Source of the DNA: Chiloscyllium plagiosum
Lineage: Eukaryota
Direction: 5' to 3'
Length of the DNA: 64,000 nucleotides
NCBI RefSeq assembly: GCF_004010195.1
Contig: NC_057718.1
Span: forward strand, 78,480,935-78,544,934
Below are positions 1 to 64,000 of this stretch, piece after piece; positions within the stretch are counted from its first letter, which is position 1; each line of letters opens with the position of its first letter. The notes under the pieces were generated by a model. That model did not search any database. It was not told the DNA's origin and worked only from the letters and a program-made list of their open reading frames with translations. Made by a program: the position numbers and the translations under genes.

Positions 1-84
1 AAGAAACTTTGAGACAATATCAAACCCTTAGAAAAATTATGGATTATTAAATGATCATCAGCTTATAAGACCAGACAACCCAGG

Positions 85-860
85 AACAGAAGTAGGCCAT
101 TCAACCCATCTGGTTTACTTTGCCATTCAGTGAAGTCATGTCTGATCTGATAATCCTCAGCTCCACTTTCCTGCTTTTTCCCTATAACCCTTGATTCCTT
201 TTCTGATTAAAATTCTGTCTGTTTCAGCCTCAGACATGCTTCATGGCAGAACCTTGACAGCCTCTGTTAAAAAGAATTCCATAGTTTCACAATCCTCTGC
301 GAGAAGGAATTCCTGGCCCTCCGTGTCTCAAATCTATAACCACATTTTCTGACATTATGTCCTTGGACCTAGGTTCTTCCACAAATGGAAGCAACCTTTC
401 CACATCTACCTTGTCAAATTCTCTGAGAATCTTGTGCATTCCAATGAGGGTACCTGTCAATGGTCTAACTAAGGCTCAAGCTATTCAACCTCTTCTCATA
501 GGACAGTTGTTTTTTTGTGATGCACAGATTAGGACTTACAAATCCTTCTATTGTGTAGCTTTCTGAAATCTTTCTCCATTTAAATAATATTCAGCTCCTC
601 TATTCTTCCTGCCAAAATGCATAATCTCACATTTCCTCCCATTATATTCCATCTGCCAAGTTTTCACCCATTCACTTGTCTCCAGCTCTCTGTAGAAACT
701 GTGTCATCTTTACCACTTCCTTTCCCAATTGCTTTGGTCTCAATGGCAAACTTTACTATAGTATCTTCACTTTGCACGTACAACTCCTTAACAAATTGTG
801 GGCCAGCACTAATCCCTGTGGCATACCACTAGTTATAAGTTGTCAGCCTGACTATGTTCC
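85..860 (-). mobile_element. Old CR1 LINE 3' fragment
   Basis: Reverse complement of a CR1 3'UTR (aagtaggccattcaaccc...) plus decayed RT C-terminal sequence similar to 3148-4420. Confidence 0.7.
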
Positions 861-2438
861 TCCCCTTATCCTAAATCTCTGATTTGTTAAAGGCAAATGT
901 TATTTGATGAACTTGATTTGTTTTTTGCTGATCTATTGGTGGGATAGGATGGGGGCAACATGGTTGATGCATCCTGTTCCTTAGGTCAAAATCCTGGAAC
1001 TCCCTCCCTAACATCATTGAGAGTGTATCTATACCACATGGATTGTAGGAATTCAAGGAGGTGACACATCACAAGCTGCTCAAGGGCAAGAGTTTGGTCT
1101 TAAATTGTAATCCTTCCTTGCCTTGAGCTCTTGATATTTAGTTTGTTTGGTAAGGTATGATGATGAGTATTAATGAGTCAAGTTACACCATCAACAAGAT
1201 GATTAACAGCAATAACCCTCTTAATTGGCAAATTGCTGCTACCTAGTGAGAAACGTGCCACGTTTCTTGTGAAAAACGTAGGTGTCGGAGTCTGTTGCTC
1301 CTGATATAGAGATAGACCTCACCACTCTTCTTGTCTGATTTGGCCACATATCTTGCCACAGCCTACGCCACTTAGACTCCTATATGATTCTGGCCTAAGT
1401 TTCCGGGCCATGATTCTTAGCTTCATTATAAGTACGAAATCAAGGAAGTTATTCTAAACCTGTAAAGAATGCTGGTTAAGCCTCAGCTAAGACATTAGAG
1501 CAAATTTTAAACCCCTAAAACTGATGGTTTGATTGGTCAATTTGCAGGACTTAGGATATGGGATAAATTGGCAACTTGTTCCCAGGAGGCAGCTTGACCA
1601 TTTAAATATTATAACAAGGCTGGGACACCTCCCATTCCACTTCTTTTATCAGTCTATTATTGGCAGGTCAAGCCTTAGGGAACAAGCAACTAAAGTATAG
1701 GTAAGCATAACCGGTGGGAAGCAGTGAGAGTCCTTATAGCATTGCAGTGTAGTTGCACTCTAGCAATCACATCCACCAGAAACTGCTTCCATGGAATTGA
1801 ACTCTATTCCTCACTGATAGGTAATAGAATAACAGACCCTGTATCCCGCCCTGTCCAGCCCGACATTACATCCTCACAATACTTAGACTAGCAGCTGCAG
1901 GCACCTTACCTGGAACTGCGGTCTTCTCCAAACTGTTATCTATTCAACTAGAAGCAAATCCTGTAAACCAGGTTGACTTCTGGACTGGAATCACATCAGA
2001 AACATTTCTGTTATAATAAAATTCTACAGCGTAGGGAAAACCTAGACTCCCTCCAAAAACTATCTCCCATCCAGAAAAACTGCATTAGTCAATACTGGGT
2101 ACTACCCTTTTAGATAGCTCACCAAGTGCAGCAGAAGAAAATAGTGTTAAAGGAATGAGGGACCTCAGTTACATGGCGATCCCAGAGAAAACAGAATTTC
2201 TCTTTACAGTAGAGAAGTTTTCCTCCATAGAGGAAAATCGGGGCATAGGGTTAATCAGATAACACTACCAAAGGACTGTCACAAACAGCATTGACTTCAT
2301 GGCCTCCTTTTGTGTTATATAATCATTTGATTCCAAGTTGTTCGGCTTTTAATGCAATGAATAGCTATACCTGAAATCTCTCAAACATGAAACTACTCAT
2401 GAATACCATTTCTTGTTCTAATTCTACAAATTGTACAG

Positions 2439-2542
2439 TTTGAACTGGTATGTGCTGATTCCTGGAAACTGGATCTGTCTCAAGCATGTTTAAACCTGGG
2501 ATTTACGCTTGGAACAGTAATCATGGGTTATGGAGCAGACAG
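2439..2542 (+). CDS. SLC22 exon 2
   Basis: tacag|TTT...GACAG|gtatg; [34 protein letters not shown](R); 104 nt. Confidence 0.95.
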
Positions 2543-5500
2543 GTATGCATACTGTCATCAACCAATCAAAACTTTGCAGTGTAATGCCGATTTTCTTATA
2601 TTATTTAATCATACAATTAATTTACTTGTAGGTTTGGCAGAAAATCGAGCTTCCTGTTTGCAACATTTGTAACTTCAGCTCTGGGACTTGTAGTACCATT
2701 CTTACCGAATTACACTTGGTTTTTGATTTTCCGTACGTTGCAAGGCTTGTTCAGCAAAGGAAGTTGGGTGTGCGCATATGTCTTCAGTAAGAATTATACT
2801 TTTACCCACATGTTAATAACACAGTCAATGTCTTTTACAATAATAGCTACTGCAGTGCTGAACTTGCCTTTAGCACATAATCTGCCAATTAAATTAGCTA
2901 ACATTGATGTTTACATAATTTCTGCCATATAAATCTTCAATATAGTATGCATCATTTTATGTATTATTGCACCATTAAGTTAATGTAGTTATTAACAACT
3001 ACATTCTTTGGCCAATATTTTTTCTGATGTGATGATATATATATTTACTAATATATTTCAGTAACTAAAAATGCGAAGTCCTCTTCAGTAATATCATTTA
3101 ATAAATTGTAACACTAGGAGGACATTTGTTTAGCTGTAGTTATGAGAGACCATAAATAGGAACAGGAATAGATCGTTTGGCCTCTTGAGTCTGTTTTGCC
3201 TTCCAATAGGATCGTGGCTGATCCAATATTCCTCATGTCCACTTTCTTGCCCTTTCCCTTAGGTTCTCAATCAGTAGAGGAACCATCTATTTCAGCCCTA
3301 AATATACACATGGACTCTACCCCATTGCTGTTTGTGGTAAGGAGTTCCAAAGATTAGCAATCTTCTGAGAGAAGAAATTCCTCCTTATCTCAGTTATAAA
3401 TTAGTGGAAATTTACTCTGAGACAATGCCGCCTGATCCAAATACTCCCATGAGGGGAAACATTCTCCCAGCATTTACCCTGTCAAGACCCTTAGGAATCC
3501 TGTATGTTTCAATGAAATCACCTTTCATTCTTCTAAGCTCAAGTGAGTAGAGCTACTACTTGTTTAGCTGTTGCTCATAAGACAACCCCACCATGCTAAA
3601 GGATCATCCTAGTGGACGCTCTCTGACTGCCTCCAATGAAATGATTTCTTGGCTTAAATAAGGGAACCAAAACTGCTCAAAGCATTCCAGATATGGTCTC
3701 ACCAGCACTTTGTGCGGTTGCAGTAAGACTTTCCTACTCTTATACTCCAACATTCTTGAGAAAAGAGCCAACATTTCACTAGCCTTCCTGATTACTGGTT
3801 GCACCTTTGTGCTTTGTGTTTCATGCACAAATGCCCTCAAGACCTTTTGTGTTGTAGCATTTTTCTCAATTAAATAATATTCTGTACTCAATTCTTCCAA
3901 ATTAAACAACTTTGCATTTTCACTTCATTTGGAAATGTTTTGCCCATTTTCTTTACCTCCCAATATTTCTCTATAAACTGATTGTACTTCTCTCACAACT
4001 TACCTTTCCACCTAATTTTGAGTCATCTGCAAATTTGCTAATAACACATTCACTTCCTTCTTCCAAATCATAGAATCATAGACATGACTGAAACAGACCC
4101 TTCAAGTCCAATTCATCCATGCTGACCAAATCATTTATGAAAAGCAGTGGACCCAACACCAATCTTTGCAGGTCACAGGCCTCCAGTCTGTAAAGCAGCC
4201 CTCCACCACCACCCTCTAACTTCTCCCTTCAAGCCAGTTCTGTATCTAAATGACTAGTTCTCCCTGTATTCCATGTGATCTAACCTCAGTAATATGTATT
4301 GTAAACAGTTGTGGTCCAAGTGCTGATCCCTATGGACCCACAGGTCGTAGGTCACCAACCTGAAAAAGAACCGTATGCCCCAAACGATGTTTCCTTCCCA
4401 CTGAACCAATTGTCACACCAGACTTATTTTAAAAATGGTAAAATCATGTTCACATTAAACTAACATTCTGGAAATGTAATGATAATTGCCAATACAAAAT
4501 AGATTCCAGTGTCTGGAATCAAAATACCATCTAAGTATCAGAAGACAGCATGCTTAAGCAAAGGCTGTAGAGTGTAATGGTTCTTGAGCAAAACCTGGAT
4601 GTTAGAGCACACTAAGTAACATCAGAGAAATAGTCAGATGTTTCAGGCACTCTCTTTGTGATAAAACTATGAGGTTGTGTTTCTCGTCCTTGCTCCTATC
4701 TAGACAGCTTTTCAATCAGAATATAGTTCCACAAATTAACATCTACATCGGTAAAATTGTTCAAAATGGCAGGTTTGGTATAGTTTTCTAACTTTCTGGA
4801 GTTTTTAGTCGGCAGAACAATGGAACCAGCTTGGTTTGGTTCCTTAGTGTAGGTAATAGAATATTAAATCATTGGTGCATTCTTTTTTTACCACAAAGCA
4901 TATCACTAATTTATGAGCTAACATTTTGTTTCAGTTACAGAGCTTGTTGGACTACAGTACAGAAGAACAGTGGGTATTCTATATCAAGTGTGTTTCAGCT
5001 CGGGGATGATGCTACTTGCAGCTGTTGCTTATTTTATACCAGACTGGAGAAATCTACAGCTGGCAACTACCATTCCAGGCTTTTTCTTCCTGACCTACTA
5101 CTGGTAACATCTGTAAAGATTACCATTATCTGAGTTGAGTAAAGGTATTTCAAGCTTAACAATAAACTAGATGTATTCCATTTGCAGGTTGATCCCAGAG
5201 TCTCCCAGGTGGATGCTGTCTCAAAAGAAGAATACTGAAGCTGTGAATGTCATACAGCAAATGGCAAAAAGGAACGGGAAAAGCTTTTCAAAGAAAATTG
5301 AGGTGATTAACCTAGAGTCATAGAACTGTACAGCACGAAAACAGACCCTTCTGTCCAGCTCGTCCATGCCGACCAGACATATTAAATTAATCTTGTCTCA
5401 TTATGCCAACATTTGGCCCATATCCCTCTAAACTCTTCGTATTCATATACCCATCCAGATACCATTTAAATGTTGTAATTGTAGTCTCCACCACTTCCTC

Positions 5501-8500
5501 AGGCACCTTGTTCCACAGACACACCACCCTCTGTGTGACAAAGCTGCCCTTTAGGTCCCCTATAAATCTTTTCTTTCTCACCTTAAACCTATGCTCTCTA
5601 GTTGTGGACTCTCCCACCCTGGGAAAAAGTCCTTGACTAATCACCCTATCCATGCTCCTCATGATTTTATAAATTTCTGTAAGATCTCCCCTCAGCCTCC
5701 GACACTCCAAGGAACATATCCCCAGTCTATTCAGCTTGTCCCTATAGCTCAAACCCTCCAATCCTGGCAACATTTTGAACCCTTTTGAGTTTTACAGCAT
5801 CCTACCTACAGCAGGGAGACCAGAATTGCCCATGATATTCTAAAAATGGCCTAACAAATGTCCTGTACAGCTCCCGACTCCTATACTCAATGCACTGACC
5901 AGTAAAGGCAACCATACGTGAATATCTTGCCACAATTTGTTTAACATATAATAGACTTTTTAAAGATTTGTTTAGCTGGGTGTGTGGTTGGAGAAACTCA
6001 GCTTTAGCGATTAGAAATCTTTTGAGTTTTTTATTTATTCGTTTGTGGGATCTGGGTGTTGCTGGCTGGCCAACATTTATTGCCCGTCCCAAGTTGCCCT
6101 TGAGAAGGTGGTGGTGAGCAGCAGGGTGACCTACAATGCCATTAGGAAGGGAATTCCAGGATTTTGACCAAGCGACAGTGAAGGAACGATGACGTATTTC
6201 CAAGTCAGAATAACAAGTGGCTTGGAGGGGAACTTGAAAGTGGTGGCATTCCCATGTATCTGCTGCCCTTGTCCTTCTAATCTTAGTCTAACCGGCACCA
6301 TCTCCTTGTTATGGCAGTGACTTGGAGCCAAAGAAGAATAATTATGGCTTCCAGGTTTTGTAATTAACCTGCTAATTTGAGCAAAAATCAAAAGAACAGC
6401 AGATGCTGTAAATCAGAAACAAAAACAGAAATTGCTGGAAAAACTCTGGAGATCTGGCAGCATCTGTGAAGACATATCAAAGTTAATGTTCAATGACCCT
6501 TCCTCGGAACACATGGCTCTGGAGCGGGTCCAGAGCAGTTCACAAGAATGAAAAGTTTAACATATGAGGAATGTTCGAGAACTCTGGGACTATACTTGAT
6601 GGAGTTTAGGAGTGGGGGGAATCTGATTGAAATTTTCAAAACTGACATGGAGATGTTTCCAGTGGCAGGAGAGATGAGGACCCAAGGGCACAGCCTTACA
6701 GTAAAGAAAAGACCCTTAAAAATGGAGATAAGGAGAAACCTCTTCAGTCAGAGAGTGGTGAATCTGTGAAATTCATTGCCACGGGAGGCTGTGGAGGCCA
6801 GGTCATTGAGTACCTTTAAAACATAGATAGATAGGTTTTTGATTACCAAGGAGATCAAAGATTACGGGGAGAACGCAGGAAAATGGGGTTGAAAAATCTT
6901 TGCAGTCATGATTGAATAGTGAAACAGACTCGATAGGCTGAATGGCCTAATTTCTGCTCCTTTGTCTTGTGGTCTTTTGATCCATTTTCCCAATTCCTCG
7001 GGCTCCATAGTATTTGTTCCGATGAGACCAACTTCAACAAGAGCCTCCAAAGCTTCCACCTTCTTCCTCAATCGAGGATTTCCCAGCATCATTGTCGACA
7101 AGGCTCTCAACCGGGTCCAACCCATCTCCCGCACTTTGGCTCTCACTCTCTTCCCTTTCGCACCAGCAATAGGGTTTCCTTTGTCCTTACCTTCCATCCT
7201 ACTAACATCCATATCCAGGAGATCATCAGCCATCATTTCCACCACCTCCAGTAAGATGCCACCACCAGACACATCTTCCATATTCCCCTTCCATCCTTAA
7301 TCTGCCTTTTGCAGGGACCTTCCCTCCAGGACATCTTGGTCCATTCTTCCTTCACTCCCAACAACACCCACAGCCTCACGGCACCTTCCTGTGCAACCAC
7401 CGAAGGTGTAACACAGGCCAGTTCACCACCTCCCTCCCCACAATCCAAGATCCCAAACATACCTACCAGGTGAAGCAACGCTTTACCTGCACTTCTCACA
7501 AGCTAGTCTATCCTGTATTCACTGCTCACAATGTGGTGTCCTCAACATTGGGGAAATGAAGCGTAAACTGGGTGAACACTTTACAGAACACTGAAATTCT
7601 GCCCACAAATAAAACCCTGCGCCTCCAATTGCTTGCCACTTTAACACACCACCCTGTTCCCTGGCCAATATCTCTGTCTCAGGCTTGCTGCAGTGTTCCA
7701 ACAAAGGTCAGCACAAACTGGAAGAAAAACACCTCTTTTTCCACTTGGCAACCTTGCAGCCCTCCGGACTCAAAATCAAGTTCAATAATTTTAGGGCCTG
7801 AACTCTCCCATGGCCTAGTCCCCTACCACACACACCAGGCCTTGTTATGACATAGTCTGTCATTATACACTACCTATTGTTAACCACTAACATTCTCCTT
7901 TAATAGCTATTCACTCTCCTCACCAGATTGTTATCCACTCCTTTGTCTTTCCAACTGTTCTTCTCTCTCCTTGGGCTCTATCCCCATCTATTGTTTACTT
8001 CCTACCCCCTCCTCCACCCTGTCTTCTGCAAAAAAATAATGTTTTCCTAGCTACCATTGGTTTTGATGATGTGTCACTGGACTCAAAATTTTAACTCTGG
8101 CTTCTCTTGACAGATGCTGCCAGACCTGCTCAGCTTTTCCAGTAACTTTGGTCTTTACTGCTAATTTGACTGTCTAGTCAAGTCTTCTTAGACCAGTCTA
8201 GTTCAGCTTTTGGATATCAGAGCATATGAAAGGTTTCACATGGAATGACCTCCAAAAGATAAATTTCCATTGAAGCTCCTCAACCCCAGTAAAATCCATT
8301 TTCCCATTGATCCCAAGGAGATGATTGTCAATTGTTGATAATTAGTTGTTTGGCAAGGGTAAATGTAAACATTTACCGTGTACATAGCAAGTATCAGAAG
8401 CTTCACATGAGATGCCTGGTAAGCAGCCTAATTCATGACAAAATGTGAGAGAGTGAATTAACATGGAGAAGACTGTAGTATTGACACTCACCAATTCTTC

Positions 8501-11500
8501 TGCTTCTTAAAAAAAGTCATTTCTTGTATGATTGAAAATTTCACCAGCAGTTTGAATGAGAAACCACTTCGGCTATACATTATTACAGAGAAACATCATT
8601 ATTCATCAGACATACATTGAAAATCTCTGGCACAAAGGAAGTAACTTGGCTCGTTGTTTCTTTGCCACTTATAAAAGAGCTATCCAGTCCAATCGCAGTT
8701 GCCAGCTGTTGGCCCATCATTCTGTAGCTTGTACCAATGCAAGTGCATCTGCAAGTACTTTGAAATGTGACAAAACTTTCTGCCACTACCAATCTTTTTA
8801 AGCAATGAGCTCAAGACTCTAATCACCCTCTAGGTGGAATTACTTTTCCTTTCCTTGATGGAACCAAAATGTTTTCAAAGTACGACACAATGTCTCTTGA
8901 GCACTTTGAAGGCTAATGGATTTGAAATTGTTAAAAGGCAAATTTTTAACACTGTTTTAGAGGTAACATCAACTGTTTTTAAAATTTGTGTTATATTGAC
9001 TAACAAATGCACTTTTGTCTTCTTGGGCCAGTATGAGAGTCTGGCATAGTCAGAACAGCCCCAGTCCATAAGACACAGGAGTGGAAATAAGGCCATTTGG
9101 CCCATCGGGTCCACTCCGCCATTCAATCATGGCTGATGGGCATTTCAACTCCACTTACCTGCATTCTCCCCGTAGCCCTTAATTCCTTGTGACATCAAGA
9201 ATTTATCGTCCCAGCCTCCACTGCACTCTGCGGCAATGAATTCCACAGGCCCACCACTCTCTGGCTGAAGAAATGTCTCCGCATTTCTGTTCTGAATTTA
9301 CCCCCTCTAATTCTAAGGCTGTGTCCACGGGTCCTAGTCTCCTCGCCTAACAGAAACAATTTCCTAGCGTCCACCCTCGCCAAGCCATGTACTATCTTGT
9401 AAGTTTCTATTAGATCTCCCCTTAATCTTCTAAACTCCAATGAATACAATCACAGGATCCTCAGCACAACGGTGCTTTTATATTCCAACCCTCTTGAGTC
9501 ACATTGCTTTCTGTTAGTTCGCTTTCATTCATTGAAGATTTGTATATTGAGGCATGACTTTCTTATTCCTATAGATAGTTGAAGAGCACAGTGAGGACTT
9601 TAATCGTCCTTCCTTTGTAGAGCTGGTACGGACTCCTCAGATGAGGAAACACACCTTTATCTTGACATTTAACTGGTGAGATTTTTTTTCTATAAATGTT
9701 TGATTTTAGGAGACTCCCTAGAGAAAATAAACTGTTTTATAAAATACATGCATTATATAGAAAACAGATTGAAGGACCAATATTAAGAAAATGAAAGTAT
9801 TTGACTAAAAAACCTTGTTCATTTAGCCTGTTCTCGCCACACCTAATTACATTATACCCATCATTGAAGCTTCACAGCTTATTTAAGCTGAATGTTTGAA
9901 TTGCAGTTTAGATATAAAAGCAGTCTTTTTTTTGTTAAAAGGGTTTTGTTAGAGTAGATAGGAATAAATTGCATCTGACATCAGATGTATCAGGGCAGAT
10001 TATAGGACAGATTTAACAGTAGAGGCCAAGAATGGTGGAAATAAAGAATATTTTTTATCCAGCAAGTTATGAGGCTCTGTGTTGACCAAAGTAAAATGAA
10101 TTAACTTTCTTAAACGGGTGAAATTTTCAGGGCTATAGGGAAAATGCAGAAGATTGGGAACCACGTGATAGCTCTTTGAGGTCTGGCACCAACATGATGT
10201 TTTACATGGCCTCCTCTCATACTGTAAAGTTCCATGTCTCTTCCAATATTTAACCTTAATTGCATAAATTATTCTAAAGAATGGAAAAATATGGACCCGC
10301 AGCAGATATGCAAAGCAGGGAGGATGATAAAAATGTTGGGCTTGTAGAAAATCAAGCAATGACATCATAGGAAAGTCACAAGTTGTTTTCGGAATTCTGT
10401 GCAAATGCTGACATTGAGAAAATATTTCTTTCAAACAATAAATAATTATAAGCGAAATAATTCTATAAGAGAATCTAACAGAATAGTAGTAAGATATGAG
10501 TGATTTAATTATTTACATCATCCTAAAGCAGTAAATGCATTGGATTCTAGGCTTTAAGTAGTACAGAAAGTGGTAGTTAAAAGAGAAATTCGTTATGTAA
10601 TAATTCATCACATAATTACTTAAGATTAATTAATGATGGCAGGGATGGCGATGTGCTATGACTACAGAAGCTCATGGGCACCAGTATGAAGGCTAGCACA
10701 TCAGAAATGAGCGTTTGCTGTTTGAGCAGCTAAGTTCAGAGTTAGAATTAAATCCTCACTGGCTTAGTGCCTGATTCTACTGTGCTGCATTGTGCAGAAG
10801 GCTCCTCCTGCTCAATGTTCTGATTTTTCTCCTTGGAAGACTGCTCCTGCTGTCTTAACCTATAATCTTCTATCACACCTCCTCTTTGCCTACTCCAGTT
10901 GGGCAGGGGACAACATGCTAGGATTATTTTGCACTCTTTGTCCAACTGTACCCCTCCTTCCTCAAGATCAATTGAAGTAGGCCACTATTGGAATATTGTG
11001 TGCAATTCTGGTCTCCTTCCTATCGGAAAGATGTTGTGAAACTTGAAAGGGTTCAGAAAAGATTTACAAGGATGTTGCAAGGGTTGGAGGATTTGAGCTA
11101 TAGGGAGAGGCTGAACAGGCTGGGGCTGTTTTCCCTGGAGCTAAGGGGTGACCTTATAGAGTTTTACAAAATGATGAGGGGCATGGATAGGGTAAATAGA
11201 CAAAATCTTTTCCCTTGGGTCAGGGAGTCCAGAACTAGAGGGCATAGGTTTAGGGTGAGAGGGGAAAGATATAAAAGAGACCTAAGGGGCAACTTTTTCA
11301 CACAAAAGATGGTATGTGTATGGAATGCCTGCCAGAGGAAGTGGTGGAGGCTGGTACAACTGCAACATTTAAGAGGCATTTGGATGGGTATATGAATAGG
11401 AAGGGTTTGGAGGGACATGGGCCGGCTGCTGGCAGGTGGGACTAGATTGGGTTGGGATATCTGGTCGGCATGGACGGGTTGGACTGAAGGGTCTGTTTCC

Positions 11501-14500
11501 TTCTGTACATCTCTATGACTATGACTCTACTAAACCCCATCTTCACCAAGCCCCTTCGAACTTCCCTTAGTGACCCTTGACCTTCTCTCAGCCATGGTCA
11601 CATTCCCTCTGATGCTTCTCAGCTTTCCCTCGCCTTTCCAAAATTCTGAACAGTGATGGTCAGTTCCACTTCGAGGTCCACTTTGATTACCTTCCACTTT
11701 GAGGTCTGACTCACCCACTTATCTCGAAACAGGTGGGAAAATGAAGGGCCATGGATCCCATGTGCCTCCCCAATTAATCGCATGTAACATTTAATTATTG
11801 GAAGTTGTGGTTTAATAACTCATCACTGCATTCAAAACCATTACAAATTAGCTCCCCATAATGCCATTGTTATTGCCATTGCACCTTTTTTTCCTGCTGC
11901 CAGGATAACTTAATGCTTCCATCCTGTTGATGGGGACTTGACATTCAGTCCCATGTTTTTGATGGATGACCCACCTCTTTCCCTGCTTCTGTGGATTTCT
12001 TCCTCAATGCTGCCCTGTGTCTGGCTTTGCCTCATCACATGTTGGAGTAGATTAATGTTCCAAAGGAAATCAGTCAGGATAGGCTTAAAAATCACAATTT
12101 GGGATCTAAAGACTGGGTATTATCAACAGGTTTGAGTGTTCACAGTAATCCTGTATCCCGAGCCACAACTAACATTACCTGGTACTTTAGCACATTGTAG
12201 TTCGCAAGAATTGTGGAGAAATCATCATAACTGTTGCTGTATTACACAAGTGCTTCATTGTCTGGAAGGAGATTTGGAACATCCTAAGGTCATGAAAGGC
12301 AGTATATAAATGTAAAACTTTCTTTCTTATTGAGAAGCTTTTGTTCTATTGAAAAAGTTTGAAGTGATGTGATTATTTATTTTTTAAAAATTAGATTAGA
12401 TTAGATTACATTAGATTAGATTAGATTACATTACAGTGTGGAAACAGGCCCTTCGGCCCAACAAGTCCACACCGACCCGCCGAAGCGCAACCCACCCATA
12501 CCCCTACATTTACCCCTTACCTAACACTACGGGCAATTTAGCGTGGCCAATTCACCTAACCTGCACATCTTTGGACTGTGGGAGGAAACCGGAGCACCCG
12601 GAAGAAACTCACACAGACACGGGGAGAACGTGCAAACTCCACACAGTCAGTCGCCTGAGACGGGAATTGAACCTGGGTCTCAGGCGCTGTGAGGCAGCAG
12701 TGCTAACCACTGTGCCACCATGCCGCACATGGTGGGAAAGGATGCTTTTTGGGCAGGTGGGTGATTTCAACTAGGTAGGAATGAATGAACGAGGAGGCAT
12801 CAGTGTAAATAAAAAAAAAAAAGAGATTAGCTGCCAGAGTCCTTACGCAGAGTCACTGACATCGAAATATAATGAAATAAATTTGGATTTATCACAGTCC
12901 TTCAAAGAGGAAACTGCATTTTCTGAGAGTCAAGATTATCTCTAGTTATCTAAGGAGATCAGGGACAGTTGTACTTTTGTGGATAGTACAGTGGGAAGTC
13001 CTTATGCCTACACTACTAGCTTCCAATTTTAATTCATCTGGCAGGTTTACCATGCACCCTGAAGTAGTAATTGCTGAAGGGTCTTGTATGGATGTAACTG
13101 CAGGAATAAATGGGGAAGACAGACTGTATTTTCTTCTTCATCATTAGCTTCAGGCTTTGGTGATGGTGTTATTTCTCGGAGAAGAGAATTATGTTTGTTC
13201 ATATGTAATCCTTTAGAGAATAGCACATCTTTTAGAAGTGACATATTTTCATATAATGAATACATTGTTCAAATAAATCTGGACAGTTAGGTTTTTGCTG
13301 ATGTGCTGCTTTGGTGCTACAGCTGTGATAAGATACTGTAGCATTGGATTGTTTTGGATCGTGCATTGAATGTGTCACATTTTGTATAGTTTTCAGATGA
13401 GAGGTTTGTGTCCTCTGGTTAAATGTTTTATTGTGTTTTATGTAGTTAACATTTTGGATTAAATGTACCTTTACTGTATAATGCTTATTGAACAATTCCC
13501 TAGACTCTGTATTCACTTCCATTTGGACTGTTTGTTCTATAAATAGATCCTCTTTTGTTTGAAGAAGTTTAATAATTGCTTTTTCTGAGACCAATTAGTA
13601 TTCTGTTGCAAATAATCTCTTATTGTACATTTCTATAGGTTAATAGTTCAGATAGTAGTTGCATCATTAATGAAACCATTTACAAATTTACCAGAGAGCT
13701 AGTATCTGCTATTGAAGCATGATTTTGCCATTGTCTTATTTGTTCTTGATTTGGATAATGATTGATAGGATTTTGGTCGCTTGGTATGACACTCATTTTG
13801 TTATCGAGTAGTTTCAATTGTTTAAAGTTGTTTAATTTATGTTGTAAGGATGCTTATTGTTATCATGTTAAAATGGAAATCTTTTGAAGATTATGTTGCT
13901 TTAAATGGTGCTTCATGTAAAGTTTGCTTTTCCTTTCCAGTATGATGTCTTTATAGAGATGAATAAAATATTTCTTTCCAAATTGCTGAAGGATTTCCAA
14001 AAGATCTGTGGGTAGAAATTCCGTCTCTCAAAAAAAAAGCTTCAGTCAATAAGATTTAATGAACTCCTGACAGTCTCAAAGATGGCTGCCATTGATAATG
14101 TTTGTGCAAATCTTTCCCCATCTGAGGTATTTTCATGCTGAACTTGATACAATGCGAACAGATCCACACTTCTTTGCTTTGTCTCCAATGCCATTTTTCT
14201 AACAATTAAACTTAACAATGCTTCTTAGCTACTGAATAATATTTGTGTTACTCACCCAAATTGTTGAAATATTAATGGATTTAACTAATAAACCTTTAGG
14301 TCTCTGAAACTTCTGATTCTAGGAAAAAGTACTAATACAGTTTTTTTCCCCCAATCAATGTCTCTTCAACCTGTCTCTGAATAATTTTCTTAACTTGTTC
14401 ACTGTCAAATCTGCCATTGAGGAAATAATCTAAAAGCTGCTAAACACTGACAGGTATGTTAATTCTTCCTCTCAGCCCAATTTTTCAGGGTTTTTTTAAT

Positions 14501-17500
14501 ACCCTCTAAGAGATTTAATCTGCTTTACAAGTCCTATAGTTAGCCGCTTTTAATGGGTGCTTGATCTGAATTTCTCTCCTTGGTTGCTGGGTTTTTTTTT
14601 AGAAAAACTGATCTCATTGATTTTTCTTTTCCCTTGTTCCCCCTACTGCTAACTTTTAAAAATATCTTTACAAGTGTCTTTGGTGGCTTCTCTGTAGGAA
14701 CTTTGTTTTTAATTCATAGCTTCTATTCAGCTTGATAGCTGATTTCTCACTGGTCTTAAAAGCGTTGTTTTGGAAAAGTAGTTTTTGTTTTTAGTTCTTT
14801 GCTTCTCCATTGATTTTAGTCTGATTCTTGATCTACACTAATGTCATGATTTTCAAAATAGTGGATCCCACTGCTGCCATCTACTTTTATCATGTGGTTT
14901 TCTGTCCACTAAGAGCTGGGTTTGAGACAGACTGATGGAGGTAAAGGCAAGGTCAAGAACTGTCTCCAGGCTTAGTCTTCTTTGTTTATCGCATGCATGG
15001 TAATCTGAAACTTATCAGGCTCTAATCTTACCTTTACATTGTTAAGAGACTATTCCTTGGACATTATCAATCTTCTATCTTTAACCTATCTAACTAAGTC
15101 CACCCTGGTTGCATCCAGTGGGCATAAAAAGCACAATCTCATCACAAGATTGCACCAGGGTCCTAGCTACCAAATAAAGCTATTGGACTATTACCTGGTG
15201 CTGTTTGATTTTAATTAATTAACATTAGTCCAAAAATGGCTAGGTCTATACCTCATGGTAGACTGGTTAGCAAGGTTAGATCATATGAAATACCGTGAGA
15301 ACTAACTATTTGGATACAGAACTGGCTCGAAGGTAAAAGAAAAGGATGGGAGTGGATGGTTGTTTTTTCGGACTGGAGGCCTGTGCCACAAGGATCGGTG
15401 CTGGGATCATTGCTTTTCATGATGGATATAAATTATTTGGATGTGAACATAGGACGTATGGTTAGGAAGTTTGCAGATGACACCAAAATTAGAGGTGCAG
15501 TAGACAGAGTACAACAGGATCTTAATCAAATGAACCAATGGGCTGAGGAGTGGCAGATGGAGTTTAATTTAGATAAATATAAGGTGTTGCATTTTGGAAA
15601 GGCAAATCAAGGCAGGACTTATACACTTAATGGCAAGACCCTGAGAAGTGTTGCTGAACAGAGAGACCTTGGAGGGCAGGTTCATAGTTCCTTGAAAATG
15701 GAATCGCAGGTAGATGGATATTGAAGAAGGGTTTGGTACACTTGCCTTTATTGGTCAGTCCATAGAGTCTAGGAGTTGGGAGTTCATGTTCTGGTTGTAC
15801 AGGGCATTGGTTAGGGCTTTTGGAATACTGCAAGAAATTCTGGTCTCCCTGCTTTAGGAAGGTTGTTGTGAAATTTGGAAGAGCTCAGAAAACATTTACA
15901 AGGATGTTGCCAGTGTAGGAGGGTTTGAGCTAGAGGGAGAGGTTGAATAGATTGGGGCCATTTTCCCTGGAGCATCAGAGGCTGAGGGGTGAACTTATAG
16001 AAGTTCATAACATCATGAAGGGCAATGGATAGGGTAAATAAATATGGTCTTTTCCCTGCGGTAGAGGAGTCCAACATTAGAGGGCATTGCCCTAAGGTGA
16101 AAGGGGAATGATTTAAAAGGAATCTAAAGGGCAACTTTTTCATGTAGAAGGTGGTGCATGTATGGAATGAGCTGCCAGAGGAAGTGGTGGAGACTGGAAC
16201 AATTACAGAATTTAAAAGGCATCTGGATTGGTATATCAATAGGAAGGGTGTGGAGGGATATGGGCCAAATGTTGGCAAATGGGACTAGATTTATTTAGGA
16301 TATAGGTCAGCATGGACGAGTTGGACTGACGGGTCTGTTTCCTTGCTGTACATCTCTATGACATTATGGTCCGCAGGTGTAGATACCATGTCTAAATGAT
16401 TCACTCACTCATTCAATGGACCAGATTAACCTTTTCTGCACTCCCTCATGACTGTTTTTGCCAAGACTGGGGCTTTAAGCTCATTTTTAAGATAGCAGTG
16501 TCAAAGAATTGGCAGTCTTTTATTCAGCCTTATTGAATGGAACTACACTCTGGAGGGTGGAGATATTGTGCTCTGTGAACCTGTAGTTAAAAAATAGCTG
16601 AAAGCATTCATTGGCTGCTCTCATTCATTCTATCATGTTATTCTACAAATGGAGAAAGGGTGTGAAATAGTCTATATTCTGTATATTCTTTTGAAATTCA
16701 ATCACTAACCATTTTATCCTGTTTCACTCTGATAGAATAATCAATTGTATGCATTTAATTTAATTATTTCTCACTATGTAATCATTACATTTATAAACAG
16801 TGTAATGTAGCCTTTACAAAATCACTGCCTAAATACCTAGTTCTAAGAATTGCAGAATTACACACAAAAACCTTGTTAATGGGGCAATGTCTGAGTGTCC
16901 TTTACCTGCTGATGATTTCCATTGACATCTGCTGGGTAAATTCCAGCTTGAATATGGATGGTTCCTGTTGAGGTTTATCCAATTTGATTGCCTGAACACA
17001 CACTGTGCAGTAGAAAGGAAAAGTTCATATTTTCATGTATCACAATGATCTGTGATACTGTGATACAATAATCTTTGCAATGACGTATAGCCTGTTATCT
17101 TAAGAATGGCACACTGTCATCTGGAATTATCTTGATTCTGTTAAGTTGCCACTGGAGTAATATGCACGCAACTTCATTACAGGTTTGCTATTACCTTGGT
17201 ATACCAAGGGCTTATCATGCGTTTGGGAACTCTGGGAGGAAATATTTACCTTGACTTCTTCATTTCGGGAGCAGTAGAAATCCCAGCAGCAATTCTCATC
17301 CTTTCAACCATTGAGCGGATTGGACGGCGCCTTCCCTTTGCGGCAGGTGGTCTGTTGTCAGGGAGCACTTGTCTAATAGCTGCATTCATACCTGAAAGTA
17401 AGTACTATGGTTAGCACTGGGATTCTGATACAGACCCAGCCCAACAAACTGGATTAGGTGTCTGCTATGCCAATGGAATAAAATCTTAGAGCACAGAACA

Positions 17501-20500
17501 AAGGAATTGAACCCATAATCTCCATTCCAGACCTCCATAAAAACTTCTCATTTGTTCCAATACTCCAATTTTTCCTTATTGCCCTTTTTTAAAATTTTCA
17601 AATACTTATCCAACTTCCTTTTGAATATTGCTATTGAATCTGCTTCTACCACCTTTTTCAGTCAGTGCATTTCAGTTCATTGAATATATTCAAGGGTGAT
17701 TTAGACAGAGTTTGATGATTGATTGAGTAAAGTATGGGGTCAGGCAAAAATAGTTGAGTTAAGATCACAATCAGATCAACTGTGTGATTTTATCACATGG
17801 CAGAGAAGGCTTGATGGCCAAATGATTTTATGACCTTAAATTGTAAAAATTCACTATAGAAAAATATTCCTAATCTCTTCCCTGATTAATTTCTCAATTA
17901 TCTTAGTTCCTGTGCCCTCTGGCTACTGACTGCCCTTCTGATAGAAACAGATCTTTCCCATCCACTATATCAAAATCCTTCATCATTTCAAATACTTCTA
18001 TTAAATCTCACCCTAAATTGCTCTATCCTAACTTCTCCAATTTCCCCATATGACTGAAGGTACTCATCTCTGGTTACAATCTGGTGAAGTAACTGACATG
18101 TACATGAAACTTACTTGGTTCCAGTAAAGTGAGAAAATGCACTAATGCATTATATCTCAGAGCATCAACATAGAAGGTCATAAGAGACACATTCTCTCTC
18201 AGCTGGAAGGTTCATTTCCAGACGTTTTGTTACCCTACTAGGTAACATCTTCAGTGGGCCTCAGGCAAAGCAATGCTGAAAATTCCTGCTTTCTATTTAT
18301 ATTTTGGTTTCTTTGGGTTGATTATGTCATTTCCTGTGGTGAAGTCACTTCTGTTCCTTTTCTCATGTGGTAGATGGGGTTTAACTCGATGTGTTTGTTG
18401 ATAGAGTTCTGGTTGGAATGCCATGCTTCTAGGAATTCTCATGCATTTCTTTGTTTGGCTTATCCTAAAATGGATGTGTTGTCCCAGTCGAAGTAGTGTC
18501 CTTCCTCTTCCGTATGTGAGGATACTAGTGAGAGAGGGTCATGTCTTTTTGTGGCTAGTTGGTGTTCCTGTATCCTGGTGGCTAGTTTTCTGCCTGTTTG
18601 TCCAAAATAGTGTTTGTTACGGTGTCCTTGCACGGTGTTTTGTAAATGACATTAGTTTTGCTTGTTTTCTGTATAGGGTCTTTAAAGTTCATTAGCTGAT
18701 GTTTTAGGTGGCTAGTTTTCTGCCTGTTTGTCCAAAATAGTGTTTGTTACAGTCCTTGCACGGTGTTTTGTAAATGACATTAGTTTTGCTTGTTTTCTGT
18801 ATAGGGTCTTTAAAGTTCATTAGCTGATGTTTTAGTGTGTTGGTGGGTTTGTGGGCTACTGTGATGCCAAGGAATCTGAGTAGTCTGGCAGTCATTTCTG
18901 AGATGTCTTTGATGTAGGGGAGAGTGGCGAGGGTTTCTGGACGTGGTTTGTCTGCTTGTTTGGATTTGTTGCTGAGAAATCAGTGGACTGTGTTCATTGG
19001 GTACCCATTCTTTTTGACTACACAGTATAGGTGATTCTTCTCTGCTGTGTGTAGTTCCTCTGTACTGCAGTGTGTGTTGGTTTGTTGAAATAATGTTCTG
19101 ATGCAGCTTCGTTTGTGGATGTTGGGATGATTGCTTCTGTAGTTCAGTATTTGGCCTGTATGTGTTGTTTTCCTGTAGATGTTAGTTTGAAGTTCCCCAT
19201 TGGCTGTTCGCTCTACTGTGACATCTAGGAATGGCAGTTTGTTGTTGTTTTCCTCCTCTTTAGTGAATTTTATGCTAGTAAGGATATTATTGATGGTCTT
19301 GAAGGTTTCTCTAATTTGTTTCGTTTAGTGATGACAAAGGTGTCATCCACATAGCGGACCCAGAATTTGAGTTGGATGGTTGACAGAGCTGTTTGCACAA
19401 GACTCTGCATTACTGCCTCTGCTAAGAACCCTGATATTGGAGATCCCATGGGTTTTCCGTTGGTTTGTCTGTAGGTTTTTGGTGTTGTAGGTGAAGTGGG
19501 TGGTAAGGCATAGGTCCACTAGCTTGATAATATTCTCCTTATTGATGAAGTTAGTGGTATTTGGTGTCTGTGTCTTTGGGTCTTCTAATAGTTCAAAGTT
19601 TGTGCGAAGATTTGTAGCTCGGGTGCTCGTTGTTGTGGTTCTGTTCGCCGAGCTGGAAGTTTTTGTTGCAAACGTTTCGTCCCCTGGCTAGGCGACATCA
19701 TCAGTGCTGGGTACCCAATATACCAACCACGACAGCGGACAGCTGAAACTGACAACCGGAAACGGCAGGGACAGACCACTATAAACACCAGAGGAAACAT
19801 CAAAGAAGCGCTTCGCAGGAGGCTCCCAAGCACTGATGATGTCACCTAGCCAGGGGACGAAACGTTTGCAACAAAAACTTCCAACTCGGCGAACAGAACC
19901 ACAACAACGAGCACCCGAGCTACAAATCTTCACACAAACTTNNNNNNNNNNNNNNNNNNNNNNNNNNNNNNNNNNNNNNNNNNNNNNNNNNNNNNNNNNN
20001 NNNNNNNNNNNNNNNNNNNNNNNNNNNNNNNNNNNNNNNNNNNNNNNNNNNNNNNNNNNNNNNNNNNNNNNNNNNNNNNNNNNNNNNNNNNNNNNNNNNN
20101 NNAGAATATGGAAAACACTTTTAAAGCAAAAGATGACTGCTTCGGGGAATGAGGTTGTTCCATATTAGATGAATGCTGTGGTTCTGTTTGCCGGGCTGGG
20201 AGTTTTTGTTGCAAACGTTTCGTCCCCTGTCTAGGTGACATCATCAGTGCTTGGGAGCCTCCTGCGAAGCGCTTCTTTGTTGTTTCCTCCGGTGTTTATA
20301 GTGGTCTGTCCCTGCCGCTTCCGGTTGTCAGTTTCAGCTGTCCGCTGTAGTGGTTGGTATATTGGGTCCCGGTCGATGTGTTTGTTGATGGAGTTTGTGG
20401 ATGAATGCCATGCCTCTAGGAATTCCCTGGCTGTTCTCTGTCTGGCTTGCCCTATGATAGTAGTGTTGTCCCAGTCGAATTCATGTTGCTTGTTGTCTGT

Positions 20501-23500
20501 GTGTGTGGCTACTAAGGATAGCTGGTCGTGTCGTTTCGTGGCTAGTTGATGTTCATGTATGCGGATTGTTAGCTGTCTTCCTGTTTGTCCTATGTAGTGT
20601 TTTGTGCAGTCCTTGCATGGTATTTTGTACACTACATTAGTTTTGCTCATGTTGGGTATCGGGTCCTTCGTTCTGTTGAGTTGTTGTCTGAGCGTGGCTG
20701 TTGGTTTGTGTGCTGTTATGAGTCCTAGGGGTCGCAGTACATGAACATCAACTAGCCACGAAACGACACGACCAGCTATCCTTAGTAGCCACACACGCAG
20801 ACAACAAGCAACATGAATTCGACTGGGACAACACTACTATCATAGGGCAAGCCAGACAGAGAACAGCCAGGGAATTCCTAGAGGCATGGCATTCATCCAC
20901 AAACTCCATCAACAAACACATCGACCTGGACCCAATATACCAACCACTACAGCGGACAGCTGAATCTGACAACCGGAAGCGGCAGGAACAGACCACTATA
21001 AACACCGGAGGAAACATCAAAGAAGCGCTTCGCAGGAGGCTCCCAAGCACTGATGATGTCGCCTAGCCAGGGGACGAAACGTTTGCAACAAAAACTTCCA
21101 GCTCTTCCAATAGTGTTATCGGTGTTTCCTTGGCCAGGTTAATGTTGATTGAAGTAAACAGGGCTGTTACATCAAAGGAGACCATTATTTCCTCCTCTTC
21201 TATCTGTGTCTTTGATGGTCTTCAGGAATTCTTGGGTGGAGTGGCATAAGTCTAAGTGTTTTAACTCCTTGGCCAATCTGTAAGTTGGTGTTCCAGGTAG
21301 CGAGACTATGGGTCTGAAGGGGGATCCTGGTTTGAGAGTTTTGGGTAATCTGTGGAAGTGTGTTGGATCCGTCTGGTTTCAGTTTTTGGAAGTCGGTCTT
21401 ATTTATTTCTCCAGATTTCTGAAGTATTTTGAGTCAGGCTGTGATTCAGTTCTCTAGTTGTGGGGTTGGGTCTATCGCCACTTGTTGGTAAGTGTTTAAG
21501 TGTTGGTATCTGTAAGTAGTGCGTTTGCTTTTTCAGTGTAGTCTCTTCAATTTAGAATGACTGTCAAGCATCCTTTGTCTGCAGATAGGATAACAATGTT
21601 TTTATCTTTTTAAAGTCTTTCCAGTCCTTTCCTTTCCTTGTATATTGAGTGTGTTTCCTTCCTTTTTTCTGCTTAATGTTGGTGCGACTACCTGTCTGAT
21701 GGTTTGCTGGGTTTCTTCTGTGAGTTGGTTGTCTTTTAGTGTTGTTTTTAGAATGACTGTCAAGCATCCTTTGTCTACAGATAGGATAACAATGTTTTTA
21801 TCTTTTTAAAGTCTTTCCAGTCCTTTCCTTTCTTGTATATTGAGTGTGTTTCCTTTTTTTCTGCTTAATGTTCGTGCGACTACCTGTCTGATGGTTTGCT
21901 GGGTTTCTTCTGTGAGTTGGTTGTCTTTTAGTGTTGTTTCTAATGCTGCTAAGAAATTGTCCACATCCTGGCAGTTGTAATTTAATCCTCTTACTAAGCT
22001 GGCGTTTTCAATGTCTGTTAAGGGTCGATTAGATAAGTTTTTTAACATGCTTCTGTGTTGTCATTGTTGTTACTTTGTGCGAGTTTGTCTAGTTTTTCCT
22101 GCGGGTCTAGTTTTTTTCATTTTCTGTGTTTGTTGCTGACAGTTAGACCCAATGAACACAGTCTGCCATTTCTCAGCGACAAACCAGAACTCTAACAACA
22201 AACACATCGAGTTAAAACCCATCTACCACCCCATGAGAAAAGGAACAGGAAGTTACTTCACCACAGGAAATAACATCACCACAGGAAATGACATCAGCAA
22301 CCCAAAGAAACCCAAGCATATAAATAGAAAGCAGGAATTTTCAACATTCCTTCGCCTGAGGCCCACTGAAGATGTTACTTAGTAGGGTAACGAAACATCT
22401 GGAAATGAACCTTACAGCTCAGCGAGCAAATATACATCCAAAACCTGAACCTGAGCTACAAGTCTTCTCAAAATTCGCTAACATTTTCTCAGTGACTAAT
22501 TCTTGTTATGCAATTGCGATAATGGACTGTTTATTTTGTCCAGATTACTGTTTAAAAAAAAAACTCAGGGCCCTTTTTGAAGTCAGTAATTGATCCTTTT
22601 TGTGTCACAAAATAATTGGCATCCTATTCCTGCCCTGTTAAAAGCTGTTCACCTGTCAATTGAGCTCTACTTTCTGTTTTTGCCAACTGACATGGAAATT
22701 GGTTATTTCATTACTCAGGTTAGTGACTGCACCAACTTGTACTCACTGCACATCACACCTGCCTCAAACCTGTGGGTATTGACCCAAAGAATAATTGTGA
22801 AATCTTGCAGAAATGCAATTAGTTCATTTAAATCTCTCAACAACCATAACTAGTTATGAACAATTACTTAATTTGTTTTCTGAAAATTCAGTCTTGCTAA
22901 TGGTACTTTTTATCTATATCTTCCATTTCAGGTATCAGTTGGTTGGCAACAGCAATAGCCTTTGTGGGTAAATTAGGAATCACTATCTGCATCGAAATGG
23001 TGATATTTGTAAATACTGAACTATACCCAACATTTATAAGGTGTGAACTGAATAGATGTTCTCCACATTAACAAAAGTTCATCAATGATTCTGAATAAAA
23101 GTATAGCTCTAATTCAGTTATTGATTACACTGAATATCATTATCCATTCTCTTGAACTATGCTGTCAAGGCAAAATCTGACTTGTTGAAAATACTTAGTG
23201 CTTGTGAAATGTGGAAACTATTTTGCATGCCAATAAACATCTTTTTTTTAAAAAACAGGAACCTTGGTGTTTCAGCATGCTCATCACTGTGCGATATTGG
23301 AGGGATTGCTGCTCCATTCATTGTGTACCGACTGTCAGAAATCTGGATGGGGTTACCTCTTGTGGTTTTAGGTGAGGATTGTGTATCAAGTATAATGCAC
23401 TCTGCTATTTTAATGCTGCACTTTTATCACAACTATATCTCTGCCCCTAATTGTAATTTTCAGAAGTTTCAATATGTCCAGAATGGAGAGAGACTTCAGA

Positions 23501-26500
23501 TTTTAATTGTCCAAGAAGCATACACTCATGCCACTTTCTGTAAGAGTTTCCATCCTCAAGAAAATAACCAATTCTACTCCTCCTTTCCCTCTCCAAGTTT
23601 TTCTAGTAACTATATTAACCATACATTAAACCTCCACCACATAAAGTATGTGTCTCACAAAAACATTATTTTATTCTGAAAAAATGACAAAATTTATCCA
23701 CAAACTAACTTGCCAGCTTTCCATCCCAGAGGGGTTTAGTTGTAAAACCCTCCCATTATCAGGAGCCTCATGTTTGTATACTGTCTCACTCACATAATTG
23801 AACTTTTTGAGGAGATCACTAGGATGGTGGATATTGGAGTGATTCTGGATATTGTCCAAATAGCCTTTCAGAGGTATTTCATAAGGTTGACAAGATTATT
23901 AACAAATATAAAAGTACATAAAATTAGAGGCAACGTTATGACATGTTAACTTTTTTGGGAGTTAGGAGACAGTGTAGAGATGCAGTAAACATATTCTGAT
24001 TGGCAATATGTGACAAGTAATGTTCCCAGGGTTGTGAACGAATGCGAGGTCTGTGAATTCCCAAAAGAAGTTCTCTACTCTAAGCTTTGTCACAAGTGTT
24101 TACCAAGAGGTCGGAGGAATTGCTTCAAGGATGACCCCAAGTCCTCCCTTAAAAAAAAATGCAATATCCCCACTAACTTGTGGGAATGTGTTTCCTAAGA
24201 TTGTCCAAATGTGTGGGAGAAGCATCCAAGAAGATGCCACCATTTTGAGCTTCCTGGTAGGCCCAGGTGGAGAACAAGCATAAACAACAGAAAGAGCAGG
24301 TGAAAATTCAAAACCCCACTCAATTGTGTCTTCAAACATCACCTGTCCAATCAGTGGTAGGGTGTGCAGATCAACAATAGGTTGTTTATTCATCCCATCT
24401 CATGACCCGGAATATTGGAGTGAAAAAAAAAAGTCAACCTTGCTCCCGAAGGACTGCTTAAGGAGAATATAATGGAGCTTGGCTTTTTGTTATTTTTTTA
24501 CTAAGTGGGGGAGTAGAAAGCTAATGTCAAAATGTGAAGATGAATTTCAAAGGTGCTGTATGTTTTACGATTGGTAGCAGAAAGTTTTGAAGAGACATAA
24601 TGGTGGCAAATAATGTTCCAGGTTAGAGAAATGTGGTCATTTATTTTTTTTATTAAGAAAAGACCAGAAACTATAGAGGAACTGCTGGAATGTCTGTATG
24701 ATCCCTGCCCCTCTCTGTGGAGCCCTCCTGGCATTATCTGTTTTCTTGATAAGAAGGGGCATCTGGATTGAAACTGAAATGCCTTGCCCTCCTCTGGCCT
24801 TGCTCCTGATGCTAGTGCAGGTCAGAGAGCCACTGAGCATTTTGCTGGAGCTGGACCTCTCAGGTAGGGAGAGGTGATTGTCTCTGTGCTGGAAAAGGGT
24901 GTAGGTGAATACCTGGTCAATATTTTTCATGAGGCTTCACTCTCTTCCACTTCTGAGGTGGTGCTGGTGAGAAGCAGTTCAGGTGGTGGGCCCTTACTCG
25001 CTGAGATTCCCAGGTTGCCATTAGTCTGCCATAACAGAAGTGGGAATGAGTTGATGACCCTGTAGAGCAGTTCATTAGATTACTTACAGTATGGAAACAG
25101 GCCCTTCAGCCCAACAAGTCCATACCGATCATCCAAAGAGCAACCCACCCAGACCCATTCCCCTACATTCACCCCTTCACCTATCACTATGGACAATTTA
25201 GCATGGCCAATTCACCTGACCTACACATTTTTGGACTGTGGAGGAAACCCACGCAGACACAGGGAGAATGTCCAAACTCCACCCAGACAGTTGCCTGAGG
25301 CGGGAATTGAACCTGGGTCTCTGGCACTGTGAGGCAGCAGTGTTAACCACTGTGCCACCGTGCTGCCCATTAATGATGTGGAGCAAAATGCCAGGTGATG
25401 CTCATCCAGGAATTGCAAAGCACCATTTTGCTCACTGTGTAAGTGGTCTTTCTGGTATCCTGTCATCACAGGAACAGTATAATTTACCCTGCGTTGGGTG
25501 TTCGATGATTCTTTCCAAAAAGGGGCTGAGATGCTTGATGTCTGCCACCTTCCCATTGGTCTTCAACCTCTTGACCCGGTCGAGTGCCAGTTTTCCCTGC
25601 AACGAGACAGGGAAAGCTCAAGAATGATGGGAATGGGTCCAAGAACAATTTGTAACCATACACAGTTGTACAGCATGGTAAAGCATCCCAAGTAGGTAGG
25701 AAGCGTTGAGGGCAGGAAGGGTTAGTAGTTTGAGAGGATGAAGTAAGCATGAGCCCTTAAGTGGACATGATCCAACATCCTTGATGAGATGTATTGCCAC
25801 TGGCAGATCTAGACTGTGTGATAGCCCTAGGGCTTGAGATCCTACAGAGAAGATGGTTAACCTTGCAGTATGCAGAAGGTTATTCACCTTCTTTCGGCAT
25901 TGTTGCTCATCCTGTTTTATTGCAGTTACAGAACTGGTCTGCATTAGGATCTGTGTTCAGGCTGGGTGAGGCTGGTGAACTGGCCTCCCACTGTGGTCAG
26001 TCAGGAGAGGACCAACTTCCTCTTGAGTAACTCTGCTGAGCATCACCTCCAGGGCAGTGTTTAGAAATATGGGAGTCAGTTAGGCCTTCTTCAGAGTCAT
26101 TCCTAGTGCCAATCACTACAGCCTGAGGGGCAGGTCCTGCTAGGCTTAAAAAATGGCACAGAGGCTTCAAATCCAGAAGGTTTTGTCAGTGGACAGAGCT
26201 TCTGGCTCTGCACAATATTTTATTTGCATAGGTAAATAAATTGAGAAGCATGTGATTCCATGAGATATGTTGATCTGGTTGATGACAAAGATTATGCGTT
26301 TCAACACGCTTACTATCATTCTTTACCTTTAAAGGAGAAAATGGTGCCCATTGTTATGGCCAATATGAGGGAGATCCCATGAGATCCAATTCTAGTGGCA
26401 TACCAAATACTTTGCATCAGCTGAAGTTATTGGTTAGATTGTTCAACTCAACATTGGACTTCAATAGCTTTCCCAGCCATATGAATTATTTATTTCCACT

Positions 26501-29500
26501 TGTGGCATGAATTGGTTTGTCCTGACATTCTCCCTGCATCTCATGTCCAAACCTTAAATCACTTTTCCATAGTCCTTTGACCAACAGAGTCATACAACAC
26601 ACAAACAGACCCTTTGATCTAGCCAGTCCATAATCCCAAACTAAACTAGGCCCACCTTCCTGCTCCTGGCCCATATCCTTCCAAATCTTTCCCCTTCATG
26701 TACTTACCTAAGCGTCTGTTAAACATTGTAACTGTGCCTGCAACCATTACTTCCTCAGAAAGTTCATTCCATGTCTTAAATCTTTTCATTTCTAACAAAG
26801 GAGCATCAAAATTAAATGCGAATGAATTATTTCTTTCTCAGTGTCGCCTGACACATAAAGATATTTAGCATTTCTATCAATCCAACAGGAGCCAGGGTTC
26901 TGCCTTCTCATCCCACTCCCACTTCTGGTGTCTCCCAAGAATCTCTCCTGGGTCTCACTCGATTTTTCATCTACATGCAGCCGAACAGTGACATCATTTT
27001 AAAAACAATGTCAGATTCCACAGCTATGCTGGCGATAGCCACTAACACCGCCATCAATCACTCTACTACCTTTGATTTGTTATGATGTTTGTCCATCGAG
27101 TAGTAAGTTACAAAAATTTGCTGTAATTAAATGTCAGGCAGACAAAATGAATTGTCCCAACTACAAACTCCATTCTCCAATCACCAATTTCATTCCTTTC
27201 CCTTAACAACTGAGACTATAAGAAGACCAATTAAAAACACGGTGAGCTACAGCACCCTGAACAAGGAGACTCAGTATTAGAATAAATCGGACCAGTCAGG
27301 ATAGAGATAGGAAGATATTTCTTCACTGAGAGGGTGGACTATCTTTGGAATTTTCTATCTCAGAGGACTATGAAAGTCGAGGTAGTTGAAGAAAATTGAT
27401 AGATTTCTAGATAGGACAACATCAAGGATTGTGCAGATAGTATGAGAAAATGCCTTTGAAGTAGGTGATCAGGCATGATCTGTAATGGCAGAGCAAGCCT
27501 GAGGGGTTCAATGACCTACTCTTCCTATGTTCCTAAAATTAACTTTGGATTTCCTATCCTCTGCCTACTTCTACCTATCGAACACAGCCTGTCTCCACTC
27601 TGTACCAACTCATCAGTTGTTGGAAACTTCAGTCAGGCCATGGATACCATAAGACTTGACTATTCCAATGTATCCCTTTGCTGGCCTTCCACTTATCCTC
27701 TGTAAACTAACGATTATCCAAAACTCTGTTACATTTTCTAACTAGCTGCTGACCTACCTTGTCTGCTAGTCTAGACATAAATTTTTAGAATTGGCATCCT
27801 TGGTTTCAAATTGCTCCATGACCAGGTCCCTTCCAATCTCTGTAACCCCCTTCAACCACCAAAGATCCCTGCATTTCTCCAATTCTGGCTTCTTGTACCC
27901 CCCTCCCAGCAATCATCACTCCACCTTGGTGATAATACTTTCAGCTTCCAAGGCCATTAAAACTTGAATTCCCTTATTTAACATCCATACAGCTGTACAT
28001 ACCTCCTCCTCTTTTCAAATGATCCTTGCGAAGTTGACTTCTTTGACCAAGTTTTAGTCAGCTGTAGTATCTCATGTCTCTTCGGTATATTAACTCGAAT
28101 TTTATTTCGTCAAAATCTCTATGAAGCACCTTGGAATATTATATTATGTTAAAGGCACTGCACAGGTTCAAGTTGGTGTTCAATAGAATGGGCTGTGCAA
28201 AGTTTGTGGTAATGATTATTTACCAAGTGACAAGTAATTGATAAAACAAGAGAAGCAAAGAATGTAAATTTAGTGAACTATCACAACATAAGCGAGCTCA
28301 ATTTAAAGGAACAAAAATAGAAATTGCTGGAAAACCTCAGCAGGCCTGGATTGTCTGTGGAGAACAAACAGAGTCAATGTCTTGGGTCCAGTGACCCTTC
28401 TTCAGAACTGATTGTAATTACGAAAAGATGGTGATGAAGACTGAAGGTGGAGAGGAATGGGGGGGTGGGGAGAATGGCGGGAGGGGATGGGGGAAGGAAT
28501 AAACAGTGAGAAGCAGCTGGAATTATAAGACAGCCTAATCATGCAGTACCATTTTTAATTGCCACGGGCAGTTCTCCTGGGTATTTTTCTGGAGCAGTCT
28601 CAATGGATTGCCAAATTTATTGAATTAAATTTCAGGACCGATCACATTGGGAAATGATCTCTTGGCCTTTGCTAGTCTAGATCAGTTAATGCTCACCAGA
28701 ATAAAGAAACCTAAATTAAAAACAGAAGCTGCTTGAAACTCTCAGGTCTGGCAACATCTGTGAAGAGTAAACAGAGTTAATGTTTCAGGTCCCGTGACTG
28801 TTCCTCACAACCATTGCTCAGTTCTGAACTTTAATTTTGATTTCTCTTCGCAGATGTTGCCAGACCTGCTGAGCTTTTCCAGCAACTTCTGTTTTTGTTT
28901 CTGATTTATAGCATCCACAGTAATTTCAGTTTTTAAGGGCACGGTGGCACAGTGGTTAGCACTGCTGCCTCGCAGCGCCAGAGACCCGGGTTCAATTCCC
29001 ACCTCAGGCGACTGACTGTGTGGAGTTTGCACGTTCTCCCCGTGTCTGCGTGGGTTTCCTCTGGGTGNNNNNNNNNNNNNNNNNNNNNNNNNNNNNNNNN
29101 NNTAATCTAATCTAATCTAATCTAAACTCACTTAATCTTTGTGAGGAAGTCACAAAGTGATGAAATTACTTCTCAAGACCGAGCAGTTCTATATTAGTCA
29201 TAAACAAAACTATTTTTTCTGCAAACACACATTCCTCACTTCTGTTTCATGATTCAGTGATATGAAAAACTAAACAGTCTGAAAATGTGTTTTCCTAACG
29301 TGCATCAGAAAGAATTATATTCCCGAGTGAATGTTTTACAAATTTAATTTAAACTAAATCATTTGTCTAGTTGCAAATAAATCTTTTACTGTTCTGTCCA
29401 TTCATTGCCAGGGGTGCTTGGTTTGATTGTTGGTGGCCTAGTGTTGCTCTTGCCTGAAACAAAGGGCATGACTTTACCAGACACCGTTGAAGATGTGGAG

Positions 29501-32500
29501 AATCTCAGACGGTAAGCAAACAGTGACAGAAGCACTTACCCATTGATGTGCTCTTGCCATTAACCTTACTCCACATTGTGCGCGCACTGGCAAAATTTCC
29601 TATCTCTGGCAATGCTACATCACTGCCAAGAGACCAATCACAAGGTCTATCAAGCTTGGATGCTCAATGATTGGAAGGTGGCAGGTCCTCAGTGCTGTTG
29701 GTGCAGTTCTCCCTCCCTGCCGCCCAACCAAGTCGAAACATTATTTCTCTCACTGCTACTCTGTGAGCTTTGCTACAGCTCCCAGCCTTAGTCTCTCCTT
29801 CTGACCTTGGCTGCAGCTCCCAGCCTTTGTCCCCACTCATGGTCTTTGCCACAGCTTCTGGAATTTTGACCTCATCTGCTCATGCATTACCAATGTGTTA
29901 TTATTATACATGAAACATAGTGATGTCAGCTGTGTATGCACTAATCTGTTCTGGTCTAGTGATGTTTGCCATCAGTAACTGATGAAAATAGGTCAATTTT
30001 CACATGTGGCCAGTCTGACTGTCATGTTTGTGGTAATCACTCTGAAAATAAAGAAAGGAAAGCTCTGCTGTAAGTTGGTGGGCAGATAGATTAACTGACA
30101 AAAGGTTTCATGTGACAAGTACGGAAATAAGAGACGTGTCCTGATAAATTGTGAACTGCAGATTGATTAGACAGACAGACAGAAGGAAGGAAGGAAGGCA
30201 GGCAGGCAGAGAAAAAAAAAGTCAAATCAGCAAACAAAAAAAAATCCAACAGGGCAGAGGTTTCAAATCAAAATTGTTGAAATAAGAATTGAGTTTGGAA
30301 AGCTGTAACATGCCTACTTTAAAAGTAAGATGTGGTCACTGTTCTTCAGGCTGACAGTGGGCTTGACTGGAACTCTGGAGGAGGATGAGAACAGAATGTT
30401 AGAATGTGAAAAAAGTTGAAGATTAAAATGAAAAGCGACAAGAGGTTCAGGGTCATTTCTGTGGACAGAACAGAGGTGTTCCACAAAGTTGTCATCTAGT
30501 AGTGGAGACCACATTGTGGGGAGTGAATATTAGATACTTAATTGAAAGAAGTACAAATAAATGGTTGCTTTGCCTTGGAGGAATATTTGGGAGTGCTTCT
30601 CCTAGACTTGTACAATGCATAGACATAGGAATAGGAGCAGACCATTCAGCCTGTTGAGCCTGCTCTGCCATTCAATTAGATCACGTCTGATCGTGCATTT
30701 TAATACCAACTTCTCCACACTATCTCCCTATCCTTTGTGTCATTAGATCCTGCAGAAGGTTAGGGTTAGCCTAATCTAGCCAAACTGTATTGATTTCAGT
30801 CTTGCAAATGCTCAATGACTGAACATCATACCCACCCACACCTCCCCCACCACCCAGCCTGATCCCTCCCCTCCCCCCCCAACACCCAGGTAGAGTATCC
30901 CAAAGAATCTCACCTGTCTGAGAGAATAAATTCCTTCTTCTACAAGTAATATCCTCAAACAGAAACTCTAAAGAGCTTGCCAAAAATGATTTCCTGTTCA
31001 TAAATCCATGTCTCTGCCTAACTTTACCATTCTTTTCTAAAACAGCTGAAATTATTGGGCACAATATTGTTGGTCTCACAGATGTGGCTCCAAGAGATCA
31101 GGACTGGGAACTAAGTATCCCAAAGAGATGTATCCTAATGAAAGGATAAGCAATGGGCATAGCGGCTGGGGTAGGATTACCTTGCTAGTAAAAAAAAACA
31201 AAATTGACAATAAGAGTGATATAGAGTTGGAAGGTGTAGAATCAGTATGGGTAGAGTCGAAGAACCGTAAAGGAAGGAAAATAACCCGAAAGGAGTTATG
31301 TACAGGTCTTCAAAAAGTAGTCAGGATGTGGGGCAGAAAATAAATTGTGAAATGGAAAAGGCTTGTAAGAAAGGCACTGTTACAATAATCAAAGGGGACT
31401 TCAAAACGCAGGAGGACTGGGAAGATCAGGTTGGTAGTAGATTTCAAGAAGAAGGATTTGTAGTATGTCTACGAGATGTTCTTTTTAGGAGCAGCTTGTT
31501 GCAGAGCCAGATTGGTGTCAGGCAGTTCAGGATTTAGTGATCTCTAACAGGGCAGACTCGATTGCCTTGTAAACCACTTATAGTTGAGATCCACCTTTAG
31601 AAAATTGTCCAAAATGAGTTTACAAGCATTGCCAATTGTAACTTTGAAATTGAATATTAAAACAAGTTATTTATTCTGTTGGGAAGCAGAACCCCAATGT
31701 AAATTTTTATTTTGAAGAACGATAGCTATTTCTTTTAAAAATAATGCTTTTGACTCATTATTTTGGACAAGAAAGCTGTTTGAACCACCAAAACATAGGA
31801 TATGAAATCGCTTACTTAAAGAGACAATGTTAATCATTTCAACTCAATTATTCTGAAGATCATTTCTATGTGGAATATTTCTAGTGTGTTGATCCAGGTA
31901 TTGAAATGCCTAACGCCACATTAAGCAGTGCATCAAGCACCACTGGTGAGTCCCTGATTTGAGTTTATAATGATGAAGAGTATGAATTGGCAGTGTTACA
32001 TATTGTACTCCTTGAAAAGAATGATGCAGTTGCCCAATATTGAAATTTTCCTGGCCATTTATGTCTGTGCAGGTTGTAAATAAAGTGTATTTGGAAAAAA
32101 AAATTGGGGCGATTGAGAGTTATAAGGTAGCCAGTAAGGATCTGAACAGAGAGCTAAGAGCAGCAAGGAGGGGACATGAAAAGTCCTTAGTTGGTAGGAT
32201 TAGGGAAAACCCAAAGGCTTTCTATAGGTATGTCAGGAATAAAAGAATGACTAGGGTAGGAATAGGTCCAGTCAAGGATAGTAGTGGGAAGTTGAGTGTG
32301 GAGGCTGAAGAGATTGGGGAGACACTGAATGAATACTTTTCGTCAGTATTCACTCAGGAACAGGATATTGTTGCCGATGTGAATACTGAGTCACAATTAA
32401 TTAGAATAGACGGCTTTGAGGTATGTAGGGAAGAGTTGTTGGAAATTCTGGAAAGGGTGAAAATAGGTAAGTCCCCTTGGCCTGATGGCATTTATCCTAA

Positions 32501-35500
32501 AATTCTCTGGGAAGCAAGGGAGGAGATTGCAGAGCCATTGGCCTTGATTTTTATGTCCTCGTTGTCTACAGGAGTAGTGCCAGAAGATTGGAGGATAGCA
32601 AATGTGGTTCCCTTGTTCAAGAAGGGGAGTAGGGATAACCCTAGTAACTATAGGCCGGTGAGTCTCACTTCTGTTGTGGGCAAAGTCTTAGAGAGAATTG
32701 TAAGGGATAGGATTTATGAACATCTGGATAGGAATAATGTGATCAAGGATAGTCAGCATGGTTTTGTGAAGGGCAGGTCGTGCCTCACAAACCTTATTGA
32801 ATTCTTTGAAAAGGTGACAAAGGAGGTTGATGAGGGGAAAGCGGTAGATGTGGTATATATGGATTTTAGTAAGGCGTTCGATAAGGTTCCCCATGGTAGG
32901 CTACTGCAGAAAATACGGAGATATGGCATTGAGGATGAGTTGGAGGTTTGGATTAGGAATTGGCTGGATGGAAGAAGACAGAGGGTAGTAGTTGATGGCA
33001 AAGTTTCTTCATGGAGTGCCGTCACTAGCGGTGTTCCGCAAGGATCTGTTTTGGGACCATTGCTGTTTGTCATTTTTATAAATGACCTGGAAGAGGGGTT
33101 AGAAGGTTGGGTGAGCAAGTTTGCGGATGATACGAAAGTCAGAGGAGTTGTTGACAGTGAGGAAGGATCTGGCAGGTTACAGCAGGATATAGAGAAGCTG
33201 CAGAGCTGGGCAGAAAGGTGGCAAATGGAATACAATGTAGCTAAGTGTGAGGTGACTCACTTTGGGAAGAATAACAAAAAGATGGGGTACTGGGCTAATG
33301 GTCGGATACTTGGTAGTGTGGATGAGCAGAGGGATCTTGGTGTCCATGTACACAGACCTCTGAAAGTTGCCACCCAGGTAAACAGTGCGGTGAGGAAGGC
33401 ATATGGCGTACAGGCTTTTATTGGTANNNNNNNNNNNNNNNNNNNNNNNNNNNNNNNNNNNNNNNNNNNNNNNNNNNNNNNNNNNNNNNNNNNNNNNNNN
33501 NNNNNNNNNNNNNNNNNNNNNNNNNNNNNNNNNNNNNNNNNNNNNNNNNNNNNNNNNNNNNNNNNNNNNNNNNNNNNNNNNNNNNNNNNNNNNNNNNNNN
33601 TTCTTTACTCAGTGAGTCGTGAGTTCATGGAATGCCCTGCCAGTAACAGTGGTGGACATTCCCTCTTTATGGGCATTTAAGCGGGCATTGGATAGGCATA
33701 TGGAGGATAGTGGGCTAGTGTAGGTTAGGTGGGCTTGGATCGGTGCAACATCGAGGGCCAAAGGGCCTGTACTGCGCTGTATTTTTCTATGTTCTATGAT
33801 TAAGGAGCTTAAGGTGAAGGAACACCAAGGGAATAGTTACCATAAGGTGATGGAATTCATTCTGCAGTTTGAAAGGGGAAAGCCGGAATCGGATATAACA
33901 GCATTACAATTGAATAAAGGTAACTACAAAGACATGAGGGAGGTGCTGGCCAGAATGAATTGGAAGGTGAGCCTAGCAGGAGTGAAACAGGAATGGTTGG
34001 GATTTCTGGGAGTGTTCCAGCAGGTTTGGCAGAAATTCATCCCAAGGAAGAAGAAATGTACTGAGGAGCATGGGGCAACCATGGCTGAAAAGGGAATTCA
34101 GGGAGAGTTTAATAGCAAAAGATGAAGCATACAATATGGAGAAGATTAGTGGGAAGGCAGAGGATTGGGAAGCCTTTAAAAACCAGAGGATAACACAAAA
34201 AAAGGGGAGAGGAAGATGGAATATGGGAGTAAACCAGCTGGTAATAAAAGACTGCAATTTTTTTTAGATCTGTGAAAGGTAAGGGAGCAGTAAGAGTGGA
34301 CATTGGACCGCTGGAAAGAAGGCTGGAGAAGCAGTAATGGGGAGCAAAGACATGGGGAGAAACTGAATAGGTACTTTGCATCAGTTTTCAGAGTGGAAGA
34401 AATCAGCAGTGCACCAGAACTTCAAAAGAGTCAGGGAGTAGAGGCGAGTGTATTGGCCCATCACTGAGGTGCTGCTGGGGAAGCTGAAAGTGGATAAATC
34501 AGATGAACCATACCCCAGAGTTCTGAAGGATAGCAGAGGAGATTGTGGTGGTGTTGGTGATAATCGTTCAGGAATCACTGGTGTCAGGGAAAAATTGCTA
34601 ATGTAACACCCCTTTTTAAGAAGGGAGGGAGGCGGAAGATAGCAATCTATAAGCTGATTATTGTTGTGGGTCTGGAGTCACATGTAGGCCAGTAGAAATG
34701 GCAGTTTCCTCCCCCAAAGGATACTAATGAGCCAGATGAGTTTTTCCCACAATTCTCAATAGTTTTATGATCATTAGACTCCTAATTTCAGATATTTGTT
34801 GAATTCAATTTCAACCATCTGCCATGGCAGGATTCATACCTGTGTCCCCTGAACATTACCAGGGTCTCTGGATTAATAGTTTGGTGATAATACCACTGTG
34901 CCATCACTTCCCCTTAACTCAGGGTAAGCACTCTCGAAGGGGCATCTGATTGAAACTTACAGGATACCAAAAGGCTTGAATTGAGTGCACATGAACACAA
35001 TGTTTCCACTAATACCACAGATGAGGACCAAAGGCACAGAGTGAAGTAATGACCCTTTAGAACTAAGATAAGGAATAATTTCTTCAGCTAGCAGGTGGTG
35101 AATCTGTGGAATTCGTTGCCACAGAAGGTTTTTAAGGCTATGTCATTGTATTATTTGCACAGGGAGATAGGTTCCAGATTAGTAAGGACACCAAGGTTTA
35201 TGGGGGGGGGGGGAAGGAAGGAGAATAGGGTTGAGAAATATATTAGACATGACTTGAAGAATCGAATGGCCTAATTCTGCTTCAGTATATTATGGTCCAG
35301 TTATCACATCCTTTATTATAGATTCTAACATTTTTCAACAACTATGGAAAGGTGAGGGATATTGAGAGTGATTGAACAGTGGACTAGAGTATAGAGGAGA
35401 GAGTGGTCCTGTCACGATGCTGCAAGGTGAGTGGAAAACGTATTTGGTGGTTACTTCATGCTGGAGATGTGGAAATGGTGTAAGATCATATGTTAAACAG

Positions 35501-38117
35501 GGAGGCAAATGGACAAGGAAGGAAGGTTAAGTGGATCCCTATCATGTGTAAAATGGAATACAGTCAAGGTTCCTGGTTACTACAATTAAAGGAGACCTTG
35601 TGTTAAGGAAAAAGGAGTACATTTCAGGAGTAGTATTAAAGGAAATTGTATCCTTTAAACTGAGCTGTACAGAAGAGATTTCCAAACAAGATTAGACTGC
35701 AATTTGTATAGCTTCATCTGGAGATATACCACTGATCACTCATTGAATGGATGTAATAGGGTCAAAAGGTTGACAGGCCTATTCAGTTCATATATTGCTC
35801 TGAGGAGATATTAACATGGATGCCAACAATTTTGTTAAAAATAGACTTTAATGGAGGCATGAGATGTAGTGAGTTGAGAAGTTTATGGAGGGAATTCCAG
35901 AGATTGGATTCTAGGCAGCCCAAGGTAGCATTAAATTTACCAAATTGCAGTTACGTTGGAAGTCAGGTGCAGAAGGAAGGCTATTGAGAGATTTAAAAAC
36001 AAGGATGGAAATGTTCAAATTGATGAGTGAATTAACTGGAGAACAATGTAGATCTGAGACATGCAGTGAGTTATCATGAAAGCTGCAAAAATTAGTTTGA
36101 ACTGACATTTATGAAGGGTACAAATGAAAGATGGGGCCAGAAAAGCATGTTTTTGGAGGACTAGATGATGGCAGCCAAATTATAGGTGAAGAGTTAGAAC
36201 ATGGGAACAGTGGACCATTAATGATATGGGCTAACAAGTCAGAAAGCGAAGTTGGATAATCAATAGTACTTGTTTATGACTTGGGCAAGAGGTTTCCAGA
36301 GCAAAGAAATCAGAAGTAGGTTGTGAGACCAGTAAAAGCAATTCAGAAAAGTGATCAAAGATTGCCTTATCTGTGATTGATCCTGTATTAACTGAGAGGT
36401 GATGTGAGAAACCAAGATCAGGACATTAGCAATGAATATGGATAGGCAATTTCACATGGAGAGAGAGATTAAAGGACAGGATGGCGATGAACCCAAAAAT
36501 TGAAATCACTGAAGTTGAGAAGGTTTTCAGTGGAGAGTATAAAGGAGAAAAATAGTCAACCTATCTTAAGAACAAATGTGGCGTGGTACTTGGGTGGATG
36601 GTGACAAGCAACACACAAATGATTTGGTGATTACCATGTTGATTGCTGTGTGCAAATTGGCTGCCACATTTCAAAATTCTAATAGTGACTACACTTCCAA
36701 AATAAATCACTGTGAAGTGCTTTGAGTAATCAAAGGTCATGAAAGGCTGGGATATAAGGAGTGCTGCTAAATTTGTTATCTCACCCACAACCAAAATTGA
36801 GTGTATAACACATGATAACTATAGAAAAAATGAAGGTCTAATTTATACTAAAGCTGTCCTGACTATATGAAATTCAATATATCATGAGCTTTGTACTAAT
36901 TGTGATCATCTCTTCTGAGTATTCTTAAAACTATATTTTTGCCCCTAAGTGTTACACAATCTCAGGGTGTAAACACAGACAGAACAAGAATGGTTTTAGA
37001 CAACCAACTTTGATTTTTGCCAGATGAAAACTGAAAATCTCAGTGTTACTGAGATCCAGATCCCTGACTTGCAAGTCCAGTAAAACAACAATTACATAAC
37101 CATACTCTGCTCTTCAATTTCCCCCAAAGGAAGAGACACAGTTTTCTCTGCTTGTTTTTTGCCCCCTGACAGCCAGTGCAGTAGTGTGTTTAGATAGTTC
37201 TATGTTTATACACAAAGCAGCAATGAAGTGTGCTCAATATCAGCATACCTCCCGCAAAGCCCTGTTCTATGCATTGCTGGATATCTGGACCCTGTACATA
37301 ACCATATCCTGTGATACTGAATATCTTTTCAATGCCAATATAATTGAATCATAGAATCCCTACAGTGTGGAAACAGGCCATTTGACCTAGCAAGTCCACA
37401 CCAACCCTCCCATGAGTATCCACCCAGACCCATTCCCCTACCCTGTTACTTTACATTTCCCCGACTAATGCACTTTCCTCACACATTCTGGAACACCATA
37501 GTCAAACACCTAACCTGTTGTGGAGGGAAACCAGAGCATTCTGAGGAAACGCACGCAGACAAGGGGAGAATGTGCAAATTTTACACAGTCACTCTTGGCT
37601 GGAATTGAACTCGAGTCCCTGGCGCTGTGAGGCAGCAGCCTAGCTACTGGTTCCCCATTCTATCAGTATACAAAAGGGCCCTCTAAAAGGTATACCAGAG
37701 TTTGGAAGCTAACATGATAAGGTTAGGATTAGTAAATGTGTACCATCATTAATGGAAGATAACATTATAAAAACAAAGTAATTTAAAATCTTAGAGTGAG
37801 TCTTGTTGCACATGTAATGACGTCAGAAATACGGGACAACTGCAGCTTTTCAGACAGGTAAAGTATTAAAGAATACAGAGTAATGGTGAGAAAATGGCTA
37901 TTGAAGAGCAGACCAGGCCCAAGGGGCTGAATGGTTTTATTGAACACAATGTTTGTGTATCCTACATTGAGAATGTGTGTTGCAGATCACTGTATCATGA
38001 GTGAATTCTTTCTCTAGACCAAAGAAAAAGATTCTGAAGACTCACCATCAGCAGTCGGTGCTGTATTCCACAGATGTCAAGGATCCAGCTTCAGTGAAGA
38101 TGGTTGTTGAAGGATGA
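2439..38117 (+). CDS. SLC22 organic cation transporter (SLC22A2/SLC22A3-like), spliced CDS of exons 2-11, 5'-partial
   Basis: Ten exons of 104/155/169/115/101/215/109/113/100/100 nt with AG/GT ends and compatible phases give 1281 nt (426 aa + stop). Motifs: ADRFGRK, PESPRW, ELYPT, LPETKG and the OCT-type CDIGG. The exact paralog cannot be settled without a phylogeny or synteny. Confidence 0.93.
2632..2786 (+). CDS. SLC22 exon 3
   Basis: tgtag|G...TTCA|gtaag; [51 protein letters not shown]; 155 nt. Confidence 0.95.
3148..4420 (-). mobile_element. CR1 LINE fragment with a nested second CR1 3' end (about 4068-4285)
   Basis: ORF 3604..3909 has [16 protein letters not shown], typical of the CR1 ORF2 C-terminus; FADD-like sequence near 4020. 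Confidence 0.8.
4935..5103 (+). CDS. SLC22 exon 4
   Basis: ttcag|TT...TACTG|gtaac; [55 protein letters not shown](W); 169 nt. Confidence 0.95.
5188..5302 (+). CDS. SLC22 exon 5
   Basis: tgcag|G...TTGAG|gtgat; [38 protein letters not shown]; 115 nt. Confidence 0.95.
5315..5925 (-). mobile_element. CR1 (HER1-like) LINE 3' fragment
   Basis: ORF 5387..5773 [30 protein letters not shown]...WNKVPEEVV. Confidence 0.9.
6028..6280 (-). mobile_element. L2/CR1-group LINE 3' end; related copies at about 940-1090, 53830-54500 and 60290-60810
   Basis: Shared sequence caaaatcctggaattccctt...aagggcaa...aatgctggcc at several places; [13 protein letters not shown]. Confidence 0.65.
6380..8160 (+). mobile_element. 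Decayed Penelope-like element with an inverted 5' pseudo-LTR (6380-6510), interrupted by CR1
   Basis: [15 protein letters not shown] and [10 protein letters not shown], then a GIY-YIG remnant ([23 protein letters not shown]); 6380-6510 is an inverted copy of 8050-8155. Confidence 0.8.
6515..6980 (+). mobile_element. CR1 3' fragment nested in the Penelope element
   Basis: ORF 6548..6769 [11 protein letters not shown]...[12 protein letters not shown] followed by CR1 3'UTR. Confidence 0.85.
9066..9465 (-). mobile_element. Young CR1 3' fragment
   Basis: ORF 9195..9449 [18 protein letters not shown]...[14 protein letters not shown]. Confidence 0.9.
9575..9675 (+). CDS. SLC22 exon 6
   Basis: tatag|ATA...AACTG|gtgag; [33 protein letters not shown](W); 101 nt. 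Confidence 0.93.
10978..11525 (+). mobile_element. CR1 (HER1-like) 3' fragment
   Basis: ORF 10988..11395 [28 protein letters not shown]; ctatgact tail. Confidence 0.92.
12390..12726 (-). mobile_element. HE1/V-SINE-type tRNA-derived SINE, full length
   Basis: A box (tggcacagtgg), B box (ggttcaattcc), central domain, CR1-like tail and (TAATC)n end; very similar to 48780-49102. Confidence 0.92.
15250..16365 (+). mobile_element. CR1 LINE, decayed RT plus 3' end
   Basis: ORF 15356..15724 PQGSVLG...KFADDTK...WQMEFNLDK. Confidence 0.92.
17183..17397 (+). CDS. SLC22 exon 7
   Basis: tacag|G...GAAA|gtaagt; [71 protein letters not shown]; 215 nt. Confidence 0.96.
19668..19707 (-). ncRNA. Minimal type I hammerhead ribozyme motif
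   Basis: GCA-CTGATGA-tgtcgcctagccaggggac-GAAA-CGTT-TGC. Confidence 0.8.
19830..19869 (+). ncRNA. Minimal type I hammerhead ribozyme motif
   Basis: GCA-CTGATGA-tgtcacctagccaggggac-GAAA-CGTT-TGC. Confidence 0.8.
20211..20250 (-). ncRNA. Minimal type I hammerhead ribozyme motif
   Basis: GCA-CTGATGA-tgtcacctagacaggggac-GAAA-CGTT-TGC. Confidence 0.8.
21047..21086 (+). ncRNA. Minimal type I hammerhead ribozyme motif
   Basis: GCA-CTGATGA-tgtcgcctagccaggggac-GAAA-CGTT-TGC. Confidence 0.8.
22363..22402 (+). ncRNA. Decayed hammerhead motif, Penelope family A; inverse copy at 18218-18257
   Basis: CCA-CTGAAGA-tgttacttagtagggtaac-GAAA-CATC-TGG. Confidence 0.65.
22932..23040 (+). CDS. SLC22 exon 8
   Basis: ttcag|GT...ATAAG|gtgtg; [35 protein letters not shown](R); 109 nt. 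Confidence 0.95.
23259..23371 (+). CDS. SLC22 exon 9
   Basis: aacag|G...TTTAG|gtgag; [37 protein letters not shown]; 113 nt; contains the OCT cation-binding Asp (CD). Confidence 0.96.
24030..24460 (+). mobile_element. RTE-clade LINE 3' remnant, preceded by a CR1 remnant at about 23800-24030
   Basis: PKEVLYSKL...[25 protein letters not shown], followed by a C2H2-like tail ([18 protein letters not shown]), as in RTE/BovB ORF ends. Confidence 0.7.
24690..26400 (-). mobile_element. PIF/Harbinger transposon remnant: intron-containing Myb/SANT-like gene with stops
   Basis: Exon 26100-25861 [20 protein letters not shown]...PA*TQIL...[17 protein letters not shown]; exon 25596-25436 [32 protein letters not shown]. 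No TIRs identified; outer limits approximate. Confidence 0.7.
25074..25368 (-). mobile_element. HE1-type SINE inside the Harbinger remnant
   Basis: A and B boxes, central domain with an internal deletion between GGAGGAAACC repeats, CR1-like tail. Confidence 0.9.
26590..28170. mobile_element. Old LINE debris: CR1 3' end (-, about 26590-26780) and L2-like fragment (+) with a CR1 piece at about 27250-27535
   Basis: CR1 tail sequence; L2-like stretches (agacttgactattccaat, tatccaaaactctg, aattctggcttcttg). Confidence 0.55.
28705..28925. mobile_element. Inverted pair of short Penelope pseudo-LTRs; related solo copy at about 28305-28410
   Basis: aaaacagaagctgcttgaaactctcaggtctggcaacatctg is mirrored by cagatgttgccagacctgctgagcttttccagcaacttctgttttt. 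Confidence 0.7.
28937..29126 (+). mobile_element. HE1-type SINE interrupted by an N gap
   Basis: Intact tRNA-like head before the gap and (TAATC)n tail after it. Confidence 0.88.
29412..29511 (+). CDS. SLC22 exon 10
   Basis: gccag|GG...AGACG|gtaag; [32 protein letters not shown](R); 100 nt. Confidence 0.96.
32104..33797 (+). mobile_element. Young 5'-truncated CR1 with an uninterrupted RT domain; contains a gap
   Basis: ORF 32040..33680: [50 protein letters not shown]; (ttctatg)n tail. Confidence 0.96.
34662..34913 (-). mobile_element. tRNA-derived SINE, second family
   Basis: Reverse strand begins gggaagtgatggcacagtggtattatc (A box), then a degenerate B box and gaaattgaattcaac; interrupts the old CR1. 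Confidence 0.7.
37346..37655 (-). mobile_element. Older HE1-type SINE
   Basis: Same architecture as 12390-12726 but more diverged. Confidence 0.85.
38018..38117 (+). CDS. SLC22 exon 11, coding part with stop
   Basis: ttctttctctag|A gives the correct phase; (R)[32 protein letters not shown]. The RPKKK start resembles OCT C-tails, but this region is poorly conserved. Confidence 0.75.
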
Positions 38118-38379
38118 ATTAGCTTCTAGATATTTTTAATTAGCCATAAAGAGGTAATGACACACCTCTGGAGCAGGTGGGACTTGAACCCAGGCCTTCT
38201 AGCCCAGAGGTAGGGACATTGTCACCACACCACCAATGAATTAGCTTCTATTACTTTCTAATCAACTTGCTCAGAGATGCTATGACACACCTTTGCAGCA
38301 GGTAAGCGCACACAGTTCTTTGCTCAGAGGTAGGGAACCCTGCCCCTATACCATAACAACCGTAATGATTAGCTTCTAG
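38114..38379. repeat. Two diverged units of about 125 bp with a tRNA/SINE-like core, bounded by three ATGA(A)TTAGCTTCTA motifs
   Basis: Motif at 38114, 38236 and 38365; both units contain atgacacacct...gcaggt...cagaggtaggga. Confidence 0.7.
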
Positions 38380-38632
38380 TGTTTGACACAAATAGTAGGC
38401 TACAGCTGCTAAGGTTTATGCTTCACAATCCAATAATATCCATTTGTTTCCTGTGATTTACTAATATCTGTGATTAGGATTGGTGTTTGTTATTAGTACA
38501 GCTTTCAAGGTGAAACAAATCAGAGGTGAGAAATCAGTTAAAAATTAAAGGTGCATTTTTCTGAGTCTGTACTTTGTAATGTTAAATATGAAATATTTAA
38601 TCAAGCCGTGATTAATAATTTAAAAAAAAGAA

Positions 38633-38638
38633 AATAAA
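38633..38638 (+). terminator. Candidate polyadenylation signal of the SLC22 gene
   Basis: AATAAA about 515 nt after the stop, at the end of an AU-rich stretch, followed by a GT-rich tract (ttgggttgtcttgtct). Confidence 0.55.
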
Positions 38639-38896
38639 TTCTTGAATTTTAAACTTGAGCTTGGGTTGTCTTGTCTCCAGTGGCATGACTGAATGAACTG
38701 GATGCTATTGTTAAACTTGAACTTCAGCCTACATAAAACGAAGATGGCTCGAGACTAATTGTACAGAAGGAACACTGATTTAAGTGACATCAATAATCAC
38801 TGTGCCCCCTCATATCTTTCTTCATTCAGTTATGTCTAATTGCAAGGGTTGTTGTAATAGAATGAAAACCTCACTTTCTATTAACCATTGCATACA

Positions 38897-41042
38897 TTGG
38901 ATGTAGGTTTGCTCGCTGAGCTGAAAGGTTCATTTCCAGATGTTTCATTACCTTACTAGGTAACATCTTCAGTGGACTTCATGCGAAGCAATGCTGAAAT
39001 TTCCTGCTTTCTATTTATATGTTTGGGTTTCTTTGGGTTGGTGATGTCATTTCCTGTGGAGAAGTCACTTCCTGTTCCTTTTCCCAGGGGGTGGTAGATG
39101 GGGTCTAACTCAATGTGTTTGTTGATAGAGTTCTGGTTGCAATGCTATGCTTCTAGGAATTCTCGTGCATGTCTTTGTTTGGCTTGTCCTAGGATGGATG
39201 TATGGTCCCAGTCGAAGTGGTGTCCTTCCTCATCTGTATGTGAGGATACTAGTGAGAGAGGGTCATGTCTTTTTGTGGCTAGTTGGTGTTCATGTATCCT
39301 GGTGGCTAGTTTTCTGTCTGTTTCTCCAATGTATTGTTTGTTACAGTCCTTGCACAGTATTTTGTAAATGACGTTAGTTTTGCTCATTGTCTGTATAGGG
39401 TCTTTAGCCTTTAAGTTCATTAGCTGCTGTTTTAGTGTGTTGGTGGGTTTGTGGGCTACCATGATGCCAAGGGGTCTGAGTAGTCTGGCAGTCATTTCCA
39501 AAATGTCTTTGATGTAGGGGAATGTGGCTAGGGTTTCTGGACGTGGTTTGTCTGCTTGTTTGGGTTTGTTACTGAGAAATCGGCGGACTGTGTTCATTGG
39601 GTACCCAGTCTTTTTGACTGTACAGTATAAGTGATTTTTCTCTGCTCTGTATAGTTCCTCTGTGCTGCAGTGTAGTAATGTTTGAAGTAATGTTCTCTTT
39701 GAAGTAATGTTCTCGTGCAGTTTCGTCTGTTGGTGTTGGGATGATTACTTCTGTAGTTCAATATTTGTTCTGTATGTGTTGTTTTTCTGTAGATGCTGGT
39801 TTGAAATTCCCCATTAGCTGTTTGCCATTGGGTAATCCGTAGAAGTGTGGTGTGTTGGATCCATCTGGTTTCATTTTTTGGAAGTCTGTCTTATTTATTT
39901 GTCCAGATTTCTGAACTGTTTTAAATAGGGCTGTGATTTGGTTCTCTAGTTGTGGGGTCAGGTCTATTGCCACTTGTTGGTACGTGTTGGTATCTGTAAG
40001 TAGTGAGTTTGTTTTTTCAATGTAGTCTCTTCGATTTAGAATGACTGTCAAGCTTCCTCTGTCTTTTGGTAGAATAATAATGTTTTTATCTTTTTTTAGT
40101 CTTTCCAGTGCTTTCCTTTCTTGTGTAGAGTGTGTTTCCTTCCTTTTTTCTGCTTAATGTTGGAGTGACTACTTGTCTGATGGATTGTTGGGTTTCTTCT
40201 GAGAGTTGGTTGTCTTTTAGTGTTGTTTCTAATGCTGATAAGAAATCTTTGTTGTCCGCATCCTGGTAATTTAGTCCTCTTACTAAGACGGCTTTTTCAG
40301 TGACTGTTAAAGGTCAGTCAGATAAGTTTTTTATCCATGCTTCTCTGTTATAATTGTTGTTACTTTGTGTAAGTTTATCTAGTTTTTTTTGCAGGTCTAG
40401 TTTTTTCATTTTCCATGTTTGTCATTGCCTAATATCTATGGCTTGTTGTACTGTGTCTGTCCATTCATGCAACGTCTGTTGCATGACTAAGTAAAGATTT
40501 TTGATGTAAAGTTTCCAGGTTGTATTTACAGAGTCTGTTGTGGGGATTATTAATCATTTCTTTAAGCATTCTGCTGCCATTTTGCTCTGCTATTATGGCT
40601 AGTGGGATGTTAAGGGGAGATTTGTATTGAAGACATTTAGGTCATACCTGCTTCCTTAGGCATTTGTTCGCGGGTGGCACTCTGTCGGATGACATTCGTT
40701 TCCCGTTTTTGGGTCAGTTTTAGCGTATTACGCCCATAGGTCTTAACGAGTTTTGAGAAGATTTGTAGCTCAACAAACACAATGAGTTAGACCCCATCTA
40801 CCACCCCCTTAGAAAAGAACAGGAAGTGACTTCACCACAGGAAATAACATCACCAAAGGAAATGATATCACCAACCCAAACATATAAATAGAAAGCAAGA
40901 AGTTGCAGCATTGTTTTACATGAAGTCCACTGAAGATGTTACCTAGTAAGGTAATGAAAAATCTGGAAATGAACCTTTCATCTCAGCGAGCAAACCTACA
41001 TCCAAAACCTCAACCTGAGCTACAAATCTTCTCAAAACTTGC
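38897..41042 (-). mobile_element. Penelope family A element with internal RT deletion and inverted pseudo-LTRs
   Basis: ORF 39145..39597 VIYKILCKDCNKQYIGETDRKLATRIHEH; 38897-39125 is inverted at 40770-41005; hammerhead-like motifs at 38936-38975 (-) and 40927-40966 (+). Confidence 0.9.
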
Positions 41043-41128
41043 TGTTGCGTATACATCAAGAGACAGTTTAGGAGAGAACAGCCTCAAGCTAAGAGGTGTA
41101 GTAAAGAAGATAAACAATATCCCTAGTT

Positions 41129-41765
41129 AAAAATCACACAACACCAGGTTATAGTCCAACAGGTTTATTTTGAAATACTAGCTATCAGGGTGCTGCTCCT
41201 TCATCAGGTTGCTGTGGAGCAGGGCTGTAAGACAATATGTAGCAAAAAGGTTACAGTATCTGCATTTACAGAATTATTTCAGATTCATTCTATTTCGCTC
41301 AAAAAGTGTACAATCTGCAGGCAGTCATTCTGCGTAATATTTTATAAATTCCACTTTGGAAATAGAACCAGTCTGGCTCAAGATTGGGATACAGACAGAC
41401 TCTAACCTCACACCTTTAATGCAATATCTGAGCTGAAACATCACTTTTTTAAAAAAAAACCTACACTATCTTGGGAATGTGACTTAAAAGCAGCTCTGGG
41501 ATTTACATGTTAATGAACCGAAACCTGCAATCCATTCTAAAAGATGAAAAACTTAACAGCATTCTAGGTTTGTTCAATATCATTTCAGTTTCATGAACTG
41601 CAATCTTTTGCTAAAATTCTGTGTCTTATGGTCCTGCCCCACAACTACCTGATGAAGGAGCAGCGCTCTGAAAGCTCGCGCTTCCAAATAAACCTGTTGG
41701 ACTATAATCTGGTGTTGTATGATTTTTAACTTTGTCCACCCCAGTCCAATAGCAGCTCCTCCACA
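41129..41765. mobile_element. Short Penelope-derived element (family D) with about 130 bp inverted ends carrying hammerhead motifs
   Basis: aaaaatcacacaacaccagg...ccttcatcagg is mirrored at 41596-41729; atatccctag occurs on both flanks. Confidence 0.75.
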
Positions 41766-42539
41766 TCATAATATCCCTAGCATCAGATCTCATCCTGTGT
41801 TTCCAAATTTGAGTTCTGTTTTTTTATCTACAATGTACAGAAATACTTGAAGATTATGGGACAAGTAAGAGAAAGCATTAAAAAACACACATAGTATCTT
41901 TGGCTTTATTAAAAGAGGCACAGAAGACAAAAGCAAAGAAATTATATTAAACACTGTGACGCAGTGGTTGGACATCAGCTGCAGAATTTTATGATCCAAA
42001 CCTTTTGAAGAATGTCAAGGCTTTCCAGCATTTTGGAGAGAAATTTAGTAGAATGCAAATAAACATACTCTACTTCAACTCCATTACCAAATGTGGCTTG
42101 ATAGCATTACTATGGATTGGGTGAGAGCTGAAGAATATATCTGGGCCTGAGCAGATGATGAGCAAAGCAACAAGGAAAGCCTACTTGACCACAGCAATCT
42201 ACTTGTCGCAGATACATTTGCATATGGAAATAGTGGCAGGAGAGATCACTGCAAAGTTCCAGCAGAGACAAAGCTCAGTTCTCACAATAAGGATTATGTG
42301 GCATATTACTGTTCTAAATGGGATTGATTCAGATCTGATCTCGAAACTCAGTGGGGCATCCATTACCATCAAGCAAGGGCAATCTGCCCTGGTTAAATAA
42401 CAGAGTGCAGGAGGGCATGCCTGGAGCACTAGAAATACCTCGAAGCTACAGCACAGGATGACTTACCTGTCAAGCATCAGATGCAACATTTTTGATCAAT
42501 TTTGATCTGATCCAAGCTCTGCAGTCCTGCCCATCTAAT

Positions 42540-43070
42540 AGATAATCTGAACCCTTTCAAGTTCACAACAGCTTTCCTATAGCAGAGAGATCAGAATTGA
42601 ACACAATATTCCAAAAGTGGCCTGAATGATGTTTCATACAGTCTCAACATGACCTCCCTTTTATATTCAATACAATAATCAATAAAGGCAAGTGTACCAA
42701 ATGCCGCCTTCACTATCCTTTCAAAGTTTTCTTGCTCAGCAACACTTCCCAGGACCTTACCTTTAAATGTATTTGCCTTTCCAAAATGCAGCACCTTACA
42801 TTTTTCTAAATTAAACTCCATCTGCCACTCCTTGACCCATCTGATAAAGATACCTTTGTACTCAGATCTTTCGTTCCTGTCCACTGACACCAAAATTGGT
42901 GGTGTATCTGCAAATTTACTAACTTTACTAACTAATTTACTAAATTTGTTAACAAATTTACTACTATGTTCACATCCAAATCATTTATATAAGTGACAAA
43001 AAGCAGTGGGCCCAGCACCGATCCATGTGGCACACCACTGGCCTCCAGTCTGAAAAGCAAACTTCTACTT
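42540..43070 (-). mobile_element. CR1 fragment
   Basis: ORF 42591..42893 WQMEFNLEKCKVLHFGK...[10 protein letters not shown]. Confidence 0.85.
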
Positions 43071-45400
43071 TTTTAAATGGAAGGTGTAAACAGAAAAAAA
43101 CTAAGACCCCCGGGGCAGAACCAGGTAAAACAGAGTAAAGCCACACTCTCTGCTCTTTCAAAATAGAAAGTAAAGCTACCTTGACTTTGTTGAACAAAAA
43201 TAAAAGATCCTATTTCTCTGGGGATAAACAAAAAAAAAATTTAAAATGGCTTCCAAAATCGGAACAATGAGAAAATACAACAGCCCTCTTCCTAGGGAAA
43301 AACAATTCTCCACTCTTGTAAACAAAAAGATGTAAACAGAAAAATAACAAGACTCCTGACACTGCTCCTATCAGATACTCCTAGCACAGGGACAGTACTG
43401 AGTGAAACACAGAACAAAGCCCACTCTGCTCTTCTTCAACAGAAAATAAAGCTGCCTTGACTTTGTTAAACACACTATCACTCGGGGGGAAAAAAACAAA
43501 TAGACAACTAAAAACTAAAAGGCTCTACTTTGACTCTGTCCCCACCAACCTCTTGGGTCGGGACCACAGGGCGTCAAAATAAAAATAAATACGAACAAAA
43601 ATCAAAGAAAACAAATAACTGACTAAATAAATAAATAAATCTTCTCCATCACCACTGAACACTCTGCAACAGGGAACAAGTGAGGCCTGCAGATGCTGGA
43701 GATCAGAGTCAAAAGGTGTGGTGCTGGAAAAGCACGTCTGGTCAGGCAACATACGAGGAGCCAGAGAGTCGATGTTTCAGGCATAAGCTCTTCACCAGGA
43801 ATGTAGTAGGCTGGAGGGAGCAAGGAGTCTGGGAATGTGACAGGTAGATGAAGATGGGGGCGGATAGTGATAGGTCAGAGGGGAGGGTGGAGCAGATTGG
43901 TAGAAGGAAGATGGACAGGTAGGACAGTTCAAGAGCATGGTTGGGGTGGGGTAAGGGTGGGGTTCAGGAAACTGGTGAAATTGACATTGATGCAGTGTGG
44001 TTGGAGGGTCCCAAGGTGAAAGATGGTGTTCTTCCTCCACACGTTGGGTGGCTAGGATTTGGCAGTGAGGTGGCCCAGGACCTGAGTGTCCTTGGCAGAG
44101 TGGGAGGCTGGTGTTGAAATGTTCGGCAACAGGGTAGTGGGGTTGTTTAGTGCATGTGTTCTCTGAAACGTTCTGCAAGTTGGCATCCTGTCTCCCCAGT
44201 GTAGAGGAGATCCCAGAGAGCAATGGACACAGTAGATGACGTGTGTGGAGGTGAAGGAAAATCTGTTGGATGTGGAAGGATCCTTTGGGGCTTTGGATAG
44301 AGGTGAAGGGCTTGGGGGGGAAGGTGTGGGCACACATTATATACCTCTTGCATTGGCAAGGGAAGATGCTGAGAGTGGAGGATGGGTTGTGGACATGATA
44401 AGGGCGTAGCGGAGGGAATGGTTTCTGTGGAATTCAGATAGGGGTGGAAAGGAAATCTCTTAAGTGGTGGCGGAAATGGCAGAGGGTGATGTGTTGTACC
44501 CAGAGATTGGTGGGGCAGAAGGTGAGAACCAGGGGAGTTCTGTCCTTGTTGCGATTGGAGGAGTGGGGTTCAAGGGCAAAAGTGCAGGAAACGGAGGACA
44601 TGCACTGGAGATTTTCCTGTATCTCCACACACGTAAACCCGAGGTAGGCCAATGTTCTCACAGTCAACTGTGCCAGTGTCATCCAGCCTGCTCCTCCGCC
44701 ATCCATCACATGTCCAACTCTGTTCAGCCCTGCAGCCCGAGCTCTCTCCTCCCACGGCCACTGCAAACCACACTTGAGGAACCTGTTCCTGAGCAGTGGC
44801 TCCCTGATGAGAGCTGACTGTGTCCCAGACTGAGATCAGGTCCAGATAGAAGACAGGCAATTCCTGGAAGACCACCCGAGGCCAGGACCACTCCGCAAAC
44901 AGAAACATGGTGTTGTAATGGAGGCTGTGCATGGACAGAAGAAATTCATCAGGGGACATCACCTTGGAGACGGCTTTATGTAAAGGTATCACTGCAGGGT
45001 CTGAAGGCAGAAAGTCCCTGCCTGGGTGCCAAGGTAACCACCCTACTCAAGTGGGAAGGATATGGACCGGGTGCCAGTAGATGGGACTATATCGGGTTGG
45101 GATATCTGGTTGGCATGGATAAGTTGGACTGAAGGGTTTGTTTCCATGCTGTACATCTCTAAATGGTATGACTAAAGGATGACAAAGCCCAGGATGAAAG
45201 TTGTTGGAGGGGAACGCAGAGTATGTAACCACCCCCCACGTAAGAATGGCTGGTCTACACCCCAGATATTGTTTTAGAGCACTGTTGACCCCGTCCCCCA
45301 CCAGACCCCAAATGAGGATCACCACCCCTCACAGAAAAAGAACCTGACAAAGTCTTGTTCAGTCTCAGCAGCCAGCACAGTCCCATAAGCTGCCATGTCC
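43070..45400 (-). mobile_element. Decayed Tx1/L1-clade LINE pieces interrupted by Penelope and CR1
   Basis: ORF 44570..44992 ...ELPVFYLDLISVWDTV resembles the Tx1 ORF2 C-terminal region; T-rich 3' end on the minus strand at 43070-43660. Confidence 0.5.
43677..44600 (-). mobile_element. Penelope-like element (family C) 3' fragment
   Basis: NRNKDRTPLVLTFCPTN, HVIYCVHCS, LLYTGETGCQLAERFREH; pLTR at 43677-43800. Confidence 0.85.
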
Positions 45401-45989
45401 CAATCCACAGGTCCCAAACAGCAGTTCCCCAAAGGCAAAGTCATTGGCAGATGATACAGGCTACACTCTGGATATAGTAACAAAGAGGGCCCAGGCTCCA
45501 AACAATTCCAGGCCCCAGACTCCAGAATACAGTTACTCACCAATAAGTGTTCAGGTCCTAAGCAGTTAAAGCCCAGGCATTAAGACTGAAGAAAAGAGAC
45601 CAGGTTCCAGGAACATGCCTCCCCAGCAGCAGATAGAATAGAAAGGTCCAGGCTTTAGGAACTGATGCTTCAAGACATTAGCTGGATAGAAATACAGGCC
45701 ACCAGACCCCTCAGGGCATCAAAAGCAACCAGACCCATTTGCCAAATCCCTCCAGGCCCCAAGCAGCAGGTGCAGCTTCTCCTTGGCACAGTAGATCATT
45801 TTACAACAGTCTAAGTCACTGAGAAGAAATGCAGGCCACCAGGCTGCCAAAGTCAACAGCAGTAGAGAATCCCAGGTTTAAATGCTTCCAGGCAGGCGGC
45901 AACACCAGAAGCTCCAAGCCTCAAACAGCTCCAGCTACTCTCAGTCACAACAGGTGTTACCACTTCAGTCCCCAAGTTCCAATGACAGT

Positions 45990-48100
45990 GGCAGCAAAGT
46001 AAAAACTCCCCATACACTGCCCTCTACAGGGAAAGCAACCCTCCTCCACCACCCTCTGTCTCTTACCTTCAAGCCAGTTCTATATTCAAATGGATTGTAA
46101 TCCATGTGACAAAACCATGCTAAACTATTTACCATGTAGAACATTGTCAAATGCCTTACTGAACTCATATAGACCACTTCTACGGCTCTACCTTCATCAA
46201 TGCTCTTTGTTACTTCCACAAAAAAAACTCAATCAAGTTCGTGTGACACGATTTCCCACGCACAAAGCCATGTTGACTATCCCTAATCAGTCTTTGCTTT
46301 TCCAAACACATGTGAATCCTGGCTCTCAGGATCCCTTCCAGTCTCAGGCGATTGCCTGTTTGCATGTTCTTCCTTTGTCTTTGTGGGTTTCCTCCCACAG
46401 TCCAAAGATGTGCAAGTTAGGTGGATTGGCCATGCTAAATTACCCATTGTGTCCAGGAATATGCAGGATAGTGCATTTGCCAGGGGAAAATGCAGGGTTA
46501 CAGAAATAGGATGGGAGTGGGTGTATCTGGGTGGCATCCTCTTCCAGTGTGGACTTGTTGGGCTGAATGGCCTATTTCTACACTACAGATTGGCACTGTC
46601 CCTCCTGTTCTATTGCAACACACACCACTGATGTCAGGTTCAGCAGTCTATAGTTCCTTGGCTTTTCCTTACCACCTTTCTTAAATAATGGCACCATGTT
46701 CACCAACCTCCAGTCTTCTAGCACTTCACCTGTGGCTATTGATGATACCAGGAGAAAGTGAGGACTGCAGATGCTGGAGAATCAGAGTTGACAAAGCATG
46801 CACTGGAATAAGCATAGCAATTCAGGCAGCATCCAAGGAGCAAGAGAGTCGACGTTTTGGGCATAATGTTTCTTCAGGACTGATGATACAAGTATCTCAG
46901 CAAAGGGCCCAGCAATCTCTTCCCCAGCTTCTCACAAGGTTCCAGGGTACAGCTAATCAGATCCTGGGGATTTAGCTACCTGCATGCATTTGGAGATGTC
47001 CAGCACCTCCTCCAGTGTCATATGCGCAATTTTCAAGACATCGCCATTTATTTCCCCAAGTTCTGTAGCTTCCATACCCTTCTCCACAGTAAACGCTGAT
47101 GCAAAATACTTGTTCGGTATCTCCCCCTTCTCCTGCTCTTCCACGCAAAGTAGGCCTTGTTGATCTTTAAGGTGCCCTATTCTCTCCCTTGTTACTCTTT
47201 TATTTTAATGTATTTGTAGAATCCCTACAGATTCTCCTTAATCCTGTTTGCCAAAGCTATCTCATTTAGAGACAAAAAAACCCAGCAGATGCTGGAATCC
47301 AAGGTAGACAGGCAGGAGGCTGGGAGAACACAGCAAGCCAGGCAGCATCAGGAAGTGGAGAAGTCAGCATTTCAGGTGTGACCCTTCTTCAGGACTCCCC
47401 CCTTAAGAATACTTTTCCTGCCTTTATACTCTCTGGGGTTCACTCCATCCTTGCTGACTATATCTGATACATGCTTCCTCTTTTTCTTGACCTGAACCTC
47501 AATTTCTCTGTCCATCTAGCATTCCACACACCTACGTGCCATATCCTTCACCCTAACAGAAATATACTGTCTCTGAACTCTTGTTATCTTATTTTTGAAG
47601 ACTTCACACTTTCCAGCCGTCTCTTTACCTGCAAATATCTACCCGCTCCCCCGCCCCCATCAACTTTTAGAAGTTCTTGCTGAATGCTGTCAAAATTAAT
47701 GTTCTTCCAATTTAGAACTTTAACTTGTTTCCCAAGAATAGGTCAAGTTTTGCACCTTCTCTAGTGGGTACATTCAGATACTGAATCAGAAAAATTTCTG
47801 AACACACTTAAATTTCTCTCCATCCAAGCCTTTAACACTATGGCAGTCCCAGTCTATGTTTGGAAAGTTAAAATCCCCTACCATTATCACCCTATTATTC
47901 TTACAGATAACTGAAATCTCCTTACAAATTTGTTTCTCAATTTCCTGTTGATGATTGTATCATAGACCTTCCCCGATCTCAATAAAGTAATTATCCCTTT
48001 TTTATTTCTGAATTCCACCCAAATAACTTGCCTGAATGTACTCCCAGGAATATCCTTCCTGGTACAGCCGTAATGTTATCCTTAATCAAAAATACCACTG
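45990..48100 (-). mobile_element. CR1 with nested SINE (about 46340-46590, +) and solo pLTRs (about 46750-46880 and 47270-47395)
   Basis: LIRDSQHGFVRGKSCHTNLIEFF; NKYFASAFTVEK...KSPGSD. Confidence 0.85.
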
Positions 48101-48779
48101 CTGCTACATAGGATTGAGCTAAAATACCCTCTCATCTAAAATACTACACAAGACCCTGGCTTTTCTAATATCTAAAAGCACTGGACAAAATCCTGAGCTC
48201 AGGCTGCAACAAACACACAGATCCAGAATAATTTCAGTCCTGGACTATTGTTCAGCCTGGAATTCCAATATCCATCTCTACTCTAAGAGTAGAATCAACC
48301 AAACCTAACGCTCTGGACTGAAACAAGCTTTTACACCTTGGAATACCCAGTGTAGACAGTATGATGCTTCAGAGATTGTGAACATTCATTCAAAATACAT
48401 TCACACATACTCTTAACTATCAGGAAACCAAGTGACTTCAAAGGGAACACCAAAAACACAATGCCAGCGCAGATTTGAGAGAAGATAATGGGGCACACAG
48501 TCGACATAACTGCTAGCCCTGATCTTACCTGGGAGAGGGCCTTTTCCAACAACAAGCTCCCCACAGGCTTTCAGCCCCAACAAGCAGCTTCAGAATCAAG
48601 AACCACAGAGGCCAGACAGAAAAGCTGAATTGAAAAACCAAACCAAGGTCATCATCACAACAAAGTGGGGGGAATGGGTGAGAACCACCAAGTGTTAGTC
48701 GAACAAGAGCTTCTGGACACAGGCCTCTTCTAAGTCAAGAGAATCAATGGGCAGAACCTGAGCAATCAGCTGCACTTTC

Positions 48780-49102
48780 TTAGATTAGATTAGATTAGAT
48801 TACTTACAGTGTGGAAACAGGCCCTTCGGCCCAACAAGTCCACACCGACCCGCCGAAGCGCAACCCACCCATACCCCTACATTGACCCCTTTACCTAACA
48901 CTACGGGCAATTTAGCATGGCCAATTCACCTAACCTGCACATCTTTGGACTGTGGGAGGAAACCGGAGCACCCGGAGGAAACCCACGCAGACACGGGGAG
49001 AACGTGCAAACTCCACACAGTCAGTCGCCTGAGTCGGGAATTGAACCCGGGTCTCTGGCGCTGTGAGGCAGCAGTGCTAAGCACTGTGCCACCGTGCCGC
49101 CC
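48780..49102 (-). mobile_element. Young full-length HE1-type SINE
   Basis: CpG-rich copy with A and B boxes and (TAATC)n tail. Confidence 0.94.
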
Positions 49103-49627
49103 CTGTTTTCCTCAGTGGTGTGCTCAAACTCCCGAGAACCCCAAAGCTTCCAACCTAGCTAGCAGGTAGGGGAAGGCAAGGACATGGGACCCCACAGGTA
49201 GGAAGACTGATTTATGTTTCTGGGATTAAAACTGCTGTTTAGGTTCTAATGGTGTTTAATTTAATAATAACAGTCCTCTGTATAACTGATAGTGTTAATT
49301 TCATTGTTCAGTACTTTTACCCTGTACTTCTTGTATTACACTTACCTTTTTTATTTAAGTAGATACAGAGATTCTTTTACCCCGAAATACCTGTCTACTT
49401 CCTTCTTCATTTCACCATTCCCTAAATAAGTCCAGCAGCAGAACCAGGGATCTGGGGGGTGATTCAAACAATGTCAAATCAGCAGATTACTGTCTGCAAA
49501 CCAGAACCTGCATCTTCTCTCCTGCCCCCTTCTATCCTTCATATAGCATCTATACCCTGGAACAGTAAGCTGCCAATCCTATCCATTCCTGAGCCATCAA
49601 ACTGCCAGTCCTGTCCTTTCTTGAGCT

Positions 49628-50545
49628 GGAAATGTGTTGCTGGAAAAGCGCAGCAGGTCAGGCAGCATCCAGGGAATAGGAGAATCGACGTTTCGGGCAT
49701 AAGCCCTTCTTCAGGAATGAGGAAAGTTTGTCCAGCAGGCTAAGATAAAAGGTAGGGAGGAGGGATTTGGGGGAGGGGCGTCGGAAATGTGATAGGTGGA
49801 AAGAGGTCAAGGTGAGGGTGATAGGTCAGACGGGAGTGGGGGCGGAGAGGTCGGGAAGAAGATTGCAGGTTAGGAAGGCGGTGCTGAGTTCGATGGATTT
49901 GACTNNNNNNNNNNNNNNNNNNNNNNNNNNNNNNNNNNNNNNNNNNNNNNNNNNNNNNNNNNNNNNNNNNNNNNNNNNNNNNNNNNNNNNNNNNNNNNNN
50001 NNNNNNNNNNNNNNNNNNNNNNNNNNNNNNNNNNNNNNNNNNNNNNNNNNNNNNNNNNNNNNNNNNNNNNNNNNNNNNNNNNNNNNNNNNNNNNNNNNNN
50101 NNNNNNNNNNNNNNNNNNNNNNNNNNNNNNNNNNNNNNNNNNNNNNNNNNNNNNNNNNNNNNNNNNNNNNNNNNNNNNNNNNNNNNNNNNNNNNNNNNNN
50201 NNNNNNNNNNNNNNNNNNNNNNNNNNNNNNNNNNNNNNNNNNNNNNNNNNNNNNNNNNNNNNNNNNNNNNNNNNNNNNNNNNNNNNNNNNNNNNNNNNNN
50301 NNNNNNNNNNNNNNNNNNNNNNNNNNNNNNNNNNNNNNNNNNNNNNNNNNNNNNNNNNNNNNNNNNNNNNNNNNNNNNNNNNNNNNNNNTCTTAGCCTGC
50401 TGGACAAACTTTCCTCATTCCTGAAGAAAGGCTTATGCCCGAAACGTCGATTCTCCTATTCCCTGGATGCTGCCTGACCTGCTGCGCTTTTCCAGCAACA
50501 CATTTCCAGCTCTGATCTCCAGCATCTGCAGACCTCACTTTCTCC
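49628..50545. mobile_element. Young Penelope-like family C element with inverted pLTRs around a gap
   Basis: 49624-49745 and 50390-50512 are near-perfect inverted repeats. Confidence 0.85.
49683..49718 (-). ncRNA. Minimal type I hammerhead motif; inverse copy at 50417-50452 (+)
   Basis: ATTC-CTGAAGA-aGGGCttatGCCC-GAAA-CGTC-GATT. Confidence 0.75.
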
Positions 50546-50549
50546 TGTC

Positions 50550-51692
50550 CTTTCTTGATCCATGTCTCTGTAATCGCTCTGCTATCTCAGTTCCAAATTT
50601 CCAACCATGCCCTGAGTTCATCTGCTGTACCTGTTAGGCCTCTTACATTTATTTAAATGCATGAATCCTCCGTTATTCTCTGCTTCATTCCTGCCTGACC
50701 TGACTGTTTGACTTGCTCCTTTTCCCAACTGTGCCAGTCTCAGGCTGGTCTCTTTCCTCATTATCTTGCTGGGCGTATTCCCCCCTCGCCTGAACCCCAA
50801 CCCTCAGCCCACAAAATCCATCACCCTCACTGGTTTAAATCCTCCCAAGCAGCAAGTCTCCCTGCAGTATATTAGTCCTCTTCCAATTCAGGTGCAATCA
50901 GTCCTTCTTGTACAGATCACTTCTACCACAGAAGAGATTCCAATGATCCACGAGTGTGAACCTTTCTCCCCTGCACCAGCTCCTCAGTCATGCATTCATC
51001 TGTTCGGTCCACCTATTCCTACCCTCACTAGCTTATGGCACAGAGTAATCCGGATATTACTACCCTGGAGACTTACTTTTTAAATTCCTGCCTAATTTCC
51101 TATATTCTTTCCTTAGAACCTTCTTTTCTCTCCCTGTGTCATTAGTTCCAATGTTTACAATGACCTCCTGCTGGTCCCTCTCCCCTATCTCCACTATCTC
51201 TGAGATATCCTTGATCCTGGCACCAGGGACGCAACATACCATTCTGATTTCTCAGTGTTTGTCACTGAAATGTCTGTCTGTGCCTCTGATTCTAAGTCCC
51301 CTATTAAAAACGACCGCTTGATGTATTCCTCATTATATTCGAGACAGTCTCAGTACCAGAAACTTGGCTGTTTCATGCTACATTACCCTGAAAGTCCAAC
51401 ACCCCCTACATTTTCCAAAACAGCATATTTATTTGAGAGGACGCAACATACCATTCTGATTTCTCAGTGTTTGTCACTGAAATGTCTGTCTGTGCCTCTG
51501 ATTCTAAGTCCCCTACTAAAAACGACCGCTTGATGTATTCCTCATTATATTTGAGACAGTCTCAGTACCAGAAACTTGGCTGTTTCATGCTACATTCCCC
51601 TGAAAGTCCATCACCCCCTACATTTTCCAAAACAGCATATTTATTTGAGATAGGGATAGCCACAGAGACTGCTGCCTACCCCTCCTACCTTT
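50550..51692 (-). mobile_element. CR1 5' region (ORF1 SGNH-esterase remnant) with a 212 bp tandem duplication
   Basis: ORF 51060..51242 VCCVPGARIKDISE...VIVNIGTNDTGR; ORFs 51255 and 51467 are duplicates. Confidence 0.8.
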
Positions 51693-52192
51693 NNNNNNNN
51701 NNNNNNNNNNNNNNNNNNNNNNNNNNNNNNNNNNNNNNNNNNNNNNNNNNNNNNNNNNNNNNNNNNNNNNNNNNNNNNNNNNNNNNNNNNNNNNNNNNNN
51801 NNNNNNNNNNNNNNNNNNNNNNNNNNNNNNNNNNNNNNNNNNNNNNNNNNNNNNNNNNNNNNNNNNNNNNNNNNNNNNNNNNNNNNNNNNNNNNNNNNNN
51901 NNNNNNNNNNNNNNNNNNNNNNNNNNNNNNNNNNNNNNNNNNNNNNNNNNNNNNNNNNNNNNNNNNNNNNNNNNNNNNNNNNNNNNNNNNNNNNNNNNNN
52001 NNNNNNNNNNNNNNNNNNNNNNNNNNNNNNNNNNNNNNNNNNNNNNNNNNNNNNNNNNNNNNNNNNNNNNNNNNNNNNNNNNNNNNNNNNNNNNNNNNNN
52101 NNNNNNNNNNNNNNNNNNNNNNNNNNNNNNNNNNNNNNNNNNNNNNNNNNNNNNNNNNNNNNNNNNNNNNNNNNNNNNNNNNNNNNNNNNNN

Positions 52193-52366
52193 CCTGCACA
52201 GCTTTGTGACCTAGCACAAACTACACAGCTGTGTCACGCAGCAGTGAAACTGTACAGCTGTGTGACCAAGCAGTGAATCTGCAAAGCTGTGTGACCCAGC
52301 AGTGAACCTGTACAGCTGTGTGACCCAGCAGTGAACCTGCACAGCTGTGTGACCCAGCAGTGAATC
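52193..52366. repeat. 29 bp minisatellite running into the gap
   Basis: Unit CAGTGAACCTGYACAGCTGTGTGACCCAG, about 6 visible copies. Confidence 0.9.
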
Positions 52367-52604
52367 ACCATTCAATAACAGTGAGAATGAAAATAAGTTG
52401 CCATTTATTTCTCACCTTTCATTTGAAATCTATAAATAAGGTGCAAGGGAAGACCAACTGGCGTAACCCTCTCCCATAATCATGATGTGTGGAGCATTTT
52501 AGCAAGACACGTTTGATGCCCTTCCCCTTATATCTGTGTTAGGATGTCCTGACAAACCTCATTCCCAGTGCATTACTTTTAAATTGTATTTCTATTAAAA
52601 TGTA

Positions 52605-53145
52605 CAGCAAACATGTCCGTAAAGACTCCTATCAAATTTTAGAGATGCGCCATCAAAAGCATTCCATCAGATGTATCACAGCCTGGTATGTCAACTGCCA
52701 TGCAGGGGACCGTAAGACACAACACAGAGAGTTGTGAACTCAGCCCAGTCCATCATCTGAAACAACTTTCCATCCATGGACTCCAACTACACTTCTCACT
52801 GCCTCAGGATGGCAGCCAACATATTCAAAAACCTCTCCCATCTCAGTTATAATCTCTTCCAACCTCTTCCATAAGGTAGAAGATATAAAAGCTTAAACAT
52901 ATGTATCAACAGATTCACGACCAGCTTTTACCTCACTGTTATTAGACTTCTGAACAGACTTCACAAATTTTAAATTTAATGTTGATCTTGCTCTTTGTGC
53001 ACTTTCTCTGCAGCAGTAACATTGTATTCTTTGCTCTGTTCTACTACCCTAATACACTTCATTTGGTATGATCTATCTGTGCTGCATGCAAAATAGCATG
53101 TTTCACTGTACTGAGGTGAATGTGACAATACTAAATGAAATAAAC
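52605..53145 (+). mobile_element. Rex1/Babar LINE 3' fragment
   Basis: Decayed CITAWYVNCHAGDRK...RVVNSAQSII...LPSMDSNYTSHCLRMAANIFKNLSHL...SFYLTVIRLLN. Confidence 0.8.
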
Positions 53146-54499
53146 TCAAACATGTCTTGGTGACACTGGTTGATGAACGAGAAATTAGGAGAATACATCA
53201 CTTTTTTTAAAAAGAAGGGTCATTACATGCAGCTAAACAGACAGTTCAGGAATTGAGTCCTGTCATGACAGGATTTCAATCACTCCTCCATTACTGCACT
53301 GAAGTGTCTACATGTTTGATATGGTGGAGTCACTGAACTGAAGTTTGAGCCATAATTGATTCAGACAAAGATATGCCCATCGCTAAGTCAAGCTTACACG
53401 TCATCAGCAGCTTTGTAAAGGGCAAAACCTTTCTATTTAAATACATTGTTTGAAGGTGGAAAACTTCAAAAAAAATTGTAGGCCTTGTAAGTTTCAACCT
53501 TCAAGGATGTAGTTGAACTGGAATACAGATGAATGATCGAATGGAATGGTCCTTTGACTCAAGTTATATGGTTTGACTTCCATTCCAGGCATTTGTAGTT
53601 AGTGGAGACCTAAGTTCTAATTCTGGAGTTTGGTTTATAAGAGCACCATTAAATCCTTCCAGTGAATAGGACAAACCACCCTATCAATCAGAGAATGGAA
53701 TTGATTCTTGTCACAAAAGGGAGTCCAGGGCGATATGTTGCCTTGCTGCTGCCAAGGTCAAGGATGTCTCTGAGACAGAAGAGGACTTTTTCAAAAGGGA
53801 AGGCAGGTAGCCAGAGGTCATAATGTACTAATGTCTGCCTGAATCCCCCACTAACAACATCCTTGGGGTTACAATTGACCAGAAACTAAACTGGACATAT
53901 CAATGGACACAGCATGTCAGAAGCTAGGAATATTGAAGTAAGTAATTCATCACCTGACTCCCCAAAGCCTGTTCACCATCTAAAAGGCACAGGTCAGGAG
54001 TGTGACAGAACACTCCCCACATGCCTGGATGGCTGCAGCTCCAACAACACTCAAGAAGCTTGACACCATCCAGGACAAAGCAGCCCACTTGATTGGTATG
54101 GCATCCACTCCCTCCACCACTGATGGTCAGTACCAGCAGTGCACATTATCTACGAAATGTGCTGCAGAAATTCACCAAAGACCCTCAGACAGCATTGTCC
54201 AAACTCACAACCACTTCCACCTAGAATGACAAGGGCAGCAGACTCATGGGAACATAACCAATTTCAAGTTCCCTCCAAGTCACTCACCATCCTGACTTGG
54301 AAATATATTGCCATTCCTTCACTGTTGCTAGGTTAAAATCCTGGAATTCTTTCCTTAATGACATTGTAGGTCAACCCACAGCAGGTGAACTGCAGCGGCT
54401 CAAGCAGGCAACTCATCACCATCTTTTAAAAGGCCACTAGGTGCAGGCAATGAATATAGGCCAGCCAGTGATGCCCACATCCCACAAATGAATAAAAAA

Positions 54500-55625
54500 A
54501 ATGTGGACTCTTGTACTCAATGCCCCAAACAATAAAGAAAGCATGCCATACACTTTCTTTACCACCGTACTTGTGTGGCCACTTTCAGGTAGCTGTAAAC
54601 GAAGACCCCAAGATCCTTCTGTACGTGATGCTGCTATTAACTGTATACACTTCCTTAACATTTTTTTCCCGAAGTGCAACACTTTATACTTTTCTGGATT
54701 AAACTCCATCTGCCATTTCTCCACTCATATCGACAACTGATCTATATCCGGCTATATCCTTTGACAACATTCTGCACTATTCACAAATTAAAATTACTAA
54801 CCCTCCCATCTGTGTTTTCATCCAAGTCACTTATATAAATCATTATGGAACACCAAAGCTCCAGCCAGAAAAACACCCTTCCACCACTACCCTCTATTTT
54901 CTATGGGCAAGCCAATTCTGAATCCAAATGGCCAAGTCACTGTGGATCCCATCAATCTTAACCTTCTCGATGAGCCTACCACTGAGGGACTTTGTCAAAA
55001 GCCTTACTAAACTCCATGTAAACAACATCCACTGCTCTATCCTCATCAATCACCCTCATCACATCCTCAAAAAGTTCAAATCAAGTCAGCAAGATATGAC
55101 CTCCCTTGCACAGAGCCACGTCAACTGTCCCTAATGAGACCATGTTTTTCCAAGTGCACATAATTCCTATCCCTAGAGTTCCTCTCCAATAGTTTCCCAA
55201 CCACCAATGTGAGGCTAGCTGTTATATAATTTTCTGGATTACCCCTATTTCCCGTCTTCAACAATGGAACAACATTACCTACTCACCAATCCTCAGGAAC
55301 CTCTACTGTGGCTAGAGAGGATACAACAGTCTTGGTCAAGGGCCCAGCAATCTCCTCTCTTGCCTCTCTCAATAACATGTGGTAGATCCCATAGGCCCTA
55401 GTGACTTATCCACCTAATGCTCTTCAAGAGGCCTAGCACCATTCTTTCTTGACCACAGCATGCCCCACATGAATCTCATGATCCTCCATGTCCCTCTCCT
55501 TGGTGAATACTAATGTAAAGTACTCATTTAGAATTTCGCCTCTATCCTTTGCCTCAAAGCACAAGTTCCCTCCTTTATCCTTGAGCAATCCTACTCTCTC
55601 CCTAGTTATTGTCTTTCTTTTAATG
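54500..55625 (-). mobile_element. CR1 fragment
   Basis: ORF 54437..54724 [19 protein letters not shown] plus further RT debris. Confidence 0.85.
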
Positions 55626-55627
55626 TA

Positions 55628-55842
55628 CAGATCATTCTGCTATAATGCGTGTTTAATCAACGTGAATTGGCTATAATGCTATTGATGAATTGGAGACGCT
55701 GTTTGGATAATGCAAACTTTCTGCTGAATGGTTGTAACAACCTTCTACAATGCGATTTTCTTCAGCAGTTTTCCATAGTGCAATTTTCTATAACACAACG
55801 TTACAGAGGAACGCAGTCATCACATTATACCAGAATGTCGTG
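55628..55842. mobile_element. Tc1/mariner (Tigger-like) MITE
   Basis: TA|CAGATCATTCTGCTATAATGCG ... CACATTATACCAGAATGTCGTG|CA: imperfect 22 bp TIRs, TA on the left flank. Confidence 0.7.
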
Positions 55843-56117
55843 CATGTATACATTATTACTAGTATGTATAAATTATTGACTGAGAATTCTCTTAGTGCCA
55901 GGGCTTAGGTGGGTTAGAATTTGTTAGGTGCATCCAGGAGGGTTTCTTGAAGTAATATGTAAATTACTTCATATTTACATAGTAAATGTAAATAGTCTCA
56001 ACTAGGGAAGAGGCCATACTAGACCTGATACCCAGGAATAAGCCCAGCCAGGTGATTGAAGTTTCAGTGGAGGAGCATTTCAGGAACAGTGACCATAATT
56101 CTTTAAGTTCTATGTTT

Positions 56118-56450
56118 GGGCAGCACGGTGGCACAGTGTTTAGCATTGCTGCCTCACAGCATCAGATACCCGGGTTCAATTCCCTCCTCAGGCAACTGTC
56201 TGTGTGGAGTTTGCACATTCTCCCCGTATTTGTGTGGGTTTCCTCCGAGTGCTCTGGTTTCTTCCTACAGTTCAAAAATGTGCAGGCTAGGTGAATTGGC
56301 CATGCTAAATTGCCCGTAGTGTTAGGTGAAGGGGTAAATGTAGGGGAATGGGTCTGGATGGGTTGCTCTTCGGAGGGTCGGTGTGGACTTGTTGGGCCGC
56401 AGGGCCTGTTTCCACACTGTAAGTAATCTAATCTAATCTAATCTAATCTA
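56118..56450 (+). mobile_element. Full-length HE1-type SINE
   Basis: A and B boxes, central domain, (TAATC)n tail. Confidence 0.92.
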
Positions 56451-57244
56451 GGGCCTTGGGTGAGAGTACTAAACTGGGAAAGGATAATAATAACAATATT
56501 AGGCAGGAACTGGGGAATGTAGATTAGGGATAGCTGTTTGAGGGTAAATCCACATCTGTCATGTGCAAGTTGTTAAAGGGCATTTGATTGGAGTTCAGGA
56601 CCAGCACATTCCTGTGAAATTGAATGATAAAGAAGGCAAGATGCAGGAATCTTGGATGACAAGGGAAATAGTGAGCTTAGTCAGAAAGGGAAAGGAAGCA
56701 TAAGGAAGGTTTAGGAAACTGAAGACAGACAGACCCTTTTAGGAATATAAAAGACAGGAGGAAGGACTTAAACAAGGAGAAGTGACAAAGATGATTGATG
56801 AGGACAGTGTGGTAAATATTGTCTACATAAACTTCAGCCATGCCTTTGCCAAGGTCCCTCATGGCAGGCTGGTAAAGAAGGTGAAGTCACATGGGATCTG
56901 CGGTGAGCTGCTAAGATAGGTACAGAAGTAATTTGGTCATAGAAGACAGAGAATAGCTTTGGAAAGGTGTTTTTCTGACTGGAGATCTGTGATCAGTGGT
57001 GTTCTGCAGGGATGAGTACTGGGATCCCTGATGTTTATAATATTTGTCAATGGTTGGAGAAGAGTGCAGGTGGTCTGATTAACAAGTTTTGCAGATGACA
57101 CAAACGTTAGGGAGCTGCAGATAGTGAGGGAGATTGCCAAATGATACAGTAGAGGCTTGGGTGGAGAAATGGCAGATGGAATTTAATCTGGAGAAATGCG
57201 AGGTGATGCATTTTAGAAGGTCTAACACAGGAGGGAAGTATACA

Positions 57245-57457
57245 TGCCGTGACTGGAACAAGGTCGGTCAGGTGGATCTCATTGACTATGTGTTCCCTGA
57301 CTGTGACTGTTAATCTGTCCAATCAGGGAGTCCTGGCTTACAGTATAAGCATTCTGTTCACTCTAGGAGCCAACTCTGAGCTAGCTGGGTCAGTATCATA
57401 TACTAAACACAAAGGATGACTTGGTGACAGGATACTGGTCTTCCTGGAGTTATTTCA
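57245..57457 (+). mobile_element. Solo LTR, 213 bp
   Basis: TG...CA ends; 5 bp flanks ATACA/ATCCA; internal CCAAT and TATAA; removing it restores the CR1 sequence. Confidence 0.72.
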
Positions 57458-58580
57458 ATCCAATAAATGGCAGAACACATAGAAGCAGTATTATGCAGAG
57501 GGATCTAGGCATACAGGTCCACAGTTCCCTGAAAGTGGCTACACAGGTGGATAAACTGGTTAAGAGGTGTTTGCCTTCACTGAACTACATTAAGAATACT
57601 TTGTATAGTTTACCAGAAGGATATGGAGGCTTTGGAGAGAGTACAGAAAAGGTTTACCAGGATGTTGCCTGGTTTGGAGGCTATTAATTATGAGGTGAGA
57701 TTTGACAAACTTGGTTTATTTTCACCTGAATATTGAAATCTGAGAGATGACATGATAGAGGTTTACAAAATTATGAGAGGCATGGACATTCGGAGTCTTT
57801 TTCCTTGGGTAGAAATGTCAATTACTAGGGAACATAGGTTTAAGATAAAAGGGGGTAGGTGTAGAGGAGATGAGGGGCTTTTTTAAAACAGAGGGTGATA
57901 AGTGCTTGAAATGCACAACCAGATGAGGTGGTAGAAGCAGACACAATAGTAATGTTTAAGAAACACCTTGACAGCTACTTTAATAGAGGAGTATGGAGGC
58001 AAAAGGTTTTTAGTTTAGAAAGGCATCATGTGTTGGTATTAGGATTGGTGGGGCAAACAGCCTGTTCCTGTGCTGTACTGTTCGTTGTCACGTTGTACCA
58101 AATCCCACTGGACCTCCAGGCCTTGAGCACAGAAATCTTGGCTGACTCTTCAGTGCAGTATGAAGCAAATGCTGAATGATTGGTGTCATAACCAGTTCAG
58201 GTGTATCCACACAATGGTCTGCAAATAGTATATTTGTATAGCTCATTCATCTTCCTTTTAGTTTTTAACTGCTCCAACGTGAAAATAACCAGCAGCTGAG
58301 CTTTTGTGTAAACAAGATCAAATATTTGTTTATCCACAAAGATTAAAAGGAGCTAGTAATAACATTCTTCCCTTTCTTTTAGTTTTTCTTGTATTCTCTG
58401 TCACCATGTCCTCTCTCTCTCCTCCCCCCAATCCAGTTGGACCATCTGTTCTTTACAGTCTGACATTTAGACACACCATTGGTCTACCATTCTCAAAATC
58501 TGATCACTTAATCGGAAGTAGCAAAATCCTTGCCCCCCCCCCCCCCCCGCCCACCCCCCGCCGTGTCCACACTTTACATC

Positions 58581-58616
58581 AGCTCTGATGATGAGCCAAG
58601 ACTTGAAACATTAGCT
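58581..58616 (+). ncRNA. Decayed hammerhead motif in a Penelope 3' end (about 58370-58705)
   Basis: AGCT-CTGATGA-tgagccaagactt-GAAA-CATT-AGCT. Confidence 0.6.
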
Positions 58617-59854
58617 TGATCTCTCCACAGATGCTGCCTGGCCCACTGTGATTTCCAGCATTTTTGTTTCCAGTACAAATTCCGGCATCTGCAATAATTT
58701 GCTCCTATTACAGTACCAACAAAGTATCCTTATAAAGACGAGCGCAAGATCAGTCTGTTATTGTTGTACACCTAATTGTTTCTTGATGACTTACCTTTAT
58801 GAATGAAAGAGCCGAAAGCATGAAATCAGATTGAGCAACTGTGATGGCTTCCATAGTCAAATAGTTGGAGGTTACTTGTACAGGTGCATCCAGTTGCTGG
58901 AGTAGGTTTCAAGAAAGAGAGAAGCTTTCTTGTTCTTCACTGGTTCTGCAGTTACAACACTTGAAGATTGGCTAGACTCTTTTGGCAGAGCTGCAGTAGA
59001 TTGTCCTTTTTGTAAGCCTGCTTTGGTTGAGAACCCAATCTCTCAAGACACTTTACTGGAGAGACTGATTCGGAATTATGCCTCAGCCAGTCCTATGCAG
59101 AGCAATATGGCTGCTACATTAAATTTTGATGAATCATTGTTGCACAAAGTAACCAAGTTCCACTGTGGTATATCTTCATTATACTTAGAAGCATTGAATT
59201 TTCATACCTTTAGAAAACTTCTTTGAGGGTGATGCTGAGATAACATATCAGTCTGTCTGTCTTTCTGGCTGAAATGAATCTGCAATGTGACTCATGGGAG
59301 TCATCTTGTATGTTGCTGTGTCCATTCTAAAAGGTCAGATTAGGCTTTTTTGTAAACTAAGATTCAAATTACACAGTTTTCACGGTTGGAGACACAATCT
59401 TTTGCATGAAATGCTAAACTGAGGGTGACAAAGAGTTTGAGTCACATTTCAAAGTGTCCTGACCAATGCCTGCTCTTCAGCCAAGACGTTTGAAACACAT
59501 GATTTGGCCATCATTACGATGTTGTGAGTGTACTTTGCTTTCTGCAATTTTGCTAGCCAGATTTCCTCCATTGCTACAGCAATAATAAAAGCGACTGCTA
59601 CTGTTTGGCACATCTGAATTGTAAAGTACCTTAGAAAATTATTTTTATGATAAAATTGCTGACATTGTCCCAGGAGAATTTAGAAGTTAGGGGTTGGGGT
59701 GTGTATGATAGGTTTGTAGAGCTTCTGCGTACCTCAAATTTATTTGCTGCTTTGGAGCAGGAACACTAAGCCCAATGTCCTTAATCAACATTTACAATCA
59801 GGAGCTATGTAAATCCAAATGATATTTGTTATATATCAACATCCTGTGAGTTAA

Positions 59855-60178
59855 GATTAGATTAGATTCCCTACAGTATGGAAACAGGCCCTTCGGCCCA
59901 ACGAGTCCACACTGACCCTCTGCAGAGTAACCCATCCAGACCCACTTCCCCCCCGCCAAAATTTACCCTGGCTAATGCACCTAACACCATGGGCACAGCC
60001 AATTCGCCTAACCTGTACATCTGTGGATTGTGGGAGGAAACCGGATAATCCAAAGAAACCCACACAGACACAGGGAAAACATGCAAGCTCCACACAGACA
60101 GGCACCTGAGGCAGGAATTGAACCAAGGTCCTGGCACTGTGAGGCTGCAGTGCTAACCATTGATCCACTGTGCCACCC
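59855..60178 (-). mobile_element. Older HE1-type SINE
   Basis: Same architecture as the other copies, diverged. Confidence 0.88.
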
Positions 60179-61328
60179 CATGTTTATCATAACACCTACC
60201 TTATTCATTGATCAGAGTTTCAACTGATTAGCCATATAAATACCATGCTATAAACACAGGAAAATGGTTGGGATTTTTTTTTGTGGTGGTAACACATTCC
60301 ACTATCTAAAAAGGTACAAATCAGAAGTGTAATGGAACAGGCTCCAGTTGACTGAATGAACAGGGCTCTAACAACATTTAATGAGCATGACACCATCCAG
60401 GACAATGCAGCTGACTTATTGGCATGTCATACACCACAACATTTACTCCCTTCATCATCAACTCACAGTGACAGCATTGTGCACAATCCACAGGAAAAAC
60501 TGCAACAAGTCAGCAGGACTACAGCAAAATCCATGTCTGCAAGAGAAACAAAACCGGCAAGTGTGTGGGAACAACACAACGTACAAGTTCCCCTACAAAT
60601 CACGTCATCCTAACTTAGAATTATTCTCACTATTCTTCACAGTCACTGTGCAAAAATGGTGAAACACCCACTCTAACAGCACCACGAAAGTTCCTTTATT
60701 CATTCAGATATCAGTGGTTCAAGAAGGCAGATCACTAATTGTTTTTCAACAGCAATTAGAGGTGGGCAATGAGTGCTGGCTTTGCCAGCAGTATTCAATT
60801 CCTGTGGGTAAAAACAAGGGAAAGGGCAGGAAGATGGAAGTGAGGAATGTTGAATAAGCCATGATCCTACTCGAGGGACTGAAATGTCTATTCCTGTTAC
60901 TATTTCTTATGGTCTTAAGACTGGGCAAACAGATTTCACCTGCTTTGCTAAAGGATGTCATACTGAGATTGAGAAAAGTGATTTTAACAGGTCACTGCAT
61001 TAAAATTATTAACTTTGACATCTATCCAAATGCCTTGTGACCTATGATGCAAAACATCTGACCGTGTAATGTTTAATTTTCAAATGTTGAAAATTTATGT
61101 TACAGCAGCAAAAATCTCAGTCTTTTGCACCCCAAAAATATCTGAGGCTGGCTTACTTGGAAACTTCAAAACTTAGATGGATAGAGTTTTACTTGATAAG
61201 GGTTTTAAAGAATAGAGTGCAAGTTATGAAAATAGAACCAATATATAGAAAAACCATGAGGAAATTGAGTGACAGAACAAATTTGAGAGGCTGAATAGCC
61301 TAATTGTTTTCCTATGTCCTGTATGATC

Positions 61329-61847
61329 ACTGGCACTCGACCGGGTCAAGAGGTTGAAGACCAATGAGAAGGTGGCAGACATCAAGCATCTTAGCCCCTT
61401 TTTGGAAAGAATCATCGAACACCCAACCCAGGAAAAATTAGTACTGTTCCTGTGATGATAGGGATACCAGAATGACCACTCACACAATGAGCAAAATGGT
61501 GCTTTGCAATTCCTGGATGTGCTTCACCTGGCATTTTACTCCACATCATTAATGGGCGGCACAGTGGTTAGCACTGCTACCTCACAGCGCCAGAGACCCG
61601 GGTTCAATTCCTGCCTCAAGTGGCTCTCCGTGTGGAGTTTGCACATTCTCCCGGTGTCTGAGTGGATTTCCTCCGGGTGCTCCGGTTTCCTTTTACAATC
61701 CAAAAATGTGCAGGTTAGGTAAATTGGCCATGCTAAATTGCCTGTAGTGTTAGGTGAAGAGGGGAATGGGTCTGAGTGGGTTGCGCTTCGGTGGGTCGGT
61801 GTGGACTTGTTGGGCTGAAGGGCCTGTTTCCACACTGTAAGTAATCT
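61329..61847 (+). mobile_element. HE1-type SINE (61554-61847) carrying a 225 bp Harbinger-derived 5' extension (61329-61553)
   Basis: Inverted copy of 25074-25591. Confidence 0.9.
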
Positions 61848-62504
61848 GATAGTTTGATGATATGTTGCCACGAGTCAGCACTAAATGGAATCTCCTGTCA
61901 GTCCACACAGAACTTTTTCCAAACTTGCTGCATAATACTGAATTATGATTTCCAAATCTGTGATGTCTATTGGGAGACTTGATCACTGAATTCATTCTAC
62001 TGTTTCATTTTGAATTTCTTTCTTTCTGTGGCATGATTACATTAAATGAGAAAGAATGAATCAGTCACAAGACTTCCTTCTGATTTAAGGCTTAAGTTTT
62101 ATCACCATTCGTGAGTAATTGCAAAGGAACATTTGAAACCTGTGGAGTGGAGGAGGTGCAGGTTGGTGCTTGTCTGGGGACAGCCTGCTGGAGGCCACCA
62201 GGGATCTAAAATAGTAAATGGTTAAACAGTTAATTGATTAATGTTGTTCTTGCCATTAACATATTGCAATTCCTGTTTAAAACATTTGATGAGTGATTGT
62301 TTATTTGGAAGCCATTAGTAATTCTTGAGGGTATTAAGTAAAAAGTTTCTAGTTGTTCCTGTAGATTTATTTTTTATTCCTTTTCATCTTTGGTAAATAC
62401 ATAAATCCTCTGTATCCACGAAATCAGGTCTTGCAAATTGACCTATCCACACCAAGAAATAAGTAACAACAAAAGTCAAGATTTGGACTGAGGTGTACAA
62501 ATTT

Positions 62505-62660
62505 AAAAATCACACAACACCAGATTACAGTGCAGCAGGTTTAATTGGAAACACTAGCTTTCAGAGTGCTGCTCCTTCATCAGGTGGTTATAGCGCTCTG
62601 AAAGCTAGTGCTTCCAATTAAACCTATTGGACTATGACCTGGTGTTGTATGATTTTTAAC
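62505..62660. mobile_element. Palindromic mini-element made of two family D pLTR ends; hammerhead motif at 62552-62586 (-)
   Basis: CAC-CTGATGA-aggagcagcactct-GAAA-GCTA-GTG; arms match 41129-41210 and 41660-41729. Confidence 0.75.
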
Positions 62661-64000
62661 AAAATTCAACGTCCTCAGGAAAAAAAATCACATTCGTGAT
62701 TTTGAATATTCCTTATTCGCAAAGCTTCTTAGTAATGGAACCCTCATAGATAATACGAAGGAATGACTTTGTAATTTAAAGAGTGAATTAAATGCTTCAG
62801 TATTTTGTTTTTAGCAAATGCATCTGCTAATGTTTAAATGGTTACCTGATATAATTAAAATTGTTTAAATGGTTACTTTTTAAAATATCCACATTCCTAG
62901 TTGCCACAATCGTGGGGTCTACCTACCAAACCCTGGGCCATTAAAATCATTCCATCACCAACTTTCACATGCTTCCTTCCTTCATGCAGTTCTGCTCCCA
63001 TTCATACCTCCTCTGCAGCCATTTTTATTACCACACCACCACCTAATATTGCTTTGCATCAGCATTTTTGTCATCTAGCACCTTGCTCTCTAGCACCATT
63101 TTACTTTATCAAATTTCACTTCCTTTGCTACCCTTCTCATTTTCCCTGTATCAGCTTAAAAGTTGTTTATATCTAAACATCTCTCCAAAATGCTGCCAGA
63201 CCTCCTGCATATTTGTACTTTTTCTGTTTTAACTTCCAGTATCTGCGTTTAGTTTGCTTTGGTTTGAAACTCATTCATTGATGTTAAAATAAATAACACA
63301 AAGGACTGTGACTTCAGTGTAAGCTCTTTGCAAATTAGACCCCTTATAAGGACATTCTGAACCAAAGTTCAGCTGGAAAATTGACCTTTGATTTTATCAT
63401 TTAATCATCCATCTAATCTCAGTGTTGCAATATACCTGTCCAGTGAACTGAATCCTACTGTCTCCATCGTCTTTGTTTAAAAGTGCACATTGTTAATCAG
63501 AGACGTATTTAAGATAAACGAAGAAGAGACAGGCATAACAATCTGGCCACAATGTATCTGGATTTGTTCCCTTATCACACTCTTCTCCAGTCACCCAATT
63601 AACAAATTTTAATTTCTAACATTATTTTCAAGATAGTTTCAGCTTAGCTTTATATTAGCTGAACTCATACAGATATACTGACAATGCCATGTCAAATCAT
63701 TGTACAGAGTTGTTCCCTTCTGTCAAATTTTGAATGGGATATGATGGTAGACAGGATTGATACTCCACATTAGGACATCAGTTGTTAAGTAGTTAATTTA
63801 ATAAAGAAAGGCTTACATTTATATAACATCTTTCATGGAGCCATTTATGTGTTACAATGTAGGAAGAATTGACAGCTTTATGAACAACAATGTCCCACAA
63901 ATAGCAATGAGAATTTTCAAAAACGTTGTTTTAAGCACGGTTGAAGAATTAATAATATCTCGGACACTGGGGAGATCACTTCTCTATTTCTTTGAATGGG

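Follow-up and report, generated by a model that had tools for sequence, protein, structure and literature searches.

Do the hammerhead ribozyme motifs that lie within an intron of an SLC22 gene of the bamboo shark (Chiloscyllium plagiosum) act on the host pre-mRNA, or are they carried there by a mobile element? A preliminary description of the 64,000 nt stretch analyzed here (the window) had proposed that two sense copies form a dimer that cuts the host transcript, while two antisense copies mask them.

Hammerhead motifs in intron 7 of an SLC22A2/3-like gene

The four intact motifs were all recovered from the assembly at the positions first described, and the assignment of the host to a plus strand SLC22 gene is supported by two exons bordering a GT..AG intron. 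Its numbering as intron 7 presumes that residues 1-134 are encoded by a single exon upstream of the window.

17183..17397, plus strand: SLC22A2/3-like exon 7, 100% identity to P0004/P0005, AG..GT ends
17398..22931, plus strand: intron 7, 5,534 nt, GTAAGT..TTTCAG
19668-19707, minus strand: hammerhead copy 1, 40 nt, full core read in the assembly
19830-19869, plus strand: hammerhead copy 2, 40 nt, predicted cut site after 19866
20211-20250, minus strand: hammerhead copy 3, 40 nt, full core read in the assembly
21047-21086, plus strand: hammerhead copy 4, 40 nt, predicted cut site after 21083
22932..23040, plus strand: SLC22A2/3-like exon 8

The last 30 nt of exon 7 are spliced to exon 8 in RNA contigs of two of the four runs (X18 and X19), which are labelled as a different organism and from which the insert is possibly absent. 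Runs X21 and X23 gave zero reads on exons 8-9 and were counted as blanks, not as evidence.

Every copy (4/4) consists of a GCA/UGC stem I, CUGAUGA, one additional U, the G10.1-C11.1 pair, GAAA and CGUU, conforming to the CUGANGA...GAAA...UH core of minimal hammerheads (min-HHR) with a GUU triplet. The extra base after A9, the G10.1-C11.1 pair and the palindrome AACGUU (15.2-16.2), present in all four copies in place of a stable helix III, are likewise min-HHR features, as is the location in a pseudo-LTR (pLTR), directly after a GIY-YIG fragment. Core, palindrome and location agree with the earlier classification as Penelope-type minimal type I hammerheads. Folding predictions place the hammerhead-shaped monomer 2.4 kcal/mol above the minimum-energy fold, and a predicted distal GGAGG/CUUCC helix can lengthen stem I. 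Metazoan min-HHR of Penelope-like elements (PLEs; Cervera and de la Pena 2014, PMC4209133) share the type I core, the extra base after A9, G10.1-C11.1, the palindromic 15.2-16.2 stretch, the pLTR location, thousands of scattered copies and opposite-strand pairs 100-700 bp apart; unlike them, the shark family has a 3-bp proximal stem I and the predicted distal helix.

The core is invariant across 17 aligned copies, with N7 and H17 differing among subfamilies. In the stem alignment, 91.5% of the cells are paired and two-sided changes occur at 3 of 11 pairs, a covariation that is largely a single split between two lineages, here termed families A and B. Since core and stems are conserved in both families, with compensatory changes, the motif is under selection within the element, and activity there is possible.

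A loose core pattern had 7 matches in the window against 1.93 expected by chance, a number reached by none of 100 shuffles. The suggested check with Rfam hammerhead models gave no support, returning 0 matches in the window at gathering score; none of the six Rfam matches obtained at E up to 10 was a hammerhead. The best of these, a microRNA model far under threshold, was ascribed to a hairpin.

Family A is a young Poseidon-type Penelope-like element

A specific 34-letter pattern had 4,057 exact matches in the genome, against 0 for the reversed control, and the arm holding copy 4 departs from the majority sequence of the family at 2 of 365 sites. The protein P0121, with 86% identity to 20234-20770, has an RVT_1 match (E 3e-6) followed by a stretch of 14 residues. 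Reverse transcriptase (RT) with a C-terminal GIY-YIG and CCHH motif, the configuration of Penelope/Poseidon EN+ PLEs, is found in P0121 and, as RVT_1 and GIY-YIG, in family B; the CX2-5CxxC linker zinc finger, which this group lacks (PMC8557442), is absent from P0121, read by eye. Placement in the Penelope/Poseidon clade is based on this domain order and the missing finger. An inverted pLTR, a one-sided 30-40 bp tail and a target duplication are also as in this clade. The four motifs are copies of the minimal hammerhead that a young Poseidon-type PLE, family A, carries in its pLTR.

In family A the 3' end falls at either of two fixed sites some 31 nt from each other (long and short tail), and 14/21 inverted pairs combine one of each. 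An ORF begins in the hammerhead core and continues through the tail. Poseidon_Ac from Anolis carolinensis (Frangieh et al. 2024, PMC11167929) shares RT plus C-terminal GIY-YIG, a tail defined by two 3' ends and an ORF that likewise starts within the hammerhead, at stem II; at the shark locus, unlike there, the element is present only as broken fragments.

Among the first 100 matches listed, 18 of 20 neighbouring pairs no more than 5 kb apart are in minus-then-plus order and just 2/20 are on the same strand. A minus-then-plus pair was also found in 13 of 25 loci when 5 mismatches were allowed, and the sense/antisense layout recurs at hundreds of loci. This head-to-head arrangement is the default insertion layout of family A genome-wide, and opposite-strand hammerhead layouts have been published previously (PMC4209133, PMC3846280, PMC8557442). 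No head-to-tail tandem array holding the motif was found, in contrast to non-LTR retrozymes, which are head-to-tail tandem units sharing a type I hammerhead from PLE pLTRs (bioRxiv 10.64898/2026.07.22.740005).

Architecture of the compound insert

The family A insert, a 1.5 kb compound structure bracketed by a 12-bp target duplication, sits inside an older Penelope copy (family B) within intron 7. The 12-bp target sequence occurs singly in family B paralogs.

18194..19592, minus strand: family B 3' half (RT end, GIY-YIG, pLTR); RVT_1 match, tblastn, paralogs 90-92%
about 18218-18257, minus strand: family B hammerhead relic, G12 changed to A
19581..19592, plus strand: left target-site duplication of the family A insert, 12 bp, 11/12 identical to 21103-21114
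19593..19711, minus strand: family A pLTR end, long tail, with hammerhead copy 1
19713..19941, plus strand: family A pLTR arm with hammerhead copy 2, ending at the gap; likely a gap-filling artefact
19942..20102: assembly gap, 161 N, between the two plus copies
20103..20173: captured non-element DNA, matching flanks on C10 and C28
20174..20737, minus strand: family A 3' fragment (GIY-YIG, pLTR, short tail) with hammerhead copy 3, 86% to P0121; weak GIY-YIG match, E 0.028
20738..21102, plus strand: inverted family A arm with hammerhead copy 4, mirror of 20184-20559
21103..21114, plus strand: right target-site duplication
21115..22060, minus strand: family B 5' half, N-terminus to RT, broken
22182..22481, plus strand: family B inverted pLTR, holding a hammerhead relic
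22363-22402, plus strand: family B hammerhead relic, palindrome lost

The two older-family relics, which flank the four copies, had been missed in the preliminary description, as had the gap, the probable artefact status of the plus copy beside it and the possible lengthening of stem I.

The piece at 20103..20173 corresponds, with 2/71 differences, to the flank of a family A copy on contig C10 and of an insert on C28; the insert has thus picked up host DNA from a different chromosome. C10 and C28 are not related in a simple way: their flank is 100% identical along 1,128 nt, yet the arms next to it show several differences, and a collapse in the assembly is possible. The sibling insert on C28 has the order minus, minus, plus. 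We infer that reverse transcription would have started on a single pLTR RNA, at its long-tail site, and then passed to a read-through transcript from a source copy carrying downstream host DNA, and that the inverted arm would stem from a second priming, yielding two direct pLTRs and one inverted pLTR.

The same combination of pLTRs, together with a one-sided tail, a target duplication, nesting in another Penelope family and host DNA captured between pLTRs, is described for Pen2a, Pen1 and Pen3a-NRPS of Adineta by Arkhipova et al. (2013, PMC3846280). Unlike in those insertions, the captured piece is non-coding in the shark, where the source (C10) and the sibling (C28) can both be traced within a single vertebrate genome.

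The plus copy at 19830

Copy 2 adjoins the gap, and its variant tail meets a run of N at the identical base in 11 of the 18 loci that carry it; 6/18 run on without N, and 5/18 have an identical 232-nt string in common. As a control, none of 38 long tails is followed by N. Because the variant tail reaches N at the same base and copy 2 lies at the gap, this copy is likely a gap-filling artefact, absent from the locus, on a case that is statistical. The true order at the locus would then probably be minus, minus, plus, as on C28, gap filling having supplied the additional plus copy at 19830.

A less probable explanation, though one deserving some weight, is that all four copies are real and derive from two successive family A insertions at one spot, the junction being hidden in the gap. 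The inversion junction preceding copy 2 occurs 112 times and is itself real at target-duplicated loci (L063, L066, L068 and L071), and PLEs are reported to insert beside earlier copies (PMC6765202). However, the whole insert is bracketed by a single target duplication, the left unit is long-tailed on both arms against 0/21 control pairs with two long tails, and the N run recurs at one base. The two scenarios differ solely in the artefact step, and the motifs are passengers in either. A piece bridging the right junction was absent from the X1 and X10 contigs, among the matches listed.

Predicted folding and fate in the pre-mRNA

The preliminary description suggested that the antisense copies could mask the sense copies by pairing, and the predictions agree that they would pair: the sense:antisense duplex is predicted at -75 to -84 kcal/mol, the palindrome duplex at -3.5, and the probability of pairing with the mirror arm at about 1.0 for 39/40 positions of both sense copies. 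Forcing the hammerhead fold is predicted to cost 69-70 kcal/mol per core. By the time transcription reaches 21050, 320 mirror pairs are predicted to have formed. These figures are equilibrium predictions that exclude proteins, helicases and editing. The antisense arm would be transcribed first, so that the sense arm would zip onto it while emerging and the core would never fold; the long hairpins would be spliced out uncut with intron 7. Given the near-complete pairing, the cost of freeing the core and the mirror arm being made first, masking is predicted to be constitutive and not switchable. Together with the layout being the family's normal insertion product, this speaks against a purposeful ribozyme/anti-ribozyme arrangement.

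RNA evidence was sought in 136 family reads, pooled from all copies rather than locus-specific and drawn from some 2% of a single poly(A) single-cell run, which makes for a weak test. Depth is flat over the cut site, with no pile-up of ends, and the RNA ends predicted earlier were not seen among these reads; Poseidon_Ac RNA-seq ends at the cut site are likewise absent (PMC11167929). Run X22 had zero reads on the insert stretch, a blank rather than evidence. Five reads diverge from the motif at the cut site but were rejected as cleavage products, since they correspond to a genomic copy on C12, the end of which overlaps that copy's target duplication. Among genomic copies, the letter just before the cut site is changed in 89 and that just after in 55; true junctions account for 6/30 and 2/30 of the fetched loci, respectively, the rest being substitutions or small indels. 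No clear peak marked the cut site as a cleavage footprint in this count, a weak test that covers the cut site itself.

Under the dimer model, copies 19830 and 21047 would pair via AACGUU into a dimeric hammerhead that cuts the pre-mRNA, and the antisense copies would serve to tune or restrain it. Both have intact cores in the assembly, and two papers report some cleavage by minimal hammerhead dimers and trimers (PMC4209133) and modulation of Cpeb3 mRNA by an intronic HDV-like ribozyme (PMC10919898). Yet about 70 kcal/mol per core would be spent for a gain of some 3.5 in the dimer helix, copy 19830 is likely artefactual as a partner, the copies are separated by 1,217 nt and a gap, cut-site ends are absent from the family reads and same-strand close pairs are rare (2/20). 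Of the two plus copies said to be co-transcribed in intron 7, likely only that at 21047 lies there. Minimal PLE hammerheads are weak even as dimers (PMC4209133), and normal splicing has been reported for introns that a hammerhead cuts (PMC2995048, from its refs 13 and 38). The model is therefore exceedingly improbable.

Ultraconserved amniote intronic hammerheads are reportedly regulatory intronic ribozymes that are single-copy, conserved and active as monomers. With 4,057 copies, the shark motif is neither single-copy nor specific to this locus, and it is predicted not to fold in the pre-mRNA context. The CPEB3 HDV-like ribozyme (PMC10919898) shares a sense-strand motif in a host intron, and is single-copy, conserved and monomer-active, whereas the shark motif is a young multicopy repeat without stable helix III and is predicted to be sequestered in a hairpin.

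Alternatively, the uncut cores could matter as double-stranded RNA, the 376-bp hairpin and family B arms promoting editing or back-splicing or delaying the removal of intron 7. ADAR enzymes act on long duplexes in introns. The mirror arms are complementary at 363/376 positions, with a longest perfect run of 129, and the family B arms, predicted to form a duplex of -167 kcal/mol, would loop out the whole insert. Against this, a distance of 1.8 kb separates the hairpin from the 3' splice site and one of 2.8 kb from the 5' splice site, the exon 7-exon 8 junction is found in two RNA runs and the same layout exists at hundreds of loci, making such an effect improbable.

The reading that best accommodates these observations, and that we hold with high confidence, is that the four motifs are pLTR hammerheads left by a single compound insertion event within an older Penelope element, likely inert passengers spliced out uncut.

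Implications

The Anolis Poseidon hammerhead requires the element's protein (PMC11167929). It is conceivable, if very improbable, that copy 21047 is a latent protein-gated ribozyme, its hairpin opened by an element protein, a helicase or A-to-I editing, which would pair with a second copy, in cis or in family transcripts, and cut the SLC22 pre-mRNA. If so, Penelope activity would dampen many host genes together through intronic copies, coupling transposon and host mRNA output genome-wide, which would bear on the purpose of PLE hammerheads.

As most likely read, the locus is of little significance in itself, being one among thousands of similar inserts. It cautions that, where an assembly is built from short reads, gap filling can inflate the number of same-strand hammerheads that seem to lie close together. 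The C10 source, the C28 sibling and the present locus document, on a small scale and in nature, how Penelope elements capture host DNA and build inverted arms.

Anatomy and nesting of the insert

The four hammerhead motifs lie within a copy of an older Penelope-like element (family B; 18194-22481), which has a minus-strand ORF and an inverted pseudo-LTR (pLTR) at its 5' end and whose best paralogs are 90-92% identical. This copy is split by a younger insert of family A, a Poseidon-type Penelope-like element. In most of 14 fetched family-B loci the positions corresponding to 19592 and 21103 adjoin, overlapping by about 12 nt, and the target 12-mer is present once in the 8 family-B paralogs listed by the motif search, indicating that 19593-21102 is a single insert of family A, bracketed by a target duplication of 12 bp (11/12 identical). 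The motifs were confirmed in the assembly at the places and with the anatomy given in the preliminary description.

Parts of the family-A insert, in order, with the 40-nt hammerhead copies they hold
Part 1: long-tailed minus pLTR end; copy 1, 19668-19707, minus strand
Part 2: plus pLTR arm; copy 2, 19830-19869, plus strand
Part 3: assembly gap of 161 N, 19942-20102, separating the two plus-strand copies
Part 4: non-element DNA, 71 nt
Part 5: short-tailed minus GIY-YIG/pLTR fragment; copy 3, 20211-20250, minus strand
Part 6: plus mirror arm; copy 4, 21047-21086, plus strand

None of the Rfam hammerhead models, a search proposed with that description, matches the window motifs, which fits the definition of the minimal form by a relaxed descriptor in PMC4209133.

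The family-B copy also carries internal tandem duplications of 128 nt (18577-18835) and about 195 nt (21551-21942). A second family-B copy with inverted ends (38936-40966) lies just beyond the last SLC22 coding exon and bears two hammerhead relics (38936-38975, minus; 40927-40966, plus).

Identity, abundance and layout of the element

Family A matches the database protein P0121 at 86%. This protein has the order RT then GIY-YIG and, as read by eye, no linker Zn finger, an absence that marks Penelope/Poseidon (PMC8557442). An open frame begins within the hammerhead core and continues through the family-A tail, and copies terminate at either of two fixed points some 31 nt from each other, both as described for Anolis Poseidon (PMC11167929). 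Across the 3.56-Gb genome there are 2,012 + 2,045 exact matches to the 34-letter motif pattern and none to its reversed control; for the family-B motif there are 608. Divergence of family-A copies from their majority sequence amounts to 106 of 7,521 sites, and that of the copy-4 arm to 2 of 365, which marks the family as young.

Twenty neighbouring pairs less than 5 kb apart were found among the first 100 matches listed, 18 of them minus-then-plus, two same-strand and none plus-then-minus. Head-to-head pairs occur in 13 of 25 independent loci (five mismatches allowed), counted after dropping five second members of pairs. Hammerheads on opposite strands, 100-700 bp from each other, have already been reported (PMC4209133), as have an inverted pLTR, a tail on one side only and a duplicated target site (PMC3846280 and PMC8557442). 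The antisense copies, previously proposed to mask the sense copies in a ribozyme/anti-ribozyme arrangement, are thus the normal inverted arm of such an insertion.

Core position 7 is G in a sister subfamily of family A (L091-L150), whose position 17 is often C, giving a GUC triplet; both positions tolerate variation. Predicted MAP3K7, NT5DC1 and CUEDC2 isoforms of related sharks (P0124, P0129, P0137) contain family-A GIY-YIG sequence, through either exonisation or annotation error. Further short hammerhead-like cores occur in the window at 41649, 62559, 50421, 49691, 47370 and 58585; at least two of their sequence types recur across many fetched loci, indicating that this genome harbours further repeat families with hammerheads in abundance.

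Captured flanking DNA

The segment 20103-20180 matches only two other genomic places. On contig C10 (L050:3443-5712) it lies downstream of a family-A copy truncated at its 5' end; on contig C28 (L032:108-2538), 1,128 nt of this flank, 100% identical, separate two direct pLTR fragments, with an inverted arm after them, all within a 13-bp duplication. Of this flank, 71 nt or more are present in the window insert, and the three loci probably form a source-and-daughters series of host-DNA capture, of the kind described between pLTRs in Adineta (PMC3846280). Six derived differences are common to the minus arm of the window and the middle arm of the C28 insert (private ones, 5 and 4). The assembled C10 arm lacks four of the five shared ones that it covers. 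The C28 order (minus, minus, plus) is that of the window without copy 2.

Copy 2 and the assembly

The inversion junction ahead of copy 2 has a short palindrome at its centre, a little upstream of the hammerhead, and occurs 112 times, including window 19696-19724; it reflects either a hotspot of template switching or a small subfamily, its count raised in part by assembly. Clean inserts that combine this junction with a duplication of 10-12 bp and a plus arm with a short tail were recovered at 4 of 12 fetched loci (L063, L066, L068, L071), indicating a real recurrent product. The window plus arm has instead a variant long tail terminating at the gap. Its exact 62-nt tail is found at 18 loci: at 11 of them N begins at one and the same base beyond it, at one N begins three bases later and at six there is no N; 14 carry the inversion junction, and five, on five contigs, an identical 232-nt string. 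Among 90 control loci picked irrespective of the variant tail, no N follows any of 38 long tails, and none of 21 inverted pairs combines two long tails (14 long plus short; one end undetermined). Such a pattern would be the expected trace of a gap filler entering a collapsed repeat, and short-read assemblies have trouble with such inserts according to PMC8557442. Judged from these sequence patterns, copy 2 is probably an assembly artefact and likely absent at the locus.

Predicted folding and cleavage

On the plus strand a mirror arm precedes each sense copy, and folding, predicted without proteins, gave pairing probabilities of about 1.0 with the mirror at 39 of 40 positions in both. Prefix folding placed 320 mirror pairs once transcription reaches 21050, and copy 3 was equally locked in the minus-strand transcript. 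Cleavage would fall after 19866 (copy 2) and 21083 (copy 4). Forcing the hammerhead shape was predicted to cost 69-70 kcal/mol, versus -3.5 kcal/mol from the palindrome needed for a shared helix III, figures on which the intramolecular dimer of sense copies earlier envisaged as cutting the SLC22 pre-mRNA would be disfavoured. In the free monomer the shape lies 2.4 kcal/mol above the best predicted fold. The earlier interpretation is partly supported.

Minimal hammerheads are reported as inactive as monomers and weakly active as dimers (PMC4209133), and the Anolis Poseidon hammerhead as protein-dependent, with no RNA-seq ends at the site (PMC11167929). Sequencing run X21 (about 2% of the run; 136 family reads) showed flat depth across the cut site and no end pile-up, a weak test. 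Five reads leaving the motif at the cut site were rejected as cleavage products, their origin being a genomic copy on contig C12. This transcribed family-A stub (L151:1529-1800) has a plus arm ending at the cut site, where it overlaps its own target duplication by microhomology. Cut-site junctions among variant loci examined numbered 6/30 and 2/30, without a clear peak or positional control, again a weak test.

The host gene

At 17184-17396, an ORF piece matches the Chiloscyllium SLC22A2-like proteins P0004 and P0005 with 100% identity; its best solved relative is SLC22A3.

SLC22 exons in the window (placed by tblastn; approximate coordinates)
~2430-2549, exon
~2630-2785, exon
~4925-5320, two exons
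~9575-9676, exon
~17184-17399, exon 7
~22940-23041, exon 8
~23257-23418, exon
~29453-29512, exon
~37989-38114, exon

The insert-bearing intron (17398-22931, GT..AG, 5,534 nt) would be intron 7, provided that a single exon preceding the window encodes residues 1-134. In contigs of two of four runs (X18 and X19, RNA by guess, from two studies with organism label C and from animals that may lack the insert), the final 30 nt of exon 7 abut exon 8; these contigs also hold the exon 8-9 joint, at depths of 522 and 268. X21 and X23 yielded nothing for exons 8-9. Hammerhead-cut introns reportedly splice normally, unlike fast HDV ribozyme-cut introns (PMC2995048, via its references).

Selection on the motif

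Families A and B have kept the motif in common, 3 of 11 pairs showing compensatory changes, in a comparison of 17 chosen copies representing essentially two lineages. This conservation counts against reading the motif as an inert passenger and suggests that it matters to the element; what is under selection is the transposon rather than the host intron.

Follow-up and report, generated by a model that had tools for sequence, protein, structure and literature searches.

Several described systems place foreign sequence at the 5′ end of a retroposon or build chimeras by changing templates, and our comparison with each of them draws on excerpts of the cited papers. In SVA_F1, an exon was spliced to the element, which then expanded, and pt_SVA_D6, with 94 copies, also arose by splicing (PMC6139936). 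Inserts of ZfL2-2, an L2-CR1-type LINE and a retroposon of the stringent type, carry extra nucleotides at their 5′ ends that come largely from flanking DNA, for which template jumps have been proposed (PMC4245944, PMC2666801). FoSTeS/MMBIR involves long-range template switches and, like one-sided invasion, has a 3′ end that invades a similar sequence nearby and goes back after copying a short tract (PMC4888836), and the head swap of PittSINE yielded a chimera by a switch during reverse transcription (PMC5729268). In sharks and rays, the HE1 V-SINE, which a SINE/LINE table gives with the HER1 LINE (PMC3747384), combines a CR1-like tail with A and B boxes of the tRNA type (PMC3747384, PMC4824008).

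Within the window, by which we mean the whole 64,000-nt stretch of DNA analyzed here, a SINE near 61 kb carries at its 5′ end exon and intron sequence from a site 36 kb away. We favor, with moderate confidence, the reading that this element is a one-off chimera whose SINE body came from another source copy and whose extension was added in a homology-primed template switch. As in SVA_F1 and pt_SVA_D6, exon sequence lies 5′ of a non-autonomous retroposon; however, an intron stub of approximately 120 nt is kept here, there are two copies and nothing has expanded, so the analogy with SVA_F1 drawn in the first-pass annotation fails. The ZfL2-2 inserts share the presence of nearby DNA at the 5′ end, although they gained several nucleotides of flank, whereas the 220 nt captured here originated 36 kb away, with priming apparently provided by the head of a paralogous SINE. 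The FoSTeS/MMBIR-like invasion, copying and return would also apply to this locus, yet the insertion is small and has one SINE-homologous and one non-homologous join. Unlike the PittSINE chimera, the element gained no new promoter and founded no new family. In the literature searched, in which open journals were covered far better than subscription journals, we found no account of this locus or of SINE-primed local flank copying in sharks.

A self-BLAST of the window matched 61329–61850 in inverted orientation to 25074–25591 (84.3% over 540 columns, E 2e-173). The duplicate reported earlier for 61329–61847 against 25591–25074 is thus real, but the end that matches 25074 is 61850, not 61847. 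It consists of two parts, an extension of approximately 220 nt and a SINE. Between the two sites the extension has 208 matches, 12 mismatches and 2 gaps (5.5% different), and its only matches in the window are these two copies, while the SINE recurs in the window in six or more further copies, full or partial. Similarity extends no farther than 61329/25591 on one side and the SINE tail on the other, and the 600-nt flanks beyond score at the level of shuffled sequence (their scores were reached by 163 of 300 and 135 of 300 shuffles), which bears out the earlier description of the flanks as unrelated. Segmental duplication was rejected on the same grounds, the flanks at both ends scoring like shuffles.

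On the forward strand at 61 kb, the element opens with a copy of exon 2 of a Harbinger-Myb-like fossil from its sixth base (61329–61432, corresponding to 25591–25488), the exon being called from splice signals and a by-eye protein match. As first described, this copy begins 5 nt past the inferred acceptor AG (25598–25597), and the T5 run noted in the extension lies at 61399–61403. The intron stub follows (61433–61553); its last bases are TAAT, the left copy of the target duplication around the 25-kb SINE, and the donor GT of the copied intron reads AA here. The HE1-like SINE itself occupies 61554–61847 and has younger-type bases at 61785 and 61792. Private deletions are present in each copy, as previously reported: 20 nt at 25 kb, and 8 nt plus 10 nt in the 61-kb SINE. 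Neither a spliced junction nor poly(A) was found in 61329–61850, with which an unspliced template is compatible. The left flank is a CR1-type 3′ tail fragment (61276–61328, forward strand, ending in TATGATC), in keeping with the earlier call; its first part, 61276–61322, is 77% identical to 6923–6970. The sequence TGAT after the SINE tail (61847–61850, forward strand) may be a decayed tail unit or a short target duplication. TGAT stands on both sides of the element, and other SINE copies are also without a clear duplication. We did not accept the pair as a target duplication, as the left TGAT could be native to the CR1 tail, and TATGAT is likewise the end of a CR1 tail elsewhere in the window.

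At 25 kb, the SINE lies on the reverse strand (25078–25368), is of the same type as the copy at 56.1 kb, and is flanked by a TAAT(G) target duplication (25372–25369 and 25077–25074). This duplication, the place of the SINE within intron 2 of the fossil and the Harbinger-like sequence to either side of it mark 25 kb as the source of the extension, as had been proposed; the template corresponds to 25369–25591 on the reverse strand. The fossil, a decayed Harbinger-Myb-like gene that is near single-copy, spans approximately 24680–26100 on the reverse strand, with exon 1 at about 26079–25861, exon 2 at 25596–25488 and exon 3 from 25059. It resides in an intron of an SLC22A1/2/3-like (OCT) host gene, of which two exons and the intron holding the donor site cover 23240–29500 on the forward strand; the exons match OCT1/OCT2 (E 2e-12). 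Pfam and protein database searches with the Myb-like exons returned nothing relevant, the one match being an unrelated repeat protein. A Harbinger Myb-like gene would be marked by a Myb/SANT-like domain followed by a TGGG..LTPFEER-type motif. By eye, the ends of fossil exons 1 and 2 agree in spacing and motif with Harbinger-3_DR as given in the excerpted supplement of PMC9179366, and we accept the Harbinger-Myb label as probable. No terminal inverted repeats (TIRs) or linked transposase were recognized at the fossil, from which they have possibly decayed. Part of fossil intron 1 (25616–25817) is a moderate repeat, with a summed depth of 74–224 in all three organisms described below, approximately 10–25 times single copy, and one contig of organism A has 23 gap positions at 25714–25912.

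The SINE is probably the HE1 V-SINE, a name assigned by description and from the SINE/LINE table of PMC3747384. V-SINEs are also marked by an 80-bp V domain. The A and B boxes of its tRNA-derived head were found in four matches in the window against none in 100 shuffles; owing to the deletion in its head, the 61-kb SINE does not fit the pattern. The tail is 74–82% identical to CR1 ends at 11.5, 16.3 and 45.1 kb. Rfam gave no matches, nor did SINE motif scans of two metagenome, two genome and one viral collection. A protein of Stegostoma tigrinum carries an antisense reading of the SINE, by which the genome is shark-type. Such readings were found in 13 proteins among 14 candidates, none of them informative on the linkage of diagnostic bases. 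In the young copies at 12415–12774 and 48789–49169, the antisense strand is an open frame of approximately 120 aa, and a Stegostoma gene model fuses the antisense reading to a PF00080 domain, which would be either exonization or an annotation artifact. Hundreds of RNA reads at the tail of the 25-kb SINE (25074–25084) have poly(A) directly after it, 809 of them at 25074; these are likely products of internal priming, the genomic flanks after the tails also being A-rich.

Were the 61-kb element a retrocopy or a wholesale copy of the 25-kb site, its SINE would be expected to descend from the one there, and we compared seven informative SINE copies in this respect (eight were aligned, one of which is a 5′ half). 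Outside CpG sites, the 25-kb and 61-kb SINE bodies differ at 17 of 228 positions, while the 61-kb copy differs from the younger 48-kb copy at 15 of 239 and from the 56-kb copy at 21 of 245, and the 25-kb and 56-kb copies differ at 21 of 238; the kinship of the two bodies in question thus does not exceed that of unrelated copies. A single base of the SINE body is exclusive to the 25-kb and 61-kb copies, and it lies at a CpG. Seven diagnostic characters, chosen with CpG-decay columns left out, separate the type of the 12-kb and 48-kb copies from that of the 25-kb and 56-kb copies, and the 61-kb SINE is like the 25-kb copy at five of these and like the 12-kb and 48-kb copies at two. It has G at 61785 and T, a CpG decay of C, at 61792, where the 25-kb and 56-kb copies and the older 59-kb and 37-kb copies have T and A, respectively. 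In simulation, at least two such matches among six substitution sites arose by mutation alone with a probability of 0.002–0.010; the two discordant bases are 7 nt apart, and a single short later conversion by another SINE would suffice. No subfamily with this base combination was found in the motif scans of the collections or in the antisense-protein searches. The extension differs less between the two sites (12/220) than the SINE does (32/277) in raw counts (Fisher p 0.018), but masking of CpG sites leaves no significant difference (11/212 versus 19/237, p 0.26). Judged from these alignments, the evidence leans toward a 61-kb SINE body that does not descend from the 25-kb SINE.

For copy number and age, contigs of three organisms (A, B and C) and one RNA run were aligned to 24000–27000 at 82% likeness. 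A run search had placed the stretch or part of it in 20 entries from 7 studies, with no RNA run among them; four of 24 listed runs were used, the portion read was 85% for run B and 64% for run C, contigs drop variants, and some differences in organism A are left uncounted. Summed depth is not copy number, and we used it as a rough guide alongside the contig list. Long contigs have a depth of approximately 6 in A and 11–12 in B and C, and the fossil parts upstream and downstream of the extension are mostly at one to two times that depth. In bins of the extension, depth rises to 16–20 (A), 28–31 (B) and 29–30 (C), or 2.5–3.4 times the single-copy level. At 25528 it is 21.1 in B and 21.5 in C, two contigs' worth against approximately 11 for one, and SINE bins reach a depth of approximately 1e6. 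In B and C, 25458, 25479 or 25553 is also covered by a third short contig; bins flanking the extension show similar stray short matches. The extension is thus present in about two copies, at most three, and the fossil in about one, in all three organisms.

In organism B, one contig spans 25372–26681 and represents the donor ortholog, while another aligns exactly to 25372–25591 and continues into other sequence. The 61-kb boundary is present in all three organisms, as is the base of the 61-kb type at 25553, which lies 39 nt short of where its piece ends; this shared boundary and shared marker bases are the grounds for treating the 61-kb site as orthologous in B and C. Orthologs diverge by 3.1% between A and B and by 4.3% between A and C, against the 5.5% separating the two extensions. 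Since the boundary occurs in three organisms and the divergence of the extensions exceeds that of the orthologs, the element goes back to one old event before these splits. Gene conversion has likely followed in organism C, as read from table values: a 148-nt contig at depth 22.1 (against approximately 11) aligns to 25338–25479 with 9 gap positions, as many as distinguish the two copies of organism A over the same interval and thus the 61-kb count, and overlaps the start of the donor contig by approximately 30 nt. We take this contig to represent one tract present at both sites; the probability that two copies would be identical over the 148-nt tract by chance is 0.0015. This tract suggests that the two sites pair as DNA, and conversion between the copies could itself have reduced the divergence of the extension.

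Under the template switch that we favor, the SINE body at 61 kb would trace to a different source copy and not to the 25-kb SINE. The head of this other SINE would supply a free 3′ DNA end, either nascent cDNA at the 61-kb retroposition, in the manner of the ZfL2-2 inserts, or a break in a resident SINE (PMC4888836), and this end would pair with the near-identical 25-kb SINE head one GGCAC repeat out of register, with the loss of 8 nt; 220 nt of upstream intron and exon would then be copied from 25 kb, and the copied strand would be released and joined to the CR1 tail at 61328. We infer both the switch and its site, for which the candidate is the 8-nt deletion between GGCAC repeats that lies at the join, 4 nt into the 61-kb SINE. 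A switch would account for the end at the tail, the 36-kb distance, the mixed ancestry and the 8-nt loss, all four. Two points count against it: short repeats can lose the sequence between them with no switch involved, as the 20-nt deletion at 25 kb shows, and the SINEs closer by, at 59.9 and 56.1 kb, did not serve as template. Taken singly, a switch during integration and one during later repair are each less likely than not, the former slightly ahead; the junctions fit both alike, TGAT being found on both sides and a CR1 tail in the window also ending in TATGAT.

The first-pass annotation had instead proposed read-through by Pol II into the SINE, with retroposition through its CR1-like tail. 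Taken as a single event, this would mean that an unspliced minus-strand transcript of the fossil was reverse-transcribed from that tail and inserted nearby in cis from nascent RNA, with conversion or chance later changing two bases. Several of its elements stood, as the 3′ end falls exactly at the tail, the 5′ end looks truncated, the flanks are unrelated, TGAT stands on either side of the element, and the SINE tail matches CR1 3′ ends in the window, a kind of tail that stringent LINEs recognize according to the excerpted PMC3747384. What did not fit is that the 61-kb SINE body shows no special kinship to the 25-kb SINE and that random landing within 36 kb has a prior of approximately 2e-5 (genome size assumed to be 3–4 Gb). 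The copy moreover has no splice junction, the left TGAT may belong to the CR1 tail, and there were no RNA reads on the extension or fossil in 2% of one single-cell poly(A) run, which carries little weight where the event is ancient; overall we regard read-through as unlikely. Plain local copying of DNA, in which extension and SINE came together from 25 kb by a FoSTeS/MMBIR-like templated insertion with TAAT/TGAT microhomology at the tail, would suit the short distance, the inverted orientation and the statistically uniform non-CpG divergence (the p of 0.26 given above). It nevertheless requires a chance breakpoint within approximately 4 nt of the tail and leaves the two discordant SINE bases to be explained as well, which makes it improbable.

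Membership in a multi-copy family of composite exon-plus-SINE retroposons, the other option offered in the first-pass annotation, could draw on the 2.5–3.4-fold summed depth and the third short contig in B and C, but with depth at 25528 of two contigs' worth in those organisms, SINE bins near 1e6 and stray matches in the flanks too, the count of about two and at most three extension copies in the contigs of all three organisms speaks against a composite subfamily, and we hold it to be highly improbable. A deleted remnant of a second, SINE-carrying Harbinger copy would yield the common SINE insertion point. Against this, Harbinger-like sequence above shuffle level was absent from 56500–61328 and 61851–64000, no convincing TIR pair was seen, the fossil is approximately single-copy in three organisms, and two deletions would be required, one of them ending at the tail, so that this origin is equally hard to credit. 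Neither of the two outcomes named in advance as contradicting a transduction, segmental duplication and such a Harbinger remnant, fits the 61-kb copy in the flank and TIR searches.

As one dead copy of sequence derived from a transposon, the 61-kb element has no evident function. Its wider interest is that an apparent 5′ transduction by a SINE can be a template-switch chimera, and that the ancestry of the SINE body separates the two. It is rather doubtful that the CR1/SINE machinery of sharks regularly copies sequence from tens of kilobases around an insertion site, whether by a cDNA jump to a SINE paralog or by use of chromatin-tethered nascent RNA with a SINE tail; if it did, dense SINEs would offer a general local route of exon duplication where stringent LINEs make few ordinary retrogenes. 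Local pairs, if common in shark genomes, would likewise give SINEs a short-range way to duplicate neighboring exons.

Elsewhere in the window, a CR1-type reverse transcriptase frame on the forward strand (32025–33800) runs for 467 aa without a stop until it meets an assembly gap (RVT_1, E 3e-37) and belongs to a fairly young LINE. Nested direct and inverted repeats, whose frames look Penelope-like by eye, occupy 18194–22479 and 38897–41043, and some of them adjoin an assembly gap. The window also has small MITE-like repeats that are palindromic, as well as an inverted pair, 99% identical, with a gap between its arms (62503–62659, 41125–41257, 41597–41749, 15166–15212; 28307–28907; 49623–50512), and an open frame of 106 aa on the forward strand at 58906–59226 had weak Pfam matches only (Peptidase_C98, E 0.03).
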